A stretch of 63,989 bases of DNA, the filler included, from Diploschistes diacapsis (Eukaryota), in assembly GCA_023645945.1 (NCBI GenBank). It is 6 parts of 6 records of this genome, joined end to end, with 100 filler letters (N's around TTAATTAATTAA, not from the genome) between each part and the next. Parts side by side here need not be neighbours in the genome. Positions count along the whole stretch, not along the records: positions 51,062 to 58,047 come from JALAIB010001324.1; 5 more parts are not named here. One strand, 5' to 3'. How positions within the stretch are numbered: position 1 is the first letter of the stretch; each line of letters opens with the position of its first letter. The translations under genes and the position numbers were made by a program. The notes under the pieces are model-generated. The model was not told the DNA's origin. It was given only the letters and a program-made list of their open reading frames with translations, and ran no database searches. Shown here piece by piece: positions 1 through 63,989 of this stretch.

Positions 1-165
1 CCCCCCCCCATATCGCAAACTCAAATTTCATTGATACATATCCAGGATGTTTGAAGATTGGCAACGGTGCTCCTGTGCAGCCAATGGGTGCCACAGCTGG
101 GTTCTGTCGCTGGGGGAGGCTTAGCAAAAGAATTGCAACAAAATTGTACACCACCCAGCCTTACC

Positions 166-795
166 TCAAAGCCTGGAGCCGTGAATGACCTTGTAGTCGA
201 CGGCGAGCTCGCGTCCGCCATCGTTGATGACCATGACCCTGACGCTTCCCCTGCCGTCGGCAAAGGCATCGCTGAGCTTGCCCCAGAGGGAGCCCTGGTC
301 GATCACGGGCAGGGACTGGATGACGTCGCCGGACTCGGTCATTGCGACGACGCCACGCTCGTGGATGTCGAGCACGCGGTACTGCTTGAACACGGGGCCG
401 AGCATGGTCTGGACGTAGACCGACGGCGACGGGTTGCTCATGAAGCTGGACTCCTCGTGGAGTTGCTTGGTGAAGAGGTCGACGCCCAGGTAGCGGTGCT
501 GGCCGGTCTGGGCCGACGTGGTGATGCGGATGACCTGGCAGGGACGGCCCTGGAGCATGACGAGGTCGCCGATGCGGATGTGGTGGCACGGAATGGTCAC
601 GGTGCCGGGAGAGACGCCGCCGGGGCGCTCGACGAAGCGGACGCTCTCGCGGCGACCACCTTCTTCGCGACCTTCGACGCGGACCTCCTCGTGGTCGTGG
701 TGTCCACCGTGAACGGGGTGCATGATGCGGTCGGCGGCACGCTCTATGCCGCGGCGGAAGGAGTGGTAGCGGCCCTCGTCGTCGTAGTAGCCCAT
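166..795 (-). CDS. hex1: Woronin body major protein Hex1 (canonical AUG-initiated form, 209 aa); an in-frame upstream extension without AUG is described in findings
   Basis: Starts MGYYDDEG; eIF5A-like core TVTIPCHHIRIGDLVMLQGRPCQVIRI...LGVDLFTKQLHEESSF; C-terminal PTS1 SRL. Confidence 0.97.
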   Translation of the reverse strand: MGYYDDEGRYHSFRRGIERAADRIMHPVHGGHHDHEEVRVEGREEGGRRESVRFVERPGGVSPGTVTIPCHHIRIGDLVMLQGRPCQVIRITTSAQTGQHRYLGVDLFTKQLHEESSFMSNPSPSVYVQTMLGPVFKQYRVLDIHERGVVAMTESGDVIQSLPVIDQGSLWGKLSDAFADGRGSVRVMVINDGGRELAVDYKVIHGSRL

Positions 796-3045
796 CTTTG
801 ACTTTTCTTTGTCGTAGACCTTTTTCTCTGCTTCGACGTGAATGTGCTCCCTGGGTGCTCGACGTTCGTACTCGACGTCGTAGGTGGTTCCTTCTCGACG
901 CTTGAAGTCGGCTTCGAACGTTGATCCCTCGGGTGCTCGACGCTCGTACTCGACGTCGTAGGTTGGTCCTTGGAACCGCCGGCGGTACTCACGCTCGGTA
1001 ACGTCGATCTCGCTGTCTTCGCGAGGCTTCCGTTCGCGCTCGATATCGATGTTCACTTGGGTGCGGCGAGCAGGTTCTCGGTAGCTGCAGGGAACGTGTC
1101 AGTCGAGAAACCAATACGCGTTGCCGTGTCAACAAGCCAAGAGCGACAGGCACTTTTGGCGTGTATTAGACGTGCTCAACGCCACAAAACGCTGGACTTA
1201 CCGATCCCTCGAAAGTTCGACCTCTGGGAAGCGGTCACGTTCGTGGCGGTCACGTTCTTCGTAGACTCGAATGTCTTCTCGGCGGCGCGGACGGTCTTCC
1301 TTGTTGATGTTTGCCTCGAAGGAAGAGTAGCGATCTTCCCGTCCGACGCGCTTTGTGTCTACCTCTGCTTCTACCTTTGTGACGGTGGTCTCCTCTCGGA
1401 CGTCGCTATTGCGATATGACGACGGGAAGATGCTGAAGGGGACTGGAACTCTGGCGTCAAAGTCCAGGTTGACGGGTGGGAAGGGAGACCTGGTTCTTGC
1501 AAGCCTCTCGAAATGTCGGGAAAACAAATCGAAAGGAAACAAGAAAAGAGGTCTTGCTTCTTTTATAGAGAGATTAATAAATGATGGGGAGGATCTCGGG
1601 AAGAGTGAAGATAAAGTGAAGTTGGGGAGGAGCAGAGAGAAGAGGGAGAAAATTTGTTGTGGAGCTTTATGGTTGACGAATTGCCAGCAACAAAACGCTT
1701 TCCCGAGTCCGTTAGGCGCGCTGGTTTTCGGCCAATTAGGTGAGACTAGTCCGGGCCAAATGAGAATGAACGAATGCCTGTGTTAGTCGTGGTCTTGGGG
1801 CAGCTTCCCGCAACGAGATTCCAAAGCTCAATCAGCACGTTGCTCAAGGCGGAACGTTAGAATGGAGATTGAAACGCGAGAGAGAAGTGAGAGAGAAGGG
1901 AGGTGGGTGGGATAGAGGAGAGAGAAGGGGGCTATCAGCTTCACCTCCAAACCTCTACTACGACCTTACCATGGCACAACAGCTGCCTTTCCTAAAGTGT
2001 TATTTCTTACATGTGATTATTTATTTATTTATTTATTTATTTATTCAAGGCTTGTGAAAGCTCAACGGATCTTCCTCGTTTGCTTGTCCTACGCCTCTCT
2101 TCATAGGCAAGGGAGGGAGGGAGCTTTGGAACTTTGGCCAGCTCGGAAGGAAGCTTTGGGGGGGGGAGTGAGTGAGTGAGTGAGTGGGTTTGTTTACTCG
2201 ATTTCCACAGCAGCGCAGAAAGGCGGAGTTAACGGGGATTGGCGCTGGAGGGCAAGGCGGAGAAATCCCTCTAAACTGCTTCGGGCTTAGGCTACTACAA
2301 CTTATCGCTTGCACCGCTTTTCAGGCTTCCCATGTTTGATGGGAAGCTTTTCTTGTGTTTTTTACTACGTACATGGAATTGTTTTCATTCCTCTGTCTTC
2401 AGTAACAGAACGTGTATGGCAAAGCCTGTTCTGTCTCGAGACGTCAAAGCTCGCGAACTCGCTGCGTTGCCATTTGACCGGCTCGAAGTTTGATTGCGGA
2501 GTTCTTTGGTTAAAGCTTGCTGCACGGACCAACAGCCTGCCAAGAGAGGCAGTTGGAACGCTACAGGGGTGCCCAACATTAAGGGGGACGGAAAAGGGGG
2601 TAATCGCATTGACAGGCTCAATCGGGCAATTGGCTATCTTGAGATGAGGACATGCCCCATATAAATGATTGTTATCGCCAAGGGCATGAAGATTATGGAT
2701 ACCAACGAAACAAGATGTGCGGTCGAGCTCGAGACTACTTGATGTCATTGGGGTTTGAGCACGCAAGCCAACGAATCCTTCCCTCCAGTAGACTTCCGTT
2801 ATGGGAGCTTCCTTGAGCCTGCTGTTACCCCCTAACAGGCCTTTCCGTAGGTTCTTAAATTCATAGACAGGATTGACTGGTGTATCGGTACACCGACGTG
2901 GGACTCCGGACCATCTCCACCATCATCCTGCCTGGAGTAGAATTCGCTCGTGGAGCTTCGTTGAGTGGACACTACCCTTTCAGCAGGCCTCTTTTTAGTC
3001 TCCTGAATTAAAAAACCACAATGCTTTTGAATGAAGTAATGTACG

Positions 3046-5940
3046 TCAGAGGAACGCCGGACTGTCTCCGCCCTCGTCCTCATAGCTCACTCCTGCCTCT
3101 CGATAGCTACTGCTCAGCTCGAATCCCCTGGCGGTCCCACCGCAACGACCATAGGAATTCGAGTCTATGTTCGAAAAGCGAGTCCTACCAGAGTTGTTCC
3201 CTACAGGACCACGACGAAGCTCTTCCTTCTCAGGACTACGACGAACGACTCCACTTCGGGCAAGCCCTGTGCGGTTGGCGCTGTTTGCATAAGAAATTGT
3301 GGGCTCAGATGCTTTGCTCATCAGTCTGAAATTGCGGGGACTGCTGTGAGGGAGGGTCGTTTTGGGATAGTTGTCGACATTGGACGAAAGAGTGGCAACT
3401 CTCGGTCCGAGTGATGGCCGCGTATTTTCCGTGAATTGTCCTTGTGGAGTACCGGGCGCCAGGGTTCTTGGTCTAGAACCCTTCGACGATCCTAAGCTGG
3501 ATGTGGACCTCTTCGTAGCAAGCCAAGGGAACCTGAGAGGGGCTTCTGAATTCATCTGGCTCAGTGATCTGAGCCCGAGCTGATCGTATGAGCCGAAGGA
3601 GTAATCATTGGTATCAGATTGTAGAGCTACACATTTTTTTGTCTGGTGGACGCCAAGAGAGGAATCCTTTATCGTTAGTCGTAGAGGTCCGTATTCTCTT
3701 TGCTCGTCCACATGGAATGGAGGATCGTGCGTAGTTGACCGCAGAGCTTCATCTTCCCTTCGCTCGCATGCGCCGGTCACTTTGTCAAAGGCCTTTGAAT
3801 AGTCATAACTCTCACCATGATATTCGGCATTTTGTCTTCTGTGGGTACGCTTCTTAGGCTGAGTCAAGCTTCTGTATGGCATCTGGCTGGCTGTACTGGG
3901 TGGAGCGAGCTTCGTCCTCGCAGCATCACGACATAGCATCTCTGGGCTCGACTGATCTGACGATCCATTCCTTGCCGCACGGTTCAATCTAGAGGGAGGC
4001 GTCGGTGTCGATTGTTCCGAAAATTGACTCTGACTGCGGAGGCCAAAGGCTTCGCGTGACAAGAAACGATTTCCATCAGCATCGCGAGAGTAGAAACTAG
4101 CTGAGTCTTCGGAGAATTCCGTGGCGCCAAAAGGGTGACCGACCTTATGACCATATGCATGTTCTTCGTTTTGATGTGCTACCTCTTGATAGCTAGATGG
4201 ATGTTCGCCTACTGAATGCTCTTGATGACGGTACACAGTTGAGATAGAGGCAGTCTCGTCGAAGTCGTCGAGGCTGTTGTACGGGTTGGATAGCTGCTCT
4301 AGGGAGTGCGAGTATGGGACAGTCCGAGAAGCTTGTGGTACGTTGACGCTCAGAGATGCTCCCTGCTGCTCAATAGGAACATGCCCGTATGTACGAGCGA
4401 AGCCGTTAGGCCCTTCCTGCGGGCATGCACCTCCCTCGCTCCCATTGTAGTCGTCGGCTTGTTTATATGATCTCATCGCGCGCTCCAGATCCCTCCTATG
4501 TAGTGCACTCACAAGCCGACGAGCATCGACTGGCGAGCTTTCACCTCCATCATGATACATTGGAGCATGAAAAGGCTGTAGCCCTCTTCCCGCAGCATAT
4601 CCCATCAGACGGGCATTGGATGGCTGGTAATTTTGTCCTTCGCGTATGGTCGTCAAACGTTTAGGGTTCTTCATGCCGGCGGGCAGTGGTGCCAGCGGAG
4701 GCACTGCAGTCCCGACGGACCGGACTTCCCATGTGGATGCTCCGCTGGGCTCCCTCTGCTCTTCAGAACGGCTGCCTACACTTTCCGTACTTCGCGCAGA
4801 CCTCGCTTGCTGGAGAGGAAGTTCGCTATGAACGTGGCGGATGGACGCGGTTTTAGTGAAAGGACTACCGAATCTTGACTGAAGTCGAGAGATGATTTCT
4901 TGATCAGGTGCATCTACTGGAGTATACCAAGAAGGATGCCTGTTACTGAACCCAGAATCGAACCCATAATGTGCCCTTTGTGCAGCCACTTGCTGCTCGG
5001 GAATACCTTCCTCTTTGGCTTCCTCTTTCTTGAAGATTTTCGCAAATTTGCGCTTCATCTTCCTCATTTTCTCTAGAGTGTTGTATCCATTGCGGTTTAG
5101 ATGCTGAACCTGAGGGATCGATGAAATAGCCCCTCCATATCTCGTAAGGCTGGTGGTTCTGACCGTTCTGGGAAGCGGCCTTGATTTTGTAGATCTTAGT
5201 GAGGCTTTTGCATACGATACTGTGCTTTGCTCCGCGTTGATTTGCTTCAAGTCATAGTTAGCAGCTGTAGGAAATGTTGCGTCGCAAGGAAAATTAATGC
5301 TAGAGAGTTCTTCGCATATGGGTATGTTAGACGACACTGTCCCAAGAGATGGTTCTGTGCTGACCGTAGCTTCAGACGAAAACTGTTTGTGACCGTGGTT
5401 CAACTCCCAGTAGCCTTCTGCCGTTGGCTGAATTGACTTGGTGTGTGATAGAGTCATGACCGGAAATAGGGATTTTGCCTTCCGGGCGGAGAGAGGTGTT
5501 GGCTTTGGCGGAGACATAGTGGGCCTGTTTCCAGCACCTTGTGTCAAGTATCTTCTTTCAAGCATGGGCGAATGTTTATCCGGCTTTAACTCAGGAGTCT
5601 TCGAAGTGTCGCTAAACAGGACATTATCCCAGCATCTGGCTTGTCTCCTAGTGATTGAATGCCTGAGGAGTGGAGGAGCTCCTGGCCCAGTATATCGCAC
5701 ACTTTGACTTCTTCCAAGCACATGTTCTTTTGGGGCCCCTTCCGACTGTTTGTCACGATCCCTACTAAGTCCTGTTGCATTGTCAAAAGCAATCTCTGCA
5801 GCTGCCAGCGCATGCAAGTGAGCGATTGCAGCGTCCACATGAGCGTCGTGTCCTGTCCTGATGCTGTATGAATATCCTGATGACGATGACTTGGCTCTTC
5901 TGAGACGTGAGGAAACTGGAGCATTCCGATGAGAGTTCAT
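3046..5940 (-). CDS. Hypothetical Ser/Arg-rich, probably disordered fungal protein (964 aa)
   Basis: Single uninterrupted 964-codon ATG ORF; no recognisable domain. Confidence 0.75.
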   Translation of the reverse strand: MNSHRNAPVSSRLRRAKSSSSGYSYSIRTGHDAHVDAAIAHLHALAAAEIAFDNATGLSRDRDKQSEGAPKEHVLGRSQSVRYTGPGAPPLLRHSITRRQARCWDNVLFSDTSKTPELKPDKHSPMLERRYLTQGAGNRPTMSPPKPTPLSARKAKSLFPVMTLSHTKSIQPTAEGYWELNHGHKQFSSEATVSTEPSLGTVSSNIPICEELSSINFPCDATFPTAANYDLKQINAEQSTVSYAKASLRSTKSRPLPRTVRTTSLTRYGGAISSIPQVQHLNRNGYNTLEKMRKMKRKFAKIFKKEEAKEEGIPEQQVAAQRAHYGFDSGFSNRHPSWYTPVDAPDQEIISRLQSRFGSPFTKTASIRHVHSELPLQQARSARSTESVGSRSEEQREPSGASTWEVRSVGTAVPPLAPLPAGMKNPKRLTTIREGQNYQPSNARLMGYAAGRGLQPFHAPMYHDGGESSPVDARRLVSALHRRDLERAMRSYKQADDYNGSEGGACPQEGPNGFARTYGHVPIEQQGASLSVNVPQASRTVPYSHSLEQLSNPYNSLDDFDETASISTVYRHQEHSVGEHPSSYQEVAHQNEEHAYGHKVGHPFGATEFSEDSASFYSRDADGNRFLSREAFGLRSQSQFSEQSTPTPPSRLNRAARNGSSDQSSPEMLCRDAARTKLAPPSTASQMPYRSLTQPKKRTHRRQNAEYHGESYDYSKAFDKVTGACERREDEALRSTTHDPPFHVDEQREYGPLRLTIKDSSLGVHQTKKCVALQSDTNDYSFGSYDQLGLRSLSQMNSEAPLRFPWLATKRSTSSLGSSKGSRPRTLAPGTPQGQFTENTRPSLGPRVATLSSNVDNYPKTTLPHSSPRNFRLMSKASEPTISYANSANRTGLARSGVVRRSPEKEELRRGPVGNNSGRTRFSNIDSNSYGRCGGTARGFELSSSYREAGVSYEDEGGDSPAFL

Positions 5941-6912
5941 ACCTGGCTCTCCACAACCCGAAGAGCCTTGTTTCCAACAGCAGCGCGATGAGTCTACAGC
6001 TGTTCGATTGAGATGACGGGCTATCCAAAAGCCAAGGAAAGACTATGCTTACGTATGAGACTGAAGAGAACTGGAAGAGAGGGATCGAAAAAAACAGCTA
6101 TGAAGCATGCATCTTGAAAATAAGTCACCTAAGGGATAAGCTGGCCTCCTTCCTCTTTAATATAAGGAAGGAGCAAAGCATCACGACATTCACACTTGAC
6201 ATGTACTGCTTCAGAGATCTCTGCAGCCACAAGAGTCAAACAACGAGCAAAGTAGAACAAGAAGCGAACGGTTGAATTAAGGAAGCCACTTTACAGGATA
6301 TGAAAGAACGTATTTGTACTTGTACCGGGAATGGCAAACCTAGAACCGAGAAGCTGAGGACCATGCGTGATTATACGTATCGATAAAGGTGGAGCAACAA
6401 CATGCTGCCAAATGTAAAAGTGATCTCATCTCTTTGATCTCCTACCTCAATAAACGTGCTGTAGATCTGGCCTGTCTGTAACGGGCAATATTGAGTTTGA
6501 TAGTATAGAGGCTCGGCACAGGACGTCAAGTGTTAGTCTTGCTCCATATGGATATAGACCGATTAAATCAACTTGTTACACGATAGCTCCGTTTATGGCG
6601 CGCCCAGACTTTCCTAAAGCTCCACTAGCCAATCAGAAGACTTCGCCTCATAAGCTCCTACAGAACGCTCCCTTTCATGTTGCTGTTGAGATATGATTTA
6701 TCCGCAGGAAGGTGTGGCATTTTGGAGCAAGTTGCTACGAACCCACTCATTTGCACACATACAAGCAGTAGCATCTCTACGGGACAGGCCATCGTCAATA
6801 CATCCCGCTTCAGCTCCCAACCTTCAACTCTTCAAGTTGCATAAATCCGCCGCATCATCAACAATACCTCACCAAGCTACCCACAGCTTGAAGCGCAACC
6901 CGATCTCACACA

Positions 6913-7333
6913 ATGCCGTCCTCCTGCAAAGATCTCCGTGAGCAGCCTCCAACACCCAGCCCATAGTCCCCCCTCCCGCAACCAGCAGCTGAACAAACCC
7001 CCCGCAGGCGCCGCCCTGGCCGACTGCCTCCAGAACTCCGACTGCGTGATGGTCTACCACAACAGAGCCGCGGACTGCCTGCGCTCGCCGCTCGTCGAGA
7101 CGCTGCCGATGCGGTGCCAGCAGCTGAAAAAGGGCTACGGCGAGTGCAAGCGCGGCTTGGTGGATATGCGGAAGAGGTTCCGGGGGAATCAGCCGATGGC
7201 GCTGAGCAAGGAGCTCGAGGGAGGGGGAGGACCGCAGGGGAAGCAGCTTTATGCGGGGAGGCCGGCGGTTGGAGGGGTAGAGGGGACCACGGATGGGAGA
7301 GAAGATAGGAAGGAAGATGGAAAGGAAGAGTAG
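6913..7333 (+). CDS. PET191: Cytochrome c oxidase assembly factor COA5/PET191 (twin CX9C)
   Basis: MPSSCKDL|RAALADCLQNSDC...CQQLKKGYGECKRGLVDMRKRFRGN; intron 6938-7007 (GTGAGC...CAG). Confidence 0.93.
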
Positions 7334-7591
7334 GGCGAACAGGCGCGAAGGGGTGGAAAGTATGGGGTGGAGCGAGGTGTGGAGTGTTTGTTACCAGCAT
7401 AAGGCATAGCGAGGCGTTTCGGTGGCATACGATGAACGGCATTGCAAGGATTGATTCATGGGTCCCGTGGCGCACACCGCTTGGCGACAAGACGAAGGAC
7501 GCCGGACAGAGAAATCTATAGATTGAAGAAAAATCCCGGTTCTGATCGACCGGTCTCACTAGCTCTATTACTACATTGATTGCTTTATGTA

Positions 7592-9157
7592 TCATTGTGT
7601 CTTCTTCAGCTCTATTTGTGGGGAGCTCGGCTCGCTCCAAAGCCAGACTGCGACGAAGCCCATCCATCCTGCAGCGGTGATCCATATGCCTGCGATCCAA
7701 ACCCACCCTCCGCTGATGAGCCAGCTCCGAGGATACTCATCGTGCGCGAAATGGCGCACGGTGACCTCCTTCTTGACTTCGATGTTGGTGAAGAAGGGGC
7801 GCTTGTAGTTAACGCGGAACGAAAAGATGCCGTGTTGATCTGGGGTCGTGAAAGAAGCGCTATAGATGGTGCTATTGGCCGTGCTGCGGCTCGGCTTCAA
7901 CGGCAATCGGTGCCATGGGGAGAGCATGGTGAATTCTAGTTGAATATCATCTGCGGAGGAGATGGAGGGTGGCGAGTAGTGCGTCGAGGTATACTCTGAG
8001 ATCTCAATGTCGAACGTCTGGCACAGTCAATACCCACCATCACCCGTCTTATGGAAAGGTAGACTTACGACATCGTTCTTAACCCGGTATATTGTCGGGT
8101 TCAGTTCGCCGAGCTTGACCACACTCGTGTTCTTTGTTTCTTCCGGAATCGTGTTTAGATAGTGCTGTATATTTCCAGTTTTCAACACGCCGGTTTCCTT
8201 GAACGTCCACTTCGTGACTTGTTCCGCAAAGGCGCGGTTGACCGTCTGTAACTTGCTGCCCCACGGAGGCTTGACGCTTATATCAAACCATTTGTCTTCG
8301 AGAGCTTCCATGGACCCGAAGACAGTGAAACGGGCTGAGTTGCGGGCTTGCAGAGCCGAAACTAACGAAATTTGTTCTCCCGTTGCGAAAGGATCTTCCG
8401 AGCTTTCGGGCTCGTCTTTGGGATTGTACGTGTAGGCTGTGCTCTTGGCTCTTAGAATTGTGTTCAATAGAGGACTCGTGTTTCCGAGGGTCTGAGGAAC
8501 GGCGCGGGGCAAAGCAACGAGACCTTCTCCACCAAAGAAGTTCTTGACATCTTGACGAACCATTGAAGGCCGAGGAAGTAGGAGGACGTCATGCTTTTCT
8601 GATGCAGACAAAGTATCATAGTTGAAATGGTCGACAGTCAGTGTGTTCTTGTCTGAAGGAAGGGTAATGTCGAACTCGAGGAGCAAGGAGGATATGGCGC
8701 TGGGTATTGGAGCTTCGGAGGACAGAACAAGCAGGATATTGCCGTCCTGATTTATAAAATTCAAGAGCGTCTCGGGCTTCAGCGAGGGGCCGTAACCTGC
8801 CAGCTGTTAAAATCCTGTCACTGTTCCGTTGAATTGGCTCTTACCCTTGGATTTTGGTGGGAAAAGGAGGATATGGTCATACTCCCTCTCTCCGTGCTGG
8901 AACAAGGCTAGCTTGTCGCTCTTTGGAGATTCAAAGGAGACAGCGAATCCACGATCTGTCCAAGGGCGAAAGCGTAAGTATTGTACCTCCAGGTGTGCTC
9001 ATACAACAAGCTCACCTTTGAGGTCGCCGAAAAGCTTCGAGAACTTTTTCTGTTCGGCCGCATCCTCGCTGATGACGACAAGCCTGTTTCCACTGCTACT
9101 CAGTGCGAACGTCAAGCTCAACAAAGGCGCCAGAAGCAGCACGAAAAGCCACCTCAT
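7592..9157 (-). CDS. WBP1: Oligosaccharyltransferase subunit Wbp1/OST48, multi-exon
   Basis: Signal peptide MRWLFVLLLAPLL; LQARNSARFTVFGS; PDQHGIFSFRVNYKRP; RHFAHDEYPRSW followed by TM helix and C-terminal KKTQ ER-retrieval signal. Confidence 0.95.
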
Positions 9158-11564
9158 TCTGCCTGTTAGTTGTCTAGCTTCCTTGCGAGATAGAGCCCCA
9201 AGCTGATCCGGTAGACGTAGCCTCTGCCAAGAAAATACATGTGTGCTTCCTCTTTGGGTTAGTGTATATAAACACGTCCTTAAATTTATACCTTGAACTT
9301 GGAGCTCTTATTTCAAGTGGCTATCACGAACCCTATAATGCAGAATCTCCACGAAACAGTCACTACTATGGCCTCTACAAAACAGTCGATATCTAATCTC
9401 GATGCTTGGGTACATTATTACAGAACGTGCGAGTCTGTGCAAGCACACAAAGTTTTATTATGAGGGATTGCAGCATACCATTCAAAAATATTTGCTTACA
9501 TCAATTAACATGCTTGGTCATGGATGAGAAGTTCATCTGCACAAGACCGGACATACGATCTTGGCATTCTTCGGGGGATTGCCTGTTATATTGTTACGTT
9601 TCGTGTTTTGAATGCCGCTTAAAGGCATCAGGTCTCACAAGGGCTTGTTAATGCCTTCCTTCCAGTCTTGTAGCGAGATGCTTACTCTGAACGACAGTAT
9701 CAGCCTTCGACAATGCTGCCGCCTGCTCCTAAAACATACCTCGGTGTGGTCTCCCAGAGGTACCGGCTGCTACGCACCAGGGCCCCCCTGATGAAACTTT
9801 GGAACCTGACCACTTCGTAAATTCGGGAGTATTGGGTTGTAGAGTGGAAGGCAATCTACAACCATCGAGCAATTTGTATCGTCTCCAGAGCTCTTTGCTA
9901 CCTTCCCTTCGCGATTAAATAATTGGTCGATACTGGTGTGCTTCGACTCTCCGATCATGGAGGCTTAATGGCCTCTCTCACTTATACGCGTACCGTTTCT
10001 ACCAGGGCTGGTGTCAGTAGGGTACAAGGAAAGAGACTCACGGTTGGTCAGGAGTCGTAGCGGAAGCACTTGCCTTCTTGTCGCTGTCATCTTTGTTGAC
10101 TAATTTCATTGTTGTAACTTAGGAGGTTTATCAGCTTCAAGTGAGTAGGTTCTTCTTTTGGATTGGCCTCACGTGCTCCGATTGAATGCAATTCGAACGC
10201 GTTAACAAGATTGGTGCTTATTATAGTAACAGAAATGAGCTTGTTGGTTTACCTAAATGAGGCTCGCTGTACCCGGCTAGAACATCCTGACGTACCTACC
10301 CCTAAATCGCAGGGCAAACCTTGAAATGATAAGATGAAGCTCAAGAAGTATGTGTTATGTTGAAGGAATAGCACTGGGATTCCGTCAACGACGCATCATA
10401 GTAGGTACAAAGTTATCCGCCAGAGCAAAGGTTAAGCCCGCACTTGGTCGACGCCACATAAGCAGGGGTCTTTTACCATATATCAAAAGTGTTTTTGTAG
10501 GGCAAAATACCCCTGCTGGTGTGGTGTGGCGTCTGGTGTGGCGTCGACTACCGCGGTGCTAACCTTTGTTCTGAGAGGTAACATAACTTGTACGTGCATG
10601 CATGCCACGCGAAAGACTTGTACAAATGGCGGTGGGTAGTCCACTCGCTATGGATGACGGCTGTGGCACTTACAACATAAGAGCTGTAAATTACAATTTC
10701 TTTTCAACGCTTGCAAGGCTAAAAAACGCTACAGCCCCCAGCCATGTCCAAATGTTAGCACAATATATTCGGTTTTTCCCAGGAATCGAGGCCAAAAGCA
10801 GGGACTGAGGCGCCAAGATATGCTGGGTAAGCTAACAGTTTGACACTGTCAAAGGCTCGTACGGAAGTCCGCCAAAATAAAAGGTTAGCGCTGATCAGTG
10901 CGCGCAGGCAGAAAGTTGAAAATTGCCAAGCACTTCATTTGATCTTCTTCTATCCTTTGATCCTTAATAGCGTCTTATTCAGGACGGGACGTTAGTGATG
11001 CTGGTTGGGGGCTGCTTCAGCTTTCCTTACAGAATCGAGTCCAGAAGACGGGATTGCGAAAGTCCGTTCCGGATGGAATTACGCACTGCTGCAGGATAAG
11101 CTTTAACCATTAACCTAGTCCACCACAGATGCATAGTATGCTACTTCTGCTAAGCCCAAGAAGTCATGACCATCCACAGCCAAATTAAAGAGGGCTGTGA
11201 TTCAGCGACTTGGCCTAAGGCAGCAAAATCCTTGCAGCCCTTCGTCCCGGATTGCCAGTCCTGCTAGTGAATTGAAGTGGCCCTGGGGTCACACGGCTGA
11301 CACGGCTGAATACTATGTGTAGGTAGGTACTCACAGGCAGAGTAACATTTTTCTTTACGCCCCCATCTTTCCAGTAATTTGAGCGCTTTTGGATTTCACG
11401 TTCCAGTACTACTCGTAGAGCCTTTCTCTCAAAATCAGCTTGTTCGAGGCTTGAAACCTCTTCTCGAAGTCCCATATCGTTGCATAGCGTATTCTATCTT
11501 CCTCTCTGTTTTACGTCGTTCTTGAACGCACTTTCTTGAAAGGCGGACACTGCCGGCAGTCGTC

Positions 11565-13415
11565 ATGTCTCTCTACGGTGATGGTCCCGTTGACGTCGAC
11601 CTCTACTACCTGAGGGTCCGCGAAGCGATACGGCAGTCATATCCAGCCATCAATCGAGGGCCACCGGAGATTCTACTTAGCAAACCACGGCCGCCGTCGG
11701 AATATTTTATAATACAGAATCCTGTGGACACTGAGACCGAACAAAAGCCGAATCAAAGCCTTCCACCGTCTCAACCTCGCAAGATCACAGGATGGGCTTG
11801 GGCCGTGCTTGTCACTGGCCTCGTTATGGCGAATCTCCTAATATCGATGGACAACACAATTGTTGCCGACATACAGGCGCCTATTATCGCTGAGCTAGGT
11901 GAGATCAACAAATTTCCTTGGATAAGTGTCGGATTCACGCTCGGTGCAGCGTCCGCAAACATCTTCTGGCAAGCTCTCCCTCGCTTCCGGGATGCCGAAG
12001 TTGTGCTAACTAGCTATGCACAGGGGCCAACTTCACAGGTACTTCGATAAGAAGGTCCTATTTCTGGTGGCTCTTACGATCTTTGAGGTTGGTTCAGCCG
12101 TTTGTGGATCCGCAAAGACCCTTGACCTGTTGATCGTCGGAAGAGTTATCTGCGGCCTCGGCGGAACTGGCGTATTCATGGGAGTCATGAATAACATCGC
12201 TGCTCTGACGACACCTGCGGAGCGAGCATTGTATGTCAGTTTTCCAGGTGCCGCCTGGGCAATCGGTGCTATGTAAGTATAATGGAGGTCACGTCTCTGA
12301 CCCAGCAGCTAAGAGATCCCAGCATTGGCCCTGTAGTTGGTGGTGCTATCAGTGACTCGCCTGCTGGCTGGAGGTGGTGTTTCTACCTCAACGTTGTCGT
12401 GGGTGGCATATGGCTGCCAGCATACGTTTTTATCTTGCCCTCGATTCCATCCAAGGGCGCTGGTCTCGCCATGTGGAAACGAATCAGTCGGCTCGACTGG
12501 CTCGGGTTTGCTCTCTGGAGCGGTTCCCTATCCTCTCTCGTCATGGGAATTTCATTCGGAGGCAGTCTTTACCCCTGGCAAGGCGCTGTTATCATTGCGC
12601 TATTCGCTGCCTCCGCTGGCCTTTGGATCATCTTCTTCCTGCAGCAGAGGTTCGCGATCCTGACCACGAAAGACGACCGCCTGTTCCCTGTCCATCTAAT
12701 AACCCGAGACCTAGCGTTACTTATTGCCCAGATGGCGTTCGGCGTGGCTTGCCTTTTCTTACCCTTGTACTTCATACCACTCTATTTCCAGTTCGTGAAG
12801 TCGGACACTGCCTTGATGGCCGGCGTGCATATCCTACCGTTTGTTCTCTGCTTCATCGTCCTCTTACTGATTAACGGTTCGGTGATGAGCAAAGCCGGGT
12901 TTTACATGCTCTGGTATATGATGGGCAGCGCGTTGGTCACCGTTGGTGCGGGGCTGATGCATCTGATTGGTCTCGAAAGCCCGGTGGGAATGGTTTATGG
13001 CTTCATCATCATCGTGGGCGCCGGAGCTGGCGCCTTCGTTCAAGCATCCTTCGGTGTTGCTCAAGCCAAGGTTGCCCCACAGAATGTGCCTATAGCCGTG
13101 GCGTTTATTGGTGCCGCTCAAATCACAGGCGTCACGATATGGTTCTCGGTAGCATATAGCGTGTTTCTAAACACAGCTACCAATCAAATCGCGGTCTTGT
13201 TACCTGGGGCGTCAACAAGCACCATACAGGCCGCCATCGCCGGTGTTGGTGGCAGCGTTTTTGACGGGCTCGACGCTGCAGCGAAGAAACAGATTCTCGA
13301 AGCTGTACTGACCTCCATCAGCTACGTATGGATTCAGGTTACGGTCAATGGCGGAATTTGCTTTATTCTCTCCCTGCTCATGAAACGCGAGCGCTTGGCC
13401 CCAAAAAAGAAGTAG
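11565..13415 (+). CDS. MFS drug:H+ antiporter (DHA2, 14-TM type), likely cluster exporter
   Basis: MDNTIVADIQ, FEVGSAVCGSA, IVGRVICGLGG, IGPVVGGA...WRWCFYLN; introns 11969-12023 (GC-AG) and 12273-12322. Confidence 0.93.
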
Positions 13416-14870
13416 GTTCTGGACATGTGCGCGGTATTCAGGCTATGGGGCCGGCAGACCTGCGCTTCGCATCCAATGAGAGCCGATCCGCGAGTCGGCA
13501 CTCTGGTAGAGTCAGTTACTGCTTTACTAGGATGGAACAATCTCAAGCCGGAGACCGGCCAATCTATTGTCTTGCAGCATTTGCTCTATGCATAAAGACA
13601 GAGCATGACAGATTGAAGAGAGGCGGATGCGGTACTGCGGTTAATGACTTAATGAAGAAATATATAGGCAGGTAATATAGAGGATGTCGTCGTTGTTAGC
13701 GAACATTGCGTGATCATTAGCGCTATGAAGCCGAGGGCTCAGACCTATGTTTCCGCCTATTGCCTAGCAACAGACGGGTATAGGTTCTTCATGTAGACTA
13801 TGAACTGACAGGCAACTGCTTTCTGTATAGGTTCTGGCTTTGAGATGCTCTGGAATGCAAAGTAAGCCCAAAAGTTCTCAGCGTAAAGCTGGAGCTACTT
13901 TGTTTCTACCAGAGCCGGTGCGGGTATGTGTATTCGCACCCACTCCGAGAAGCTCCGAAACATACGAGCTTCGAGTTGGGGAAGAAATAGATTACTCCAA
14001 ATTGCTACTCCCGCTAACTCCTGTCCTTTTCTCCCTCAGATGCACAGTGGAAAACGAGAACTAAATTCTGACTTTTGATGAGTATTAGAGCTTCTTGAGT
14101 GGGTGTAAAAAAACTAAGCGATCATCATGTGGCGTTCCCACTGTTCCTACTACTTTAGTATACCGTGTTCGTGTGGGGAATCGACTCGGGAAATCGGGAT
14201 CTGACACGTGCCGTCCTCCTAAGCACTAAGAAAGCTAATTATAAGCTAGTAGTACTAGCTAGTACTAGCTAGTACTGTACGCCAGAGACTACTACTACTA
14301 CTAGTAAGTCTACTACCCTTGCGGGAGAACTCCACCAAGGTTTGATTTCAATAATACTATGTATGTAAAACGTAATACGGTTGTCATAATTAGCCAAGGA
14401 ATGGGCCGTGTCGCGCTAGTCGGCGCTAGTCAGCGCCAGCCATACAAGCAGGGCGATCTTCCTTTATTCTGAGCCTCACTTCGCAAAGTAACGGTCTAGA
14501 CCTTCAAATTCGCACTCTTGACAATGCTGCTACTGTCCCGCCTGATGAACGTCAGCATCGTCGATGAGGATCCAAGATTATCCTTGTGCTACAACTTCAT
14601 TGCATTCAACGGTGGGACGGTGGGACGGTGGGACGTAGCAGTCAATTAGTGTCACGGTGATATCCAGATCCACAATAAGAATACTGGGTGAGATTTCCCA
14701 GCTGAAGTCTTGTCGAAGCTTGCTGTTTTGATGCCAGAAGCTGGCGTTGCTGACCATCCAAGCCCCGCATACAAGGTTTGGCCGATCAGTATATCGCTTG
14801 AGTCTCACTCTTGATAATAGAGAGTTTCCTTTTCAGCATTGATCCAGCTTTGCACAGCCCTCTTAGAAGC

Positions 14871-16273
14871 ATGACGGAGCTACGAAATGGCTTGTCTCGT
14901 CGTGGGAGAGAAAACTTGGAGGTTGTTTTGCCAAAGATCCTGGACCAGGTCAACGAACGAAGCAAGGCTAGTGCCACAGCCATCGACCTTGCTACAGCCG
15001 AAAACTATCTTTTACGGCCAGAAATGACCAGTATCTGCTGGAACGCTGTTGCCCAAAATCTACAGGCAGAGGCAAGTCGTTGCAATCCTTCAAGTGTCAA
15101 GCTTTTGACATTAGCCTAGCATCTATCGTATCCGAGGGGGTTCGCCGCCGATCCATATCTTCTGGCTGCTTTGGTCCCATTCATGAACTCTTATTTCGCT
15201 CCCAAGATACCGGTTACCCCTACTCATATAGCCACATCGCCCGGAGCTGCTAGCTGTCTTGATGCACTCTTGTATAATATCTGCGATGTAGGGGAGGGGA
15301 TATTGCTCCCTGGACCTTATTGGTGTATAGAACGGCTGTACCTACCCGCTTGTCACTAAGCTGACGACCTTCAGATGGATTTGACTTCTTCTTCCAAACG
15401 CGATCATCCGTGGTTCCTGTCGTGGCAGACTTGCCCAGTCTCTCCGATGCTTTCACCGAGGAGCTAGCTCCAGCATTGGAAAGAGCGTTCGACAAGGCCT
15501 CGTGTAGAATCCGGGCGGTGATCATAACTAATCCGCACAATCCCCTGGGACAGAGATACCCTCGCTCTGTTCTTGAGAGTTGCCTGGACTTCTGCAAAAA
15601 GCATGATCTTCACTTCATCTCCGACGAAGTCTATGCATTGACCTCCTTTGAGAGCCTCGACGTTCCGGATCCAGTACCTTTTGTATCCGCCTTGGCTCTG
15701 GACGTCAAAGGTCTGGGATGTGATCTGTCCAAAGTACACACCGTTTGGAGTCCGAGTAAGGACTTTGGTGAGAGCGGCTTTCGCATGGTATGCGGAATAC
15801 TCTTGCACAATTTAGTTTGCACAGTACTGACCAGTTAGGGCTGCATCGTCAGTCAGGCAAACCCCGACCTCATCAATGCATTGGCTTTGGCATCCTGTCG
15901 CCAAGTCTCGACAATGACGAACATCGTTGTGCGAGGAACTCTCCAGAGCGATTCCCTTAGCTTCCTGATCAAGACGAATCAGCAAAGATTAAAAGAAAAC
16001 TACGAGCTACTGCGAAACTTCCTAGTCTCGAAACAGATCCGATACATACCATGCTACGCCGGCTTGTTTGTCTTTGCTCAGTTCGTCAAAGACCCACAAA
16101 CACCGGACGCAGAAGCTGCCATGGTCCGTAAACTTGGCGATGCTGGCGTGCTGGTCTGTCCCGGAAGCGATTACCACCCACCAAAGTCAGAAAAGGGGTG
16201 GGTGCGCATCGTGTTTTCAATTGAAAAGGCGTTGCTGCAGGAGGCTATCCAGAGAATGGAGGCTGTATTTTAA
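14871..16273 (+). CDS. PLP-dependent fold-type I enzyme, ACC-synthase-like (aminotransferase class I/II, GliI-like), ~417 aa
   Basis: IDLATAENYL, ITNPHNPLG, FISDEVYA, WSPSKDFGESGFRMG (PLP Lys), GWVRIVF; introns 15072-15119 (GC-AG), 15325-15374, 15788-15838. Confidence 0.92.
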
Positions 16274-16959
16274 TGGGAGTGGATTCTGCCGCGAAGGGCC
16301 TCTTCAAGCTACCAAGGACCCTCCGAATTAAACTGTCTACGTGCTTTGTGAGTTATGTAGATAGGACCAAGTTTGCATGGTTAATGAGGATATTTTCACG
16401 AATGGTGTCGCTAGTATGGCATTGTCCATGATTTAATACTACTTTGCAAAATGCTCCGTCACCATAATGCGCAGCTGTCTACCTAGCTAGCGTCAAAACG
16501 GCGCATTCGGGAGGACGAAAACGGCCACAAGTATCCAGTATTTGGAATTGCATCACGAAAGGATTTGGGGAATTGCACCACGAAGCATTGAATTTAGTTC
16601 CCTGTATGGAAGAACCTCTCAATTTATAAAACGAAAGTAATCCCAGTCATTGCGCCATCCTTGGCCCATTCATGCCGACAGCCTGACCTCGGAATCTGCA
16701 ATGCTGCTCACCCGGTTTTGCCTACCTATATCTACCGTACTAAGCTACCTTTCCCAGGCAGCAGCCATCCATACCTTATATCTTATCACGCTAGAAGGGT
16801 TATAGATGGCGATTGATCTTACTTTACTTCTTTTAAGTATATCCATCATTCTCCATTGAAGTCAGATTTCAAAACGGCTGAGCTCAAGCCAACAATACTC
16901 GCTCTTGCAACCAATTTTTATCTTTCCCTCCAGCCCGTCCTGCAACACGGCACACGGCC

Positions 16960-18255
16960 ATGTCAACTGCCGAGACCCTCGATGCTAATGGGGCCAAGCT
17001 GCCCGAGGCAGTACTCGAAGCACTAGAATTCGAACGGGAGCAGTGGGCAAACGGACCGGCTTCTCAAGATCCCTTCTACAGTCTGGAAAGTTACTCTGGC
17101 CAAGAACCGCCGGGGACGCTTCTGAAGGTCGAAAAGGCTTGCAACACCAAGCTTTGGATGCTGCCACCGACCACAGCACTTTCACGTTTCGTCTACCAAT
17201 CCGAAACCTTGAACGCGAAACCTGTGCCTGTCTCAGGGTACATTCTTTGGCCGTATTCACCGCGTTCGTCCGAGGATGGATACCACGTTGTTGCCTTCGC
17301 GCATGGTACGACCGGTCTGGAGCCGAACTATGCACCCTCGAATACGAAGAACCTTGCCCATCACTTCATCCAACCTTATCAGCTCGCGCTACAGGGCTAC
17401 GTCGTGGTGGCAACAGACTACGCCGGGCTGGGCGTCTCAAAGGACTCTAATGGACAACGCATCGTGCATCCGTACGGCGCTCATCCTGCTCATGCCAATG
17501 ACGTTGTCTACTCGGTCCAGGCGGCGAGGGAGGCCTTCCCGGAACTTTCCAAACGTTTCGTAGTCGCGGGTTATTCGCAAGGCGGTGGAGCTGCATGGTC
17601 CGTGGCACAGCGGCAGGCGGCCTCGCCCATCGAAGGCTACCTTGGGGCGGTGGCGATCTGTCCCATAACCCGGATTCTCGAGTATCAGGAGCCTATTCGA
17701 TCGATCGTCATTGCAGCAGTCACTCCTGCCATCGAATCCATCTTGCCAGGATTCACGCAGGCCGAGATTCTCACGGAAGTTGGCCAGCAGACGCTTGCCC
17801 TGTGCCAACGGGCTGGAGCGTCGCTCACGACACTCCTCAGCCTGCTCGGCAAGGTACAGGCTCGCAAGGATGATGCCATTGGCAACGGCTTCCTTCGGGA
17901 GTTTCAAAGCCTGACTAGCAACGGCGGCAAGAAGATTGCAGGTCCACTGCTTGTCATCCAAGGCGAAAGCGATCCCATGGTGAACCATCCAGTTACCGAA
18001 AGGGCTGTGCGAGACACCATCACCAAGCATCCCGATGCTCAATTGGAGTACATCCTTGTCCCGGGCGTCGGACATAAGCCGGCCGTGTTCAGCACTCAAT
18101 GGATATGGACAGACTGGATAGCAGACCGATTCTCGGGGGCTCAGGCGACTTCAAAGGGCAGCCGCACTCTCAAGTCTGCACTTCCTCTACAGTCCTACCA
18201 ACCGGCGCTAAACTGGTGGCTTGCCCCAGAGACCAAATTCTACCATGCACCGTGA
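16960..18255 (+). CDS. LIP-family (secretory-lipase-like) alpha/beta hydrolase without an obvious signal peptide
   Basis: AHGTTG, GYVVVATDYAGLG, nucleophile GYSQGG, IQGESDPMV (Asp), GVGH (His); intronless, 431 aa. Confidence 0.88.
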   Translation: MSTAETLDANGAKLPEAVLEALEFEREQWANGPASQDPFYSLESYSGQEPPGTLLKVEKACNTKLWMLPPTTALSRFVYQSETLNAKPVPVSGYILWPYSPRSSEDGYHVVAFAHGTTGLEPNYAPSNTKNLAHHFIQPYQLALQGYVVVATDYAGLGVSKDSNGQRIVHPYGAHPAHANDVVYSVQAAREAFPELSKRFVVAGYSQGGGAAWSVAQRQAASPIEGYLGAVAICPITRILEYQEPIRSIVIAAVTPAIESILPGFTQAEILTEVGQQTLALCQRAGASLTTLLSLLGKVQARKDDAIGNGFLREFQSLTSNGGKKIAGPLLVIQGESDPMVNHPVTERAVRDTITKHPDAQLEYILVPGVGHKPAVFSTQWIWTDWIADRFSGAQATSKGSRTLKSALPLQSYQPALNWWLAPETKFYHAP

Positions 18256-19529
18256 AAGTGCATTTGTTTTTCGCTTGCGAAATTATAGCTGCGAAAGGGT
18301 CGGGAGACTTGGAATCAGACGAGAAAGGAACAGTAGTAGCCTGTTTTGTCACCACACACTTTCCTTCAGCGACGAGATTGTGAAAGCTGAGGCTGTCGGG
18401 GACTGCGGATCTCGGATCGGCGTTACATCCGGTTACAGTACGGTTTTGTTACGCCAACAGTACAAAACCATGTACGAAGCTAACATTCTTTTTTAACCGC
18501 GGACAAATACCGATTTTGGGGGCGGTCAAGGGCTCTGTTTCAGACTTGCTTTCGTTCCTTTTAGTATTAAGATCCACTTACAGAGGCTTTTTGACGTTTG
18601 CCCGAATTGCTAAGCGTGAGTACTTTGCACAGCCTCATGCCTGAGGTCCTGATGAGAAAAGACATACACAGGACAACTACCGACTTGCTTGCGGGCGAGT
18701 CGGCCTCCCAGCCTTGACCTGAGCTGATCATTGAACTGGGCTAAACAGGCATTCCTGCGACTCTTTGTGCTAAACTTCCCAGAGACAGCTAGCTTTGTTC
18801 AATCTCCGCACTAACAACTTTCCCAACACTACCCTTCTCGAAGCGGCATTTGAGAACGAGCCTTGGCAGTATCAAGCCATAGCCGCGACAAGTTGCGCAA
18901 CGAACAGCTGTTCACTCAGCAATGACTCATTCCCAACGCGAGTTACGGAGTTTCTGCAACAGCAACGATGCAACTTTGCAAACCTTGGTTGTGGCCCAGC
19001 CTCCAGCAGTCACCATTATACGCCGAGATGAGCTATCATCCAATGGCATAGGTCAATCAATTGAGCATGTTCATGGTCTTGAGACACAACTAACTGAACC
19101 TCCCTAAGGAATGAGATTGACAAGCTTTCGCCAAGGCCTCAAAGGCTCCTATTGAGAATCCATGCAGCTTACCCACTCTGTTCAAATTGGGCAAGGATGA
19201 GGGGGGGACGAACTTCGCCTGGCGTTAAGCTTCGGAAGAAGGTCTGCCCAGTAATGACGGGCAGCTTGCAGTCGCTGTGTTCCCAAGGGTTTCGAGTAAC
19301 TGGATCGATACTTTGTAACGCAGATCCATGAGCAGGCTGTTCCGCGTGGCCTGCACGTGGAAGGCGGATGCACAAAAGCCGAAAGAAGCTTATGGATGAT
19401 ATAGTTAGCTTTATATTCATGCCAGGAGCCAAAGCTATCACTCACACACACACTCTTTTCATATCCCATCTGGCTTTGGAATTTCCATTTTACTTTCCCC
19501 TTTTTTCTGAAACAACAGTCGCCTTCAAC

Positions 19530-22500
19530 ATGGCTTCTATGATCCCGGAAAGTATCGCCGTCGTTGGCATGAGCTGTCGGTTCCCGGGTGGGGCCAACGA
19601 CCCGGAAAAGTACTGGGAATTACTAGCAGAGGGCCGTGATGCTTGGTCCAAGGTGCCATCGACGAGATGGAACGAGGAAGCCTTCTACCATCCAGATCCT
19701 GGAATGAACGGTGCAACTAGTCATCGGGGAGGGTACTTCCTCGATCAAGACTTGAGCGCTTTCGACCCCTCCTTTTTCGGCATTTCTGGAGAAGAGGCAA
19801 AGGCCATGGACCCTCAGCAACGCGTTCAACTCGAGATAACCTACGAAGCTCTCGAAAATGCTGGCATCCCGATGGAAAAGCTTCCGGGCTCGAAAACGGC
19901 CGTATATATCGCCCTCTTCAGCCGTGACTATGACCGTATTGGATATAAGGATATTGGTGCCATGTCCAAGTATCACATGGTCGGGACAGGAGACGCTATC
20001 CTCTCCAATCGAATTTCATACGCCTTTGACCTGCGGGGTCCGTCGATGACCATTGACACTGGATGTTCAGGCAGCTTAGTTGGCCTGCATCAGGCTTGTC
20101 AGAGTCTTCGACTTGGCGAATCGAACTTGGCGCTTGTGGGTGCCAGCAACCTCATTTTATCCCCAGACCAGCTCATTCCCATGAGTCTTGCTCGGTAAGT
20201 CCGCAAATCTTTGATGACGCTTAAGCGCTAACCGTGCGCAGCTTCCTCAGCGACAAGGGACATTGTTATTCCTTTGACAGCCGTGGGGACGGCTACGGCA
20301 GAGGCGAGGGCGTGGCTATGGTCGTTCTCAAGCGGCTCAGCGATGCACTGGCCGCGGGGGACAACATTCGTGCCATTGTACGCAACACTGGGATCAACCA
20401 AGACGGGAAAACGCCAACAGGCATAACTGCTCCCAGTGCAGATGCACAGGCAGACTTGATCCGACAAGTCTACGCAGAAGCTCGGTTGGACCCCCGGGAT
20501 ACCACGTACCTGGAAGCACACGGAACCGGAACCAAAGTCGGCGACATGGCAGAATTTGAATCAACAAGGGACACCTTCCGCTGCAAAGATCGAGAGCGCT
20601 CCTTGATCCTTGGGTCGGTCAAATCAAGCATCGGACACTTGGAGTCGGCGTCTGGAATTGCAGGCTTGATCAAGACAGTCTTGATGTTTGAAAGGGGCTT
20701 CGTCGTGCCAAATCTGCATTATCGATCTCCGAAGCCGGACATTGACTACGATGCAAATAATATGAGGGTGACTCCGACCGCGTCGAGTGAACACAGAGCT
20801 TTTCTGACACATATTATTAGATTCCTAGCAAACTTCAGTCCCTAAAATCCATCACCGATGGGGTGCACCGAGCCTCCATCAACGGATTTGGATATGGCGG
20901 TGCCAACGGACATGTCATTCTAGATTCGAGTGCTTCACTGGGTTTGCAACAGCGAAACAGTTCACGTCGCAAAAACCTTCACGGTAAACATTCTCATGTT
21001 AACGGCATCACCGAGGGTACGGCCAACGGAACTTCCTACAACAAACGATCTACAAATGGCTCTTCTCACTCGGATCAAGCGAACGGCTTCGGCCACTTGA
21101 TAACCTTTACCGCCAAGTCTGAGGCTTCGCTACGCCAAATGCTCAAGAACTTTGGAGCATGGGCGGATGGACGAGAGATTACGGAAGAAGATCTCGTGAA
21201 CCTCTCGTATACACTTTGTGCGCGAAGGTCAATCTTCCCTTGGAGGAGCAGTGTTCTTGTCCAAGATTCGGACGAGCTCAGACAAGCACTGGGTGGAAAC
21301 GACATGGCCATTACCAAGTCTTCGAGCAATCCACGCGTCACCTTTGTCTTTACAGGTCAAGGTGCGCAATGGACTGGAATGGGGCGAGAACTTCTCCAGG
21401 TCGAGTCCGAGTTCGGCAACTCGCTCAGGAAATCTGACAGTATTTTGCGGGGACTGGGCGCTGAGTATTGCCTCATCGAAGAACTTGAAATGGAGGAGCC
21501 TGAATCGCGACTGAATGAAAGCTGGCTGGCCCAGCCTGCATCAACTGCACTACAGATTGCTTTGGTGGACTTGCTGCGCCAACTGGGTGTTAAGCCGACC
21601 ATGGTGCTTGGCCACTCCAGTGGTGAGATTGCAGGAGCGTATGCTGTCGGGGCTCTATCGCATCACTCGGCGCTCAAAGCCTCTTACGAAAGGAGTGCTC
21701 TGGCTGCCATCTCCCGGAAAGTTTTGGGAAAGAAAGGCGCGATGATGGCAGTAGGCCTGGGAGAAGAAGACACCTTATCTTACATGACTGGACTGGAGCC
21801 CGGCTCGGCGACTATAGCCTGCGTGAACAGCCCTTCCAGCGTCACTGTCTCGGGTGATGATAGCGCAATACGCGCGCTGAAGGAGTTATTGGATGCCAAA
21901 TCCGTCTTTGCTCGGCAACTCAAGGTCGACACCGCCTACCACTCTCATCACATGCAAGAAATTGCCGATATATACTTTCAGGCCATGGGCGAGCTAGAAT
22001 CCAAGGATGCAAAGGTCCCATTCGTCTCCTCGGTCACCATGAAGGCAAAAACTAGGGGCTTTGGAGCCTCTTACTGGGTTCAGAACCTTGTTTCACCGGT
22101 CAGGTTCTCAGATGCGCTGGCTGAGGCTTCAAGATCAGGCGCAACGACGAACTCGACAACCACCTACATCGAAATAGGACCTCACTCTGCCCTGCTTGGT
22201 CCCATACGCCAAACTCTTGCTGCTGCTGCGTCAGGTACGGCTTTCAAATATGTCCCAACGTTGCTCCGTAACAAGAACGCCGTTGGCTCCATCCTGGAAT
22301 CGGCAGGGAAACTCTTCGACGGTGGCCACGGGGTGGATCTTCGCTCCATGCACGGTTTGGGAGGTTACGAAGGCAAACGTCTCCTGCTAAACGATTTGCC
22401 AACTTATTCATGGGATCGTTCCAATCACTACTGGCGCGAGTCTCGCCTCAGTCGAGACCATCGCTTCCGAAAGCATGCCTACCACGACTTGCTGGGGGTC

Positions 22501-25500
22501 AGAGTCGTGGACACTGCGCCTACCGAGCCAGCTTGGAGACATTTCATTTCGCTCGACTCCCATCCTTGGCTGAGCGACCATGTTATTGAGAAAGCTATGA
22601 TCTTCCCTGGCGCTGGCTATCTATGCATGGCCCTCGAAGGCCTCAAGCAGCTTGCTGAGGAGCAAGGCCTACACGCGAGGATGTCCAGATTCATCTTCCG
22701 CGATGTCTCGTTCTTGAAGGCATTGATCATCCCTGAAAACAAACAGCGGGTTGAAATGATCATGAGCTTCGCCTCCAGAGAGGTGACAAGCGAGAAGGAC
22801 ATGCTGGGATGGGAAGATTTCCGTATCCGAACCATTACACCTGACGGAGCCTGGTCGGATCTCTGCAAGGGCCGCATCGCTCTGGAGCTCGACGAACTTA
22901 CTGGAAGCGGCGATTTCGAATCCCAGCAGCAATGGGTGAATCGTGATCAGGTCAACCTTTTCAATAGCGTTGCCAGCGCTTGCTCAAACAGTGCGGTTCT
23001 GAATACGCACTACTCAGAATGTGAGGCAGCTGGAAATGTCTACGGGCCGTTATTCGCCTTGGTGGAGGATTTGAAGATTGCCGGGTCATCTGCCTTGGCC
23101 AAGGTCACTGCTCCAGATGTTGCATCCATTATGCCATACCGCCATATGAGTCCTCATTTAATTCACCCAACGACTCTTGACAATATCATACAGATAAGTC
23201 TTCCTCTGTTCTACCGTGTCTGCACAAAAGGCGCTGCCATGCCAGTCTACATTGAAGAGATCGTGCTTTCAGCCGCACAAAGCAGCAACCTGGGTTCAGC
23301 TCACGAGGTTGCATGTGTATTGAATGCAGCTGGGCAGCGATCCGGATTCGCTGATTTTGTAGCCGTGCAACGAGGACTGCAAGGTCAGGTTCTCCCTACG
23401 GTCATGATCAAAAGCCAAGAGCTGAGGGGCCTTGGGGATATCTCTGCATCAGGAGATGCTGAGGAACGGCCTGAGAGCATGGTTTCCAGGATGGAATGGC
23501 GGCCTGACATTTCTCTTGGTGATTTCCAGAAAGTCATTCCCATCAAGAACTCGGAAGAGGTCAGCACCGGTACACTATCGCTTGCCCGGAAAGACATTCG
23601 TCTTGAGCAGGTTACTGCTCTGTATATGGATACGGTTGTCAAAGATTTGGCAGCGTCCCAAGCGCCTGTTACAAAGCCCCATCTTCGCCAGCTTCTGGCG
23701 TGGATGAAGACGTATCTCGAGTCCGATAATGCCCAGAATCTTCTTAAGATGGCGGATGCTTCGACGCAAGATCTGCTGCACGATGAGGATGGAGAGCTGG
23801 GCATCGAAGGCGAAGCCACCATCCGCCTTGGCCAGCTTCTTTCTCAGGTTTTGACTGGCGAAACCGAGCCGCTATCCGTACTGCTTCAAGAAAACATGCT
23901 GTACCGTCTTTACGCCGATGATGCCACTACGATCTGTGACAATCACTTACAGACCTACCTGAAGCATCTTACCTTCAAGAAGCCCTATCTAAAGGTCCTT
24001 GAAATTGGTGCTGGAACTGGAGAAACCAGTTTGTCGCTCCTTCAAGCCCACTCAGCAAATTCAAACCTTTACTTCAGCCGCTATGATTACACTGATATTT
24101 CTTCCGGTTTCTTCGAAAACGCAAAGACCAAGTTTGCGCAATGGGCCGATATCATGCGCTTCAAGACTCTCAACGCTGAGAAGGACCCGGCCACCCAAGG
24201 ATTCGAAGAGGAAGCCTACGATCTGATCATTGCTTCGAATGTGATTCACGCCACGAGTTCCGTCAGCACCGCGCTCAAGCATGTCTCTAAGCTACTGAAG
24301 CCAAACGGGCAATTCTGTCTCCTGGAAATGACAAGACTGCACCCCTACTGTATGCTAGTGTACGGTGTGCTTCCAGGTTGGTGGGCGGGCTCAGAGGATG
24401 GTCGGGACGCCGGGCCGCTCCTCACCACAGAACAGTGGTCTTCCAGGCTGGCGGCAGTCGGCCTCGACCTCCACTACACCATCGACGATGTGACTGGTCA
24501 AGGCCACAGGTCTTCCCTTCTCATTAGCGACAAAGTCCCCGCGATCACTAGCCAAAGTCTACCAAGGATTCGCATTATCGATGACAAACAGTCGGATAGC
24601 TTGATCCCAAGTCTAGCGACCAGCCTGCTGGAGCAGTTTGCGGCCAAAGGACTCGTTGCTTCTATGTGCGATTGGCCAACGAATGCCGAGGTCGACGACT
24701 CAATTTACGTTGTGCTGGATGTTAACAGAAAGCCCGTGATCCGAAGCACGCTCGGTCAGTATCGATGCGCCTCGTATCTCTTAACCAAGGCTACTCGCAT
24801 GCTCTGGATTGCCGGTGGTCTGGACGAAAGAGCGGAACTGGAAGGTGCGCGCGGGCTGGCAACTGGCGTGGTCAGGACTGCTCGCTCGGAAAATGACGAT
24901 CTCAAAGCTGCGCTGCTGACACTGGAGCCGGACGCTCTCTCCGGTCCCAGCAATATCTCATCGGCTGCCTATGATATCATCTCAAGCGTGTTCGCAGACT
25001 CCGAGAAGGGCGATAGAGATGTAGATTACATACTTCGTGATGGTAAGCTCTTCATCCCAAGAATGCTTCCGGAGCAGCGAATGAACAAATTGGCCCTTGT
25101 CAAGAGTAAGCCAACCATGGAAGTTGCTCCGTTTCATCGAGATGGTCTTCCGCTCAAGCTTGGCATTGAGAAGATTGGCCTACTTGATACGTTGAGCTTC
25201 TTTGAGGACACTGATGTTGTAGAAAACGGCCTCAAACCCGATGAGGTGCAAATCCAGGTCTTCGCCTGCGGTGTCAATTTCAAAGACGTCTTCGTAGCGT
25301 TGGGTCAAATGAAGGCTACGACAAACATGACTGGCGAGTGCGCCGGAGTCATCGCCAAGGTTGGATCCGACGTCCCAGGCACCGTCAAAGTCGGCGACCG
25401 CGTGTGCGCCCTCAACGCCACGCCTTATGCCAGCATGGCTCGCGTCCATTATCAGAACACTGCGCCTATCCCGGAATCTATGCCCTTCACCACGGCTGCT

Positions 25501-28500
25501 TCCATACCCATCGTGTTTGCAACTGCGTACGAAGGCTTGATTAACGTAGCTCGTCTCTCGGCAGGGCAGAGTGTTTTGATTCCGTCTGCTAGCGGTGGCG
25601 TCGGTCAGGCCGCGATTCAAATTGCTAGACATGTTGGCGCAAACATCTTCGCTACCGTCGGTAGCAACGCCAAGCGTCAATTGCTCATCGACCAATTCCG
25701 CATTAATCCCGACCACATCTTCTCCAGCCGATCGCGGCGTTTCAAGGAAGGTCTGATGCACTTGACCCAAGGTCAAGGCGTGGACGTTGTCCTCAACTCG
25801 ACTTCCGGAGAGATGCTGGCTGATATGTGGAGCTGCCTGGCGTCCTTCGGTACGTTTGTGGAGATTGGGAAGACCGACATCTACAAAAAGGGTAACCTCA
25901 ACATGGGCAGATTCGACGATAACGTGACCTTCGCGGCCGTTGACCTGAGTCTCATGGGCAAGCACAAACAGCCGCGAGTAAATGTCCTGTTGTCTCAGGT
26001 CATGGAAATGTTTGCAGCCGGACACCTCTCTCCCGCCGATCCCACTACCGTCATGGAGCTCGGGGATATCGAGAAAGCCTTCCGATTGATTCAAGCGCGC
26101 AAGCACACTGGCAAGATCGTGCTCGACGCAAGCCTCGGCGTGAAGGTAAAGACGGTGCGGGAAGAAAAGACAGCGCCGCTAAAACTACGTGCTGATGGCA
26201 CTTACATCATCACCGGTGGTTTAGGAGATCTTGCCGGACACATGTCCAGGTCTATGGCCAAGCATGGCGCTGGAAACATCGTACTCCTGTCAAGGAGAGC
26301 CATCGAGGCAGCGCGAGAGGAGAGTTTAAAGAACGAGTTCAAGTCTATGGGCGCTAATCTGCATATCATGCGAGGAGATGTTACCTCTCGAGGCAGTCTC
26401 GCCAAGGTGATCGACTTTTGCAGGGCGAACCTGCCTCCCATTAGGGGTCTTATCCAGGGGGCTATGGTTCTCAAGGTAAGGTCGGTATTGCAATCAGTGA
26501 TCTGGCTAATATTTTGTAGGATGACATGCTGGTCAACATGACCATGGAGAACTTCGAAGCGGCCTTGAAGCCCAAGGTCGACGGAACCAAGAACCTGCTT
26601 GCTGCTCTTGACGGTCTTAAGTTGGATTTCTTCCTCTGTCTCTCTTCACTGGCCAGTATTATCGGCACCTCTGGCCAAGCTAATTATGTTGCCGCAAACA
26701 CCTACATGGACTACCTGGCTCACACCTGTCCAAATTCCGACATCCCCGTCGTCGCGCTCAATGTGGGCATGTTGGAAGACTCAAACGTCATTGCCGGACA
26801 CCAAGATATCATCACCAACCTGTTGAGAATGGGATACGCTCCGCTCAAAGTACAAGAATTCATCTCGTTCGTCGAGTACCTTATCAAGCCGGAGAACTTT
26901 GGCAAGACGGGCAAGCAAATCGCTATCGGAGCTAACGGCGCTTCCCTGTCTGTCAACCCCATCGTGGGCAAGCACGCCATGTTCCGTGCTCTGCGGAACG
27001 AGGCGGAAGACCAATTGGCTACTGCCGCCAACCAAGGATTCAAGGATATAAAAGACGTGATCCTTCCCGGCATGGACGCACAGCAGGTGTCAGAGATCAT
27101 CCACAACGCTGTCAAGGGGAAAATAGCAACTCTGCTGGCGATTAAGGACGAGGAGATTGACGACGATTGTCCTATCCGGGAACTAGGAATGGATTCATTG
27201 ATCACGATCGAGTTGAAGAACTGGGTCACTGGTAAGTTCCAGGCAAATCTGGTGACAAGCGAGATCATCGATGCTGGCAATCTATCTGCGTTGACGGGCA
27301 TGGTTGCTTCAAAGTCGGAATTGGTTAAGGAGAAGGAGAGCAGGGAGGGCAAGGAAGCCAAGGGCGAGGAGAAGGCTACTGTTCAGGAGACGAAGAAGCC
27401 AGTGGTTAAACATGATGAGGGGAAGACTCTCAAGCAGCAAGGAGTCAAACCGCAAGATATGAAGTTGCAGGAAACTCGACGAGAGCGATTCAAACAACAG
27501 GACGTACAGAAGTACACAGGTCTTACACTCTCGGAAGTTGGACTCACGGACCAAGGGCTGCCGAACATGCCTTTGCCCGAACTTCAAGCGACCATGAACT
27601 TCTTCTCCAACTCGGTCGGGCACTTCTGCTCGACATCCGAGCAAGTCAAGCTGCAAGCGGAAATCGATGATTTCCTTCACCCTGGCGGTGCTGGAGAGGA
27701 GTTGCAATCTCGACTTGTTGCTCGTATGGACGATCCTACAATCGAAGAATGGCAGAATCAGCTTTACGTCGACTATGTATACATGCGCGTGCGACCTCCA
27801 GTCTATCCTTTCCAAGCGTTCTCAAGCTGGTTCTTAGAGACCAGGCCACGGCATACGCAAGCCGAGCGTGCAGCAATCATGACAGTCACCGCAGCAGCCT
27901 TTGATAAGAAGCTCAAGATGGGACTAGTCAAGACGGATATTCTGAACGACGAGCCTCTGGATATGTCGACGTCGCGGTGGATCTTTGGATCTGTTCGCGA
28001 GCCGCACACGGGAGTGGACGTCGCGCGCAAATACGAGTGCCATGACCACATAGCCGTTCTGAGAAAGGGACATGTGTTCAAGGTAATGCTGAAGCGCGAC
28101 GATGGGCAGGACGTAGGGTTCGGAGAGCTCAAGGCAACATTCGGGGACATTCTTTCGATGCCTTTGGACGAATCTGAATCTGTGGCTGTCCTAACCGGCA
28201 CAGATAGAAATGACTGGGCCATGGTGAGTTCAGCGTAATCTGGATGACATTTTTCAACAATACATTTAAGCTAACATCAACAGATCCGCTCTGACTTCAT
28301 CTCCTCTTCCTCCCCCAACGCCAGCCTCCTCCAAACGGTCGAGTCCGCTACTTTCGCCGTTTGTCTAGATGATGCCCGCCCCTCTACCCCAACTGAGGCA
28401 GCGAACCACTTCCTCCTGCAGGGCTCTGCGAACCGCTGGTCCGACAAGGTAACCCAGCTCATAATCTGCGCAAACAGCATGAGCGGCGCAACATGGGAGC

Positions 28501-29537
28501 ATTCGCTCGTCGACGGCTCGTCTATCGGACAGCTCAACGTTGCCCTGGGGCACTGCACCATCGGCGACCTGCCCAAGACATACGGCTCTGAGACTCCCGC
28601 GCCTTGCACGCATCTTCAATTCTCTCTCACTCCATCAATCACACAATCAGTCCAGCTAGCCCACAAGCTAGCCCTCGAGAATGCCGAAACATTCGCCTGC
28701 GAAACCCTCTCCCTCGCCCTCCCTTCAATGGGCAACACCTTCTTCCGCAAATTCGGCCTTTCCGGCAAAATCGGCCTGCAGCTCCTCATCCAGCTAGCGT
28801 CTCGGTTCTACTTCGGCACCGACCAACCGCCCTCGTACGAGACCGTCACCATGCGCTCCTTCAAGGGCGGACGAGTCGACATCGCGCAGACACTTCAAGC
28901 GCACGTCAAGGAATGGTGCGACGCCGCCGCCCAGGAGTACGGCTCCTACTTCACCCAGGCCATCGCCAGCACCATGGCCGGCGAGCGGGGCATCACGGAT
29001 AAACAGTTCGCCGTCTCTGACGCTGCCGTCGCCGCTGCTGCTGCGACGGGCGCGGCGGCCGGCCGCATCAAGGCCATCTTCCTCGCCGCAGCGCGCGAAC
29101 ACGCGAGCAACATCTCGCGCGTCTCGCGCGGCCACGGCTTCGCGGGGCACCTGTACGCGCTGCAGGAAATGCACGCCGCCTCTGCCTCTGCTGCCGCCGG
29201 TTCCAGCTCTTCCACGGCCACTGCCACGTCTATCGGCCCCGGTACAGAAGCCGCCGTCGACGACACCCTCCCGCTGCTCTTCCGGCCCGGCAGCACGTTC
29301 TGGCGCACGCGCCCGAGCCGGTTGATGACAGATTCGGGGCCGCGATTTGAGATCAAGGGCGAGGTGGAGAACCAGGCGGGGTATACGATGCCGGTGCGGG
29401 ACATGGTGTTTGTGCACTACGATGCGAGGGCGGAGGAGGGCGTTGTGTTTGTGAAGGCGCCGAGGGGACAGGCAGGGCTGGTGGGCGCGGCGGTCGAGGC
29501 GGCAAGGAGGGTGGTGGGGGACGTTCTTAATAGTTGA
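19530..29537 (+). CDS. Highly reducing iterative type I PKS, KS-AT-DH-cMT-ER-KR-ACP-carnitine acyltransferase, ~3267 aa
   Basis: KS DTGCSGS/EAHGTGT/GHLE; AT GHSSG, AYHSHH; DH DHVIEKAMIFP, HPTTLD; cMT LEIGAGTG, NVIHAT; ER SASGGVG; KR TGGLGDL, GQANYVAAN; ACP LGMDSL; cAT WEHSLVDG. Introns 20195-20241, 20768-20820, 26476-26519, 28224-28283 restore one frame. Confidence 0.96.
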
Positions 29538-29600
29538 CGGGCTTAGGGTTGTGAGGGATAGTTGGCGAGCGATACCTGTTTCTGGGGGGAGGGGATGTTC

Positions 29601-29700
29601 NNNNNNNNNNNNNNNNNNNNNNNNNNNNNNNNNNNNNNNNNNNNTTAATTAATTAANNNNNNNNNNNNNNNNNNNNNNNNNNNNNNNNNNNNNNNNNNNN
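29601..29700. other. Artificial contig spacer
   Basis: N44-TTAATTAATTAA-N44, with stops in all six frames. Confidence 0.98.
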
Positions 29701-29746
29701 CTCCCCTTCTTCCCCCCTCTCACCCCACTAACCCCATCTATCCAGG

Positions 29747-30486
29747 TAAACCTCCTAGTCTTCCTCCTATTCTCCCTCCTCTCCATCCACCCTACCATCC
29801 AAGAATCCAACCCTCGCGCGGGCCTCGCCCAAGCCGCCATCGTCGCCACCTATTGCACCTATCTGACCCTCTCCGCCGTGTCTATGGAGCCAGACGACCA
29901 GCAATGCAACCCGCTCGTGCGCGCCAACGGCGCCCGCACCGCGACCGTCGTCCTTGGCGCGGTCGTCACCATGTTGACAATCGCCTACACCACGACGCGC
30001 GCCGCCACGCAGGGCTTCGCGTTCGGCTCGTCCGCCTCGGGCTCCCACATCCGCTTGCCAGACGAGGAAGAAGAGCCTCAGCACGGCCTAGTAGACCAGC
30101 AGCCGCGCAACACGCGCCGCGAAATGAGCGCCGAGGTGCTCCGCCGCGCTATCGCGGAAGGCTCGCTGCCCGCCGACGCTATGGACGCCGACGACGACGA
30201 CGACGAGGATGGCCAAGGGAACAGGGTGGGCGCGAACAACGACGACGAGAAGGCCGGGACGCAGTACAACTATTCGCTGTTCCACGTTATCTTCCTCCTG
30301 GGCACGTGCTGGGTCGCAACGCTGCTGACGCAGAGCCTGAACGATGTGGAGATGGTGGGGGTGGCGCCGGTGGGAAGGAGTTATTGGGCGAGCTGGGTGA
30401 AGATTGGGAGCAGTTGGATGTGCTATGCGGTGTATGGGTGGAGTTTGTTGGCGCCTGTAGTGTTGCCGGAGAGGTTTGGGTATTAG
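29747..30486 (+). CDS. TMS1: Serine incorporator (SERINC/Tms1), 3' part only
   Basis: IQESNPRAGLAQAAIVATYCTYLTLSAVSMEPDDQQCNPL; YNYSLFHVIF; WASWVKI...W.L.AP...PERF; 5' part lost at the contig edge. Confidence 0.92.
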
Positions 30487-30861
30487 CAAGTGTTGCTGGA
30501 GAGGGAATGGCGTGGAGGGAGAGGACAATGGGCTGGCAGTACGTTGAGGCTGTTTGAGTATGTACATAAGTTATAGGGGCAGCTTGGCCATTATTTTTAT
30601 TGTCGTTTACTTATATTGGATGCGGCTGCATCGTGTTTGAGTCTGCGTCCTGATTTGAGTGCCGCTAGCATATCTCTCTCTAGGGAACTTTGGATTCGTA
30701 ACGTGAGCTCCATTCACAGCTAGTAAGGCCAGAAGCGCTTCAGGCCACCGTAAAGGTATAATAATAGATAGGTGCTCGTCACGCAGCCGACAGTGAAGGG
30801 GGGCCTTTACCCGCTTTTCTCTCCCCTCCTCCCTTGTCCCGTGTATCCTATTACTTTCCCC

Positions 30862-31034
30862 TCACTGAAAGCTCTGCTGCAGAATCGCCGGCTTCCTCGC
30901 CGCCAAGTCGACAATCATCTGCCCGAACAGGCCGTTCGCCCAGGAAAACCTGCAAACATAAAATAATTAGCCACCTAGTTAAACATACCCCGTCTATACT
31001 CTGCACACACCATAAACGCCCCAAACCAATATCG

Positions 31035-31075
<41 letters not shown>

Positions 31076-32649
31076 GGGGGGCAAATTACTCACCACTGCC
31101 TCGTCCAATCACTCTCGTCAAAGCTGTTGATACTCTCATGAATCAGCCCCAACCCATCCGTGCTCGACACCAGCTGCCTCAGCTCCCCCGTAATCTCCGT
31201 ATCGTTGTTACTCGTCAGAATCCGCACAATGCTCGCCATCGGCCATGCGTAGCCCGGCCCGTCGTGCGGTCCGCCCACGGCCGACAGGACGGGGCCGCGC
31301 ATAAAGTACGGGTTTCGATCGCTCAGCACGAGATCCCTGGTCGCCTGGTACGTGGGGTCTGAGGCGTCGAGGTAGCCGTAAAGGGGCGCCGCAAGGAGCG
31401 AGGGGATGTTCGCGTCGTCCATGAAGTTGATGGACTCAAAGCCGTCGATCTCGTAGGCGTAGACCTTCTGACCCGTGGAGCGGGCGGTGAAGGTGCCGAG
31501 GCTTTCGATGGCCGCGTGGATGGAGGAGGAGAGGGAGAGCATTTGTGTGGCGAGCGAGGTGTTGTTGGCGCCGCCGAGCTTCTTCACGATGGCGGCCGTG
31601 GCGTTGAGGTAGCGGGAGAACATCATGTTGGCGGGGATGAAGAGCTGGTAGATGGCGGCGTCGTCCGAGGGGCGGAAGTCGGAGCGGATCAGGCCCGTGC
31701 CGCCGTTCGTGGGGTTGCCGTAGCCGCTGTTGTCGAGGGTATCTTCAGCGGAGAAGGTGAGGCGCTCGAACGTGTAGGGGTATGTGTTTACGCTTCCGTT
31801 GGCGGCGTAGGTGGGCACCATTTGCGCCCGAGCAACGTTGAGGACCGTTTGGAGGGCGTTGAGCCATTGGTACTTCCCAAAAAAGGAATGGTCTCCAGTG
31901 GCGATGTAGTAGTTGTTGGACACCTCGAGGAAAGCGGCAAAGGAGTCGAGTTCAAACTTGCACTCGAAGACCGTCTGGCTGCTATAGGGGGGTGTGACAG
32001 TGTCGTCGGAGCCGGCACCGTTGACGGAGGGTGGAATGTTCGATTCGACGGGCGGCTGGAATGATTGGCAGTATGGATTCTCGAGGATGTAGCGTGACTG
32101 AAGATTGATGACTCCCCGGTACAGGGAGGCAAGGGAGTTATTGGCAGTGGAAGGCTTGAGGAGGGAGGTGTAGGACTGCATCTGGTTGGCAGAGTCGCGG
32201 AGCCACATAGCGTTGCTGTGAATATCAGTCTAGATCTCTTGATGACTTCCCCAGCCTCACATGTCACCCGTGATGACAAAGGTTAGCTCCTCGTTCGATC
32301 CGGCTGCGGTGCCTTTCCATTTGATCGCCGTATCTAGGGTATTGGGAACTGAAGGCCATTTTCAGCGTGGGTTTCCGTTAACGCATTTGCAGAGAAACTA
32401 ACAGCTGTTCTCGAAGAGCCGGTACAGATCAGGATCTTTAATGACCGATGTATAGTTTTTGATAAGGTTATCGACGGCACTAACGCGGAAAGTACGACAG
32501 GTAGTCTGGGGTCTCATATAAGAGAGGTTGTAATGGCCAGCAGAGAAAGGTGCGTGATATTGCTGGGAGTAAGTAGAATAGTCGGGACATTGCGCAGAGA
32601 CAGCGCAGAAAGTAGCTGCTGCCGCTACCAGCGACGAAAGGAAGCGCAT
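30862..32649 (-). CDS. Secreted glycoside hydrolase family 125 (exo-alpha-1,6-mannosidase-like, DUF1237)
   Basis: Signal peptide; [63 protein letters not shown]; multi-exon. Confidence 0.93.
31038..31070. repeat. (GA)n microsatellite in the last GH125 intron
   Basis: About 16 tandem GA units. Confidence 0.9.
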
Positions 32650-33439
32650 GATGAAGGATACAGTATAGGAAGATCAACCCACAACGATACTCCGTGATAG
32701 ACTTGGAAATACAATGAGAGCGAAAGAAACAAGAGAAGCACCCAGCTTTTATGGAGCCGCATTCGCAGCATTCCTTCCTCGAGTCTCTCATCCTCTACAG
32801 CAGGTCGAGTAGAGCTCCATGCTATTCCCCCGCATTTTGCTCACAAGGAAACGCAGATCCGAGAACAAGTAGATCATGAGCAATTTCTGCGGGGTTCAGA
32901 TCAGTGAGGAGGTGGGAAGTGACGATGAGCATGCGCTCTACGTGCAGCAGAGCTAAGTTCAAGCTGGTAGCTGCAACTCTTCGTGCTGCTGCTGCTGCTG
33001 CTGCTGTCGTGTGGGGGGGAAAGCAAGTTGTGCTGCAAGGACGATCAACGCCTCCTCTAGTTAGATCCATCTATACTAGAAATCAGCTGATGCTTAAATA
33101 GTCCACTTTTCTAGTATCAATATTCACAGCTCAGTCCCCTGCAAAGTATAGAGTTGTGAGTACGTGATGGCTAGCATTTGGAATGGCGCTGGGAAAGAGA
33201 AAGACGCAGTGATACTTGTTAATCGTTCAAATTATCGTAGATAGTACAGAATCTCACCGTTCCCGCCCCCAAAGGGCCCGCCATGCTCTACTGAAAACAC
33301 CTAAGCAAAGCATCTTCCTGATCATCAAGACAGCAGTACCCTTTGCCTCCTGAAACGTTGGTAAGGTAGTACAGTTTCCGGCAACCATCTATGGCGCCAA
33401 ACACCAGGGAAGCATCATGCTCACCCCGCTAGCAGACGC

Positions 33440-35725
33440 CTAGATCTCCTTCACCTTCAATCCCTCCGTAGGCATGTTCATCCCATTCGCAAAAATTGTC
33501 GACATCTTCCCATCGTCCTCAGCATGCCCAACGACCACATTCTCAAACCCTAGCTTGTCTTCCTCGCCCGGAATTCCCTTAACGCCGACATTTCCCCCTC
33601 CGCTCGCCATCGCGCCCCTCCGTACCAGCTCCTGCACGTCCTGCACACGCTTTTTGAACGCCAGCCGGTCAAGGAAGAGCTGCTGCTGGCCCCGCTCTAG
33701 CTCCAGCCTTTCCACCTGCAAGCATGCTTCCATTTCTTGGAACTGCTTGAGCTTCAGCTCTAGCTTCTCGAGGGTCGAGTTGAGCGCTGCGGAGACTAGG
33801 GTAGTCATCTGGCGTTCTTCATGGGAGGCTAGGGCAGCCGCTCGGGCTGCGGAGGTTGCGAGGGACATGGTTGCGAGGTCCGCCATTGCGTCACCTGTCG
33901 ATACCTCACCAGTAACAGCGACTTGATTGTCGGCCGTAGCCTGAGCTTGCGATGTCTCCTTGCTGGCAGCATATGCATCGACGTCCATCGAATCGTCATT
34001 CTCGGCCTTCATTCCTTCCTGGTTCCTGCCCTTCGCATCGCCTGCGGTAGGCGTGCTGGCGGGCTCGATGCGCTTCTGCAGAGACTGCTTCATGACTTCG
34101 ACTGCGCGGTTCGCTGCAGCTGCCGCAACATTCTTATCGCTCTGAGCCGCGAGAAAGCTGACCACCGTCATGATAGGGTTCTCGATGTTTGTGTAAGGTA
34201 TGCGACCGTAGGCAGGTACGTTGTGGGCAGCCTCCTGCTGGCTTGCTCTGACGATATACTTATCCTCGATTTCAAGCTGGAGAAACTTTTGCACGCACTC
34301 CTCCGCCGAGCGTGTGCCAACAAATGTGGCAATCTTGTGCCAGTCGTCCTCGTCAGTATCAAGGGCATGAAGCAAGAGGTACGTTTCCGAATCAGACCAT
34401 TCCGCCTCTCTGTCCGCTGTTCGATTATAGCCCGGATCCTCAACCTTTGTGAAATTCGCGTTAGTATCGCCAATCTTGTGCCTCCCTTCGCGGAAGCAGT
34501 TTGGGCACAGGCGATAATTCTGGTCTCCGATGTCTTTTTGTTCAGGACCGCTTCTGAGATAATGGACACGGGTGCAGTCCTGTCCACAGCCGTAACAGAA
34601 CCTGACCTGTCGTTGGCTTCGAGCTTTACTCTCGATGCTTGCAGCTACCGCATCTGCTGAACTTTGTACGGCAGTCTCACCGTCTTCCTCAACTGACTTT
34701 TCCTTGGGTGTGATGTTTCGATTCCTGTCATCATAGATGTTTCTCCTCGTCTTAAACTCTTCTGGTACACCTGAAAATTGAGGCTCTTGCTTCAGGCGCT
34801 GGGTTTCGGGGTGTGGCTGGCCTGGAGTGGTGACCAGCCTGGTGCTTGGCTGGTAAGTCTGAAGGCCACGAGCTGCGTCAACAACCAACCGCAGATGACC
34901 CGTAACGGGAGGATTCGTCAATGATGGTCTAGTTTGAGGGTCGACCTATATCTATTAGAGCTGTGCATCCAAACAACGTGCTTCTAGAACTAACCTGATA
35001 GTTGATAAGACCCCACTGCTCCAGGAACGAATGCACTCGCATGATGGCGCAGACATCGCCAGCAAGATTGCGCCGGCAAGCAGTGACTGTAAGATATTCT
35101 GAGGGATTGAGTCGATAGGTATTGATCATGAAATTGCGATACTCCTTGTAGACTACTTCCGTTTTGCTTCGATTTCTCTGGTTAAAGAATTCGGGCAACG
35201 CCTTCTTCTCGAGCGCATTTATAGTGTGAATATCGAACCAGGTACTATAGCTCGGTAGAATGATGGAATATGTCTGCTCCTCCATGTGCTGTTGCGCCGC
35301 ATTCTCCATCGCTGTTTTCGAAAGTTCGCCCGGTCCATCTTCGGCCTGTGCAGCCGCGTCTTCGTCTCCATCCTTTTCGTCATCGTTCTCTTTCGTACCT
35401 TCCTCCATCCCACCCATTTCCTCGTCCTCTCCGCCTGCGCCCTCCTCGCCAGCCGGAGCAGGAGCATCTGGCGCATCTAGAGGATTGTCCGAAATTGGTC
35501 GCGACGGTGTTCCATTCGCAGAGCGTTGGGCTGAGAGTCTATTTTCGCTTTCCTCCTGCTTCGGGACGATGGATGCTATAGGAATTGTCGGTAAGGATAG
35601 TGTTTGAGCTGGGGGTCACTGAGCTATTAACACTTACCATTTACTGCGTTCGCTGGAGTTGGCGATTTCTGCGGCGTACCCAAAGGAGCAGTAGGCTGGA
35701 CATCTAGAGAAGTGTTGTTCTCCAT
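33440..35725 (-). CDS. RSC8: SWI/SNF-RSC core subunit Swi3/Rsc8 (SWIRM, ZZ, SANT, coiled coil)
   Basis: [16 protein letters not shown]...[26 protein letters not shown]...[15 protein letters not shown]...[36 protein letters not shown]. Confidence 0.93.
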
Positions 35726-36240
35726 TTTGAATAACCTGCCGCAGCTCCTCGATCCAAGATCTTGTCGTGCTCTGGCCCTCCAGGACCAGCCTCTCCTTAG
35801 TCCGGCTCAAATCACAAGCGATCCACCCCAGGAGACTGACTCTGGAAAAGTCTGTAATTAAGCAAAATAGGTGTATAGAGATGCGACCACAGCTTGGATC
35901 CTTGATGCGACAAATTTGATGTCCGGCGGGTGCTCACTGGCCGACGAATTTCAGGATTGATCCGCCAGTCGCGAGGACGAGAACAGCGCGGGACAAACAC
36001 CCTGAGATCTGAGTAGGGCTTAGCGTTGAGCAGGTCTTGGTAACAGATTACCTAATCCAACTTTCTGCGATGACGGAGGTAGCGGGAGCACTTCAACATC
36101 TCCACACATGGATTTTCGTCAATCAACTTTCACATGCTCATTGCAACTTCTAACCGAACCTTTGTATTCCTTTGCATCTAGTCTGCAGCCTGCGAGCCCC
36201 CTAATTCTCCCCTCCAATCTCTCGTTGTCCCCAATCCAAG

Positions 36241-36703
36241 ATGCTCTCCACCACCGCCCGCACCGCCCTTCGCTCCCTCCGCTCCTCCTCGCGGCCACTT
36301 ACCCCACACCAGAGCACCCTCTTCCGGCACCTCCTCTCGACCCTCGCTATCCTCGAGCAGCGCAACGGCGCCCTCAACCAGTCCTCTCTCTGCGCCGTCA
36401 CCGCGGCCAAGAAGCTCGGCGGCTCCATCACCGGCTTCGTGGCCGGCAGCAACATCTCCGGCGTTGCCGAAGAAGCCGCCAAGGTCGACGGCATAACGGA
36501 GGTACTTTTTGTGGAGAACGGGGCGTACGACAAGGGCCTGCCGGAAAACTACGCGCCGCTGGTGGTGGAGAACATCAAGAAGGGGGGTTACACGCACGCG
36601 CTGTCGGCGGCGTCGGCGTTTGGCAAGAATCTGATGCCGAGGGTGGCGGCGCTGCTGGACGTGCAGCAGATCAGCGACATCACGAGCGTGGAGAGCGAGG
36701 ACA
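36241..36703 (+). CDS. ETFA: Electron transfer flavoprotein alpha subunit, 5' part (truncated by contig end)
   Basis: Mitochondrial presequence; STLAILEQR; GKNLMPRVAALLDVQQISDIT; GTAAGC donor follows. Confidence 0.93.
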
Positions 36704-36768
36704 GTAAGCCGCTCTCTCTTTCGCCTTCCCACCGAAACTCCTCGCCCCCCCCCCCCTCTAATAAACAC

Positions 36769-36868
36769 NNNNNNNNNNNNNNNNNNNNNNNNNNNNNNNN
36801 NNNNNNNNNNNNTTAATTAATTAANNNNNNNNNNNNNNNNNNNNNNNNNNNNNNNNNNNNNNNNNNNN
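36769..36868. other. Artificial contig spacer
   Basis: N44-TTAATTAATTAA-N44. Confidence 0.98.
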
Positions 36869-37101
36869 TGCTCATTCCGTACACGAGGGAGAGGGTTGTT
36901 ATGGGGGAGAAGGAGATAGGCGGGAGCGTGAATGTGGAGGTTGATATGGTGGGGAAGTATGTTGAGAGGAGTGTGAGGGGGTTCTTGCAGGGAGGAGCGG
37001 AAGGGCTGCCGGGTTTGGAGGAGGTTGTGAGGAGGGTCGTTAGGGAGGAAATGCAGGCCATAGGAATAGAAGGCGGAGGGAGGGGGTTGGTCGAGGGTTG
37101 A
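36869..37101 (+). CDS. RIB5: Riboflavin synthase, C-terminal fragment
   Basis: LIPYTRERVVMGEKEIGGSVNVEVDMVGKYVERSV matches the end of the second lumazine-binding repeat. Confidence 0.85.
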
Positions 37102-37467
37102 GATTGCAGGCGAACGTTTCTGTATATTGGAGGGTACAGTGTGCTTAGACCGACGGTACAGGAAAACATTCAATGCTGGCTGCTTGCATGGCTATTGCCT
37201 TGATTGCCCTCTGCTGGTTGGACTCGGTTGGCAATAATGCACTACCATTGGCGGTGCAGAGAACGCTTTCGAGTCGTCTCTGAACTGTCTCCTTTGACGG
37301 TGACTTCGGAGTCCTGTCAAGGAGTACCACATTCTCTAACAACGACCAGCCAGCGCCCTCCTGGGAGGTCTAACTAGGGTGCGATGCACCTCTGCCACCG
37401 TTCAGCCAAGAATGGCTTCCGCATTCTAACCATCTTCTTCTTACTCGACCCGTCGCTTAAACAAGCA

Positions 37468-38322
37468 TCAGTCCCTTCGCAGCATGCTCTCCTCCCAGAG
37501 CTCCCTCACTAATCTCCAATACCTCTCTCCATCAACAACCGCGTGCGCCACATGCCTGCTCCCCACGAACTTCTCAAGCCTCGCCCGGCATCCCCTCTTC
37601 CTTGCATCCTCGACGTGAGCCTCTACGTCCTCGAACAAAATCATTTCGTCACTCCTCGAAGCCACGTACATCCGCCTCGCCTTGGGATCAATCACCTCCG
37701 CATCGTTCAGCGCCTCCCAAGTCAGCTGCGAGATAGCTCGACGCCCCGTTATTCCGTGCCAGAGCTTCATGCCGAGCAGGTAGGCATACATGAGGATCAC
37801 ACTCAGGATCCAAAGCGGCCATGGCTCGGGCAGGACGGTTTTTATCGCGGCTGCACTGCTGTGGAAATGCGGTCTTCCCGGCGCGCTGTCAATGATCAGG
37901 GCATCGATCGGGAGAGTGTGGCCGGCTGTGCGCCGGTATGCCAGCGCGAGTTCGCGCAGCTTGTAGGAGCCGCCGTTGGAGAAGATGTGCACGAGGGTTT
38001 TGCCGTTGGGGGTTGCGCGCAGGAGATCCACGGCGGGGGCGAGGATGGCCTTTTGCGAGCTCTCGGTGTGGAAGATGAGGTCTGCGAAAGATGTTGTGAT
38101 GAGCAGGATGCGGGCGTTTGGGTAGAGAGTTTCATATCGGGTGGTATATTTGGCGATGGGTTTGAAAGGCGCAGCGCCCCAGGAGAGGAGGATGATGGTG
38201 TCTGGGTCTCGGAAAGGGTGGCTTGTTGGGGTTGAAGAGGAGGGTGATGAGTGGAGGAAGACTGTTTTGTTGATGCGCTTGAACGAGGGTCGTAGGGGAG
38301 CGGGTGTCTCAAGTAAGGTCAT
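37468..38322 (-). CDS. DUF829 / TMEM53-like alpha/beta-hydrolase-fold protein
   Basis: IILLSWGAA..I.KY..Y; HIFSNGG; IIDSAPG; Y..S.SD.MI; F.GSRHVAH. Confidence 0.85.
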   Translation of the reverse strand: MTLLETPAPLRPSFKRINKTVFLHSSPSSSTPTSHPFRDPDTIILLSWGAAPFKPIAKYTTRYETLYPNARILLITTSFADLIFHTESSQKAILAPAVDLLRATPNGKTLVHIFSNGGSYKLRELALAYRRTAGHTLPIDALIIDSAPGRPHFHSSAAAIKTVLPEPWPLWILSVILMYAYLLGMKLWHGITGRRAISQLTWEALNDAEVIDPKARRMYVASRSDEMILFEDVEAHVEDARKRGCRARLEKFVGSRHVAHAVVDGERYWRLVRELWEESMLRRD

Positions 38323-39060
38323 GGTGGTGACTGCTGGGGTACGTATGTCCCACTATGGCGGGAAGCAACAAGGAGTGTTAGCGAAGTTAATAACAGCATT
38401 GGAGCAGAACGAGGGTGGTACAATTCGTACCTCTTACCAAAGTCTCAGTAGACTCTGGCTGTTGGGCTGCTCCTAGCTACTATGATAATGTCTCAGGTAC
38501 TCAACCAAGCTAACGGCCACAATCATTCTATACCCGAAGTTCCTTAGCACCTCCGTAGGTAGAAGAAGAAGTTTACCACTGGCACATCTTCACGAAGCCT
38601 GCCGCGGTCGCCCGTGCCTTTACATCTTCATACCATAGCCCGTGAAGCCTTCACGGACCGACTTTCATTTGAGATCCGGCCTTGATAGGGAAGGCTTGTA
38701 GTGCCGAGAAATAATGTGGAAAGGAGGCCTAGATTTGTTTTTTGTGTGAGGTTCCTCCGCTTCCCCTCCAAAGGTTTGGTCTGTGGCCGCATCGTGGCCC
38801 CCTCACCTCTCTTCCTTCTCACAAATTGTTCAGTTGTCAGACATGCAGAACAGGGACATACATTGTCGATCCGGTCTAAAGCACTGTCTCTCAAAAGGAC
38901 TGAGGATCTTACTAACACTGTGCTTACTTCACGTCACTGTCTGAAATTTTGAATCGGCCTCGAAATTGTACAATGATCAACTGATGCTGCTGATCGCTCA
39001 AAGCAGATACAATTTAAGATAAATTGAGTCTTCGAGGGGGAAAACATCTGGACCTTCGGC

Positions 39061-40269
39061 ATGCTGGGCCGCGATTGTAAGATAAAAATCGACGGAGGGA
39101 ATGATCAAGCATTCTTTCCTGGCGCCCCTATTCACGGCATTATTACCTATAAAGCCTCTGCCAATGATCGCCTACAATCTGTGAACCTTGACCTTCGGGG
39201 TGTCATCAGAGTCTCTCCCACGAGGAAGGGTTCAAGTGCAGCAGCGAACGAGGGCAAACCGCAAACGGAGCATGTTGAGCTATTCCACATCATGGAAAGG
39301 ATTCTTGCCGAGCCCATCTGGACCGAGCGCAGAACGTTGAATTGGCACTTTACTATTGTTCTGCCCCAGTTGACTGGCCCTGATCGTTCACACGGTCTGT
39401 ATGCAGATGCAGGTAATCCTCTGTTCGAGGAGATGCCGCACCCTTTGCCTCCTAGCATGGGCCCCGATCAGTCCAGCGAGGTGGAGATTGCGTACAACAT
39501 GTACGCTGTTGCAAAGCGGTCCTTCAGGGGATATGCTGAGACTGAGCAGCTTCAAGAGGCCCCTGTAGTCGACAATATCTCCTCTTTGATTTACTACCCG
39601 GACCCGCCAGCGGTCGTTGGAGATCACATCTCGACTGTGGAAAAACGGTGGGAGCTTGTCTCTGCAGTGCCTAAACCGCGGAAGTTCAGTCTGAAATCGT
39701 CAAGTACGAGTAGCACCTTGGATTCAGGAGCAGGCGGCGGACCACCAACAATTGTTGAAGTGCGTATTCCGACCGTAGTGGTTCTCGGGGAGCTTGTCAA
39801 CGTGGCTCTGGTTCGACCCTCAGACCCGGACGGTGGAGAAACCTCATCTGCATCCGTGGCTTTCAAGAGTCTGTCTGCTTCTCTCCACGCGCTCACTCAC
39901 CGGCGCACCACGAAGATAGCTTACAAGCCGGAATTGACCGAGATATGCACAAAGAAGCTAGGAACAGATACTGCGAGGGGGCTTGTTACCCTAGGCTCAA
40001 CGGTGCTGTGCAGTAGATTCTCTACAGTTGTGATTAAGGCTTGGCCCCCAACTTTCAAGAGCTACAATGTCTCTCGAATGTATGACTTGGTTATCGAGGT
40101 AGCTTTAATGCAGGGCAAGCATGAGTTCAAGACCCAATTTACTGAGGAGGTAGAGGTGGTTCGTAAACTCAATCATGCAGATTCTGCAAGGAGAGGATGT
40201 GTGGCGCCTCCTGCTCTACTTCCTTTAGGACCCCCTGGCGATGAAGCATTGCCTGCTTACTCTAGGTAA
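39061..40269 (+). CDS. Arrestin-like (alpha-arrestin N-domain) protein
   Basis: FFPGAPIHG.I, WHFTIVLP, HPLPPS, WPPTFKSYNVSRMYDL and C-terminal LPAY (PY-type) motif. Confidence 0.7.
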   Translation: MLGRDCKIKIDGGNDQAFFPGAPIHGIITYKASANDRLQSVNLDLRGVIRVSPTRKGSSAAANEGKPQTEHVELFHIMERILAEPIWTERRTLNWHFTIVLPQLTGPDRSHGLYADAGNPLFEEMPHPLPPSMGPDQSSEVEIAYNMYAVAKRSFRGYAETEQLQEAPVVDNISSLIYYPDPPAVVGDHISTVEKRWELVSAVPKPRKFSLKSSSTSSTLDSGAGGGPPTIVEVRIPTVVVLGELVNVALVRPSDPDGGETSSASVAFKSLSASLHALTHRRTTKIAYKPELTEICTKKLGTDTARGLVTLGSTVLCSRFSTVVIKAWPPTFKSYNVSRMYDLVIEVALMQGKHEFKTQFTEEVEVVRKLNHADSARRGCVAPPALLPLGPPGDEALPAYSR

Positions 40270-40783
40270 GGCCAAGAAGGGGTCTGTTTGCTGGCTAGTT
40301 TGAAGCGATTGAGGACACTTCGCTACCTTCGACGTTCTTCGCAGCACTCTTAGCTGTTCTGCACAATGCTCGATGGGGAGGTATAAGATTCCCGATTCCA
40401 CTTTCGTTACTCAACTTCTACCATGGTATCTCGAATCAAATACAACGCTGCATGCCACCGTAGGAACAGGTCTTTCATCTGCCGCATACTAGTAGCGTTC
40501 TACTAGTCCTCACCCCCAGCATTCTGCGATCCCTCCCGTTGCAAAGCAATTTTAACCCGTTGTTCGATGCGTTGCGTCCACTTCAATGCACGCGATATGG
40601 CGAGGTGGCCAGTCGTCCTCGGTTTGCCCTGTCACTGGACGCTTTGATATCTGCTACAGCGACCTCCGTGAGCGTGTGCTATTGAGCGAGTCAATCATAT
40701 GTGCACCTTCACGGTGGCTTCCACAGGCTACCCATGAGCTGAAGAGTCTGGCGGCCATACTCTTGAATCATTGGCAGAACGCT

Positions 40784-42340
40784 TCATACCACGTCGTCGT
40801 CATGCAGTCCTTTATAAGATGAGCTCGTGATGGCGGCGTTGATCAATTGCATGAAACGAGGCTTCTCGAATGAAAAGTCATCGTACTGCCAATTACCCTC
40901 GGTGCCATTAGACAAAGCGTGACTGCTAAAATAGCGATGGCCCATAAGCCGAGCGAGATTGCGGAAACCTTTGTGATTGAAGTCAGCGGGTAATATTTCC
41001 ACCATCGCTGATCCAGGTCTTAAAAACAAGGCATGTGTCAAACCTGCACCGTGCGCTCCTACCAGGACGTCTGTGTCTCGAATGATTCTGAGCTGTTCCG
41101 TAAAAGGGATTGCTGCAAAGTTGACCATCTGGATCTTGATCTGCGGGTACGTCCTCTTTACTTCCTCCACATAATCCTCCTTCTCAATCAACTGCCGTTT
41201 CTCACGACGATCAATAAAAGTAAGAACAAGCGGGCTATCGTTATTCTCGATGCTTCGATCAACTCCAAGGAAACTCATTATACGCTGCGAGAACACGTCG
41301 AGAAGGGCAGAGTGACCACAAGAATGGGTTTTCCAATCACCTTGCCACATTGGATTGCTCTCGCCAGGCAAGGGAACGATGATATATTCCGGATCCCGAA
41401 GGTCGATCTCGGTAATTTTGCTCAACCTTGTAATTGGTCGCTTTGCGAACAGTGTCCAGAGATCAAAATAAGGCCCTTCATCTCGGTCATCGACGACCAA
41501 TATGCGAGTGTTTTCGGCATCCTCAAGCGACCAAAGTGGCGATCCCGTTGCCGGATCCCTGCTCATCCTCAGAACATCCATTGTGTAGAACAATGAGGAA
41601 ATCTCCATCAGCTCGTGCCACAGGTTGGTAATCGGCTCTTCGCGTCGAATTAAGATGGTGAATTTGCGGGGGTATTTTGCAAGCTCCAACAACTGCTCGG
41701 CTGCCGCATTCATCCCCATATATTGACTCATCAGGACGCGCGGTCCCGTCTGATACCAGTAGTTCGGGAATTGACTGAGCGGAGGCGCTCGCTTTTTATC
41801 ATCAGCATCCCACTCTCTAAGGTGGCAGTCGATCTTGAATTTCCCATCCTGAGCATCAAACAGTGACGGACCACCAAGACAGAACGAGTCGGTTCTGCCA
41901 TCCTTCCCGGTCGGACTGTTAAAACAGCGAAGACTACTAGTGGAGGTCGAGTCGCAATATTCTGCCTGCGTCTTGCTTATACTTGTCAGATATGGAACTT
42001 CGAATCTGTCGTTACACCATTTTGAGCTTGAAGATAGATGGAGGTACTCCGACGGCAAAGGGAGCGAAGACTGGCTTGGGATTGGAGGACGATCCAAGAT
42101 TGCAGCTGGTGGAGCGGTCTCCACCGTCACCGGCTCTCCTTCCAAACCATGTACCCCCTTTCCCTCGCTCCCCAAAGGACCACCGCTGCCAATTGCGGAA
42201 TCGAGCGATTGTGCAATTATATGACTCGGCCTAGATTCGTATGATGACCTTTGGGAGATGAAAAGTGCACAGCAAACAACGAAGAAGATGAGTATTGCAC
42301 CTGTTATTGGGAAACGTCTACGAGAGCCGGAGGCAATCAT
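40784..42340 (-). CDS. Glycosyltransferase family 61 (EOGT/DUF563-like), type II membrane protein
   Basis: N-terminal TM anchor; NLWHELME; LTFIDRR; EQL.IIRDTDVLVGAHGAGLTHALFL...MVEI; alternative ATG at 42355. Confidence 0.88.
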   Translation of the reverse strand: MIASGSRRRFPITGAILIFFVVCCALFISQRSSYESRPSHIIAQSLDSAIGSGGPLGSEGKGVHGLEGEPVTVETAPPAAILDRPPIPSQSSLPLPSEYLHLSSSSKWCNDRFEVPYLTSISKTQAEYCDSTSTSSLRCFNSPTGKDGRTDSFCLGGPSLFDAQDGKFKIDCHLREWDADDKKRAPPLSQFPNYWYQTGPRVLMSQYMGMNAAAEQLLELAKYPRKFTILIRREEPITNLWHELMEISSLFYTMDVLRMSRDPATGSPLWSLEDAENTRILVVDDRDEGPYFDLWTLFAKRPITRLSKITEIDLRDPEYIIVPLPGESNPMWQGDWKTHSCGHSALLDVFSQRIMSFLGVDRSIENNDSPLVLTFIDRREKRQLIEKEDYVEEVKRTYPQIKIQMVNFAAIPFTEQLRIIRDTDVLVGAHGAGLTHALFLRPGSAMVEILPADFNHKGFRNLARLMGHRYFSSHALSNGTEGNWQYDDFSFEKPRFMQLINAAITSSSYKGLHDDDVV

Positions 42341-43471
42341 TTCAACACAGTGCATAGGAGGGAGTTGAGGTTACAGCATGTTACGAGTTGAAGAGAAGAT
42401 TGCTAGATACCTGCAAGAAGAGACAGCAGGGTGCGGGCTATGGTCATGCTCATCCAAAAGGGCTCTGCTACGTGCTGAGTCCCAAAGAGGGTCAAGGTGC
42501 CCTCAGCTGAGCAGCCTGGGATCCGAGACCTTTCAGCAGCATAGAAATCTTGTCAGCGCTAGAAGACCCGGGGAGTTGAATCCTCCTTGTGCTTTTCACA
42601 AAGAATCAGTTTGAGGAATGGGAAGTCAGCAATCGTAGGGCGGCTGAGCTTCTCAAAAGCCAAGACCATCTGAAGCCTTTTGTCACAGCCCCAAATTCGG
42701 TCTTGGCTACCACGGTGTGTCCGATAGAATGCAATCCGCTATCCAACACCAGTCCAAAACAGACAAGTTAAGTATAGTATTCGAATTCAGCGAGCTGCGT
42801 TTCATTGGGCCTTTAGCCCCCAGAACCAACTTTAAACAATGCCCAGATAAAAAGTAATTGCATCTTCAAACAAGTTATAAGAATGCAGAGAGACCTAAGT
42901 GCTGCGCTCCAGTTACCAGTATCACTAATTGGAATTTCCCTAACAAGCAAGTACCAAGCTATGTGAAGTCAACTATACAGAGAAAACTGTTGGGCATGAG
43001 AGGCCGAAAGACGCAACCAGGTGCTCGTTCAGCAGCCTGTTTACACAGCAAATTCGCATTGAAGTTACATTGTGTCGTTTTTGGACACAATTTCTCACGA
43101 TCATAGACCCGTGCACACGGCTAAGCCTTGTAAACACTGCTTTGAAACTTCCACTCACTTTACCGTTAGCCACTGCCTCCTATTTTATGTTTGAGGGCTG
43201 AAGCTCTGCGCTTTGGTGATGAGTCTGAATGTCGATAACGCATTGACCGACGGAACACCCACCCTACATAGGCAGGATGCGAGTCCATCGTTTGATGCGA
43301 AAGTTGAGAGATGTTGAGCTTCAGGATTTTGCCCCATATTCGCAACCTGGACTCTTTGTCGCCTTGAAGACGCCAAAAAGAGGGGGGGACCGTTAATTCC
43401 ACCGACTCCAAGTAGTGTTCAATATGCAGTGCTCCTGGCTCAATCTAAACCGTTTGCTTCACGTCGATTGA

Positions 43472-43872
43472 TGTTCACCTTCTCCGCATTCACTACATTC
43501 AACTACCCCCGCGCCCAATCCCGCGACCAGTTCCGGCTCCACATCCTCCAGCAAAGGCCTCTTCGGCGGCGCCGTAGCCGGAATCGCCGTCGGTGTAGCG
43601 GCAGGTCTCCTACTCCCCGGCGCTACCATGTGCCCAGTCGCATGCAGAAGACACAGCAGGCGGGGACAGCGACCAGGAGCCGCTTGTGATGAAGGGACGG
43701 AGAGGGTGGTGGGAAGGGCGAGAAAGAGGGCCTTTGCGGAATATGCTGGTGTCCATGGGCACGTCGAGAGCAGCCGGCCGGCTACCCGGACGAGGTGGTG
43801 GAAGAAGCCGCTGGTGGTGGAATTGGGTGCGGAAGCGAAGGAACTTCCGGAAAGATCGGGGTGGGGGGGAAG
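43472..43872 (+). pseudogene. Fragment of a single-pass Ser/Thr-stalk membrane protein (Mid2/Skg6-like); pseudogene or internal exon
   Basis: Open frame reads STTPAPNPATSSGSTSSSKGLFGGAVAGIAVGVAAGLLL...RRHSRR...VELGAEAKELP; in-frame stop just upstream and no ATG before the TM. Confidence 0.4.
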
Positions 43873-43972
43873 NNNNNNNNNNNNNNNNNNNNNNNNNNNN
43901 NNNNNNNNNNNNNNNNTTAATTAATTAANNNNNNNNNNNNNNNNNNNNNNNNNNNNNNNNNNNNNNNNNNNN
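43873..43972. other. Artificial contig spacer
   Basis: N44-TTAATTAATTAA-N44. Confidence 0.98.
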
Positions 43973-44344
43973 GGTTGGGGGGTAGGGTAGAGGAGATAGA
44001 AATGAGGGGAGAGAGGGACGAGCAGGCGAAAAGGCAGACAGGGACGAGAGAAAAAGTGCAAAGGGGCCTGTTGACCTGGTGGACAGGGTGCAAAGATCTG
44101 CCAAGGGCCGCCACAACAGCCGTGAGCCAAAAGAGAGAAAAAAAAAGGGGGGCGCTGTTGAAGCACCACCGCAGAACAATCTTCCGGGCAGAAAGCCACA
44201 AACCCACCACTCCAATAGGGAGATACTGGTGGGAAAAGCACTGCAATACAGCCTAACTTGTATCGACGCACACAGCAACGAGATCGTACGAAAATCCTCT
44301 TTGGGAATTTTCCCTCTCTCCCAGAAAGATTCAAGAATACTCAC

Positions 44345-44513
44345 TATACCCAATAACATTCCCCTCCAGATCCTCCGCGACGGTAAATAGCTCCGGCCAG
44401 ACGGCCAGGTACTGGTTGTAGAAGCCGAGGTCGTAGTTTTCCGTCAGCGGGTCGAGGTTCGGGAGCGAGGTACGCAGGAGGTCAAGGGCGCGGAATTGGC
44501 GGAGGGATGTCAT
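44345..44513 (-). CDS. NAT3: NatB catalytic subunit (Nat3/NAA20), exon 1 only
   Basis: MTSLRQFRALDLL...NLDPLTENYDLGFYNQYLAVWPELF...IGY, then GTGAGT donor; the rest lies beyond the contig end. Confidence 0.88.
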
Positions 44514-44970
44514 TTTCTGCTTTTGCTTTTGCTTTTGCTTTTGCTGGGAGGGGTGTGTAGGCCGAGATTGTAGATGGGTGTATGAAGGAGGGACGGTGAG
44601 TGGGTGGAGAAGTAAGAGCGGGGGAGCGAGGTAGTTTCCGAGGAGGGGAGATGAACGCCAAAGAGGCGGACGGTTATTTTAAGCAGTGCTTTCACGGTTC
44701 AGAAGACGTTCAGGGATCTGATTGGGGAACTGTTGTATAGAGCTTGAATAGTTCTTTACTTTAAGAGCATAAGGACGACAGCCTTTATTTTATTTCTGTC
44801 CTCGCATACTCTCGCGATCCGTAATGCAATACTGACCTCCGCTATGATAGGATAGATGCTCGAGCCCTTGACCAGTACAAACGAGACAATACTTTTTACT
44901 GTAGTCTAGAACCATGTAGTTATCCCGACACATCCTAAAGATACAACCCAGGGCTATCGCTCCTTGGACT

Positions 44971-47246
44971 CTATAGAGCCTTGTGTATCGCCCTTCTCCT
45001 GCCAGGCTTCTTCTCCTTCTCGTGCTCCTTTTCGCGCGCCTCCCTCGCCTCCCCCGCCTGCTCCTCTTCTCCGAGGTCGCTGATCGTGTCCACTATAGCG
45101 TCCAACTCAGGGCTATCGATTTCAGCCTCATCGTAATCCACCACATCTTCACTCGCCGAATCTATATCCTGCCCCAAAGTCCCCGTCATGGCGTCGTTCA
45201 CATTTTCCAGCCCCAGTCTGCGTTGCGTCTCTCGCACCACGTCATTACGCCTCAGTACAAGCGCGATGACAAACGCGATGATCGCCACCAAAGCGTACAG
45301 CGCGCAGGCAGTGGCCAGAAACCATACCGGCGCTACGGGAACACTCGTTACCGTCTGATCCCAGCGCTCGCGTTGCACAATGTTTGGAGTGTAGTTGTAT
45401 GCTCCAGCGGACAGAGCGATGGCTACCTGACTGAATGAACGAGCCATGGTACCGTTGATGGGATTCGAGTCGCTTCCCCCCAAGACAGACGTAATGGCGT
45501 CCTGGTAGAGGTTGTATCGCCCGTAACCGGCTTGAAGGGGGGCTCGAACGATCGAGGCGAGGCGGGCAGAAGCTAGTTCGGTTTCGAAGGTCTGAATGGA
45601 GCCGTTGACGAGGGAGTAGTTGACGTTGTATACACTTGCACTGCAGCTCAAGGCGAATGCTACGGTGCCATTGCCCGTCTGAATTAAAGGCTCGGGAAGA
45701 TCATTTCCAGCATTCGATCCATCAATTCCGAGGAAGTCAGAAACACTATCGACTTGCACGGTAACATTGAACAGGAAGGGGTTTTGATCATCAGAGAGAT
45801 TGAGCGCCTTTGGATAGCCTCCAGCGTTGGGCTTATAGAAAGCTGTGTTCCAGTTCGGAATCTTGAAATGCCCGTTGGTTGACTCTTGCGACATGTTGCC
45901 GGAGAAGATTGGGGAGCAGTCATAAAGCGTGGAATCTTTAGTCAGCTTGCACAAGGTATCGGCAGAGGTGCATGTTGTTTGCATCGAGTGTGTCGGCGCA
46001 ACATAGTCGTACCCATGATTTGATGTACTTTCATCCGAATACTGATAGGCTGCGTCAAGATAGAAAAGGAAAGAATGGTTCGAGTTAGTGCTTGCATCAA
46101 GGTACGTAACCACCTGATCAGCTGAAGCAAAACCCGCCGCCTGAGAACGGATCGTGTCTTTAAAGTTTGTGTCAGTGAAATTGTCGGAAACACTGCTGAT
46201 TCCTGTCTGGAGTACTAGGTAGGCATAGGAAGGATATGCCATATTGAAGTAAGTCGAGTTCTCAAGGGAGCAGGGGAGGTCAGAGGTCCCGTTCAGGAAG
46301 GCTTCGCAGTCCTGTGTGGGAGCATAGCCCGCAGCGTAGGGGAATAACGGATTGTCGGGGTCGGTGCTATCGGCTGAAGCGTTAAAGACCGGATAGTCTG
46401 GATCAGCGTAATATCGGTAGGTTGCCTGTTGAACAGCGAAGTGAAGCCAGGTATCTGTAGACCACATTAATCTTGTTTCACCGCCATCGTAAGGCCCTTA
46501 CCTCCAGCTATTATGAGCACGCTGCTAGCTATGAGAGACGATTAAACTATAAAAGACTGACACTTGACTTACGAGAAAAGGAGGGTGAAGCCCACACCCA
46601 CGATAGCCACGCAGATTCCTCCGCTAACCGTGGATCTGTGACTCCCCCAAAGGAAGGAATTTTTCATCCAGTTCCACACCTTCTTATAGGTACGAGAATG
46701 TAGTAGCTCGCGAACTCGGTGCTCTTGGTCCATGTTATGCCTATCATCTGCTACTCTAAACGCGCCATCGCTCCCTGCCTTGGGTATCAGCGATCGAGCG
46801 ATCAGAAACGAAAACAAGATGAGGAATGGGGAAGATATATTTCCCACAAGGGTCGAAGCCCAAGAAGAAACCAAAGCGAATTTTGCGGGGGAAACTCCAG
46901 TATAATAGTGGCCGGTCGGTGGTGCCGCGTTGTAGACCGGTAGGCGCGAAGTTCCGTTGCTCTTGAAGTGAACAGGTTCCCATGTTACAAGACCGAGAAG
47001 AACGAATGGAATAGTAAGCATGGAAAGGAAGACCAAGTTGAACATGAGGCAAAGGCCCCAGATAGACACAGGGGCTGACAGAGTTTTGGGGGCATTGGAT
47101 TGCTTTTTTACGTTCGGGCGACCCTTTCGTGAAGCCTTAGACGCGTGCACTGGGTGGACGGGAACTTTGGAAACCCTCTGATCACTCCCTGCTGTCTTAG
47201 GAAGCAACTTGCTCTGGACGTTACTCGAAGAGCGATGCTCGTCCAT
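44971..47246 (-). CDS. Hypothetical fungal membrane glycoprotein (several N-terminal TMs, large N-glycosylated domain, C-terminal TM)
   Basis: Three exons joined through GT-AG introns give ...FTLLFS-VLIIAG-DTWLHF...; many NxS/T sites; TM near the C-terminus. Confidence 0.75.
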
Positions 47247-48654
47247 TGTCAGATCTGGTATAAAATAACTTGAAGGGGCACGTGGCAACGAGTGGTGTAG
47301 GGCCGAAGAGCCGGCAAGAATAGTCGATAATAGACTGCAATAACACGACAGCGCTGGAAGGAGAGAAGCAATGTTGAAACAGCCAGATACTAGAGGAGGG
47401 ATAAAGGATAAATAAGTATGAGAGTGGGAGGCAGGTGGACCACCAGGCTGACAACTGCATATTTCTCCCACTATATAACTCGACAAGATCTATCAAACAG
47501 GTCGGCAAGGCTCTCGCACCCCTTTAGAAACACACTCGAGCGCCCGAACTGGGCGTCGAAATTTATCAGCTTGCCTTGACTGACAAGGCTTCCAATGAGA
47601 ATGAAAAGGACCTTGATATCTTCTTTCCGCCATCGAGTGGCGGGTGGCAAGGTATTGTGGGAAATAGTTAGCAAAGCCGTGCCAATTAATTTCCATCTTG
47701 GTGGAAATCTTTGCCTTCTAATAATGCCTAGGACATTAGTAGCTTAGAAGCACACCCGAGCAGCGTCCATATCCGATTGGGCGACGAAAATTGTGATCTT
47801 CCCTTGACTGACTACATAAATAGCACAGTAGTAGAGGGGTTTTGCCTTCTTTCCCTTCTAAAAAAGTGTTGGTCGGTACTCACAAGGCTCGCATGCACCT
47901 TGGCCGGTAAAAGCCAAGTGCAGCGACGAAGGTAGCTGGGGGTTCCACACTGCTTCTCGAGGAGGTGTAACAATCCTTGATTCCGATAAAGAGACGTCTA
48001 TAGCCAAGAGGGTGGCTCCAGGCGTTACCGTAGAAAAGCATTTAACTGTATCAACTTTTGGAAGGACTGAGAACAAATTCGAGGATGTGAGTGAGAGACT
48101 ATGTCGTTAGTGAGACCGCAGGACAGGACAAAAGACAACACAGTTCACTCCATAGGAAGCGTCGTTGAACGAAATAGAAGGCGACAGTGAGTATGGTTAA
48201 AATGCCAGACTGCAGTGCGAATGGGTCCCAACTTATTGAAAGAGGATGGAGGTTGTATATGTTGTAGATATATGGACTAAAATCCAGAAGAAATCCCAAA
48301 TCACGTGGCTGCGCCTGAACCGCTGGTGGAAACGCACGTCATATGGGAGCAACTCAATTTTGACCGTTAGGGAACTCAACGCAGCAGGCCTACAATGCTG
48401 TAGATGATGACTTCCTATCCATTGTTCAAGTGATGCCCATGACACTCGGCTACAGAAGGTACAAAGACAGACGCAAAGCCCATTCATCTCCATTGTCGCC
48501 TGGCTTTCCGATTGCTTACATGTCGCTCTTACCATAAGTACTTGAAGTCACCAAGGTTCTCTCCTCAGTTCGGCCGAGAAAGCACGTCTAGATTGCAATT
48601 TCCATATCAGAAGCAAATAGTTGACTCCTCGACTGTTTTCGGAAATCTGCGAAC

Positions 48655-49861
48655 ATGCCATGTTCTCCAAATACTCCAACCCGCCGACGGCGATCCTCAG
48701 GTTACAGTATCCCTCTAAGCGCATCTTCATCCTTCATGATGAATGCCTCCGGAAGACCTTCGCATAGCCGCAAGTCCTCTGTGCAGTCATTGAACTCACC
48801 GACCACGCCCTTTACCTCATCGCTTCTCGATCGAAGTGAGGAATTCTCGCACGAGGTCAATGCCAGTATAGACGCAAACGGCCTAGGGAGTCTTGCAGAT
48901 GAACTCGCAGAAGAAGAGTGGGATGAATACGGAGAACTGGGGGAAGACGAGAATGAGCTTTCAAGCTATACCAATGGGGCTGGGAGGAATAGCAATGGAC
49001 TGAATGGGTACGCAGGCAACATGCAAGATACACCTCTCAGCTCACCACGAAGCCCGAGCACGAAAAGGAGAAGAACCCGAAGAAGATCGACGAGGAGCAA
49101 TGTTTCCGGCATGAGCAATGAGTCCGACATAGATGAATCTGAGGTGATGGGTGCGGAACTAGAACGACAGATCGCCGAGATTGAGTGTTTTTCAAAGCAA
49201 GATTTCTCTCCCAACGCCGACGCTTCTCCAGATGTGTTCCGACGAGTCGAGGAAGAGCTTAAGGATCTCGGGTCTCAAGCAAGCCTCGAGAGCCATACCA
49301 CCCGGTAAGTAATGCTTTCCCGACTCCTGCAGGATTCTTGCTGATGATGAACCTAGACTCACAAATTCCCTTACATCCCTGACGTCCCACATCACTAGCC
49401 AAACCCGCCAAATTACAACGCTAACCCAACCATATACCACACCTCTTTCTCTTTCACCATCACCAGAATTCATCGACGACCTCCTAACTCTCCTCACAGA
49501 GCTTGTCTCCTCCCTCCCACGACCGCCCTCTACACCACTACCCTCTATCAACGCTCTTCGCTCCACCACCACCGAACTGATGATCTCTTTATCCGTTCTC
49601 AATGACTCAATGCAAATGGACCGTCAGACGGCAACGCTGGCCTCGCGGCGCCTGAGGAGTTCGAAGGAGGTGGTTTCTACATTACAGAAAGAAATGAACG
49701 CCGCGGACGAGGGCCGGAGATGGTTGGCCGCAGGAGGCTGGGAGCACAAGTTGAAAGAAAGGCAAGCGGCGCAGATATGTGGGGAAGTAGTTGGCGGGTT
49801 CGAGGAGGTATGCGAATCGTGGCGTAAGAGGCTGGTCGAAGCGGCTGCGGCGGCGGCTTAG
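48655..49861 (+). CDS. Hypothetical fungal protein
   Basis: Two exons (intron 49305-49356) give one frame; GLGSLADELA and helical C-terminus ICGEVVGGFEEVCESWRKRL. Confidence 0.75.
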
Positions 49862-50961
49862 TAAGTAGTTATGAGCTTACCGCATATGTTATTTCCCCCA
49901 ATAGCGCGGAGCAGGGGAAGGAGTATTGATACCCATCTGTTTTCAGCATCAAGAGCACAGGAATGCAATATAACGGTTTGGCTTGTTCAGAGCGCTTTTC
50001 GCTTTCTCCTTTGTTTGTGCTTTGTGAGTATTAGTAACAAGCAGCATGGTGGTATGGGTACATGCAAAGCGTTTTGGGAGCGGTCGGTTTAACCTGTTTA
50101 TGGATCCTACTGAATAGAAGAAAGTACATAACGCAACAGATGGACAGCAGATCCCTATCTCCATGAAGATGTCCAACAATTTTCCGATTAATTTCGTGAA
50201 ATTGGTCAAACGAAGGGTCTGCTCTGGCAGCTCACAACTATATTGATCCATAGAATAGTATTGGGGGGGGGCAAGAGAGCTGGATATTACCCTTTCGGGA
50301 AATATCTATTCTTGGGAATCTCTCCACGCTCTTCAGCTCTTCAATCCCGGGGCACCTTAATTCTAAATGATATTGAATTTCCTATTTCACGACTTTCTGC
50401 CACTGCTCCCATTCCCTCATGCCTCTGCTCCCTCTCCCAATCTCCACCATCCTCCCCTTCACCTCCACCCTAACCCTCCTCCAAAAGCCCCCTCCCGACT
50501 CCCGAATCCCAACTCCCTCAACGCCTTCCTCCCTCCAAGACTATCATTCCTCACATCAATCCTCTAAAGCTTGTAACGCCACCTTCAACCCCATAGCGGA
50601 GTCGTAGCAACCCACACCCCTCCCGGCGCATCACTACTCGCACCGTGCGCTATCCCTGCCGGAGATGATACCGTTTCCCCCCCGAAACCCAGCGTTGGGA
50701 TTCCAGCTGTCACAGCGTTTTCAATAGCAGCGCCTGCTCAGAGGTATATGGATAATGCACGGGAAATGCGCATCGACGTGCTAGTTTCTTAGGTCCTTAC
50801 TCTCGGGTTTGATCCCGAGGCACAGGGCGGTCCGGAGCCGTGGGATTTGCGGGATTTTACGGGCGTGCCAAGGGTGAGGATGAGAGCGTTGGAGTAGGTG
50901 TGGCTATATGCGCGGATGGCGTGGAGCGTTGGCGGAGGAGATAGGTGATGGGAGGGTGGGG

Positions 50962-51061
50962 NNNNNNNNNNNNNNNNNNNNNNNNNNNNNNNNNNNNNNN
51001 NNNNNTTAATTAATTAANNNNNNNNNNNNNNNNNNNNNNNNNNNNNNNNNNNNNNNNNNNN
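50962..51061. other. Artificial contig spacer
   Basis: N44-TTAATTAATTAA-N44. Confidence 0.98.
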
Positions 51062-52027
51062 CCTCCCCCGTTTCCCCAATCCAGTCCCTCGCTCCATCAA
51101 CCGCTACCCTAGCCAGCCCCTTCGCACCCCTCCTCCTCCCTCTCCTCCCAGTATCATGGCCCAAACTTCCTTCCCTCACTGCACTCGGACTCCTCTGCCC
51201 CCCACTACCGCCAGCGCTCGGGCTCCTTGGACTTAACATAGCCCCCATATTCGGCAGGCCCAGCGCGCTGGAACTTCGTGCGGGCGAGACGAGTGGGGAG
51301 GTTGGGTCGGTCGCATACTCCGAGCCCATGCTCGGGAGAACGTTGTCACCTGCGGATAGGGAGATGAAGAGGGAGAAGGGCACGAGCCAAACTTGGAGGA
51401 AGAAGAAGGATGCTATTTCGGTGAAGGAGGGGAGGGCTGGGGCGGGGCTGTAGTAGGATGGAGGCGTAACGGAGCGTGGCGGGTGCGAGAAATGCAGGAA
51501 CCAGAGGTAGTGGTTTAGGAGGACGAGGACTGTGGGCCGAAGAGAGACAGAGTGGTCAGTGGATGGGATAAGATAAAGCTTCCCCGGAGAGGAGGGGGGG
51601 AAGAGGGTATAAATTGGGAGAGAGGTAAGGAGGGCATGGTTAGGGAAGGGGAGAGACTTACGGCAGGAAACTATGAAGATGGGATCGCTCAACCGGACGA
51701 TGGGGAAGTGCCGCAGATTCTGGTAGTAGATGGCGTGGCTACCGATGCTGAGGAGGGAGAGCCAGAAGGGCAGGCGGTCGACTGCGAGAAGGAGGAGCTG
51801 GCAGATCACCACAGTGTAGATGAGGCGGACGAGAAGCTTCTTGGCGGAGACTGTGTGCTCCTCTACGAGCTCAGAAAGGTAGTAAAGGCCCGATGCTGTG
51901 GGGGTGGATTGGTTAGTTGTGGGTGTATGGACTTTGAGGTAGGAAGGAGGTGCATACCGATAGCGAGGGTGAGGAAGCCAAAGCCGAGGAGAAGCCCCAG
52001 GTAGCCAATGAAGGGGAGAATCCACAT
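51062..52027 (-). CDS. SVP26: Svp26/Erv26 (TEX261) ER-Golgi cargo adaptor, 3'-truncated
   Basis: MWILPFIGYLG...FLTLAI|ASGLYYLSELVEEHT; NHYLWF; EIASFF...VWLVPFSLFISLSAGDNVLP; two introns. Confidence 0.93.
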
Positions 52028-54556
52028 TGCAGAGTTTCGCGCGTGAGGATGTTGGAGAATGGGGTTTGAATATACATTACAAAGTAAGGTGCGTTTGTAT
52101 AAAATTCATGCCGAGGACAAGTTGCGCTACCTCATTAGAGATGAGAGAACCCGGGCCGAGCTTTTCCGGAGAAGTTGGTTATCTACACACCTCTGCTAAA
52201 TACGCCCAATCAGGCCATACTATAACCCCTTTTCAATGTTCACGGTACAGGGGTAATACAGAGAACTCAATGAGCATCTGTTCGATGTTTAGGTCTACTG
52301 AAAGGTAGCACAGTTCTTCAGGTATTTCAACAATTATATGGTTTGATCTGAAGTATTTCTAGAGCTCTGAGGTGGATATAAAGTCGTAAAAAGGGGGTAT
52401 TTGGTGTGCCATTCATTCATCACTAATTGTGGCCTGCCAATATACCGAGCGCATATCGATAATTCTTATAGAGAAGTTATTTACCTACAAGCAAACCAGC
52501 TCTTCCCAATTCTCCTCCGCCACCCTCCAAGCCCCATATTCTCACTCCGCCGTCGCTCCTCACAACCCCTGACTGGGCAACGCCCTTCTCTTCTCACCTC
52601 CCATCACCTCTTCCCTAATCGTAGCCCGTAGACAGATAGTAGCCTCTCTTTAACCTCCAGACCCGCAAACCTGCGACAATGGTGTCGATCCTCGTCGTCG
52701 CTGTGAGGCCCCTATACTGCCTGCCAGCCCATTTCCACCGAAACGTGCCCAATTCTCAGTCGTTTTTGCTGCCTATTGCTTCTAGAACTTCCCTAGCGCA
52801 TAGCGGAGACTTGCTGGTATCGCACAGCCGTCGTTAGCGCCGTCGCCGCCCGCACGGCTTCGCTGAGCCTCCGTAATCGGTCTTCGAGCCTATCCAGCAC
52901 TCGACGCTCTCGATTTGACGGCCCAATACCTTCGACGATGGTCTGGGAGTGGAAAGAGGAAGATATGAAGCTTTCACATACACAAAACGAGGTGGTGGGT
53001 GGGAAGATGGGGTCGCTGTCCGCCATGACGGAGGAGAAGGGGGTATACAGAACACAATGAATACTCGCTCATACCTACTGCTTTCTCTCTGAGACTCACC
53101 TTTTGTACTTCTGATCATTGCGCGCTCACCTGAATCTCTCCTCACCCAGTAGTTGTGATGTAAGGCCGCTTTGCACCCTGCGCAGGCCTGGATCGGGGCC
53201 ACCCTCAGTGCGCAATCAATACCACCTACCTGTAGTCGTGCCATATACCATTCTACTGCCCTCACCTTCCACGATCCAATGCGCCTACTCCGCGACGTCC
53301 TACGGGCGTGGTGGTGCCGTGATGCGCGCTCCCCCTTTTTCCCAAGCCCTCACATCCTTCGTGCTCAATTACGGGCGCACACCCGTGTTCGCTGCCGCCA
53401 CACCCAAGCCACCCCTAAACGGTATAGTTTGACAGGCGGAACCGCAGTTCAAGGGCATGCTAACCCCTTTTCATAGGTCGTGAGCGAAGATTATCCCAAG
53501 AGTGCCCGTAAGACGGCGAGAATACTTAAGCGATTTGCGATCGTGATTCCTTTTGTTCCGCACCTTTTGCTAGATCTGCTTCATGCTTCACAGCTTCTGC
53601 TACTAGCTTCATTGGTTCCCTGCCCCAGTTTATACTGCTTCTTGCCTCGCGGCTCTTTTCTGACAACGCTTGCCCACCGCTCAAGCGCATATCGCGACTT
53701 CGCCTGTCAGCAACATCGACAAACCCCCTTGCTGCCATCAGGCTTGCTTCTGTGGTCCGGTATCCAAGATGCCGGGACTCCGAAACAGTGTGGTCGAATG
53801 GCCACAGTACCCGTAAGCATTCCCTCTTCACTGATGCTCTTCTTGCTTCTCCTCTATGCCCACTTTTCGACTTGTAGTCGTAGATGGTCGTCGGCGCTGC
53901 TGGGGGGTGTCTTGGACGGTCGGTCGGTCATCGTCTTCGATTGTGTATCCATCAAGGATCATATGGATGCTTGCAAGGACTTGGTCGTGGAGACTGGTTC
54001 TGGGACAGAGGAAAAGAGCTTGGACCTGGACTATCACATTGGCCTTGGGAATACACCTTCACACTGCTACTGGAACACATCACACTGGTGCTAAGACCTA
54101 CCCGCACTCCGCCATGGAACCATGTCATGCCGCCCTGGATGTGTGCCTTCACACTACCATTGGAGCTTATGGTGCCGACCTTGGGCTTGCCTTCACACCA
54201 CCACTGATGCGTCTGATCACTCACCATCATGCCGAAGCATACTGCGAGGGCCAAACGTTGTCTAGCGCACATCCTCCCCCCTTGAGATGTCGAAGCATGC
54301 GTCGAGTATCTATCAAGGTGTATCACGTGACCTTACTCACCAGGAGCACTTGGCCGGTAGATAGTTGTGGTTCCTGGACGTCCTCAGCAGCACGGCGCCT
54401 TCGATCTTGGGGGTTCACTGAGCGGCTTCTCAATCCATTTGGGCAACCTGCCAGTAACCTCCACAACCTCTTCGACAACACACCTGTCTCGTAGCCTCGT
54501 AGTCTCGTAGCTGTAGCTGTCATGGGACGGATCACGAATACTAACTGGTTAATAGG

Positions 54557-55222
54557 TTGGCTGCTGTCGCCACTGGGATACCTATGGTGGCACCATGGTG
54601 GCCCTTCGCACCTCCGACTCCGGCGGCTGGGAGAGACTGGGCAATGCAAAGCACCCTCTCCCAGCAGATCATGATGGTCGGCGTGGCACGTCGCCCGTTC
54701 CCGGAGCAGGCTCTGCCCTGCCCGAGGACTCGTGCCAGCTTCCCAGAGTGTTCTGGAATCCCCGTTCCCCTGGAGCAATTGGGGCGCTGCCGACGATCTG
54801 TCGCGCCTCCTGGGATGACCGCTCCCACTGTCGCCTTCCCTGGTGACAGTCAGATCCCGGGACCAAGCGCCGGCACCGCCTTCCCGAGTCGACCGAGGAC
54901 ATACAACCTCGAGGAGATCCTGCTGTTCCCGCGCGTGATCACCTGCGCCGAGGTCGACCAGGGACGGAAGCCGGTTTTCAAGGCGGCCAGGCGAACGAAC
55001 GAGAACCTGGAGAAGGCGCGCGGCCTTGCTCTCCGGGCACGCTACGTCGACCTTGTCGGCAAGACAAGGCGGGAGCTCGCCCCACGTGGCATCAAGTCCT
55101 GCATGAAGGGCGCAGGCGGCCGTCCCCAGAACCCGCCAGCCAAGTCTGTTCTGTGGGGTCGCTCGGCCAATCCGCAGCACCTTCGTAGGCACATGGGGCG
55201 AGGCCACGCCTTCTACCAGTGA
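54557..55222 (+). CDS. Orphan basic protein or terminal exon (~210 aa) upstream of the structured repeat arrays
   Basis: 221-codon open frame starting just after a CTAAC...TAG acceptor (54541-54555); GC3-rich codons in the 3' half; first ATG at 54584. Confidence 0.45.
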   Translation: MAAVATGIPMVAPWWPFAPPTPAAGRDWAMQSTLSQQIMMVGVARRPFPEQALPCPRTRASFPECSGIPVPLEQLGRCRRSVAPPGMTAPTVAFPGDSQIPGPSAGTAFPSRPRTYNLEEILLFPRVITCAEVDQGRKPVFKAARRTNENLEKARGLALRARYVDLVGKTRRELAPRGIKSCMKGAGGRPQNPPAKSVLWGRSANPQHLRRHMGRGHAFYQ

Positions 55223-55234
55223 TCGGTAGAAGGA

Positions 55235-55981
55235 CTCCGACAGCCTGGAGTAAGGGGCCAGGCTTGTCTTATCGGAGGATACCCTGTTCTTCTCTTTCGC
55301 TGTCCAATGTTCTGGAGTCAGGGGCCAGAACTGTCATGACGGACGATACCCTTTGCCTCTTCTTGTCGACTCTCCAAACTTCCGGAGTAAGGGGCCGGAA
55401 GCGACACCACGGAGGTTACCCTGCCTTCTCCTCTTTCTCCCTCTCGACTTCTCCTTCTCGACTCTCCAACGTTCTGGACTAAGGGGCCAGAACCGCCATC
55501 CTGGAGGTTACCCTGTCCTTCTTCTCTCCCTTCCCTCCCCCAGCACTTCTTCTTCTCGCTTCTCGGACATTTCGGAGTCAGGGGCCGAAATCGACACAGC
55601 CGAGGATACCCTCTGTCTTCTCTTCTCGACACTCCAACATTCCGGAGTAAGGGGCCGGAATCGCCACAACGGAGGATACTCTGTCTTTCTTCCCTCGCTT
55701 CTCCAACGTTCTGGATTTAGGGGCCAGAACCGACACAACGGAGGATACCCTGGAGCGGTCGTCTTGGTTCGCACCAGAGACCTCGACGCCGCATAGCCAG
55801 TTCGACATCTGGTTTTCTCTGTCCCATCCTCGGAAATCAGGGGTCCGAGGTGTCACAAGGGACGAAACCCTCGACCAGCCGTCTTGGTCGCTCCAGCAGA
55901 ATCGACAAGTCACCATCTGCTGCTCTCGACATCCCATGCTTGGAAGTAAGGGGTCCAAGCTGTCACAAGGGAAGATACCCT
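55235..55981 (+). repeat. Tandem array 1: nine 51-nt structured modules separated by mostly pyrimidine-rich spacers
   Basis: Units start at 55235, 55302, 55372, 55464, 55562, 55632, 55701, 55821, 55931; conserved loop ANTNAGGGG, covarying stems. Confidence 0.9.
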
Positions 55982-56020
55982 GGTTTCGGAGCGGCCAATG
56001 TGGCAGAATCAGGGTTGGAC

Positions 56021-57090
56021 AAGTGCCCGGGGATGGGTCTCAATGCTCGTGTCATTGAGGTGGCTGCTACCAAGGAAAGGCTTTGGGAAAAGTCGGGTGG
56101 GAGCAGCCGAGGAGACAAGCGGTCAGGGGTGACACCAGGTCTAGGATGGAAGTGCCCGGTAATGGGATTCGGCGCTCGTGTTCGTCGTCTCGTCAGCTGC
56201 CGAGGAGGGCTGTTGGAGCCAGGCGAGCTGATGGGGAAGCGGTCGGGCTGTGACACTGGGGTCTGGGATGGAAGTGCCCGGTCACGGGGCCTCATTGCTC
56301 GTGCCAATGAGGTGACTGCTGCCAGGGAAGGGCTTTGGGAAAAGCCGGGCGGTAGCAGTCGGAGGAGGTGCTGGGTGGAGGATCGAAGTGCCCGGACATG
56401 GGATTCGATGCTCGTGTCATCGTCTAGTCAGCTGCCATGGAGGGCTGCTGCAGCCAGGCGAGCTGGTGGGGAGAGTGGTGGTGGTGCTATCGTCGGAGTC
56501 GAGGGAAGAAGTGCCCGGGTATGGGATTCGACGCTCGTGTCGTCGTCTCGTCAGCTGCCATGGAGGGCTGCTGGAGCCAGGCGAGCTGATGGGGAAGCGG
56601 CCAATGTGGCAGTATCAGGGTTGGACAAGTGCCCGGTTAGGGGGTCTCATTGCTCGTGCCAATGAGGTGGCCCGCTACCAGGGAAGGGCTTCGAGAGAAG
56701 TCGGGCGGTAGCGGTCGGAGGACGCGTCTGGTGGAGGGTGGAAGTGCCCGGATAAGGGATTCGGCGCTCGTGTCGTCGTCTAATCAGCTGCCGCGGAGGG
56801 CTGTCTCAGAGCCAGGCGAGCTGATGGGGTAGCGGTCAGGCTGTGACACTAGGTCTAGGATAGTAGTGCCCGGTGATGGGATTCGGCGCTCGTGTCGTCG
56901 TCTCGTCGGTTTCCACGGAGGGCTGTCTTGGAGCCAGGAGAGCCGACGGGGTGAGCGGTCCAGTGACATTTGGGAGGAGGACAAGTGGCCGGATATGGCA
57001 GCCAGGGACTTGGAAAGCGGCCGAGTGTGGCGATGGGGTGGAGGATGAAGCGCCCGAGGTGGGACGTGGTGCTTGCAGTCACTGCGTGGC
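56021..57090 (+). repeat. Tandem array 2: eight full and two degenerate ~120-nt multi-hairpin modules of two subtypes
   Basis: AAGTGCCCGG-led units at 56021, 56150, 56272, 56386, 56509, 56627, 56742, 56864 (degenerate at 56983, 57048); conserved CTCGTGY loop. Confidence 0.9.
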
Positions 57091-58047
57091 CAGCTAATCG
57101 GGACTGACGGCCTGGTGAGTACAACTTGTGGCAACACCATAGGATATGGACTAACCTGAGAGTAGAGGGTCGTTTCGGGAGGGTTTCTGTTGGCGAGTAG
57201 GGGTTGGAGTCTCGACTCCCTAATCTGTAATCTGTAGTCGGGAGTCTGGCGCTTGGGGTCTATCGTCCATAGTCTGGGTCGGTCGTCCATAGTCTAGGGC
57301 CTCGAGTCTGTCGCTTACGCTTCGGCATTGGCTTTGGCTCTGGCGGCGCTGAGGCTGGTATGTTGCGCTGCTCCTTGCCACACGTGAGCGAGGAGGCTGG
57401 GGGCGATCAGTTCCCCTTCACCTCGCCTGTAAATGTTAGATTGCCTGGCAAACTGGAAAGGGAGTACGCAGTCTACTTCTATGGAGTATGCGAGTAGAGG
57501 AGGCAGCGTTTGTCGCAATAAAATCTTTTTCTTCATGCGTGTGCCACTTTGTGTTCACTGTAGGCGTAGATTGTGTCCCACTCCCCCTGAATTGCTGTTC
57601 CCTCGGTACTTTCTCCCCACACCACATCCGGTAAATCCAATCCATATCCTCGTTTAACCCTTTTGAGGATCTTCGCAAACCCTATCGCAAACCCTACTCG
57701 CCTACCTATACAGCAACACCACCACAACGACTTCATTTCTACTAGTCACTCAACACAACATTTTATGATCTAGCAATGTGCTCTGTACAGGGGTCACGTC
57801 ATTTCAATACCTACCCAAATTAAACTATCCGCGCCCAAACTCATTTCAACATCAACACCAACATCTTTGCACAATCACATCCTCGCATCCTCCATTCTTC
57901 CATCTTCCATTCTCGCATTCTCGCATTCTTGCATCTCGCACTCTCGCACCCGCGCGCCTGCGCACCCTTTCCACGAAAACGTCCCCCAAATGTCTCGCCC
58001 AGAAGACACACTGTGCGCGCCTCCACCCACCCCATCCCCCATAATCC

Positions 58048-58147
58048 NNNNNNNNNNNNNNNNNNNNNNNNNNNNNNNNNNNNNNNNNNNNTTAATTAAT
58101 TAANNNNNNNNNNNNNNNNNNNNNNNNNNNNNNNNNNNNNNNNNNNN
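58048..58147. other. Artificial contig spacer
   Basis: N44-TTAATTAATTAA-N44. Confidence 0.98.
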
Positions 58148-58500
58148 TTTTAAATGCGCGAGTAATTTTTTAAATATTAATATATTATTATCATTTTAGG
58201 ATTTATAAATAATCGTTAATATTAGATTCTATCAGAACCGAATTATTACCATACGATATAGTTATTATTGAGAAAGATCGAATATAAGATGAAAATAATA
58301 ATTTAAAATGGCCGGAATCTGGAAGTGGCCGGAATCCCCGTGAAACACGTTATAATGCCAAAACGATTCGGCCTTTTAAATATTTATAATAAAAGAATGT
58401 TATCGTACGAAAGGTGGAAATGTTAAGAAATATATTTTACGAAGGTACAGGGATTGTGAGCAGCTTTATGGTGTGATCCGTTATATGGTGAAACACGTTA
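58148..58500. mobile_element. AT-rich (RIP-like) pogo/Fot1-type DNA transposon ends
   Basis: TIR with internal direct repeat TGGCCGGAATC x2 ending ...GTGAAACACGT|TA at 58350-58352; second GTGAAACACGT|TA at 58488-58500; TpA-rich flanks. Confidence 0.65.
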
Positions 58501-58825
58501 GCTGGGAATATATGAAACTATTGAAAGTTTTCTTTCTTAGCCTCCACAAAGCTTTAAGTTTCAATCTATCTGCCCTATCAGAGGAAATAATTATCTCATG
58601 TTTCGAGTGACCTTTTTATTTCCTTTATATCTTTTATCCTTTTATACAGTGTATACTGGCTTGCGTCAGTGCAAGAACTCGGTAATCTCAATATTTATCT
58701 CTTCATGTTAACGTTGATGACATCGGAACCTGCCTTTTGTGACAATATCCCGTTGTCGCATCAATTTCGATTTTTCTTATCGTCCTCTCAACGGACTCAA
58801 GATCAGGGTATATAATATCTTGAAC

Positions 58826-61816
58826 ATGGGAACCTCGAACCAGTCACCGAAGAGCTGTGACCGGACCATGAAGGATGCCTCAGGAGGTCACGAAGACTAT
58901 GTCTCATTTAATGATAACACTATTGCACAAGACCCGGGTCATAGTCTGCATTTCCAGTCCACAAACGATTCCCAGGTCTATGGTCTGAACCATCTCTCTC
59001 TATCTCAGACTAGAGAGAGGGAACATCGAATCAACGACGAAATTGCCATGCTGCAGGCCGAGAGAGTGGTGTCAAATTCAAGAAATGCCCTCCGTCTCTC
59101 CCATTCCTTAGATAAATCCAGATCAAGAAGGACAGAACATATTGATGAATTTGATGTGAATACCAATCCCGTGCACGAGATTAACGCCGTGTACAAACCT
59201 CCAGAACATCCAGCATCAGAACTTCCCAAAATATTCAAGAAGATACACAATTCGAGTTTTCTAGTACGGTATTTCATGTACATAATACCAGTGGCCGCCT
59301 TGCTCCTTGTGCCCTTGCTGGTCGGCGCGCTTGTGTACGAGAATAGTGATAAGGGCGTCGGGGGTGTTGAATTATTGTGGTTTTCAGTGTGGCTAGAAAT
59401 CGTATGGCTTACACTATGGGCTGGTCGGGTAGGCCTCTCGATGCTTCTTGGAGAGAAGCAAAACTCACGCCCTGCAGATTGCCGCAAAAATGATACCATG
59501 GCCTCTTGGCCTCCTCTCAAGCTTGTTCACGAACAATAGCAAAAAATGGAGGGATATGGGCAAGCAGCTTGAACTTCCCATCACGCTTTTCTTCTGGTGG
59601 CTAGGTGTCGAGATATCGTTTCTGCCAACCATGATGAATCATAGGATTCCTGACTATACTGGAGATATAACCTGGATGACGATAGTCAACCAAATAATTA
59701 TCTCGATCTTCGTGGGAGCCGTGCTGAATCTGTTTGAGAAAATCATTATACAGCTTATTGCCATCAGCTTCCATCTCCGCACGTACGCTGACCGCATTGA
59801 GATCAATAAGTTTCAAATCGGAAGTCTGGTCAAACTGTACGACTACTCGAAAAAAAAGATCGCAATGGACGACTCGGATTTTGAAGATGATCCACATCTG
59901 TCTGGGCCTGGCTCTGGAACGCGAACGCCAATGCAATACGTTGAGAAGGCTAGACGTGACTTTACCTCGGGGTTCCGCAAAGTAGGCGATGTCGCAGGTA
60001 AGGTTGCCGGGGATTTCACGGGTAAACAAGTCACCCAAAGCACACATCCACATCAGGTCGTTCTGGTCCTTCTAAATTCGACTCAGGGTTCGCAGGTACT
60101 AGCTCGGCGGCTGTATCGTACATTTATCCACGAGGATGCTGAGACCGTATCATCAGAGGACATGCTGCCTGCCTTCGATAATGGTGACGAAGCCGAAGCT
60201 GCTTTTGCCATGTTTGATAAGGATCTGAATGGTGACATTTCCATGGAGGAGCTGGAGTCAGTCTGCGTCGAAATCGGTCGAGAGCGTAAGTCCATTACGG
60301 CGTCCTTGAAGGACTTGGACTCCGTTGTCTCCAAACTAGATGCCATACTTGTTTTTATAGTCGTTTGCATAACCTTACTAGTTCTCATCACGCTAATGTC
60401 AACTTCCGCCGCTGGAGTTTTAACGTCCGCCGGCTCGACAGTGCTCGCGCTCAGTTGGCTCTTCTCTGCAACAGCGCAGGAGTTTCTGCAGTCGATAATA
60501 TTTGTATTTGTGAAACACCCGTTTGATGGTGAGCCCAATCCCGTTTGATTGCGAGTAAATTACTGATCTTGGTGACAGTCGGCGATCGTGTTTCAATCTA
60601 CGGCAACACGGGAGCATCAATGAAGGGGGATGATTATTTTGTAAAAGAAATCTCTCTACTGTACACCGAGTTTAAGAAAATGGAGGGCCAGGTCGTCCAA
60701 GCGCCAAACAGCTATCTAAATTCTCTTTTCATTCTCAACATGCGTCGCTCAGGAGGGCTTGCGGAAGCTGTACCACTGACAGTCAAATTTGGAACCACCT
60801 TGAATGAAATAGAGGAGCTTCGAGGCCGGTTGCTAGAGTTTGTCAAGGCTGAGAAGCGCGAATACCAGGGCAATATACTTACAGAAATCCGGGATGTCGT
60901 TGAAGCTCATTCAATAAACCTGAATGTGGTATTCTTCTACAAGTCCAATTGGCAGAACGAAGGTCTACGCTTACAGCGGCGTAACAAATTTATCTGCGCT
61001 ATGATGGTTTCAATGCAAGAAATCGGGATAGAAGGTCCATTAATGCGACTGCCAGGCCAAAAGTCGAATATACCCTTTTATGTCCAATATCCTTCTGCTC
61101 GCTCCACAGAGACACTTGCTCCTGTCGATGAGATTCCTAGCTCTGTGGCCAACCCATCTGCCCGTGACCGTCTCTTCGTGCCCAGGATCACCGGTGAGCA
61201 TACAGAACCTCGACATCAACAGTCAACGTTACACTATCCAAGCACATTACGAGTGAGAGAAACCAGAGGAGAATCAGTTTCCTCTATGGCGAAAAGGGTG
61301 GATTTTTCGCTTGGTATGAGGGACTTTGCCTCCGGGGACGTGCTTGGGGACGTTTACGATAATGGACCGCGTATGCATGTTCCAGACATTGTGCGTAGGT
61401 CGGTCTCTCGAGGCCACGACGATAGGACAACTAAGGAGGATAATGCCTCCGTAGGTACCTCAACTGTCCGTAATGAGAACGGTGCACATTCTCGATTTTC
61501 ATTGTACCGTTCTTCAACGGAGGCGCGATCCAGAACGAAAGCCGCACATGGGACAATCCGTCCCAACCGGTTTTTCAGAAGTGGTGACAGAGATACAGAA
61601 ACAGACCCAGATCACGAATGCCTCATGGAGCGAGGTTTGGCTATCTCCGGGTCAGATATCCATTTGTCCAAAATTGACCCGAGAACTGGCACCACCAGCC
61701 AGCAGGCGATGCAAAGCAAGCCTCATAAAACCACGGACCGTGGAGTACCGGATAGAGACGCCGAGACCCAGGCACATGATGCTACAGACACTTTCGGAAT
61801 GAGAGAGATGAGCTGA
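58826..61816 (+). CDS. MscS-like mechanosensitive channel with EF-hand (Msy1/Msy2 type)
   Basis: [21 protein letters not shown]-hand [35 protein letters not shown]...N.RRS; introns 59429-59477 and 60529-60578. Confidence 0.94.
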
Positions 61817-61934
61817 GACCCTGTGTTGCCAAACACAGTTGAATGGAAGAATTTCAGTCCCCAGAAGCTGCACAGGACCTGCAGGGGTCCGGAACATTTG
61901 AGATGGTTGGGACAAGATTGACTTGGAGGCGACC

Positions 61935-62932
61935 TTACGCATCTGCTAGCAACCTTTCTTCCACCCCATCCAAAATTGACCAATGCTCCAAGACTTCGAG
62001 GTTCTCAGCTTCACCTTTGAACAGTTTATCGGGGTCTTGTCCTGGCTGGAACATGTTCGCAGCGGGATTGATCTGTGCCATCTGTGATGCCGTTTGTGAT
62101 GCAGCTAAAGAAGCTTCAGCAGTGAACCTATTACTAGGTTTAAAAGATTCACCATTGTCGTTCCCAAGAATGAATATGAAGATTGGCTGCAAGCCGAACA
62201 GATTGAGGAAATACCATGAAAGTGATGAAACCCACCGCACGTCCAGGTCCCTTGTTGCAACTCCCGACTGCAGCATGGACTTGAATCGTAGGGTCAAGGG
62301 AAATGGAAGCTTCACTGACAACGCGAGTTAGCCTGATTCGTAAAAGAATGGATTAGAACAGCTCGGGTGGCAAGAATTCTGGGACGTACAAATCACAAAG
62401 CCTGCAAAAAATGCATTGATCCAACTCATGATGAGTGTTTGAGGTATCATCATCATCATGTTCCCCTTCATCATTCCCATCATCCCTTCCATGGCCGATG
62501 GATCCGTCATAGGGTTTGCAACAGGTTTACCTCGGTTTTCTGGATCTCTCAAATATGCGCCTTCCTTGAATGCCTGTACGAGATAGTCTTTCCTTAAGAT
62601 AAAAGCAGTTTGCGAGAGCTGCGGGTAATTGTGGCAAAGGTTGATTCCACGCAGGAGGGAACGCTGCTCTCGAAGTATTGCAGGCGTTCCCGACTTAGGG
62701 GTCGTTCCTAGTAGGGTGGCTGCATAATGTCGAAGAACTCCGGTCAACACCTTCGATCATTGCATCAGTGCTTGCAAGATTGAGTGTGGATAATGTACCA
62801 TGACAATTGTGATTGGAAATAGAATCCAATAGCTACGGAGGTTGATGAGTATCCGAATACCACAATACAACGCCTTTGATCTTACAAGAGACCCGGATCC
62901 CGGTGAATAGACTGTATTGCCCGATGAGACAT
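61935..62932 (-). CDS. EMC3: ER membrane protein complex subunit 3
   Basis: IHRDP.L/YWILFPITIV; LTGVLRHY; MKGNMMMMIPQTLIMSWINAFF; KLPFPLTLRFKSMLQSGV...LDVRWVSSLSWYFL; several introns. Confidence 0.95.
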
Positions 62933-63147
62933 CTCACAGGGATTGGTAGTTCCTTAAAGAATGCGAAGGAGGTTGTCCTGTAAATATGTAGCGTAGAACA
63001 TTGGCATCTAAGAAGACATTAGGCTCCGCAACAAACCTCGTAGCTTTGAAGCGCAGATTTCAATTTGGGTAGGTTTTGCTGATGACAAAGCAGGCGTAGG
63101 CGCCGGGACGTCGGTCGGAATTTAAAAAGAGTCGGCCTCTACTAGAT

Positions 63148-63989
63148 TAACGCGTTTGAGGGTCTATCGGGCTATCCCCCCCCCCTCTCCGGTCACTTCA
63201 AATCATTACCGCATTCATTTTACAGTTCGTACATATGACTTATTCGTTATAATCGGAAGCTAATCGATATATTTCGTATCTACTTTCTTTTCTCGATATT
63301 ATTAAAAGGAGAGGATATTTTTTTGGCGTCATAAATGGTTTCGAATTCAATGGATCCGAATAATGTACTTAATGATTTTTAGAATTTCGTTTATATTACA
63401 TGTAAAACTCTTTTGATTTAATTTGTTATTGGATTTACTTTTTTTATAACGTGTTTAATGAGGAACTCGGCCACCCTGAGAACTCGGTTACCTCAAATCA
63501 CTACCGCCCTTATTCTACGGTTTATATATATAATCTATCCGTTATAACCGAATTTAATCGATTGTTATGATCTCTATCTCTATAAAGTAGACTGAACATC
63601 ACGAAAAGTTTTTGGCGGCGAAACACCGCGAAAATCCGCGAAGTTGGCGAAACTGGCGAAACCGGCGAGATGGGCGACAGATAATACGTTTAAGCGACTT
63701 GCCGTGTTTCGCCAAAAGGTTTGGCGAAACACGGCAAAACCGGCGAAACCGGCGAAACTGACGAAACTAGCAAAACAAGCGAAACCGGCGAAGATGACGA
63801 GGACAATCATTTTTTTACTAATATATTACGTAAGCAAAAAAATTAATAATTATAATATAATATTAATTAAATAATAATTATATAACGTATACGTATAGCG
63901 AGCGGATACTTATAGCGAACGGATACTTCCTATCCGATTTTACGAACTTTTAATTTTATATTAATTTTCTACGCGTATGATTATAGAAT
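63148..63989. mobile_element. Nest of AT-rich DNA transposon relics, including three pogo/Fot1-like left ends
   Basis: TA|ACGC at 63148; TA|ACGT at 63447 with GAACTCGGYYACC x2; TA|ACGT at 63883 with TATAGCGARCGGATACTT x2; strong TpA enrichment. Confidence 0.7.
63615..63793. repeat. Clusters of short GGCGAAAC-like direct repeats (probable subterminal repeats)
   Basis: More than a dozen (C/T)GGCGAAA-like 9-mers in two clusters inside AT-rich DNA. Confidence 0.75.

Follow-up and report, generated by a model that had tools for sequence, protein, structure and literature searches.

The locus analyzed here raises two questions, namely, what product is released by an HR-PKS that terminates in a carnitine acyltransferase (cAT) domain, and whether the genes that precede it, in particular that for a PLP enzyme, belong to the same pathway. 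The window, that is, the whole stretch of 63,989 nucleotides from Diploschistes diacapsis that was analyzed, consists of six contigs joined by N spacers, and the locus lies on the first of these (1-29600); the remaining five contigs contain housekeeping-type genes only. The 5' part of the first contig (1-11.5 kb) encompasses an eIF5A-like gene, PET191, OST48 and a 998-aa ORF without an assigned family. It is followed, at 11565-29537, by four intact fungal genes, all on the + strand, in agreement with the sequence-only reading, which had described four co-oriented genes after a housekeeping block:

11565..13415, + strand: MFS transporter gene, 581 aa, 3 exons (11565-11968, 12024-12272, 12323-13415)
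14871..16273, + strand: class-I PLP enzyme, 417 aa, 4 exons (14871-15071, 15120-15324, 15375-15787, 15839-16273)
16960..18255, + strand: LIP-family alpha/beta hydrolase (esterase/lipase-like; Pfam), 431 aa, single exon
19530..29537, + strand: HR-PKS-cAT gene, 3,267 aa, 5 exons (19530-20194, 20242-20767, 20821-26475, 26520-28223, 28284-29537)
29601..29700, no strand: N spacer, marking the contig end

The gene models are open frames without stops for all four genes, with splicing at GT-AG junctions or, for two introns, at putative GC-AG junctions; the splice sites of the MFS gene, including the inferred GC-AG boundaries of its intron 1, were derived from frame continuity only, and its last exon matches Pfam MFS_1 (4.9e-09). 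The entire 10.4-29.6 kb region is also contained in run X2, from a second sample, at a divergence of roughly 1.4-4%; among the 12 indels listed, of the 72 that separate X2 from the contig, every one falls outside exons. With the last base of the PKS stop codon at 29537 and that of the contig at 29600, the contig finishes 63 bp past the stop, the very distance that had been noted earlier; the locus is cut off at the end of the PKS. Neither a transcription factor nor a further tailoring gene was found on the contig by Pfam.

In the HR-PKS, Pfam matches delineate the domain order KS-AT-DH-cMT-ER-KR-ACP-cAT on a single open spliced frame; these matches and the open spliced frames bear out the gene content and PKS domain order that had been read from the sequence alone:

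19548..20767, + strand: KS domain, spanning intron 1 (ketoacyl-synt 1.3e-67, Ketoacyl-synt_C 5.7e-38)
21340..22314, + strand: AT domain (Acyl_transf_1 1.2e-60)
22483..23346, + strand: DH domain (PKS_DH_N 1.1e-17, PS-DH 4.3e-14)
23977..24471, + strand: C-methyltransferase domain (Methyltransf_12 4e-17, Methyltransf_23)
25234..26124, + strand: ER domain (ADH_N, ADH_zinc_N, ADH_zinc_N_2 2.5e-17)
26197..26777, + strand: KR domain, spanning intron 3 (KR 4.4e-22 and 2e-23)
27081..27344, + strand: ACP domain (ACP_SdgA_C 2.2e-15, PP-binding 3.6e-08)
27567..29447, + strand: cAT domain, spanning intron 4 (Carn_acyltransf 1.3e-40 and 1.6e-47)

The start of the PKS was set at 19530 because the KS domain begins directly after this position; an in-frame ATG at 19368, upstream of the chosen one, is a possible alternative start. 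The translation contains what we take to be the characteristic motifs of the KS (Cys/His/His), AT (GHSSG), DH (His), cMT (EIGAGTG), ER (GGVGQAA), KR (Tyr in NYVAAN) and ACP (GMDSL) domains. The search for PKS homologs used residues 650-1050 only (the DH-cMT region), so that the identities obtained are values for a poorly conserved stretch: the best non-self match is 41% identical in this region and the others are at most 31% identical, and no close ortholog was found in the searched collection with this query. The nearest database relatives are themselves cAT-PKSs, and PF00755 is present in 7 of the 15 non-self matches.

The predicted catalytic His of the cAT domain is located in the sequence WEHSLVDG, which aligns with FEHSWGDG of CPT2; among 7 other PKS-cAT C-termini, the His is kept, with the motif taking the form EH(T/A/S)xxDG in four and NHSQIDG in three. 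Elsewhere in the domain, YET..GRV is aligned against YES..GRT of CPT2; these positions are presumably the carnitine-carboxylate contacts, which look altered in this cAT. Two Ala/Ser-rich low-complexity inserts interrupt the domain, and we count them as a difference from the known cAT-PKSs. When prokaryote genome contigs were scanned with the cAT alignment for fungal contaminants, no PKS-cAT context was found; among 80 of 192 loci, the scan yielded actinomycete acyltransferase-like genes only, with 25-31% identity.

A terminal cAT domain is already known from other HR-PKSs, as had been noted earlier for Tv6-931 and SdnO, and published excerpts (PMC10901484, PMC8582187, PMC9146135) corroborate this. 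According to these excerpts, cAT domains off-load chains to polyols (Tv6-931), glucinol (LtbA) or water (PMC10901484), the sordarin and AF-toxin PKSs likewise bear a cAT (PMC8582187), and the lichen cAT-PKSs constitute group R-IX (PMC9146135). Compared by description, Tv6-931, LtbA (luteodienoside A), MaPKS17a, SdnO, the AF-toxin PKS and the R-IX enzymes have the same domain order as the protein analyzed here. The gene neighborhoods differ: in the ltb cluster, as described in the excerpt of PMC10901484, the neighbors are a glycosyltransferase, a methyltransferase and a transporter, whereas the present PKS is accompanied by a PLP enzyme resembling GliI and by an esterase of the LIP family.

With moderate confidence, we interpret the region as an orphan, truncated PKS-cAT locus of an ascomycete lichen mycobiont, whose reduced, methylated polyketide would leave the enzyme esterified to a hydroxyl acceptor. 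The PKS would make a reduced, C-methylated chain, and the cAT domain would pass this chain to a hydroxyl acceptor, by analogy with Tv6-931 (polyols) and LtbA (glucinol). Lichens are rich in polyols and, because these compounds are so plentiful there, a polyol or sugar ester would be the likeliest product. The putatively cytosolic LIP-family esterase may hydrolyze, edit or transfer the ester, and the MFS protein may export the product. Literature searches found no characterized pathway that combines a PKS-cAT, a PLP enzyme, a hydrolase and an MFS protein, in line with the earlier remark that this gene combination was not recognized from such a pathway.

The role of the PLP enzyme within such a pathway is less straightforward. 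The sequence-only reading had suggested that this enzyme may produce an unusual amine or amino acid, possibly ACC derived from SAM, that is then acylated by the cAT. The exons of the PLP gene match Pfam Aminotran_1_2 (1.1e-15 and 3.5e-07), and the closest solved structures are compatible with that suggestion: the best relatives of the central exon are plant ACC synthases (such as 7dlw and 1iax; E 1.5e-17 over 137 aa), with alignment across the PLP-lysine region, and the nearest solved relative of the enzyme is plant ACS7. The 38 PDB sequences that match the enzyme are ACC synthases, aminotransferases and C-S lyases, with no alpha-oxoamine synthase (AONS/KBL/SPT type) among them; with plant ACS as the best match, the earlier assignment to the ACC-synthase/GliI type is upheld. 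A fumonisin- or sphingofungin-type alpha-oxoamine synthase thus finds no support among these matches (0/38). Several homologs of the PLP enzyme, furthermore, carry the database name ACC synthase, which also favors the production of ACC; the same name was initially given by automatic annotation to GliI itself, a PLP-dependent C-S lyase, according to an excerpt of a review on ETPs (PMC10086836).

The fungal homologs place the enzyme differently. Its PLP-lysine motif reads WSPSKDFGESGFRMG, the form in the GliI family being SxSKDFGxxGFR, and its highest identity to a fungal homolog is 57% over 411 aa. All close relatives are fungal and are either found in an ETP context or come from a context that is not known. 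In a tree of 54 rows, built by a quick search without bootstraps and with no proven ACC synthase among the rows, the enzyme falls inside a 39-row clade (SH-aLRT 97) that contains all 11 ETP-context rows and, within it, in a 21-row group (SH-aLRT 92) with 6 ETP-context rows; a closer sister is unsupported. Judging from these sequence relationships, the PLP enzyme is, by descent, a homolog of the GliI-type C-S lyases and not a demonstrated ACC synthase: its similarity to the plant ACC synthases is distant, and its descent lies instead with fungal proteins from C-S lyase contexts. With GliI (the twin C-S lyase of gliotoxin and other ETPs, with the homologs SirI, AtaI, Spd16 and Glv2), it shares fold type I and the lysine motif. 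It differs from that family in its identity of at most 57% to the homologs found, in its long end branch (0.61 versus a median of 0.27), in the change of 8 of the 91 family columns that are conserved at 93% or more, and in being adjoined by a PKS-cAT and a lipase-like hydrolase rather than by ETP genes. The remaining 83 columns are kept, that is, 91% compared with 92-99% in the 11 closest aligned relatives.

Among 20 comparable metagenome loci (length of at least 6 kb, PLP protein at least 39% identical), 16 carry ETP marker genes beside the PLP homolog, and homologs in the clade adjoin genes for an NRPS, a GliT-like reductase, an M19 dipeptidase, a GST, an O-methyltransferase and an ABC transporter. 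In this stretch, the PLP gene is not located in an ETP cluster; ten ETP marker proteins gave no match to the stretch at E<=1e-6 and, when relics were sought on the contig at E<=5, nothing better than E 0.04 appeared. Pfam searches across the rest of the window likewise detected no ETP gene. Conversely, a relative of the PKS, the cAT or the hydrolase was found at none of the 79 loci of PLP homologs, so that the check for co-conservation of the PLP gene with the PKS leans negative; this test is weak because no close PKS ortholog was found in the searched collection. Taken with the grouping of the enzyme among ETP-context proteins and with the excerpt of PMC10901484, in which all reported cAT acceptors are hydroxyl compounds or water, whereas ACC has no hydroxyl, the lack of co-conservation leaves unsupported the proposal that the enzyme provides the cAT with ACC or an amine, and we consider this proposal highly improbable. 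That the PLP gene works in the PKS-cAT pathway in some capacity is, in our estimate, close to an even chance, tilting slightly toward doubt.

The absence of relatives at the 79 loci is also what would be expected if the four genes were chance neighbors, such that the biosynthetic unit is the PKS alone, perhaps with the MFS transporter, the PLP gene represents a GliI paralog left stranded, with a different role or none, and the hydrolase serves general cellular functions as an esterase. The long end branch and the slightly lower share of conserved columns in the PLP enzyme point in the same direction, as does the hydrolase family. The hydrolase ORF matches Pfam Hydrolase_4 (1.2e-10) and LIP (5.1e-10; 39.6 bits versus a cut-off of 23), and its Atlas neighbors are LIP-family clusters. 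The nearest solved structure is the bacterial LIP-family (PF03583) esterase 3h2g (E 3.5e-10), with which the nucleophile elbow GYSQGG aligns, although only the N-terminal half of the hydrolase is covered by the alignment. Among 8,000 candidates scored, 1,269 homologs were detected at E<=0.001; the 119 non-self matches listed are 48-60% identical, with values evenly around 50% across the ascomycete classes. Such a spread is as compatible with an esterase of general cellular function as with a pathway enzyme. When the sequence is inspected by eye, the N-terminus of the hydrolase seems hydrophilic and a signal peptide is not apparent. Literature searches turned up no characterized member of this fungal subfamily. 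In favor of the ester reading, an hrPKS and an alpha/beta hydrolase of Fusarium jointly release the product, according to an excerpt of PMC11441467.

In Byssothecium and Xylographa, the homologs of the PLP enzyme and of the hydrolase are on different contigs and therefore are not neighbors, which again agrees with a fortuitous association. Elsewhere, one PLP homolog and one hydrolase homolog are each listed on a contig of 17,991 bases, a possible co-location to which we give no weight. A fortuitous association also agrees with the regions upstream of the four genes, in which no common promoter motif was found: no 8-mer is common to all four, nothing exceeds shuffles at k>=8, and the four 7-mers that are common to all, against 0.8 expected from mononucleotide shuffles, do not amount to a motif beyond chance. 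CGG..CCG sites are present upstream of only two of these genes, those for the MFS transporter and the PKS. Several features argue against chance: the four genes share one orientation, lie close together and are separate from the housekeeping block; the PLP gene is intact, with its lysine motif and most of the family columns preserved; the contig lacks any relic of an ETP cluster even under the most permissive threshold; and we know of no housekeeping role for GliI-type enzymes. We regard an accidental assemblage as rather unlikely.

If the PLP enzyme does take part, its descent suggests a different chemistry from that proposed earlier, whereby it would act as a C-S lyase in the polyketide pathway, cleaving a cysteine or glutathione adduct to a thiol and thus giving rise to a sulfur-bearing polyketide ester. 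Such a function would be consistent with the nested position of the enzyme among homologs of ETP-cluster C-S lyases, with the activity of GliI as given in the excerpt of PMC10086836, and with the placement of an intact PLP gene directly between cluster-type genes. The enzymes expected to accompany it are missing: genes for a GST, a gamma-glutamyl cyclotransferase or an M19 dipeptidase were detected in none of the six contigs by Pfam and marker searches, although GST or peptidase genes could exist 3' of the PKS because the region downstream of it is missing. Literature searches yielded no polyketide pathway that employs a GliI-type lyase, and the co-conservation result weighs against this role as well; we deem it improbable.

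The preferred reading, a PKS-cAT locus that would form a polyketide ester, adds to a small and recently opened class of enzymes. For HR-PKSs with a terminal cAT domain, only a few products and acceptors (polyols, glucinol, water) are known and, although lichen mycobionts possess cAT-PKS genes (group R-IX), a product has been assigned to none of these. The locus analyzed here provides an intact, highly divergent example of a PKS-cAT from a lichen sample. Its two neighbors, the lipase-like esterase and the PLP enzyme of the GliI type, were not found in the described characterized cAT clusters. If the PLP enzyme does not participate, the locus is another orphan PKS cluster; if it does, C-S lyase chemistry would be tied to polyketides. 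A more specific scenario, in which a lyase of the GliI clade left the ETP pathway and was recruited by a lichen fungus for the biosynthesis of a reduced polyketide, such that the PKS-cAT product, or its cysteine or glutathione adduct, is converted to a thiol-bearing polyketide ester, strikes us as distinctly improbable but, if true, it would represent the first use of the GliI-type lyase family beyond diketopiperazine chemistry.

The window (63,989 bases) consists of six contigs; at each joint, runs of N flank the linker TTAATTAATTAA. Eukaryotic (fungal) genes with introns are present on all six; the introns are spliceosomal and the genes have fungal relatives. The first contig (1-29600) carries the locus of interest, and on the remaining five Pfam detected only genes of housekeeping type. 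Domains were called by Pfam on long open frames, and introns were set by splice consensus and frame continuity.

Features of the window and Pfam domains of the four-gene locus
3046-6042, minus strand: open frame of 998 aa within the housekeeping block, without a Pfam match
11565-13415, plus strand: MFS gene, 581 aa, 3 exons; MFS_1
14871-16273, plus strand: PLP enzyme gene, 417 aa, 4 exons; Aminotran_1_2 on two exons
16960-18255, plus strand: hydrolase gene, 431 aa, 1 exon; Hydrolase_4, LIP and other alpha/beta-hydrolase models
19530-29537, plus strand: PKS gene, 3,267 aa, 5 exons; KS, AT, DH, cMT, ER, KR, ACP, Carn_acyltransf
29601-29700, 36769-36868, 43873-43972, 50962-51061, 58048-58147: joints between contigs (N runs)

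The upstream neighbors of the four genes are an eIF5A-like gene, PET191, OST48 and the unassigned 998-aa ORF. None of the four spliced models contains an internal stop; the first introns of the adjacent MFS (11969-12023, GCAAGC) and PLP (15072-15119, GCAAGT) genes appear to need GC-AG ends for an open frame. Each domain named in the sequence-only reading was recovered by Pfam, which confirms that observation, and the contig indeed ends (29600) 63 bp past the PKS stop codon (29537). In sequencing run X1, labeled a lichen metagenome and probably the source, a 29,561-base contig is identical to the stretch compared. In run X2, from another study, short contigs span the interval of about 10.4 to 29.6 kb in all 30 of its bins, with roughly 1.4-4% differences, and the 12 indels shown, of 72, all lie outside exons. 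Run X2 thus places this locus in another sample, from the same species or one very close to it; as evidence, this does not extend to evolutionary co-conservation. A 38-bp stretch (10536-10573), probably a small dispersed repeat, is matched in both runs by several otherwise unrelated contigs with loose ends on either side.

The largest gene encodes a PKS with strong matches to KS (1.3e-67 and 5.7e-38), AT (1.2e-60), KR (4.4e-22 and 2e-23) and ACP (2.2e-15), along with DH, cMT and ER, and with Carn_acyltransf split over two matches (1.3e-40 and 1.6e-47). Motifs in the translation, read against the generally known definitions for these domains, suggest that all are competent. A homologue search with the DH-cMT region retrieved 16 of 6,934 candidates at E<=0.001, namely the window's own ORF, one protein 41% identical and others at most 31% identical; 7 of the 15 non-self matches, including proteins of Squamulea, Rhypophila, Biscogniauxia, Camillea and Sclerotinia, contain PF00755. 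The PKS is thus a member of the cAT-PKS group that lacks a close orthologue in the collection searched. In the cAT alignment, WEHSLVDG is matched to FEHSWGDG of CPT2, so that the catalytic histidine is kept, as it is at the matching position of other PKS-cAT proteins. The YES..GRT stretch of CPT2, which binds the carnitine carboxylate, is replaced by YET..GRV, in line with a non-carnitine acceptor. The cAT domain is interrupted at about 28.9-29.2 kb by two low-complexity inserts rich in Ala and Ser, about 30 and 26 residues long, that are absent from seven compared PKS-cAT proteins; local G+C around them is about 58%. Proteins resembling carnitine acyltransferases, 25-31% identical to the fungal cAT, are encoded by many actinomycetes, for the most part Nocardia and Pseudonocardiaceae (192 stretches confirmed).

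By analogy with characterized cAT-PKS relatives, the polyketide would be released as an ester with a hydroxyl acceptor, for which a polyol is a natural guess in a lichen. The earlier proposal, in which the cAT acylates an unusual amino acid or amine made by the PLP enzyme, would require N-acylation, whereas the cAT acceptors described in the cited literature are hydroxyl groups or water. In the cited sections, Tv6-931 releases its chain to polyols and then recaptures it, the cAT of MaPKS17a catalyzes hydrolysis, glucinol is the acceptor for LtbA, and a cAT is also terminal in the sordarin and AF-toxin PKSs (PMC10901484; PMC8582187). Among reducing PKSs of lichen fungi, group R-IX is described with an optional Carn domain and, in the portion cited, no assigned product (PMC9146135).

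The hydrolase has 1,269 homologues at E<=0.001 among 8,000 candidates scored. The non-self matches listed (n=119) are 48-60% identical and come from many ascomycete classes, with numerous lichen formers; LIP-family clusters are its neighbors in Atlas, and the nearest solved structure, esterase 3h2g, aligns across the GYSQGG elbow. A family so widespread and evenly conserved may consist of general esterases and not of pathway enzymes; as candidate members, the esterase and the MFS protein would nevertheless fit a PKS-cAT pathway. The PLP and hydrolase homologues of Byssothecium and Xylographa lie on contigs of different size and hence are not neighbors. For two further homologues, P0018 (PLP; 52% over 285 aa) and P0065 (LIP hydrolase; 55%), the longest contig is 17,991 bases in both cases, and their genes may adjoin in another organism.

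The central exon of the PLP gene retrieved 46 of 425 candidates at E<=0.001, the top match being 64% identical over that exon; the best full-length homologue, from Melanomma, is 57% identical. The source names of the homologues differ (ACC synthase, aminotransferase, GliI). Among solved structures, plant ACC synthases match best (E 1.5e-17), and none of the 38 PDB matches is an alpha-oxoamine synthase, so the initial typing as an ACC-synthase/GliI-type enzyme was right. GliI, a PLP-dependent C-S lyase, was itself first annotated as an ACC synthase, according to the cited part of PMC10086836.

Metagenome contigs were scanned with an alignment of 16 PLP homologues, yielding 111 stretches that encode a relative, the best 80 of which represent 79 distinct loci. 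In tblastn searches with the window's proteins, the PLP gene was recovered in all 79; 19 of these loci reach 12 kb or more in length with a PLP identity of 39% or higher. A relative of the hydrolase, PKS or cAT was found in 0 of 79, and these loci give no sign of co-conservation of the PLP gene with the PKS. A weak MFS match (28%) occurs in three identical loci only, and other window ORFs of at least 70 aa have no match in any of the loci. The neighbors of the homologues (Pfam, 149 ORFs, ten long loci) include NRPS modules, ABC transporters, O-methyltransferases, M19 dipeptidases, GST, P450s, MBOAT_2 and GliT-like pyridine-nucleotide disulfide oxidoreductases; this is the make-up of a gliotoxin-type (ETP) cluster. 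With ten ORFs from such loci as markers, 16 of 20 loci (at least 6 kb, PLP at least 39% identical) contain one or more marker types, and 15 contain several; after collapsing near-copies, there are about nine distinct ETP contexts versus two others. Zero markers were found in loci L017, L019, L020 and L021, which form a separate subclade of GliI-like genes outside ETP clusters and show that the family left ETP contexts more than once. Scanned neighbors in the last three are an AMP-binding enzyme, MFS, cyclase, M20 peptidase and GMC oxidoreductase. The window has no ETP markers; on its first contig, searched at E<=5, the best match reached only E 0.04.

The PLP tree (quick IQ-TREE search, LG+G4, support by SH-aLRT only) was built on 54 rows, made up of the window, 22 of the named proteins among the 46 matches, and 31 loci, after omission of loci covering fewer than 330 query residues (41 of 79) and seven near-duplicates. 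The window's enzyme falls inside a 39-row clade (SH-aLRT 97) that contains all 11 ETP-context rows and, within it, in a 21-row group (SH-aLRT 92) with six of these; no closer sister is resolved in this tree. Its terminal branch measures 0.61 (median 0.27), and of 91 highly conserved columns it retains 83 (91%), compared with 92-99% in the 11 closest aligned relatives and 68-81% in three divergent members. Given this placement, the long branch, the retained columns and the lack of markers, the enzyme belongs to the GliI-type clade, is intact, has evolved somewhat fast and stands outside an ETP context. ACC synthase activity, and with it the proposal that this enzyme makes ACC, gains no support from the phylogeny.

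The identification of a PKS-cAT secondary-metabolite locus is secure, and the locus joins the known HR-PKS-cAT class. The PLP gene may encode a tailoring enzyme recruited to the pathway, acting as a C-S lyase on a thiol adduct or as an aminotransferase, or it may be a stranded paralogue; neither co-conservation (79 loci) nor a shared promoter motif upstream of the four genes was found that would decide between the two. The sequence-only reading did not recognize the combination from a characterized pathway, and in open-access full text we likewise found none that pairs a cAT-PKS with a GliI/ACC-synthase-like enzyme. If the PLP gene takes part, the locus would represent a new variant of the HR-PKS-cAT pathway.

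Follow-up and report, generated by a model that had tools for sequence, protein, structure and literature searches.

A small basic ORF followed by two tandem arrays of predicted structured-RNA units at a putatively lineage-restricted locus of Diploschistes diacapsis

Results

Organization of the locus

The locus described here, from the lichen-associated ascomycete Diploschistes diacapsis, consists of a small basic ORF followed by about 1.9 kb of structured-RNA units on the + strand (Table 1). The units make up two tandem arrays at 55226-57114, immediately 3' of the ORF, and comprise about 19 short folding units of three kinds, namely nine in array 1, eight in array 2 and two copies of a module designated M. 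Positions are those of the window, i.e., the whole stretch of DNA that was analysed (63,989 nucleotides, or 64 kb), in which no tandem repeats other than these two arrays score 80 or higher. The ORF, the arrays, the intron signal and the AATAAA hexamer are all on the same strand, there is no gap between the ORF and array 1, and the locus forms an island of higher GC content (0.58-0.62 vs. about 0.50). Each element listed earlier by a sequence-only reading of this DNA was recovered where it had been placed, be it by direct reading of the signals, by TRF, or by setting the units in register.

Table 1. Coordinates of the features of the locus, in window positions
Feature	Position	Strand	Remarks
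Branch-point-like and acceptor-like signals upstream of ORF	ACTAAC 54540-54545, TAG 54553-54555	+	Read directly; candidate
Open frame	54545-55222	+	ATG at 54584
Longest ATG-initiated frame	54584-55222	+	212 aa, pI 11.2
Likely real small ORF	54815-55222	+	135 aa, pI 11.25; K+R 24 vs. D+E 9
Stop-codon hairpin	55209-55233	+	Perfect 9 bp; TGA 55220-55222 in 7-nt loop
Array 1	55235-55981	+	Nine units of ~55 nt, pyrimidine-rich spacers between
Array 1 unit cores 1-5	55235-55285, 55302-55352, 55372-55422, 55464-55514, 55562-55612	+	
Array 1 unit cores 6-9	55632-55682, 55701-55751, 55821-55871, 55931-55981	+	
Module M copy 1	55752-55821	+	Separates units 7 and 8; two hairpins; z -2.6
Module M copy 2	55872-55931	+	Separates units 8 and 9; hairpins CGACCA/TGGTCG and CAGCAGA/TCTGCTG
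Array 2	55990-56978	+	Eight units after a linker; subtypes A B A B B A B B
Array 2 subtype A units	Start 56017, 56268, 56623	+	
Array 2 subtype B units	Start 56146, 56382, 56505, 56738, 56860	+	
Array 2 degenerate tail	56979-57114	+	Three decayed H1-like starts
Candidate intron, 51 nt	57115-57165	+	GTGAGT 57115-57120, ACTAAC 57150-57155, TAG 57163-57165
20-nt tandem duplication	57256-57295	+	Polymorphic: one copy missing in run X2
AATAAA	57517-57522	+	Candidate polyadenylation signal

Two of the flanking signals resemble splice sites. For the candidate acceptor upstream of the ORF, no canonical donor was found nearby. Counting both strands, the window has 10 strict matches to an intron signal of this type, the downstream one included, and 4 of the 10 fall where one long ORF gives way to the next on the same strand. 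The 20-nt duplication that follows is probably non-functional.

The ORF and its stop-codon hairpin

The earlier call of a basic ORF on the + strand was upheld, but its start had to be corrected, the ATG at 54815 being likelier than that at 54584. The first 77 codons of the longer frame are non-coding-like, as their three codon positions hardly differ in GC content over 54584-54814 (0.66/0.65/0.68). From 54815 onward, GC3 (0.78) exceeds GC1 (0.65), which in turn exceeds GC2 (0.55), and it is also above the values of the neighbouring genes (0.47-0.58). The protein family is nearly an orphan, the sole homologue, P0004, being distant (39% identity over 107 aa); since the first Met of P0004 aligns with the Met encoded at 54815, the shorter product is the likely one. 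In run X2, a 3-nt deletion at 55080 is in frame within the ORF. The predicted structural model of this basic protein is poor (pLDDT 47.8), and the protein is largely disordered. What links it to the array RNA is adjacency and charge only.

The hairpin enclosing the stop codon is predicted to be stable (-14.4 kcal/mol, z -3.1), with 1 of 200 shuffles folding as well. Its 3' arm ends 2 nt before the first unit of array 1, so that a separate promoter for the arrays would lack room.

Architecture of the folding units

In array 1, TRF reported periods of 67-92 at 55247-55752, and nine units could be placed in register over 55226-55985, with spacings of 67, 70, 92, 98, 70, 69, 120 and 110 nt. Each unit has an outer helix, P1 (4-5 bp), and a 7-bp hairpin, P2, with the conserved 9-nt loop ANUNAGGGG, and carries a 3' ACYCU that is complementary to the P2 loop and may form a pseudoknot with it. 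In several units the semi-conserved heptamer TCTCGAC directly precedes P1; 5 of its 18 matches in the window fall at 55442-57216, all on the + strand. To the earlier description of the array are added the two copies of the two-hairpin module M, which are alike by eye.

Array 2 was scored by TRF as 2.5 copies of a 356-nt period (56118-56992), which resolves into eight units of 114-129 nt (56017-56978) spaced by 129, 122, 114, 123, 118, 115, 122 and 119 nt. The unit comprises three helices: H1, of the form CCCG-GNNA-YGGG; H2, with the conserved loop GCUCGUGY; and H3, built of an outer part of 6-7 bp, a middle part of 3 bp and an inner hairpin. Some of the linkers carry a small hairpin as well. 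The loops previously termed GNRA are in fact GNNA, the former being true of some only. In the degenerate tail, one start (GCCG-GAUA-UGGC) retains H1 through a double change.

Conservation of pairing, strand and coding potential

The claim that both arrays are structured was borne out, as the unit helices of each are kept through compensatory changes. All of this covariation is among paralogous units of one locus, products of block duplication with periods of 356 and about 260 nt, and independent events are therefore fewer than the cells counted; with this understood, 96.5% of the 144 cells of array 1 are standard pairs, compared with 79.9% in shuffles, and 9 of the 16 pairs have changed on both sides, which was equalled in none of 500 shuffles. 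Controls in which the partner strands were slid were paired at 26-60%. All 63 cells of P2 are Watson-Crick, and 6 of its 7 pairs covary; in P1, 3 of 5 pairs covary, and the changes fit only the partner strand of the same unit. Both helices were independently recovered by RNAalifold. The pseudoknot candidate stays possible only, because its strands are invariant save for one G-U.

Pairing is similarly complete in array 2, where 109 of 110 cells of subtype B and 82 of 84 of subtype A are paired; over the 22 pairs common to all eight units, the count is 173 of 176, with 6 pairs changed on both sides. Covariation within the subtypes is modest (3 and 4 pairs, with 6 and 13 of 500 shuffles as good). 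Between the subtypes, H2 and H3 differ in sequence, and the architecture and the GCUCGUGY loop are kept. In both arrays, the unpaired positions are invariant across units.

The sequence-only reading had taken G-U pairs as pointing to the + strand. This is true of array 2, in which 16 wobble cells are G-U and none is A-C, fitting the + strand only; it does not extend to array 1, which by itself leaves the strand unfixed, its core helices having one G-U and no A-C, and its terminal pairs six U-G vs. four A-C. The folding energy of the whole arrays on the + strand is no better than that of shuffles (z -0.68 for array 2 and +1.77 for array 1), and the - strand of array 2 gave z -2.79.

A repeat-containing protein-coding gene was also considered for the arrays, and was rejected. 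The arrays are non-coding, because most of the unit spacings (67-129 nt) are not divisible by 3 and the units lie in different frames; the same motif indeed falls in different frames within a 314-codon open frame, and Pfam had no match.

Searches for known families and further copies

With the Rfam 15 covariance models, which take in riboswitches, ribozymes, snoRNAs, snRNAs and 5S among others, there were no matches at 53500-58500 at E<=1, and relaxing the cut-off to E<=10 over 55200-57200 returned two matches of chance level (17.9 bits where the gathering score is 87, and 11.1 where it is 50). ARAGORN found no tRNA genes at 52000-58000, which speaks against a tRNA or tRNA-derived SINE, and by eye the units have neither C/D or H/ACA boxes nor a hammerhead core. 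The statement that no RT, transposase, LTR or TIR is visible agrees with our results, in which no integrase or replicase was found at the locus either: none of 16 ORFs at 53477-57293 matched a Pfam family, and no strong inverted repeats were present, only five weak inverted pairs of 17-23 nt with 80-84% complementarity.

Copy number, a check raised earlier, was addressed in the 64-kb window, where there is no second copy: a model of the array 1 unit (R1) retrieved only the nine units of the array, the next match scoring 12 bits, and none of the 31 blastn HSPs of 54400-57400 lay outside the locus. A transposon or dispersed repeat was rejected on these grounds, i.e., no dispersed copies in the window, no terminal repeats, and no RT, transposase or integrase. 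Among the viral contigs of IMG/VR, a collection poor in mycoviruses, neither RNA pattern had a match, and none of 214 pattern matches to the ORF protein was confirmed as a relative. Scans of viral, metagenome and prokaryote sequences assigned no family, and no relatives of the locus more diverged than about 95% identity were found. The locus is best read as lineage-restricted and probably single-copy.

Conservation in related genomes

The locus is colinear in three related genomes (runs X2-X4), with identical place and flanks in X2 and X3, the contigs of which run from the ORF into array 1 and from array 2 into the intron signal. Among the X2-X4 pieces listed, which are 28 of 176 contig pieces and come from three related, non-independent genomes, the arrays differ at 7 of 1175 positions (0.6%) and the flanks at 113 of 5097 (2.2%; pooled Fisher p = 7e-5), i.e., the arrays change about 3.7 times less; the ORF and 5' region differ at 17 of 814 (2.1%). 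The only difference in array length among the indels listed is one of 9 nt at 55890. Contig depth in X2 is 60-81 over the arrays vs. 77-99 over the flanks. Run X5 contributed a single piece, 220 nt of array 2, at 100% identity.

Discussion

Proposed nature of the transcript

From the signals in the DNA, we infer that the locus is transcribed and spliced, that the ORF and the arrays share one transcript, and that the arrays have a binding function. The reading that we tentatively favour, with a probability of roughly 0.4, is a lineage-restricted Pol II transcript, the 3' part of which would serve as a multivalent RNA scaffold. Most likely, a single + strand transcript of about 3 kb would carry, in this order, the basic ORF (135 or 212 aa), the stop-codon hairpin, about 1.9 kb of modules, the 3' intron and the poly(A) signal. 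The 19 or so modules, of three kinds, would fold separately. With two or three binding sites each present many times over, a single RNA would gather numerous copies of one RNA-binding partner or of a few, one candidate being the protein of the adjoining upstream ORF, which is basic and largely disordered. This reading is suggested because the stems vary and yet pair, while the loops and joining strands are fixed, which is the pattern expected if a partner reads the loops. Tandem units with conserved recognition nucleotides and constrained stems, a feature of protein-binding modules of lncRNAs and UTRs, are found here, with the binding putative. The sequence-only reading is as a whole partly supported, namely in structure, in the strand of array 2 and in the lack of a known family; of its three functional options (scaffold or sponge, processed precursor, mobile or virus-derived element), the last has lost some ground.

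Alternative explanations

A rather unlikely alternative is that the transcript is a precursor from which host nucleases, or self-cleavage of the units, would release many small structured RNAs of about 70 and 120 nt at the unit boundaries, comparable to polycistronic snoRNA or tRNA clusters and to satellite ribozyme transcripts. Each unit is a discrete fold complete in itself, with an outer helix to close it (P1 for array 1, H3 for array 2) and low-complexity spacers around it, the semi-conserved TCTCGAC recurs 5' of P1 in several units, and the piece in run X5 is confined to array 2; against this, no ribozyme, snoRNA, tRNA or other family was matched at E up to 10, the boxes and the hammerhead core are absent by eye, and a pistol-like reading fails.

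It is unlikely that the modules, the stop-codon hairpin and the intron of the 3' UTR act in cis, controlling termination or readthrough, decay (including NMD) or localisation of the mRNA of their own ORF rather than acting in trans. In filamentous fungi, intron-dependent NMD is associated with an intron lying far downstream of a stop codon, and the candidate intron here, about 1.9 kb 3' of the stop codon, fits that layout; the stop codon also lies in a hairpin loop, and the ORF adjoins the arrays. Nonetheless, nineteen modules far exceed the needs of known cis-control elements, and the arrays are better conserved than the ORF they would serve (0.6% vs. 2.1% among the pieces listed).

That the arrays are a hairpin-prone minisatellite without RNA function, with perfect stems generated by DNA-level processes (template switching, conversion between arms) and then multiplied by unit duplication, we consider quite unlikely. 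Template switching is reported to be able to generate hairpins and to preserve them with what look like compensatory changes (10.1101/2021.04.15.439925); the block-duplicated units, the unexceptional folding energy and the plainly polymorphic 20-nt duplication nearby are in keeping with this. However, pairing is preserved in six distinct helices across three module types, with invariant loops, the excess of G-U over A-C in array 2 is 16 to 0, the arrays evolve about 3.7 times slower than their flanks, opposite to what is expected of a neutral minisatellite, and no length difference besides the 9 nt was among the indels listed.

Last, a remnant or non-autonomous RNA-based mobile element, or an integrated virus-like sequence, with a nucleocapsid-like gene next to packaging or replication arrays, would accord with a small, basic, disordered and nearly orphan protein adjoining hairpin arrays in a GC-rich island, with an ORF GC3 above that of its neighbours, but is very unlikely, having lost some ground because of the single copy in the window, the lack of viral-contig matches or a confirmed viral protein relative, and the colinear contigs of relatives, with identical place and flanks in X2 and X3 and array depth close to flank depth, in addition to the absence of RT, integrase, replicase, LTR or TIR.

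Beyond the multivalent scaffold, a bolder version, which we regard as a long shot, is a self-contained RNP gene: its small basic protein, binding to both arrays of the mRNA that encodes it, would assemble a large repetitive RNP (condensate seed, transport granule or capsid-less virus-like particle), as a domesticated 'protein plus packaging array'; or else the two unit types would be new classes of ligand-binding or self-cleaving RNAs, arrayed for cooperative sensing or for the production of many small RNAs.

Significance and comparison with known systems

The locus is its own comparative data set: its 9 + 8 + 2 diverged copies resolve three new RNA folds to the base pair, and among related genomes these folds have changed less than the DNA around them. 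Should the locus be transcribed, its product would be a naturally multivalent RNA whose module boundaries are known, usable to test protein recruitment by repeated RNA structures, and a possible source of new RNA-protein pairs. A unit of 'protein plus packaging array', if true, would be one not described in fungi. The RNA biology of lichen fungi is almost unexplored, and to our knowledge, few structured non-coding RNAs of fungi are known beyond the housekeeping classes. A term search of two systematic fungal surveys (PMC5640933, PMC8216456) met neither the word 'tandem' nor 'repeat'. The earlier remark that no described fungal element has such a layout agrees with our limited searches, short of proof.

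Among self-cleaving ribozymes, the pistol invites comparison: set against its consensus, the order of elements in array 1 resembles a circular permutation, with a hairpin loop that could pair with a strand farther 3', a joiner rich in A and C after the hairpin and an enclosing second helix. The comparison fails, because the would-be P3 and cleavage segment, i.e., the spacer after ACCCU, is pyrimidine-only, with neither the P3 hairpin nor the G-U cleavage site, and the Rfam pistol model had no match. Clusters of snoRNAs and the ribozyme transcripts of satellites and retrozymes likewise place tandem structured units on one precursor, but the units here lack C/D and H/ACA boxes, match no Rfam ribozyme family, and are far more alike than the members of a snoRNA cluster.

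Further parallels are found among RNAs that bind proteins through repeated sites. In Schizosaccharomyces pombe, clusters of DSR motifs in meiRNA sequester Mmi1; meiRNA is a fungal Pol II RNA, as proposed for the present locus, and acts as a multivalent decoy through repeated motifs, although its motifs are short linear hexanucleotides and not folded units with covarying stems. The 3' UTRs of alfalfa mosaic virus and ilarviruses contain arrays of hairpins and AUGC that are bound by the basic arm of the coat protein, and thus share with the present locus a series of hairpins with variable stems, conserved loop or flank nucleotides, and a basic protein from the same genome (its binding putative here); they differ in being viral RNAs with 4-6 simple hairpins, whereas this locus is chromosomal, has intron signals and far more and larger modules, and shows no viral gene and no match among the viral contigs. 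Finally, repeat A of Xist and the units of NORAD are tandem protein-binding modules of animal lncRNAs that achieve multivalent protein capture. The likeness lies in several to a dozen short tandem units, separated by U- or pyrimidine-rich spacers, on what would here also be one Pol II transcript. Their units are simpler (short hairpins or linear Pumilio sites) and without sequence similarity to ours, while the fungal locus presents two complex folds, one of about 55 nt and possibly pseudoknot-type, the other of about 120 nt with three helices, behind a small ORF.

Covarying helices in array 1

The only tandem repeats scoring at least 80 in the 64-kb window are array 1 and array 2, the two tandem arrays of structured units that follow a small ORF for a basic protein (Table). 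A branch point and acceptor, the ORF, a stop-codon hairpin, both arrays, a 3' intron signal and a duplicated motif had been listed in a sequence-only reading, and all the listed elements were found where that reading had placed them.

The nine units of array 1 align without gaps across 64 columns, of which 21 are invariant, many of them unpaired, and the spacers are pyrimidine-rich and variable in length. On the proposed structure (outer helix P1, hairpin P2 and a candidate pseudoknot), standard pairs occupy 96.5% of 144 cells versus 79.9% when shuffled, and both partners have changed in nine of the 16 pairs; the observed values were reached by 0 of 500 shuffles. Sliding the partners by 1-3 columns, as a control, left only 26-60% paired. 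All 63 cells of P2 are Watson-Crick, although several positions use three different pair types, and both P1 and P2 were independently recovered by RNAalifold. The structural part of the sequence-only reading is thus supported by covariation in the array helices. The columns of the candidate pseudoknot, in which the loop AGGG may pair with the downstream CYCU, are invariant except for one G-U.

Two other pairings were rejected. A local 3' hairpin (columns 47-52 with 57-62) rivals P1 in the single-sequence fold; it is unsupported across units, since eight of the nine carry A-C at 51-58 and mismatches occur where P1 compensates. Pairing of GGAG with CUCC of the next unit was ruled out because the P1 double changes, found in units 2, 5 and 8, fit the partner within their own unit only.

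Array 1 also holds two copies of an extra two-hairpin module, between units 7 and 8 and between units 8 and 9. Five of the 18 matches to TCTCGAC in the window lie at 55442-57216, all on the + strand; these are mostly immediately 5' of P1, and one lies past the intron signal.

Table. Positions and make-up of the locus, its repeat units and its neighbouring genes
Feature	Position	Strand	Description
Erv26 homologue	51006-52076	-	neighbouring gene
CCTTCACAC	54056-54198	+	three copies
(CTCGTAGC) x3 microrepeat	54488-54511		directly upstream of acceptor-like signal
Acceptor-like signal	54540-54555		
Longest ATG frame	54584-55222	+	212 aa, pI 11.2
Likely ORF product	54815-55222	+	135 aa, pI 11.25
Array 1	55226-55985		nine units
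P1, array-1 unit	columns 10-14 with 48-52		outer helix, proposed
P2, array-1 unit	columns 17-23 with 33-39		7-bp hairpin, 9-nt loop ANUNAGGGG, proposed
Candidate pseudoknot, array-1 unit	columns 28-31 with 57-60		loop AGGG with downstream CYCU, proposed
Array 2	55990-57114	+	eight units (114-129 nt each; order A B A B B A B B) and a decayed tail
H1, array-2 unit			CCCG-GNNA-YGGG
H2, array-2 unit			conserved loop GCUCGUGY; stem CUCAAUG/CAUUGAG-like in subtype A, CGRYG/CRUCG in subtype B
H3, array-2 unit			outer stem 6-7 bp, middle stem 3 bp, inner hairpin
Plausible intron	57115-57165	+	
Tandem duplication	57256-57295		20 nt
AATAAA	57517		downstream of intron signal
EF-hand + MscS-type channel gene	59433-61816	+	neighbouring gene

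Array 2 and the probable transcribed strand

The units of array 2 fall into two subtypes, with 109 of 110 cells paired in B and 82 of 84 in A. Double changes within subtypes are modest (3 and 4 pairs, equalled by 6 and 13 of 500 shuffles). For the 22 pairs common to both subtypes, 173 of 176 cells are paired and double changes occur at six pairs. In the decayed tail, H1 can still form in the copy GCCG-GAUA-UGGC owing to a double change. A long-range duplex between the two arrays was ruled out, as the matches extend over only 17-20 nt at 80-82%.

The wobble pairs of array 2 (G-U in 16 cells, A-C in none) support the + strand that had been assigned to the locus, because each G-U cell becomes a mismatch on the - strand. 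Array 1 does not fix the strand by itself, since its core helices are nearly all Watson-Crick (one G-U, no A-C) and its terminal pairs are mixed, with six U-G at 9-53 and four A-C at 14-48. Whole-array folding energies of the + strand are ordinary compared to dinucleotide shuffles (z of -0.68 for array 2 and +1.77 for array 1), and the C-rich - strand of array 2 has a z of -2.79; the case for structure therefore stands on covariation and not on stability. It is to be noted that the arrays are not coding: unit spacings are mostly non-multiples of three, one motif falls in differing frames within the long open frames of this G-rich DNA, and none of 16 ORFs on both strands of 53477-57293 matched Pfam.

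The basic ORF and its product

The longest ATG frame has no Pfam family, even at E<=10, and a word-based protein search with its product returned only the self-match. A full HMMER search of 1.84 billion representatives at E<=0.001 gave four matches, namely the protein itself, P0002, P0003 and P0004. The second and third were discarded as repeat or low-complexity matches, leaving P0004 (148 aa, E 2.2e-4, 39% identity across 107 aa), which a 1704-bp ENA contig encodes, as the sole credible relative; no further relatives were retrieved by profile search, none by a search for longer proteins, and a PDB sequence search gave chance-level matches only (E 0.29 or worse). The first Met of P0004 is aligned to Met78 of the query; GC by codon position is coding-like from Met78 on (0.65/0.55/0.78) and flat upstream of it (0.66/0.65/0.68), and a 3-nt deletion at 55080 in X2, the run of one of three related genomes, is in frame. 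On these three grounds, translation likely starts at 54815. AlphaFold predicts one long helix, at residues 52-87, in a model of poor quality (pLDDT 47.8). A perfect 9-bp hairpin (z -3.1) has the stop codon in its loop, and its 3' arm is followed, after 2 nt, by the first unit of array 1.

Candidate transcript signals and genomic setting

The strict pattern GTRAGT..CTRAC..YAG, the signals of short introns at ORF junctions of the window, occurs 10 times on its two strands, and four of these matches fall where one long ORF gives way to the next on the same strand, which makes it plausible that the match directly after array 2 is a real + strand intron. The acceptor-like signal ahead of the ORF has no canonical donor nearby.

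The motif CCTTCACAC is found nowhere else in the window, where 0.32 copies are expected; its copies sit about 600-750 nt ahead of the likely ORF start, which makes the motif a possible element of a promoter or 5' UTR. The duplicated motif noted earlier downstream of the intron signal proved to be a polymorphic tandem duplication, with one copy missing in X2.

The locus lies within a 6.6-kb gap separating the Erv26 homologue from the EF-hand/MscS gene. The region 54000-57000 is a GC-rich island (0.58-0.62 versus about 0.50 around it), GC skew changes sign between the arrays, being below zero in array 1 and +0.3 in array 2, and GC3 is 0.78 in the ORF versus 0.47-0.58 in neighbouring genes. Upstream of the EF-hand/MscS gene, 58000-58700 is very AT-rich (GC 0.27-0.34), with a run of N at about 58045-58095. 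The window is eukaryotic and probably belongs to a filamentous ascomycete. The sampled words of the stretch were all present in just one sequencing run, labelled lichen metagenome; part of them also occurred in coded organism A (share 0.61), in a rock metagenome (0.50) and, at small shares, in two more runs, and no RNA run was listed among these.

Conservation and copy number

A covariance model of the array-1 unit (R1) detected only the nine units of array 1 in the 64-kb window, the next match scoring 12 bits, and blastn with the locus as query, a check on copy number, gave no match elsewhere in the window. The locus is present in the three related genomes (runs X2, X3 and X4) at about 95-99% identity, with contigs spanning the ORF-array 1 and array 2-intron regions; contig depth in X2 is 60-81 in the arrays, similar to 77-99 in the flanks. 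Among the pieces listed, which are 28 of 176 contig pieces from runs related to one another, differences number 7/1175 in the arrays, 113/5097 in the flanks and 17/814 in the ORF/5' region (arrays versus flanks, Fisher test: p 7e-5 when pooled, and 0.02, 0.08 and 0.01 in the individual runs). The substitutions listed against the relatives are 40 of 145, all up to 54616. The stretch 53413-53906 differs at 3/494 positions from X2 and 2/384 from X3, its neighbouring stretches at about 2%; its ORFs are without Pfam family, and CTAAC...TAG stands ahead of 53477. The run of another coded organism, X5, holds two 151-letter records only, which match 56167-56386 in array 2 with no difference, and one of which runs on into 60 dissimilar letters; this piece may be chimeric or a contaminant, or else may stem from a copy that is separate or processed.

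Rfam gave no match at E<=1 and two chance-level ones at E<=10, and ARAGORN found none. JGI metagenome contigs yielded two single matches, which score 9.9 bits with R1, a chance level; prokaryote genomes yielded none for array 2 and, for array 1, a single unscored match in a Planctomycetia MAG that was taken as chance. HDV-like, hammerhead and twister readings of the units were ruled out by eye and Rfam, and a telomerase RNA was rejected, the locus having a single CCCTAA without telomerase-type repeat architecture. The literature search returned no description of such a layout, and a term search of two fungal structured-RNA surveys (PMC5640933, PMC8216456) showed no use of the words 'tandem' or 'repeat'. 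By sequence comparison, the array modules appear to be new RNA folds, in the sense that Rfam and the viral, metagenome and prokaryote collections searched contain no relative.

Possible function of the arrays

Our leading, still tentative, interpretation (probability roughly 0.4) is that the arrays would act as a multivalent RNA scaffold within a Pol II transcript of the + strand. It draws on stems that vary freely while still paired, on loops and joiners that are kept constant, on the arrays' slower change than their flanks, and on the many unit copies per molecule, which would offer repeated binding sites to a sequence-specific partner. By adjacency and charge, the upstream basic protein is a candidate for that partner.

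It is rather unlikely that the transcript is instead a precursor cut to RNAs of about 70 and 120 nt, and decidedly unlikely that the arrays are a purely cis-acting 3' UTR, including one that triggers NMD via the 3' intron. Less probable again is a hairpin-prone repeat at the DNA level without RNA function: template switching can reportedly mimic compensatory changes (10.1101/2021.04.15.439925), but such a repeat is at odds with the 16:0 wobble asymmetry of array 2, with loops invariant across units and with the arrays' low divergence in relatives. A remnant of a mobile or virus-derived element is very improbable; viral contigs gave 0 matches for either array's RNA motif and no relative of the ORF product. 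Functionally, this layout comes closest to lncRNAs built of repeat modules and to the hairpin arrays of viruses.

Follow-up and report, generated by a model that had tools for sequence, protein, structure and literature searches.

The window analysed here is the whole 63,989-nt stretch of Diploschistes diacapsis DNA, a chain of separate contigs joined by five linkers of the form N44-TTAATTAATTAA-N44 (29601-29700, 36769-36868, 43873-43972, 50962-51061 and 58048-58147). Genes that flank a linker are therefore not genome neighbours. Two arrays of repeated modules are found on one fungal contig of 6,986 nt (51062-58047). On its minus strand this contig also encodes Erv26 (Pfam E = 4.7e-61), in a gene whose introns are short and have ACTAAC-type branch points. 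The array locus lies about 2 kb from one end of the contig. Its features are as follows.

54815-55222, + strand: small open reading frame (ORF) of 135 codons, with ATG at 54815 and stop TGA at 55220-55222, the stop being 12 nt before unit 1 of array 1
55235-55981, + strand: array 1, nine 51-nt modules and eight spacers, located by a regular-expression scan for the loop
56021-57100, + strand: array 2, in tandem and adjoining array 1, eight clear modules of about 114-129 nt in two alternating types, with degenerate copies from 56983
56021, 56272 and 56627, + strand: starts of the type A modules of array 2
56150, 56386, 56509, 56742 and 56864, + strand: starts of the type B modules of array 2
57115-57165, + strand: candidate spliceosomal intron of 51 nt, by its motifs GTGAGT ... 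ACTAAC ... TAG
57517-57522, + strand: AATAAA, a possible polyadenylation signal by sequence, downstream of both arrays

The small ORF upstream of the arrays has a coding-like GC1/2/3 pattern. An exhaustive search of 1.8 billion representatives gave a single distant homologue, P0007, a 148-aa sequence on a 1,704-nt ENA contig, with 39% identity over 107 residues (library-wide E = 2.3e-4, pairwise E = 8e-15). A word-index search returned only the small ORF itself, and a profile search gave no homologue beyond P0007. No Pfam match, PDB match or viral-contig relative was found for the small ORF, and the structure model of its protein is of low confidence (pLDDT 47.8). In the region from 52027 to 58047, 29 ORFs on both strands display no protein family match (best E = 0.084). 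A tRNA search found none. The candidate intron is the sole canonical + strand candidate of the contig and is situated downstream of array 2. Taken together, these features point to a small gene whose structured 3′ region, at about 2.3 kb, would be exceptionally long, or else to a separate non-coding RNA.

Several other elements are present in the window. Downstream of the arrays there is a tandem repeat, TCGCAAACCCTA(C) x2.3, at 57673-57701, and a CT-rich tract, CATTCTCG x9, at 57878-57948, just upstream of an ATG at 57990. This ATG may start a further + strand gene that is cut by the contig end. Tandem repeats also occur near the end of the window (GGCGAAACC x7.7 at 63723-63792, and a 17-nt unit x2.6 at 63884-63928). 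The other contigs encode a highly reducing polyketide synthase, a GT61 glycosyltransferase and an EF-hand/MscS protein. With Erv26 and its introns, this gene content indicates a eukaryotic source, most probably a filamentous ascomycete. The polyketide synthase region (19368-28238), which has KS-C/AT/DH/MT/ER/KR domains in a 1,892-codon ORF and neighbouring ORFs, is probably a secondary-metabolite cluster.

Units and covariation of array 1

Each unit of array 1 splits as 4+3+7+9+7+9+4+4+4 = 51 nt, i.e., the 5′ strand of P1, junction J1/2, the 5′ strand of P2, the apical loop, the 3′ strand of P2, junction J2/1, the 3′ strand of P1 (P1′), a linker and a tail. P1, of 4-5 bp, encloses P2, of 7 bp. 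The units are listed with their bit scores from R1, a covariance model built from the nine of them.

55235-55285, + strand: unit 1, P1 CTCC/GGAG, P2 AGCCTGG/CCAGGCT, loop AGTAAGGGG, tail CCCT, 69.7 bits
55302-55352, + strand: unit 2, P1 GTCC/GGAC, P2 GTTCTGG/CCAGAAC, 74.0 bits
55372-55422, + strand: unit 3, P2 CTTCCGG/CCGGAAG, 72.6 bits
55464-55514, + strand: unit 4, P2 GTTCTGG/CCAGAAC, 69.0 bits
55562-55612, + strand: unit 5, P1 CTCGG/CCGAG, P2 ATTTCGG/CCGAAAT, 70.6 bits
55632-55682, + strand: unit 6, P2 ATTCCGG/CCGGAAT, tail CTCT, 74.8 bits
55701-55751, + strand: unit 7, P2 GTTCTGG/CCAGAAC, loop ATTTAGGGG, 75.8 bits
55821-55871, + strand: unit 8, P1 GTCCC/GGGAC, P2 CCTCGGA/TCCGAGG, 66.5 bits
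55931-55981, + strand: unit 9, P1 TCCC/GGGA, P2 GCTTGGA/TCCAAGC, 69.0 bits

Nine fixed 51-nt units in this layout had been described in an earlier note made from the sequence, and the regular-expression scan finds all nine, on the + strand. The periods between unit starts are 67, 70, 92, 98, 70, 69, 120 and 110, which agrees with the range of 67-120 nt given before; two of the eight are multiples of three, the remainder being non-multiples as that note had said of most. The spacers measure 16, 19, 41, 47, 19, 18, 69 and 59 nt, and in the first six C+T amounts to 79-89%. Pairwise identity between units is 29-44 of 51 positions (57-86%), and there are no indels within units. The seven distinct P2 arm pairs listed in the earlier note, as well as its P1 variants (CTCC/GGAG, GTCC/GGAC, CTCGG/CCGAG and GTCCC/GGGAC), are all present in the units. 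In unit 9, the P1 first drawn includes an A-A mismatch, and a shift one base inward, to TCCC/GGGA, improves the pairing.

The loop, also reported earlier to be conserved, is found as ANTNAGGGG in all nine units, with an invariant core of U-N-A-G-G-G-G. The tail is CCCT in eight units and CTCT in unit 6. J1/2 reads N-A-N, with a third base that is C or U in eight of the nine units, otherwise A, and never G. The linker after P1′ is G-(A/T)-(T/A)-A (G-W-W-A) without exception. A few bases upstream of P1, seven of the nine units display TCTCGAC or one of its variants (TCTCGCT, TGTCGAC, CCTCGCT), a motif that is present twice more in the 41-nt spacer; the true repeat unit may thus be about 60 nt.

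The loop core, written T-N-A-G-G-G, differs only at N from the fungal telomere repeat. The loop of unit 7 (55715-55723) contains an exact TTAGGG, with the contig end 2 kb away, and the tail, as (A)CCCT, resembles the complementary telomere-repeat strand. This likeness of loop and tail may be a coincidence.

Built from the invariant columns, a 39-nt degenerate pattern has nine matches in the window, with 0.00 expected from 100 shuffles. The earlier note had proposed an Infernal model and an Rfam comparison: the nine units alone score with R1 (66.5-75.8 bits), the rest of the 64-kb window and 18 loci fetched from elsewhere reaching at most 14.6 bits, and no Rfam family matches them even at E<=10. 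With Rfam 15 at the gathering score there are no matches in the whole window, and at E<=10 a search of 54500-58500 gave only a chance match to the MS2 operator, on another contig. The invariant-column pattern of array 1 has no match in metagenome, viral or prokaryotic contigs, nor does an anchor pattern of array 2 in viral contigs. The 18 fetched loci are metagenome contigs that match the array 2 pattern once each; these were rejected as chance matches because R1 finds no module in them; in 3 of the 18 blastn aligned the 30-37-nt pattern site and no more, and in the others it aligned nothing. A blastn search of plasmids and phages with both arrays was without match, and the use of a 271-codon array ORF as a protein query for homologous arrays found nothing. 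Such an array in fungi is not described in the open-access literature searched. The element matches no catalogued family.

To assay covariation, the nine units were aligned with P1, P2 and the pseudoknot discussed below as the structure (15 pairs, 135 cells), and compared with 500 column shuffles. Standard pairs occupy 99.3% of the 135 cells, with 97% of cells paired in P1 and 100% in P2. Changes on both sides are seen in 8 of the 15 pairs (six of seven in P2 and two of four in P1; 21 cells), and no P1 or P2 pair displays a single-sided change. On four of five measures none of the 500 shuffles reached the observed value; on the fifth, further pair types, 152 of 500 did so. When the 3′ partners are slid by 1-3 columns, only 25-62% of cells pair and 0-3 pairs covary. 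RNAalifold recovers P1 and P2 unaided. Variable columns make up 16 of the 22 paired positions as against 14 of the 29 unpaired ones, and the invariant positions are located in the loop (A, U, A, GGGG), the junctions and the tail. This combination of invariant loop and tail with variable paired columns is the signature of a functional fold and not of a neutral minisatellite.

It should be noted that all of the array 1 covariation is drawn from paralogous units of a single locus, so that shared ancestry or gene conversion between the units of a neutral tandem repeat has to be weighed as its source. A 141-nt higher-order duplication, 74% identical, does take in the unit pairs u2-u3 and u5-u6. However, such a history would not be expected to leave eight double-changed pairs and none changed on a single side in P1 and P2, with shuffles and slid registers far below the observed values, nor to keep units free of indels while the spacers vary from 16 to 69 nt, nor to cluster the invariant positions in loop and tail. 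The neutral-repeat reading is disfavoured, and we hold it to be the least probable of those considered here. P1 and P2 are supported as being under selection as a fold. The earlier note had proposed selection on an RNA fold; for P1 and P2 this stands, on the compensatory changes, the greater variability of paired columns and the absence of indels, whereas the pseudoknot is left as a possibility only.

Two other origins were tried and rejected. Transitions and transversions are about equal (260/266), which does not fit an origin by RIP. A protein-coding repeat was rejected on the grounds that only two of the eight periods are multiples of three, that the array ORFs have no Pfam match and that the 271-codon array ORF is without protein relatives.

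Loop, tail, strand and array 2

AGGG in the loop is complementary to the tail in nine of nine units. The single G-U among these pairings is in unit 6, where the earlier note had placed one on the + strand owing to the CTCT variant. In this pseudoknot helix three pairs are invariant, one has a one-sided change and none covaries. Since the AGGG and CCCT strands are invariant, covariation says nothing on the pseudoknot. We estimate that two segments as short as the 9-nt loop and the 8-nt tail would contain complementary 4-nt stretches by chance in about 1 case of 8. A loop-to-tail pseudoknot is possible from the sequences; of the pairing proposed in the earlier note, the complementarity holds throughout, with pairs that are near-invariant. 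The invariant U-N-A followed by GGGG presumably resembles a U-turn, which presents the next bases for pairing.

Nearest-neighbour folding of array 1 is unremarkable. Folding z-scores of single units range from -1.34 to +0.25; the MFE structure contains both P1 and P2 in six of nine units and P2 in eight of nine. With 15-nt flanks, P2 has a probability of at least 0.9 in four of nine units and P1 of at least 0.25 in only three of nine, and AGGG in the loop is predicted to be unpaired, with a probability of at least 0.9, in four of nine. The whole of array 1 folds worse than its dinucleotide shuffles on both strands (z = +2.07 on the + strand and +2.50 on the other). Being short, P1 could be held only with the help of a tertiary contact or a protein.

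None of the 99 cells of P1 and P2 contains a G-U pair, the 98 paired cells being all Watson-Crick, and consequently these helices fit either strand, as RNA or as DNA, equally well. An RNA helix would not usually lack G-U in 99 cells, and a DNA hairpin agrees with this equally well. The + strand assignment of array 1 is made from the single G-U of unit 6 and from the neighbouring array 2.

Modules of array 2 consist of a AAGTGCCCGG..GGG mini-hairpin with a GNNA-like loop, a hairpin with the loop CTCGTG, and then a long hairpin. Compensatory changes are found in their stems, and G-U pairs are frequent on the + strand, accounting for 22 of the 140 cells of type B and 9 of the 99 of type A. The type B consensus folds at -33.2 kcal/mol with 28 pairs on the + strand, as against -18.6 with 20 pairs and C-A mismatches on the minus strand; the whole array reaches an MFE of -480 as + strand and of -330 as minus strand. 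Array 2 is best read as + strand RNA because of these G-U pairs and its better folding on that strand. It has no Rfam family match. Sequence is shared between the spacers of array 2 and the last two of array 1, and on this account both arrays are taken as one + strand unit. Pairing of the CU-rich spacers of array 1 with the G-rich array 2 was considered and rejected, in that duplex energies equal those obtained against shuffled array 2. An engineered stem-loop tag array was likewise rejected: the linkers are natural-looking, array 2 is rich in G-U and a plasmid search gave no match.

These results bear on whether the modules could act at the DNA level, as single-stranded DNA hairpins of a minisatellite, formed during replication or recombination or left over from a rolling-circle or foldback mobile element, and with no RNA function. 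The Watson-Crick pairing of P1 and P2, equal on both strands and in DNA, the ordinary RNA nearest-neighbour stability and the position of the locus about 2 kb from a contig end are in its favour. However, a conserved 9-nt loop, fixed asymmetric junctions and a conserved tail are hard to explain in this way, and a 7-bp stem with a 9-nt loop makes a poor cruciform. No relic of a transposase, Rep or helicase is present among the 29 flanking ORFs, the module is absent from the rest of the 64-kb window, and the adjoining array 2 is strand-asymmetric and G-U rich, as expected for RNA. A purely DNA-level role is in our judgment quite improbable. From the sequence evidence array 1 is most likely a new repeated folded-RNA element.

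Known structured RNAs and possible roles

Two papers on the xrRNA-D/LT elements of plant viruses (dianthoviruses and poleroviruses) describe an order of P1, a short J1/2, P2 and an apical loop that pairs with a strand 3′ of P1 (PMC7668246, PMC6299227). These elements, of 44 nt and upward, are found at the start of 3′ regions and have pseudoknots of 4-5 bp that covary, the 3′ half of the loop being the conserved docking part. A J1/2 G, conserved in more than 97%, pairs with a conserved C of the loop part L2B, and a conserved A-G-pyrimidine follows directly after P1′ (PMC7668246, PMC6299227).

On that description, array 1 units share the order of elements, the size (51 as against about 44 nt), a possible 4-bp pseudoknot, the position at the head of a 3′ region, and a P1 and P2 that covary with little conservation of sequence. 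They differ in having no J1/2 G, no loop partner for it and no A-G-pyrimidine linker, in a J2/1 of 9 nt, in a pseudoknot that does not covary, in being on a cellular fungal contig, and in their nine copies where tandem pairs are reported for viruses. By its sequence the module is thus not a member of the plant-virus family, but by analogy it may work like one. The likeness to xrRNAs drawn in the earlier note is retained as regards topology and size; the nucleotides that define the viral class are missing, and no Rfam family matches.

Function as an exonuclease roadblock can be considered on this basis. Xrn1, degrading the small ORF after decapping, would stall at the ring formed by P1 and the loop-tail pairing, and would leave a stable 3′ fragment that contains array 2. 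Order and size match the viral elements, and the array begins 12 nt past a stop codon and heads a 3′ region, the place of such elements in viruses. A topological role is suggested by junctions whose length is fixed and whose sequence varies; the third J1/2 base (C or U in eight of nine) could pair with the invariant and otherwise unused loop G33, and an intron in the 3′ region, if the candidate is real, would mark the mRNA for decay. Against this stand the differences from the viral elements given above, among them the missing J1/2 G and A-G-pyrimidine, the 9-nt J2/1 and a pseudoknot that is invariant where those of viruses covary. There is also no Rfam match at E<=10, nine copies far exceed the viral tandem pairs, and a search of the open-access literature gave no cellular example. 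We consider a roadblock unlikely, but rank it second, as the main rival of the platform reading given below. The extended proposal, that nine ring-forming pseudoknots directly after the stop codon act like viral xrRNAs, stop Xrn1 and so turn a decaying cellular mRNA into a stable structured non-coding RNA comprising array 2, is rather unlikely. If true, it would be the first cellular, non-viral xrRNA array, with one locus yielding both an mRNA and a long non-coding RNA.

A second Xrn1-stalling motif, of the coremin type, consists of two successive hairpins of 3-4 bp, the first with a YGAD loop, and a conserved 9-nt spacer (10.1101/522318). Array 1 resembles this description in its small units and its place at the start of a putative 3′UTR, with a tandem arrangement sometimes seen in coremin also, and in a 9-nt conserved spacer, but its helices are nested and P2 has a 9-nt loop instead of the YGAD tetraloop. 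A two-hairpin reading of array 1 was rejected: a GGAG/CCCT hairpin needs an A-C mismatch in most units and contradicts the G11-C53 covariation of units 2 and 8.

The pistol ribozyme has three helices, and its 6-bp pseudoknot involves an internal loop and not a 3′ tail. Common to it and to array 1 are a size of about 50 nt and a hairpin loop engaged in a pseudoknot, the latter only possible in array 1, so that the likeness suggested in the earlier note is topological only, with no Rfam match even at E<=10. Units that are processed, by self-cleavage or by an endonuclease, would release small RNAs of 67-120 nt. Such a role would agree with a compact fold of about 50 nt that is capable of a pseudoknot and has many invariant unpaired bases, and also with the tandem head-to-tail layout of array 1, which is typical of ribozyme-bearing satellite transcripts. 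However, none of the Rfam 15 ribozyme families matches even at E<=10, a unit contains no helices beyond the two nested ones, and the products would be heterogeneous given spacers of 16-69 nt. Processing is in our view very improbable.

Repeated stem-loop platforms are known in the A-repeats of Xist, the roX stem-loops and the iron-responsive elements of the transferrin-receptor 3′UTR. They have GC-rich structured cores, a conserved loop and covarying stems, and form a multivalent array that is read by protein. Array 1 is like them in its repeated small GC-rich structured cores, conserved loop, covarying stems and variable pyrimidine-rich linkers. It has no sequence relation to them, and differs in its nested two-helix design, fixed junctions and possible pseudoknot, and in belonging to a fungus. 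A platform, the design of these other arrays, is the mechanism that we rank first. A multivalent platform in a long 3′UTR or non-coding RNA, formed by a + strand block of modules of about 1.9 kb, is favoured from the sequence with a probability of roughly 40%.

On this favoured platform reading, array 1 would be the first half of a block of about 1.9 kb (55235-57100) of tandem + strand RNA modules that fold separately. The block starts 12 nt after the stop codon of the small ORF and would accordingly be a very long structured 3′UTR or a 3′ non-coding RNA, read from the + strand. In each module the loop AGGG would dock on the tail CCCU to give a compact, bent-over pseudoknot. The lengths of junctions, loop and linker (3, 9, 9 and 4 nt) are fixed though their sequence varies, which suggests a compact fold that is recognised whole, possibly by one trans-acting factor that binds each module as a folded unit. 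Nine copies on flexible pyrimidine linkers would then make a multivalent platform through which the transcript's stability, localisation or sequestration is set.

Bacteria and viruses have well-catalogued compact RNA folds of about 50 nt that are clearly under structural selection, but in fungal nuclear genomes such folds are, to our knowledge, very rare. The block is a credible candidate for a new structured-RNA array in a fungus, and if transcribed it would represent a new class of eukaryotic structured RNA. The nine natural stem variants are a ready series of compensatory mutations, and the array may offer a natural test of virus-like exonuclease roadblocks against multivalent stem-loop platforms in long cellular 3′UTRs.

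What the first reader, a model, noticed from the sequence alone, without database searches (positions are those of the whole stretch)
56021..57090. Array 2: ~120-nt three-hairpin modules in two interleaved subtypes with covarying stems
Seen: each unit has (A)AGTG, then hairpin 1 CCC-GGNNNN-GGG (GCC/GGC in unit 9). Hairpin 2 has a conserved CTCGTGY loop on variable stems (CTCAATG/CATTGAG, CCTCATTG/CAATGAGG, CGATG/CATCG, CGACG/CGTCG, CGGCG/CGTCG with G-U). Hairpin 3 has an outer stem (GGCTGCT/AGCAGCC, GACTGCT/AGCAGTC, TCAGCT/AGCTGA, CGTCGGTT/AGCCGACG), a purine-rich GGA(A)G bulge and an inner GGCT/AGCC stem, capped by GNRA loops (GGGA, GAGA) in subtype B. The subtype order is B-A-B-A-A-B-A-A. 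Inference: a second, unrelated conserved RNA fold amplified in tandem, possibly protein-binding or catalytic.
Basis: partly seen in the sequence, partly recalled or inferred. Interest (0 to 1): 0.85.

Follow-up and report, generated by a model that had tools for sequence, protein, structure and literature searches.

The report
Tandem three-hairpin RNA modules in fungus
A lichen-associated fungus carries eight tandem copies of a roughly 90-base module whose three hairpins stay paired while their letters change, which marks a working structured RNA that matches no described family and whose job is still unknown.

Summary
Window 56018-56979 holds eight well-kept units (114-129 nt) in the order B-A-B-A-A-B-A-A, followed by two decayed units to about 57126. 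Each unit has an invariant AAGUG lead, a 3-bp hairpin, a 5-8-bp hairpin with an invariant CUCGUGY loop, and a bipartite 14-17-bp hairpin with a GGA-containing internal loop.

Pairing is under selection. Of 206 stem cells, 181 are Watson-Crick, 13 are G-U and none is A-C. In the model-fitted alignment, 99.5% of cells pair against 88.3% in shuffles (0 of 500 reach it). 14 of 15 within-subtype variant states keep the pair. All three stem polymorphisms seen in another DNA run also preserve pairing. The G-U/A-C asymmetry points to the + strand.

The array matches nothing in Rfam, is not a tRNA and is not coding. No relative was found, but no fungal genome collection or RNA data were available.

It sits just after a second array of nine pseudoknotted modules. 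A consensus short intron (57115-57165) follows it on the same strand.

My best reading is a repeat-module region of one Pol II transcript that acts as a multivalent binding platform. Small-RNA precursor, ribozyme and DNA-level readings remain open.

The parts
56018..56146 (+). Unit 1, subtype B (module 56018-56108, then a spacer with the mini-hairpin GUCA..UGAC)
   Evidence: Segmentation. Model R1 scores 50.8 bits. The minimum-energy fold equals the consensus fold, z -2.89.
56147..56268 (+). Unit 2, subtype A (module 56147-56232)
   Evidence: R1 scores 112.7 bits. Hairpin 2 is CGGCG/CGUCG with a G-U pair.
56269..56382 (+). Unit 3, subtype B (module 56269-56360)
   Evidence: R1 scores 51.5 bits. 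The minimum-energy fold equals the consensus fold, z -3.55.
56383..56505 (+). Unit 4, subtype A (module 56383-56467)
   Evidence: R1 scores 112 bits. Hairpin 2 is CGAUG/CAUCG, a double compensatory change relative to unit 5.
56506..56623 (+). Unit 5, subtype A (module 56506-56590)
   Evidence: R1 scores 116.9 bits. Run X2 differs at 56550 (G-U to A-U) and 56586 (G-C to G-U); both keep the pair.
56624..56738 (+). Unit 6, subtype B (module 56624-56716)
   Evidence: R1 scores 32.4 bits. Run X2 differs at 56699 (U-A to U-G) in the inner stem.
56739..56860 (+). Unit 7, subtype A (module 56739-56825)
   Evidence: R1 scores 110 bits. The minimum-energy fold closely matches the consensus fold (all three hairpins), although z is +0.84.
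56861..56979 (+). Unit 8, subtype A (module 56861-56947)
   Evidence: R1 scores 107.7 bits. It has two double compensatory changes: hairpin 3 position 4 A-U to G-C, and the middle helix G-C to U-A.
56980..57126 (+). Units 9 and 10, decayed copies. Unit 9 keeps the lead and hairpin 1 as GCC/GGC and lacks hairpin 2.
   Evidence: R1 scores 12.7 and 13.1 bits, E 0.47 and 0.38. Alignment.
55233..55986 (+). Array 1: nine modules of about 58 nt. Each has an outer helix CUCC/GGAG, a 7-bp hairpin with loop AGUAAGGGG, and a tail ACCCU that can pair with the loop. The modules are separated by pyrimidine-rich spacers and lie directly upstream of array 2.
   Evidence: 96.5% of 144 cells pair against 80.0% in shuffles (0 of 500 reach it). 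9 of 16 pairs change on both sides.
54584..55222 (+). Open reading frame of 212 codons that ends 11 nt before array 1. It may be an orphan coding gene whose 3' UTR would hold the arrays.
   Evidence: Codon score 0.117 in frame against -0.25 and -0.07 out of frame; GC3 0.74. The only database match is itself. No Pfam match.
57115..57165 (+). Candidate 51-nt spliceosomal intron (GTGAGT ... ACTAAC ... TAG), starting inside the decayed unit 10
   Evidence: The strict pattern occurs 3 times in the window. The other two lie at frame breaks of the polyketide synthase gene. 0.77 are expected by chance per window on both strands. It is the only match on the + strand of the contig with a relaxed pattern.
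57517..57522 (+). AATAAA, a possible polyadenylation signal for a + strand transcript
   Evidence: Read directly from the sequence. A single hexamer is weak evidence.

Best explanation
Array 2 is a set of eight functional, or recently functional, paralogous copies of a roughly 90-nt RNA module read from the + strand.

The module:
- an invariant single-stranded lead, AAGUG;
- hairpin 1: CCC/GGG with loop GG..AU;
- hairpin 2: a covarying 5-8-bp stem with the invariant loop CUCGUGY;
- hairpin 3: a 7-bp outer stem, a 3-bp middle helix, an internal loop containing GGA, and an inner stem. The inner stem is capped by a GNRA tetraloop in subtype B and by a 5-7-nt loop in subtype A.

How it most likely works: together with the nine pseudoknotted modules of array 1 just upstream, it is most likely part of one RNA polymerase II transcript. 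That transcript would be either the long 3' UTR of the orphan ORF 54584-55222 or a non-coding RNA, spliced at 57115-57165. The stems would serve only to present the same invariant unpaired letters many times over. That would make the RNA a multivalent platform for a trans-acting partner, probably a protein.

Shown: the repeat, the fold, selection on pairing, and the strand.
Inferred: transcription as one RNA, the role of the intron, and the platform function.
For: Fold and selection:
- 181 Watson-Crick plus 13 G-U cells out of 206 stem cells. 10 of the 12 unpaired cells lie in two columns where subtype A simply has a shorter stem.
- 99.5% of cells paired against 88.3% in shuffles, 0 of 500 reaching it. 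8 of 22 pairs change on both sides. Slid controls give 17-46%.
- Within subtypes, the variant stem states are 7 double-compensatory, 7 single with the pair kept, and 1 pair lost.
- One position of hairpin 3 shows all four Watson-Crick pairs: U-A, A-U, C-G and G-C.
- The loops are the most conserved letters. CUCGUGY shows 0 variable columns of 7 in subtype A and 1 of 7 in subtype B, while the stems on both sides of it vary. This is the opposite of a neutral palindrome.

Strand:
- 13 G-U cells in 7 columns against 0 A-C cells.
- The alifold consensus is better on + (-16.85 kcal/mol, 19 pairs) than on - (-10.97 kcal/mol, 12 pairs).

Other DNA runs:
- The locus is present in four DNA runs from four studies.
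- The three listed X2 differences that fall in stems all keep pairing: G-U to A-U, G-C to G-U, and U-A to U-G.

Transcript context:
- A consensus short intron lies on the same strand at 57115-57165.
- AATAAA lies at 57517.
- The upstream ORF has coding-like codon usage.

The platform idea rests on the architecture alone: many copies, invariant unpaired letters, and freely varying stems.
Against: - No RNA evidence at all. No listed run is RNA, so transcription, strand and transcript ends are inferred.
- No relative outside this species group was found, so all comparisons are between 8-10 paralogs and near-identical strains. These are few and not independent, and the shuffle control ignores their relatedness.
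- The alignment used was fitted to the structure.
- Subtype A modules are no more stable than shuffled sequence (z +0.43, +0.42, +0.28, +0.84, -0.24). In four of the five, the minimum-energy fold is a different fold.
- Hairpin 1 is only 3 bp and is invariant in units 1-8. Its only covariation is in the decayed unit 9.
- Spacers of the same type are about as alike (72-86%) as modules of the same subtype (78-90%). Module-versus-spacer conservation therefore adds little within subtypes.
- The two units at the 3' edge have decayed, so not every copy is maintained.
- No binding partner is known.
Confidence: 0.4

Rival explanations
1. Polycistronic precursor. The array is cut into unit-length structured small RNAs of about 90-120 nt, of a class not yet described. 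This would resemble the tandem snoRNA, miRNA or snRNA gene clusters of other eukaryotes.
For: The units are discrete. A conserved core of 85-93 nt is set off by spacers that differ in type and length. Each copy keeps its fold under selection. The short spacer hairpins, read from the sequence, could be processing sites.
Against: By my reading of the segmentation, there are no conserved C/D or H/ACA boxes; the consensus boxes are recalled. The best snoRNA model scores 13.3 bits against a threshold of 40. There is no tRNA-like fold. Reading the sequence, there are no runs of T that would end Pol III units. Hairpin 3 (14-17 bp) is too short for a Dicer substrate; that length requirement is recalled. 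No small-RNA data are available.
Confidence: 0.2
2. DNA-level origin without RNA function. The array would be a minisatellite whose palindromes are created and repaired by template switching or gene conversion, or which acts as single-stranded DNA hairpins in a mobile or replicating element.
For: Tandem arrays evolve by unequal exchange. The higher-order 356-nt period, the mosaic of spacer types and the decayed edge units are typical of such dynamics. Template switching can produce apparent compensatory changes in one step (recalled from the literature, not read here). G-T is also the mildest mismatch in DNA.
Against: A strand-symmetric DNA process should leave A-C as often as G-T, but the count is 13 to 0. 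Loops, not stems, are the invariant parts. Several compensations are transversions at single pairs inside otherwise unchanged arms. No transposase, reverse transcriptase or other mobile-element protein domain was found in the 16 frames tested between 51 and 59.5 kb. No terminal inverted repeat brackets the arrays.
Confidence: 0.12
3. Decay-blocking elements. The two arrays would be stacks of folded elements that stall 5'-3' exonucleases or otherwise stabilise the 3' part of the transcript, as tandem structured elements do in some viral 3' UTRs.
For: Array 1 modules have the layout stem, internal loop, stem, then an apical loop pairing with a 3' tail. Plant-virus exonuclease-resistant RNAs are described with helices P1 and P2 plus a pseudoknot (passages of PMC6299227). 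The arrays lie downstream of an ORF.
Against: This is topology only. No Rfam family matches, and I did not see the viral consensus letters. Array 2 itself has no closing helix or pseudoknot that I could find. Cellular examples in fungi are not known to me (recall).
Confidence: 0.08
4. Self-cleaving ribozyme satellite. Each unit would hold a small ribozyme of a new class and cut the transcript into monomers.
For: The tandem units are about 120 nt, with a dozen or more invariant unpaired letters framed by covarying stems. That is the general appearance of satellite-encoded ribozymes (recalled).
Against: No hit to any Rfam family, which as I recall includes the known self-cleaving classes, at gathering thresholds or at E up to 10 in 2.9-kb and 0.38-kb searches. 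The three hairpins stand side by side, with no junction or closing helix to build a compact core. Spacers vary in type and length, unlike homogenised ribozyme satellites.
Confidence: 0.07
5. Decayed or cryptic protein-coding repeat.
For: A 271-codon open frame runs through units 1-6.
Against: The frame shifts between units, because 5 of 8 unit lengths are not multiples of three. The codon score is 0.007. There is no Pfam family. The word-indexed search found no protein hit. The exhaustive search gave one repeat-inflated hit: single stretches score 34.7 bits, E 2e-06 for the pair alone.
Confidence: 0.01

Closest known systems
Repeat-module long non-coding RNAs, such as the A-repeat of Xist (recalled; PMC6316617 seen only in a search listing)
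   Same: Several tandem copies of a short conserved core that folds into small hairpins, separated by less constrained spacers of biased composition. Such cores are thought to recruit proteins multivalently.
   Different: The modules here are longer (85-93 nt, three hairpins) and come in two interleaved subtypes. They sit beside a second, unrelated array and occur in a fungus. Neither transcription nor any bound protein has been shown.
Polycistronic small-RNA gene clusters, such as tandem snoRNA or miRNA clusters (recalled)
   Same: Tandem, individually conserved structured units on one strand, plausibly made from one precursor.
   Different: No C/D or H/ACA boxes. The stems are too short for Dicer. 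No family match. Processing has not been shown.
Satellite-encoded self-cleaving ribozymes, such as hammerhead satellites of newts and schistosomes and the Neurospora VS RNA (recalled)
   Same: Tandem units of roughly 100-nt scale, with invariant unpaired letters between covarying stems.
   Different: No match to any known ribozyme model. No multi-helix junction. Heterogeneous spacers.
Bacterial CsrB/RsmZ-type sponge RNAs (recalled)
   Same: Many hairpins that present the same short motif; GGA occurs in the internal loop of hairpin 3 in all 8 units. The stems vary freely.
   Different: Those RNAs are bacterial, use one simple hairpin type, and have a known partner, CsrA, which fungi lack. This is an analogy of principle only.
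Tandem structured elements of viral 3' UTRs, i.e. exonuclease-resistant RNAs (PMC6299227, passages read)
   Same: Stacked, independently folded elements downstream of a coding region. Array 1 shares the P1-P2-pseudoknot layout.
   Different: This locus is cellular. Array 2 has no pseudoknot that I could find. There is no sequence or model match, and no resistance assay has been done.

Membership tests
Any Rfam 15 family (4227 models) | Covariance-model score at or above the family's gathering threshold | tested here: not met
   0 matches in the whole window at gathering thresholds. At E up to 10 there are only chance-level hits: TB8Cs4H2 at 16.3 bits against a threshold of 50, outside the array; sR22 at 13.3 against 40 and gut-2 at 12.0 against 39.8.
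Known small self-cleaving ribozymes (hammerhead, twister, twister-sister, pistol, hatchet, HDV-like, hairpin) | Match to the family's sequence and structure model | tested here: not met
   No such family appears among the Rfam hits even at E up to 10. That these classes are in Rfam is recalled, not checked.
Known small self-cleaving ribozymes | Site-specific self-cleavage | not testable with these tools
   Needs in vitro transcription and a cleavage assay.
Box C/D snoRNA | Conserved C box (RUGAUGA) near the 5' end and D box (CUGA) near the 3' end, joined by a terminal stem (consensus recalled) | tested here: not met
   CUGAUGG occurs in 3 of 5 subtype A units and in no subtype B unit (segmentation). 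The best C/D model scores 13.3 bits against 40.
Box H/ACA snoRNA | Hairpin-hinge-hairpin with an ACA box three nucleotides from the 3' end (recalled) | tested here: not met
   There is no conserved ACA after hairpin 3. The tails read GGGGAAGCGG, GGAGGAGG and similar.
tRNA or tRNA-like element | Cloverleaf recognised by a tRNA finder | tested here: not met
   ARAGORN finds 0 genes in the window. No tRNA model appears among the Rfam hits.
Protein-coding tandem repeat | Units in one reading frame, coding-like codon usage, and protein relatives | tested here: not met
   5 of 8 unit lengths are not multiples of three. Codon score 0.007. No Pfam match. No credible relatives.
Conserved structured RNA (general criterion) | Base pairs kept through compensatory changes more often than in controls | tested here: met
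   with the caveat that the sequences are paralogs of one locus.
Repeat-module non-coding RNA or UTR platform | Transcribed as one RNA and bound multivalently by a partner | not testable with these tools
   No RNA run is listed. The only indirect signs are the same-strand intron and AATAAA.

The most novel reading that the evidence does not exclude
The locus encodes a previously undescribed kind of fungal RNA. A single transcript would be built from two different arrays of independently folded, individually selected modules: nine pseudoknots followed by eight three-hairpin units in two alternating subtypes. The GNRA-capped B modules and the A modules might dock on each other or on a dedicated protein. 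The result would be a large ordered ribonucleoprotein scaffold or a decay-resistant RNA. That would be a cellular, eukaryotic counterpart of the modular structured RNAs so far known mainly from bacteria and viruses.
Probability: 0.25. Interest if true: 0.8.

Novelty: new variant of a known kind. Interest (0 to 1): 0.6.

Why it matters
Few structured RNA classes with real covariation support are known from fungi beyond the universal ones. None that I could find is built as tandem arrays of two module families. I searched, read passages of PMC5640933, and Rfam holds no match.

If the array is transcribed, it offers a compact natural system for studying how repeated RNA modules recruit partners or resist decay. 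It has built-in natural mutants: eight paralogs and two subtypes. It comes from a lichen-forming lineage whose RNA biology is almost unexplored.

If the array proves to be confined to one species group, or is silent, it remains a clean example of selection on pairing inside a tandem repeat.

Tried and rejected
- Whole genome: none is held for this window.
- RNA evidence: no RNA holder is listed among 8 runs, so expression is untested.
- Metagenome scan with the 19-base invariant pattern: 74 loci, each with a single match and none in tandem. My script found only short chance stems (at most 6 consecutive pairs, in 1 of 74) beside the loop motif.
- Same pattern in viral contigs: 0 matches.
- Same pattern in prokaryotic genomes: 54 single matches, many in Nonomuraea and other named or binned Actinomycetota.
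- Model R1 on 100 of these 128 loci (L101-L128 were not run): at most 21.1 bits, against 32-117 bits for the true units. None is a member. These collections are poor in fungal DNA, so this says little about relatives.
- Translated-array searches: the word-indexed search found nothing. The exhaustive search found one protein, P0002, itself the translation of a 240-nt tandem repeat from an unnamed assembly. Single stretches score only 34.7 bits, and the E-value is inflated by repetition, so I reject it as a relative. It does carry a palindrome-like peptide signature.
- Base pairing between array 1 and array 2: the duplex energy is -564 kcal/mol, against -587 (sd 13) for 30 shuffles of array 1. 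Rejected.
- Alternative extended helix in subtype A (AUGGGAU with GUCUCGU, from the minimum-energy folds): broken without compensation in units 4 and 7 by my reading, so it is not conserved.
- K-turn, SECIS, iron-responsive-element and Smaug-site readings of the loops: considered by eye against recalled consensus motifs, and none fits in all units.
- Earlier notes of this scan: none for this genome or sequence. The 8 word hits concern unrelated prokaryotic arrays.
- ESM Atlas for the upstream ORF: only unnamed clusters at 0.90 or below.
Full report
**What the window is**

The long frames encode a fungal-type highly reducing polyketide synthase with a carnitine acyltransferase domain, a SWIRM/Myb protein, and other eukaryotic proteins.

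The window is a chain of contigs joined by artificial linkers (runs of N around TTAATTAATTAA) at 50964-51061 and 58048-58147. The finding therefore lies on a contig of about 7 kb (51062-58047). The only recognisable gene on that contig is Erv26, on the minus strand at its left end.

No whole genome is held for the window. Four DNA runs from four studies hold the stretch or a part of it:
- X1, a lichen metagenome: identical to the window.
- X2, coded organism A: 0.55 of the sampled words.
- X3, a rock metagenome: 0.43.
- X4, coded organism B: 0.12.

No listed run is RNA.

Tandem Repeats Finder gives a 356-nt higher-order period over 56118-56992. The word AGTGCCCGG marks eight unit starts exactly and two more with mismatches.

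The units are 114-129 nt long. A conserved module of 85-93 nt is followed by a 22-38-nt spacer. The subtype order is B-A-B-A-A-B-A-A. Modules are 78-90% identical within A, 79-84% within B, and 57-65% between the subtypes. Units 9 and 10 are decayed.

**The fold**

I segmented every unit by hand into these parts:
- lead (..AAGUG);
- hairpin 1: CCC / 6-7-nt loop beginning GG / GGG;
- hairpin 2: 8 aligned columns, of which 5 pair in A and all 8 pair in B, with loop CUCGUGY;
- one linker base;
- hairpin 3.

Hairpin 3 has a 7-bp outer stem, a 3-bp middle helix, a 6-7-nt 5' internal loop containing GGA, and a 4-bp (A) or 6-bp (B) inner stem. Its cap is a 5-7-nt loop in A and GGGA or GAGA in B. On the way back there is a 1-nt (A) or 4-nt (B) 3' internal loop.

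Of 206 stem cells, 181 are Watson-Crick, 13 are G-U, none is A-C, and 12 are unpaired. Ten of the unpaired cells lie in the two columns where subtype A's hairpin 2 is simply shorter.

Eleven columns vary while staying paired in all or most units. One column of hairpin 3 shows U-A, A-U, C-G and G-C.

Within subtypes, where the copies are most recently related, the 15 variant states of stem columns split as follows:
- 7 double compensatory changes;
- 7 single changes that keep the pair;
- 1 loss of the pair.

A covariance model built from the five A units finds all eight units, weakly finds the two decayed ones, and finds nothing else in 64 kb on either strand.

On the resulting alignment:
- 99.5% of 188 cells pair, against 88.3% in shuffles (0 of 500 reach the observed value);
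- 8 of 22 pairs change on both sides;
- sliding the partners by 1-3 columns drops pairing to 17-46%.

That alignment is fitted to the structure, and the rows are paralogs. I therefore weight the hand tally and the within-subtype events more heavily.

**Strand**

The 13 G-U cells against 0 A-C cells are what an RNA, or a single DNA strand, read from the + strand would tolerate. On the minus strand those cells would be mismatches. RNAalifold agrees: -16.85 kcal/mol with 19 pairs on +, against -10.97 kcal/mol with 12 pairs on -.

**Evidence from the other runs**

X2 shows six listed differences inside 56021-57090. Mapped by script:
- Three fall in stems, and all keep the pair:
  - 56550: G-U to A-U;
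  - 56586: G-C to G-U;
  - 56699: U-A to U-G.
- One falls in the hairpin 3 internal loop, one in a spacer, and one in the decayed unit 10.

Divergence, from the contig pieces:

| Run | Pieces wholly inside the arrays | Pieces outside the arrays |
|---|---|---|
| X2 | 5 other letters in 850 nt | 21 in 1249 nt |
| X4 | 4 in 433 nt | 12 in 342 nt upstream |

This is only a weak hint of constraint. These are contigs, the tables were cut (17 differences and 80 pieces are not shown), and repeats assemble poorly.

**What speaks against, or limits, the claim**

- Single-sequence folding supports subtype B (z -2.89, -3.55, -1.42) but not subtype A (z +0.43, +0.42, +0.28, +0.84, -0.24). Four of the five A modules prefer another minimum-energy fold.
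- Hairpin 1 is 3 bp and invariant in units 1-8.
- Spacers fall into types that are as alike (72-86%) as same-subtype modules. The array grew by multi-unit duplications, and spacer divergence is not by itself evidence of module-specific constraint.
- The edge units have decayed.
- There are no RNA data and no relatives.

**What it is not**

- Rfam gives nothing at gathering thresholds for the whole window. In relaxed searches of 2.9 kb and 0.38 kb it gives only chance-level hits.
- ARAGORN finds no tRNA.
- The open frame through units 1-6 is not coding:
  - the frames shift between units;
  - the codon score is 0.007, against 0.18-0.19 for real genes of the window;
  - there is no Pfam match;
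  - there are no protein relatives.
- The one hit of the exhaustive search, P0002, is the translation of another tandem repeat. It is significant only through repetition.

**Search for relatives**

I scanned three collections with the 19 invariant bases of the lead, hairpin 1 and the hairpin 2 loop:
- 74 single matches in metagenome contigs;
- 0 in viral contigs;
- 54 single matches in prokaryotic genomes.

None is tandem. At most short chance stems flank the loop motif in the 74 metagenome loci. Of the 100 loci I ran through the model, the best reaches 21.1 bits.

The motif strings occur in print only as unrelated sequences in 16 papers. Two literature searches for fungal or lichen tandem structured RNAs found nothing comparable. 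PMC5640933 does not use the words 'tandem' or 'repeat'.

None of the collections is rich in fungal DNA, so the taxonomic range of the element is open.

**Surroundings**

Array 1 lies directly upstream (55233-55986). It has nine modules with a 4-5-bp outer helix (CUCC/GGAG, covarying to GUCC/GGAC and CUCG/CGAG), a fully covarying 7-bp hairpin, and a conserved loop AGUAAGGGG. The GGG(G) of that loop can pair with a conserved ACCCU tail.
- 96.5% of 144 cells pair, against 80.0% in shuffles (0 of 500 reach it), and 9 of 16 pairs change on both sides.
- The pseudoknot pair that is G-C in eight modules is G-U in module 6.
- The same pair reads A-U in module 6 of X4. This comes from a low-depth contig.

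The two arrays are not complementary to each other beyond what composition gives.

Array 1 begins 11 nt after the stop of a 212-codon frame (54584-55222). That frame has coding-like codon usage but no relatives.

Array 2 ends in a textbook fungal short intron on the + strand (57115-57165: GTGAGT, ACTAAC, TAG).
- The strict pattern occurs three times in the window.
- The other two lie at frame breaks of the polyketide synthase gene.
- 0.77 are expected by chance.
- It is the only + strand match on the contig even with a relaxed pattern.

An AATAAA follows at 57517.

**Interpretation**

Shown:
- a real tandem array;
- a three-hairpin fold maintained by selection on pairing;
- invariant unpaired letters;
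- + strand polarity;
- presence in several DNA samples.

Inferred:
- both arrays ride on one Pol II transcript, either as the long 3' UTR of an orphan gene or as a non-coding RNA;
- the modules act by presenting the same unpaired letters many times to a partner.

I put about 0.85 on 'structured RNA, or at least a single-strand structure, under selection' and 0.4 on the full platform reading.

The rivals are listed with their tests:
- small-RNA precursor (0.2);
- DNA-level origin (0.12);
- decay-blocking stack (0.08);
- new ribozyme (0.07);
- coding repeat (0.01).

The experiments that would decide are ordinary ones. They are strand-specific RNA and small-RNA analysis, a model search of fungal genomes, cleavage and Xrn1 assays, probing, and pull-down.

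Noticed in passing
window 55233-55986 (+): Array 1: nine modules of about 58 nt, each with a covarying outer helix, a covarying 7-bp hairpin and a likely loop-to-tail pseudoknot. The G-C, G-U, A-U series at one pseudoknot pair runs across the modules and run X4. The modules are separated by pyrimidine-rich spacers. The layout recalls P1-P2-pseudoknot exonuclease-resistant RNAs, but by topology only.
   Followed up: partly
window 57115-57165 (+) and 57517-57522 (+): A consensus 51-nt intron (GTGAGT/ACTAAC/TAG) lies right after array 2, and an AATAAA lies 350 nt further on. Both suggest a spliced + strand Pol II transcript.
   Followed up: partly
window 54584-55222 (+): A 212-codon frame with coding-like codon usage and GC3 of 0.74. 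It has no relative in 5.8 billion proteins and no Pfam family. It ends 11 nt before array 1.
   Followed up: partly
window 50964-51061 and 58048-58147: Artificial contig linkers (runs of N around TTAATTAATTAA). The window is a chain of contigs, so the mechanosensitive-channel-like gene at 58.7-61.8 kb is not a proven neighbour of the arrays.
   Followed up: yes
the spacers of array 2 before unit 1, after units 1, 2, 5, 7 and 8, and inside unit 9, e.g. 56122-56134 and 56601-56611: A mini-hairpin follows the conserved AGCGG. It is 4 bp in six spacers and 3 bp after unit 8. It reads GUCA..UGAC in one spacer type and GCCA..UGGC in another, so its second pair covaries (U-A to C-G). Two copies have a G-U. 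It occurs in 7 of 10 spacers by eye.
   Followed up: partly
window 57249-57300: Two direct copies of about 20 nt (..GTCGTCCATAGTCT.GG). Run X2 lacks 20 nt at 57262, so this is a copy-number difference between samples.
   Followed up: no
window 55670-56020, run X2: The contig word depth of X2 is 150-210 here, against about 80 in the flanks. This may reflect more copies of the last array 1 units in that organism, or collapsed repeats.
   Followed up: no
window 19368-28500 (+): A highly reducing polyketide synthase with KS-AT-DH-MT-ER-KR-ACP domains and a C-terminal carnitine acyltransferase domain, interrupted by short introns at 20195-20241 and 28224-28283.
   Followed up: no
protein P0002 (unnamed assembly): A 358-residue translation of a 240-nt tandem repeat. 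Its peptide HGPAVRPV can be encoded by a perfect 9-bp palindrome, so it may be another hairpin-bearing repeat. Its relation to this array is not supported.
   Followed up: partly
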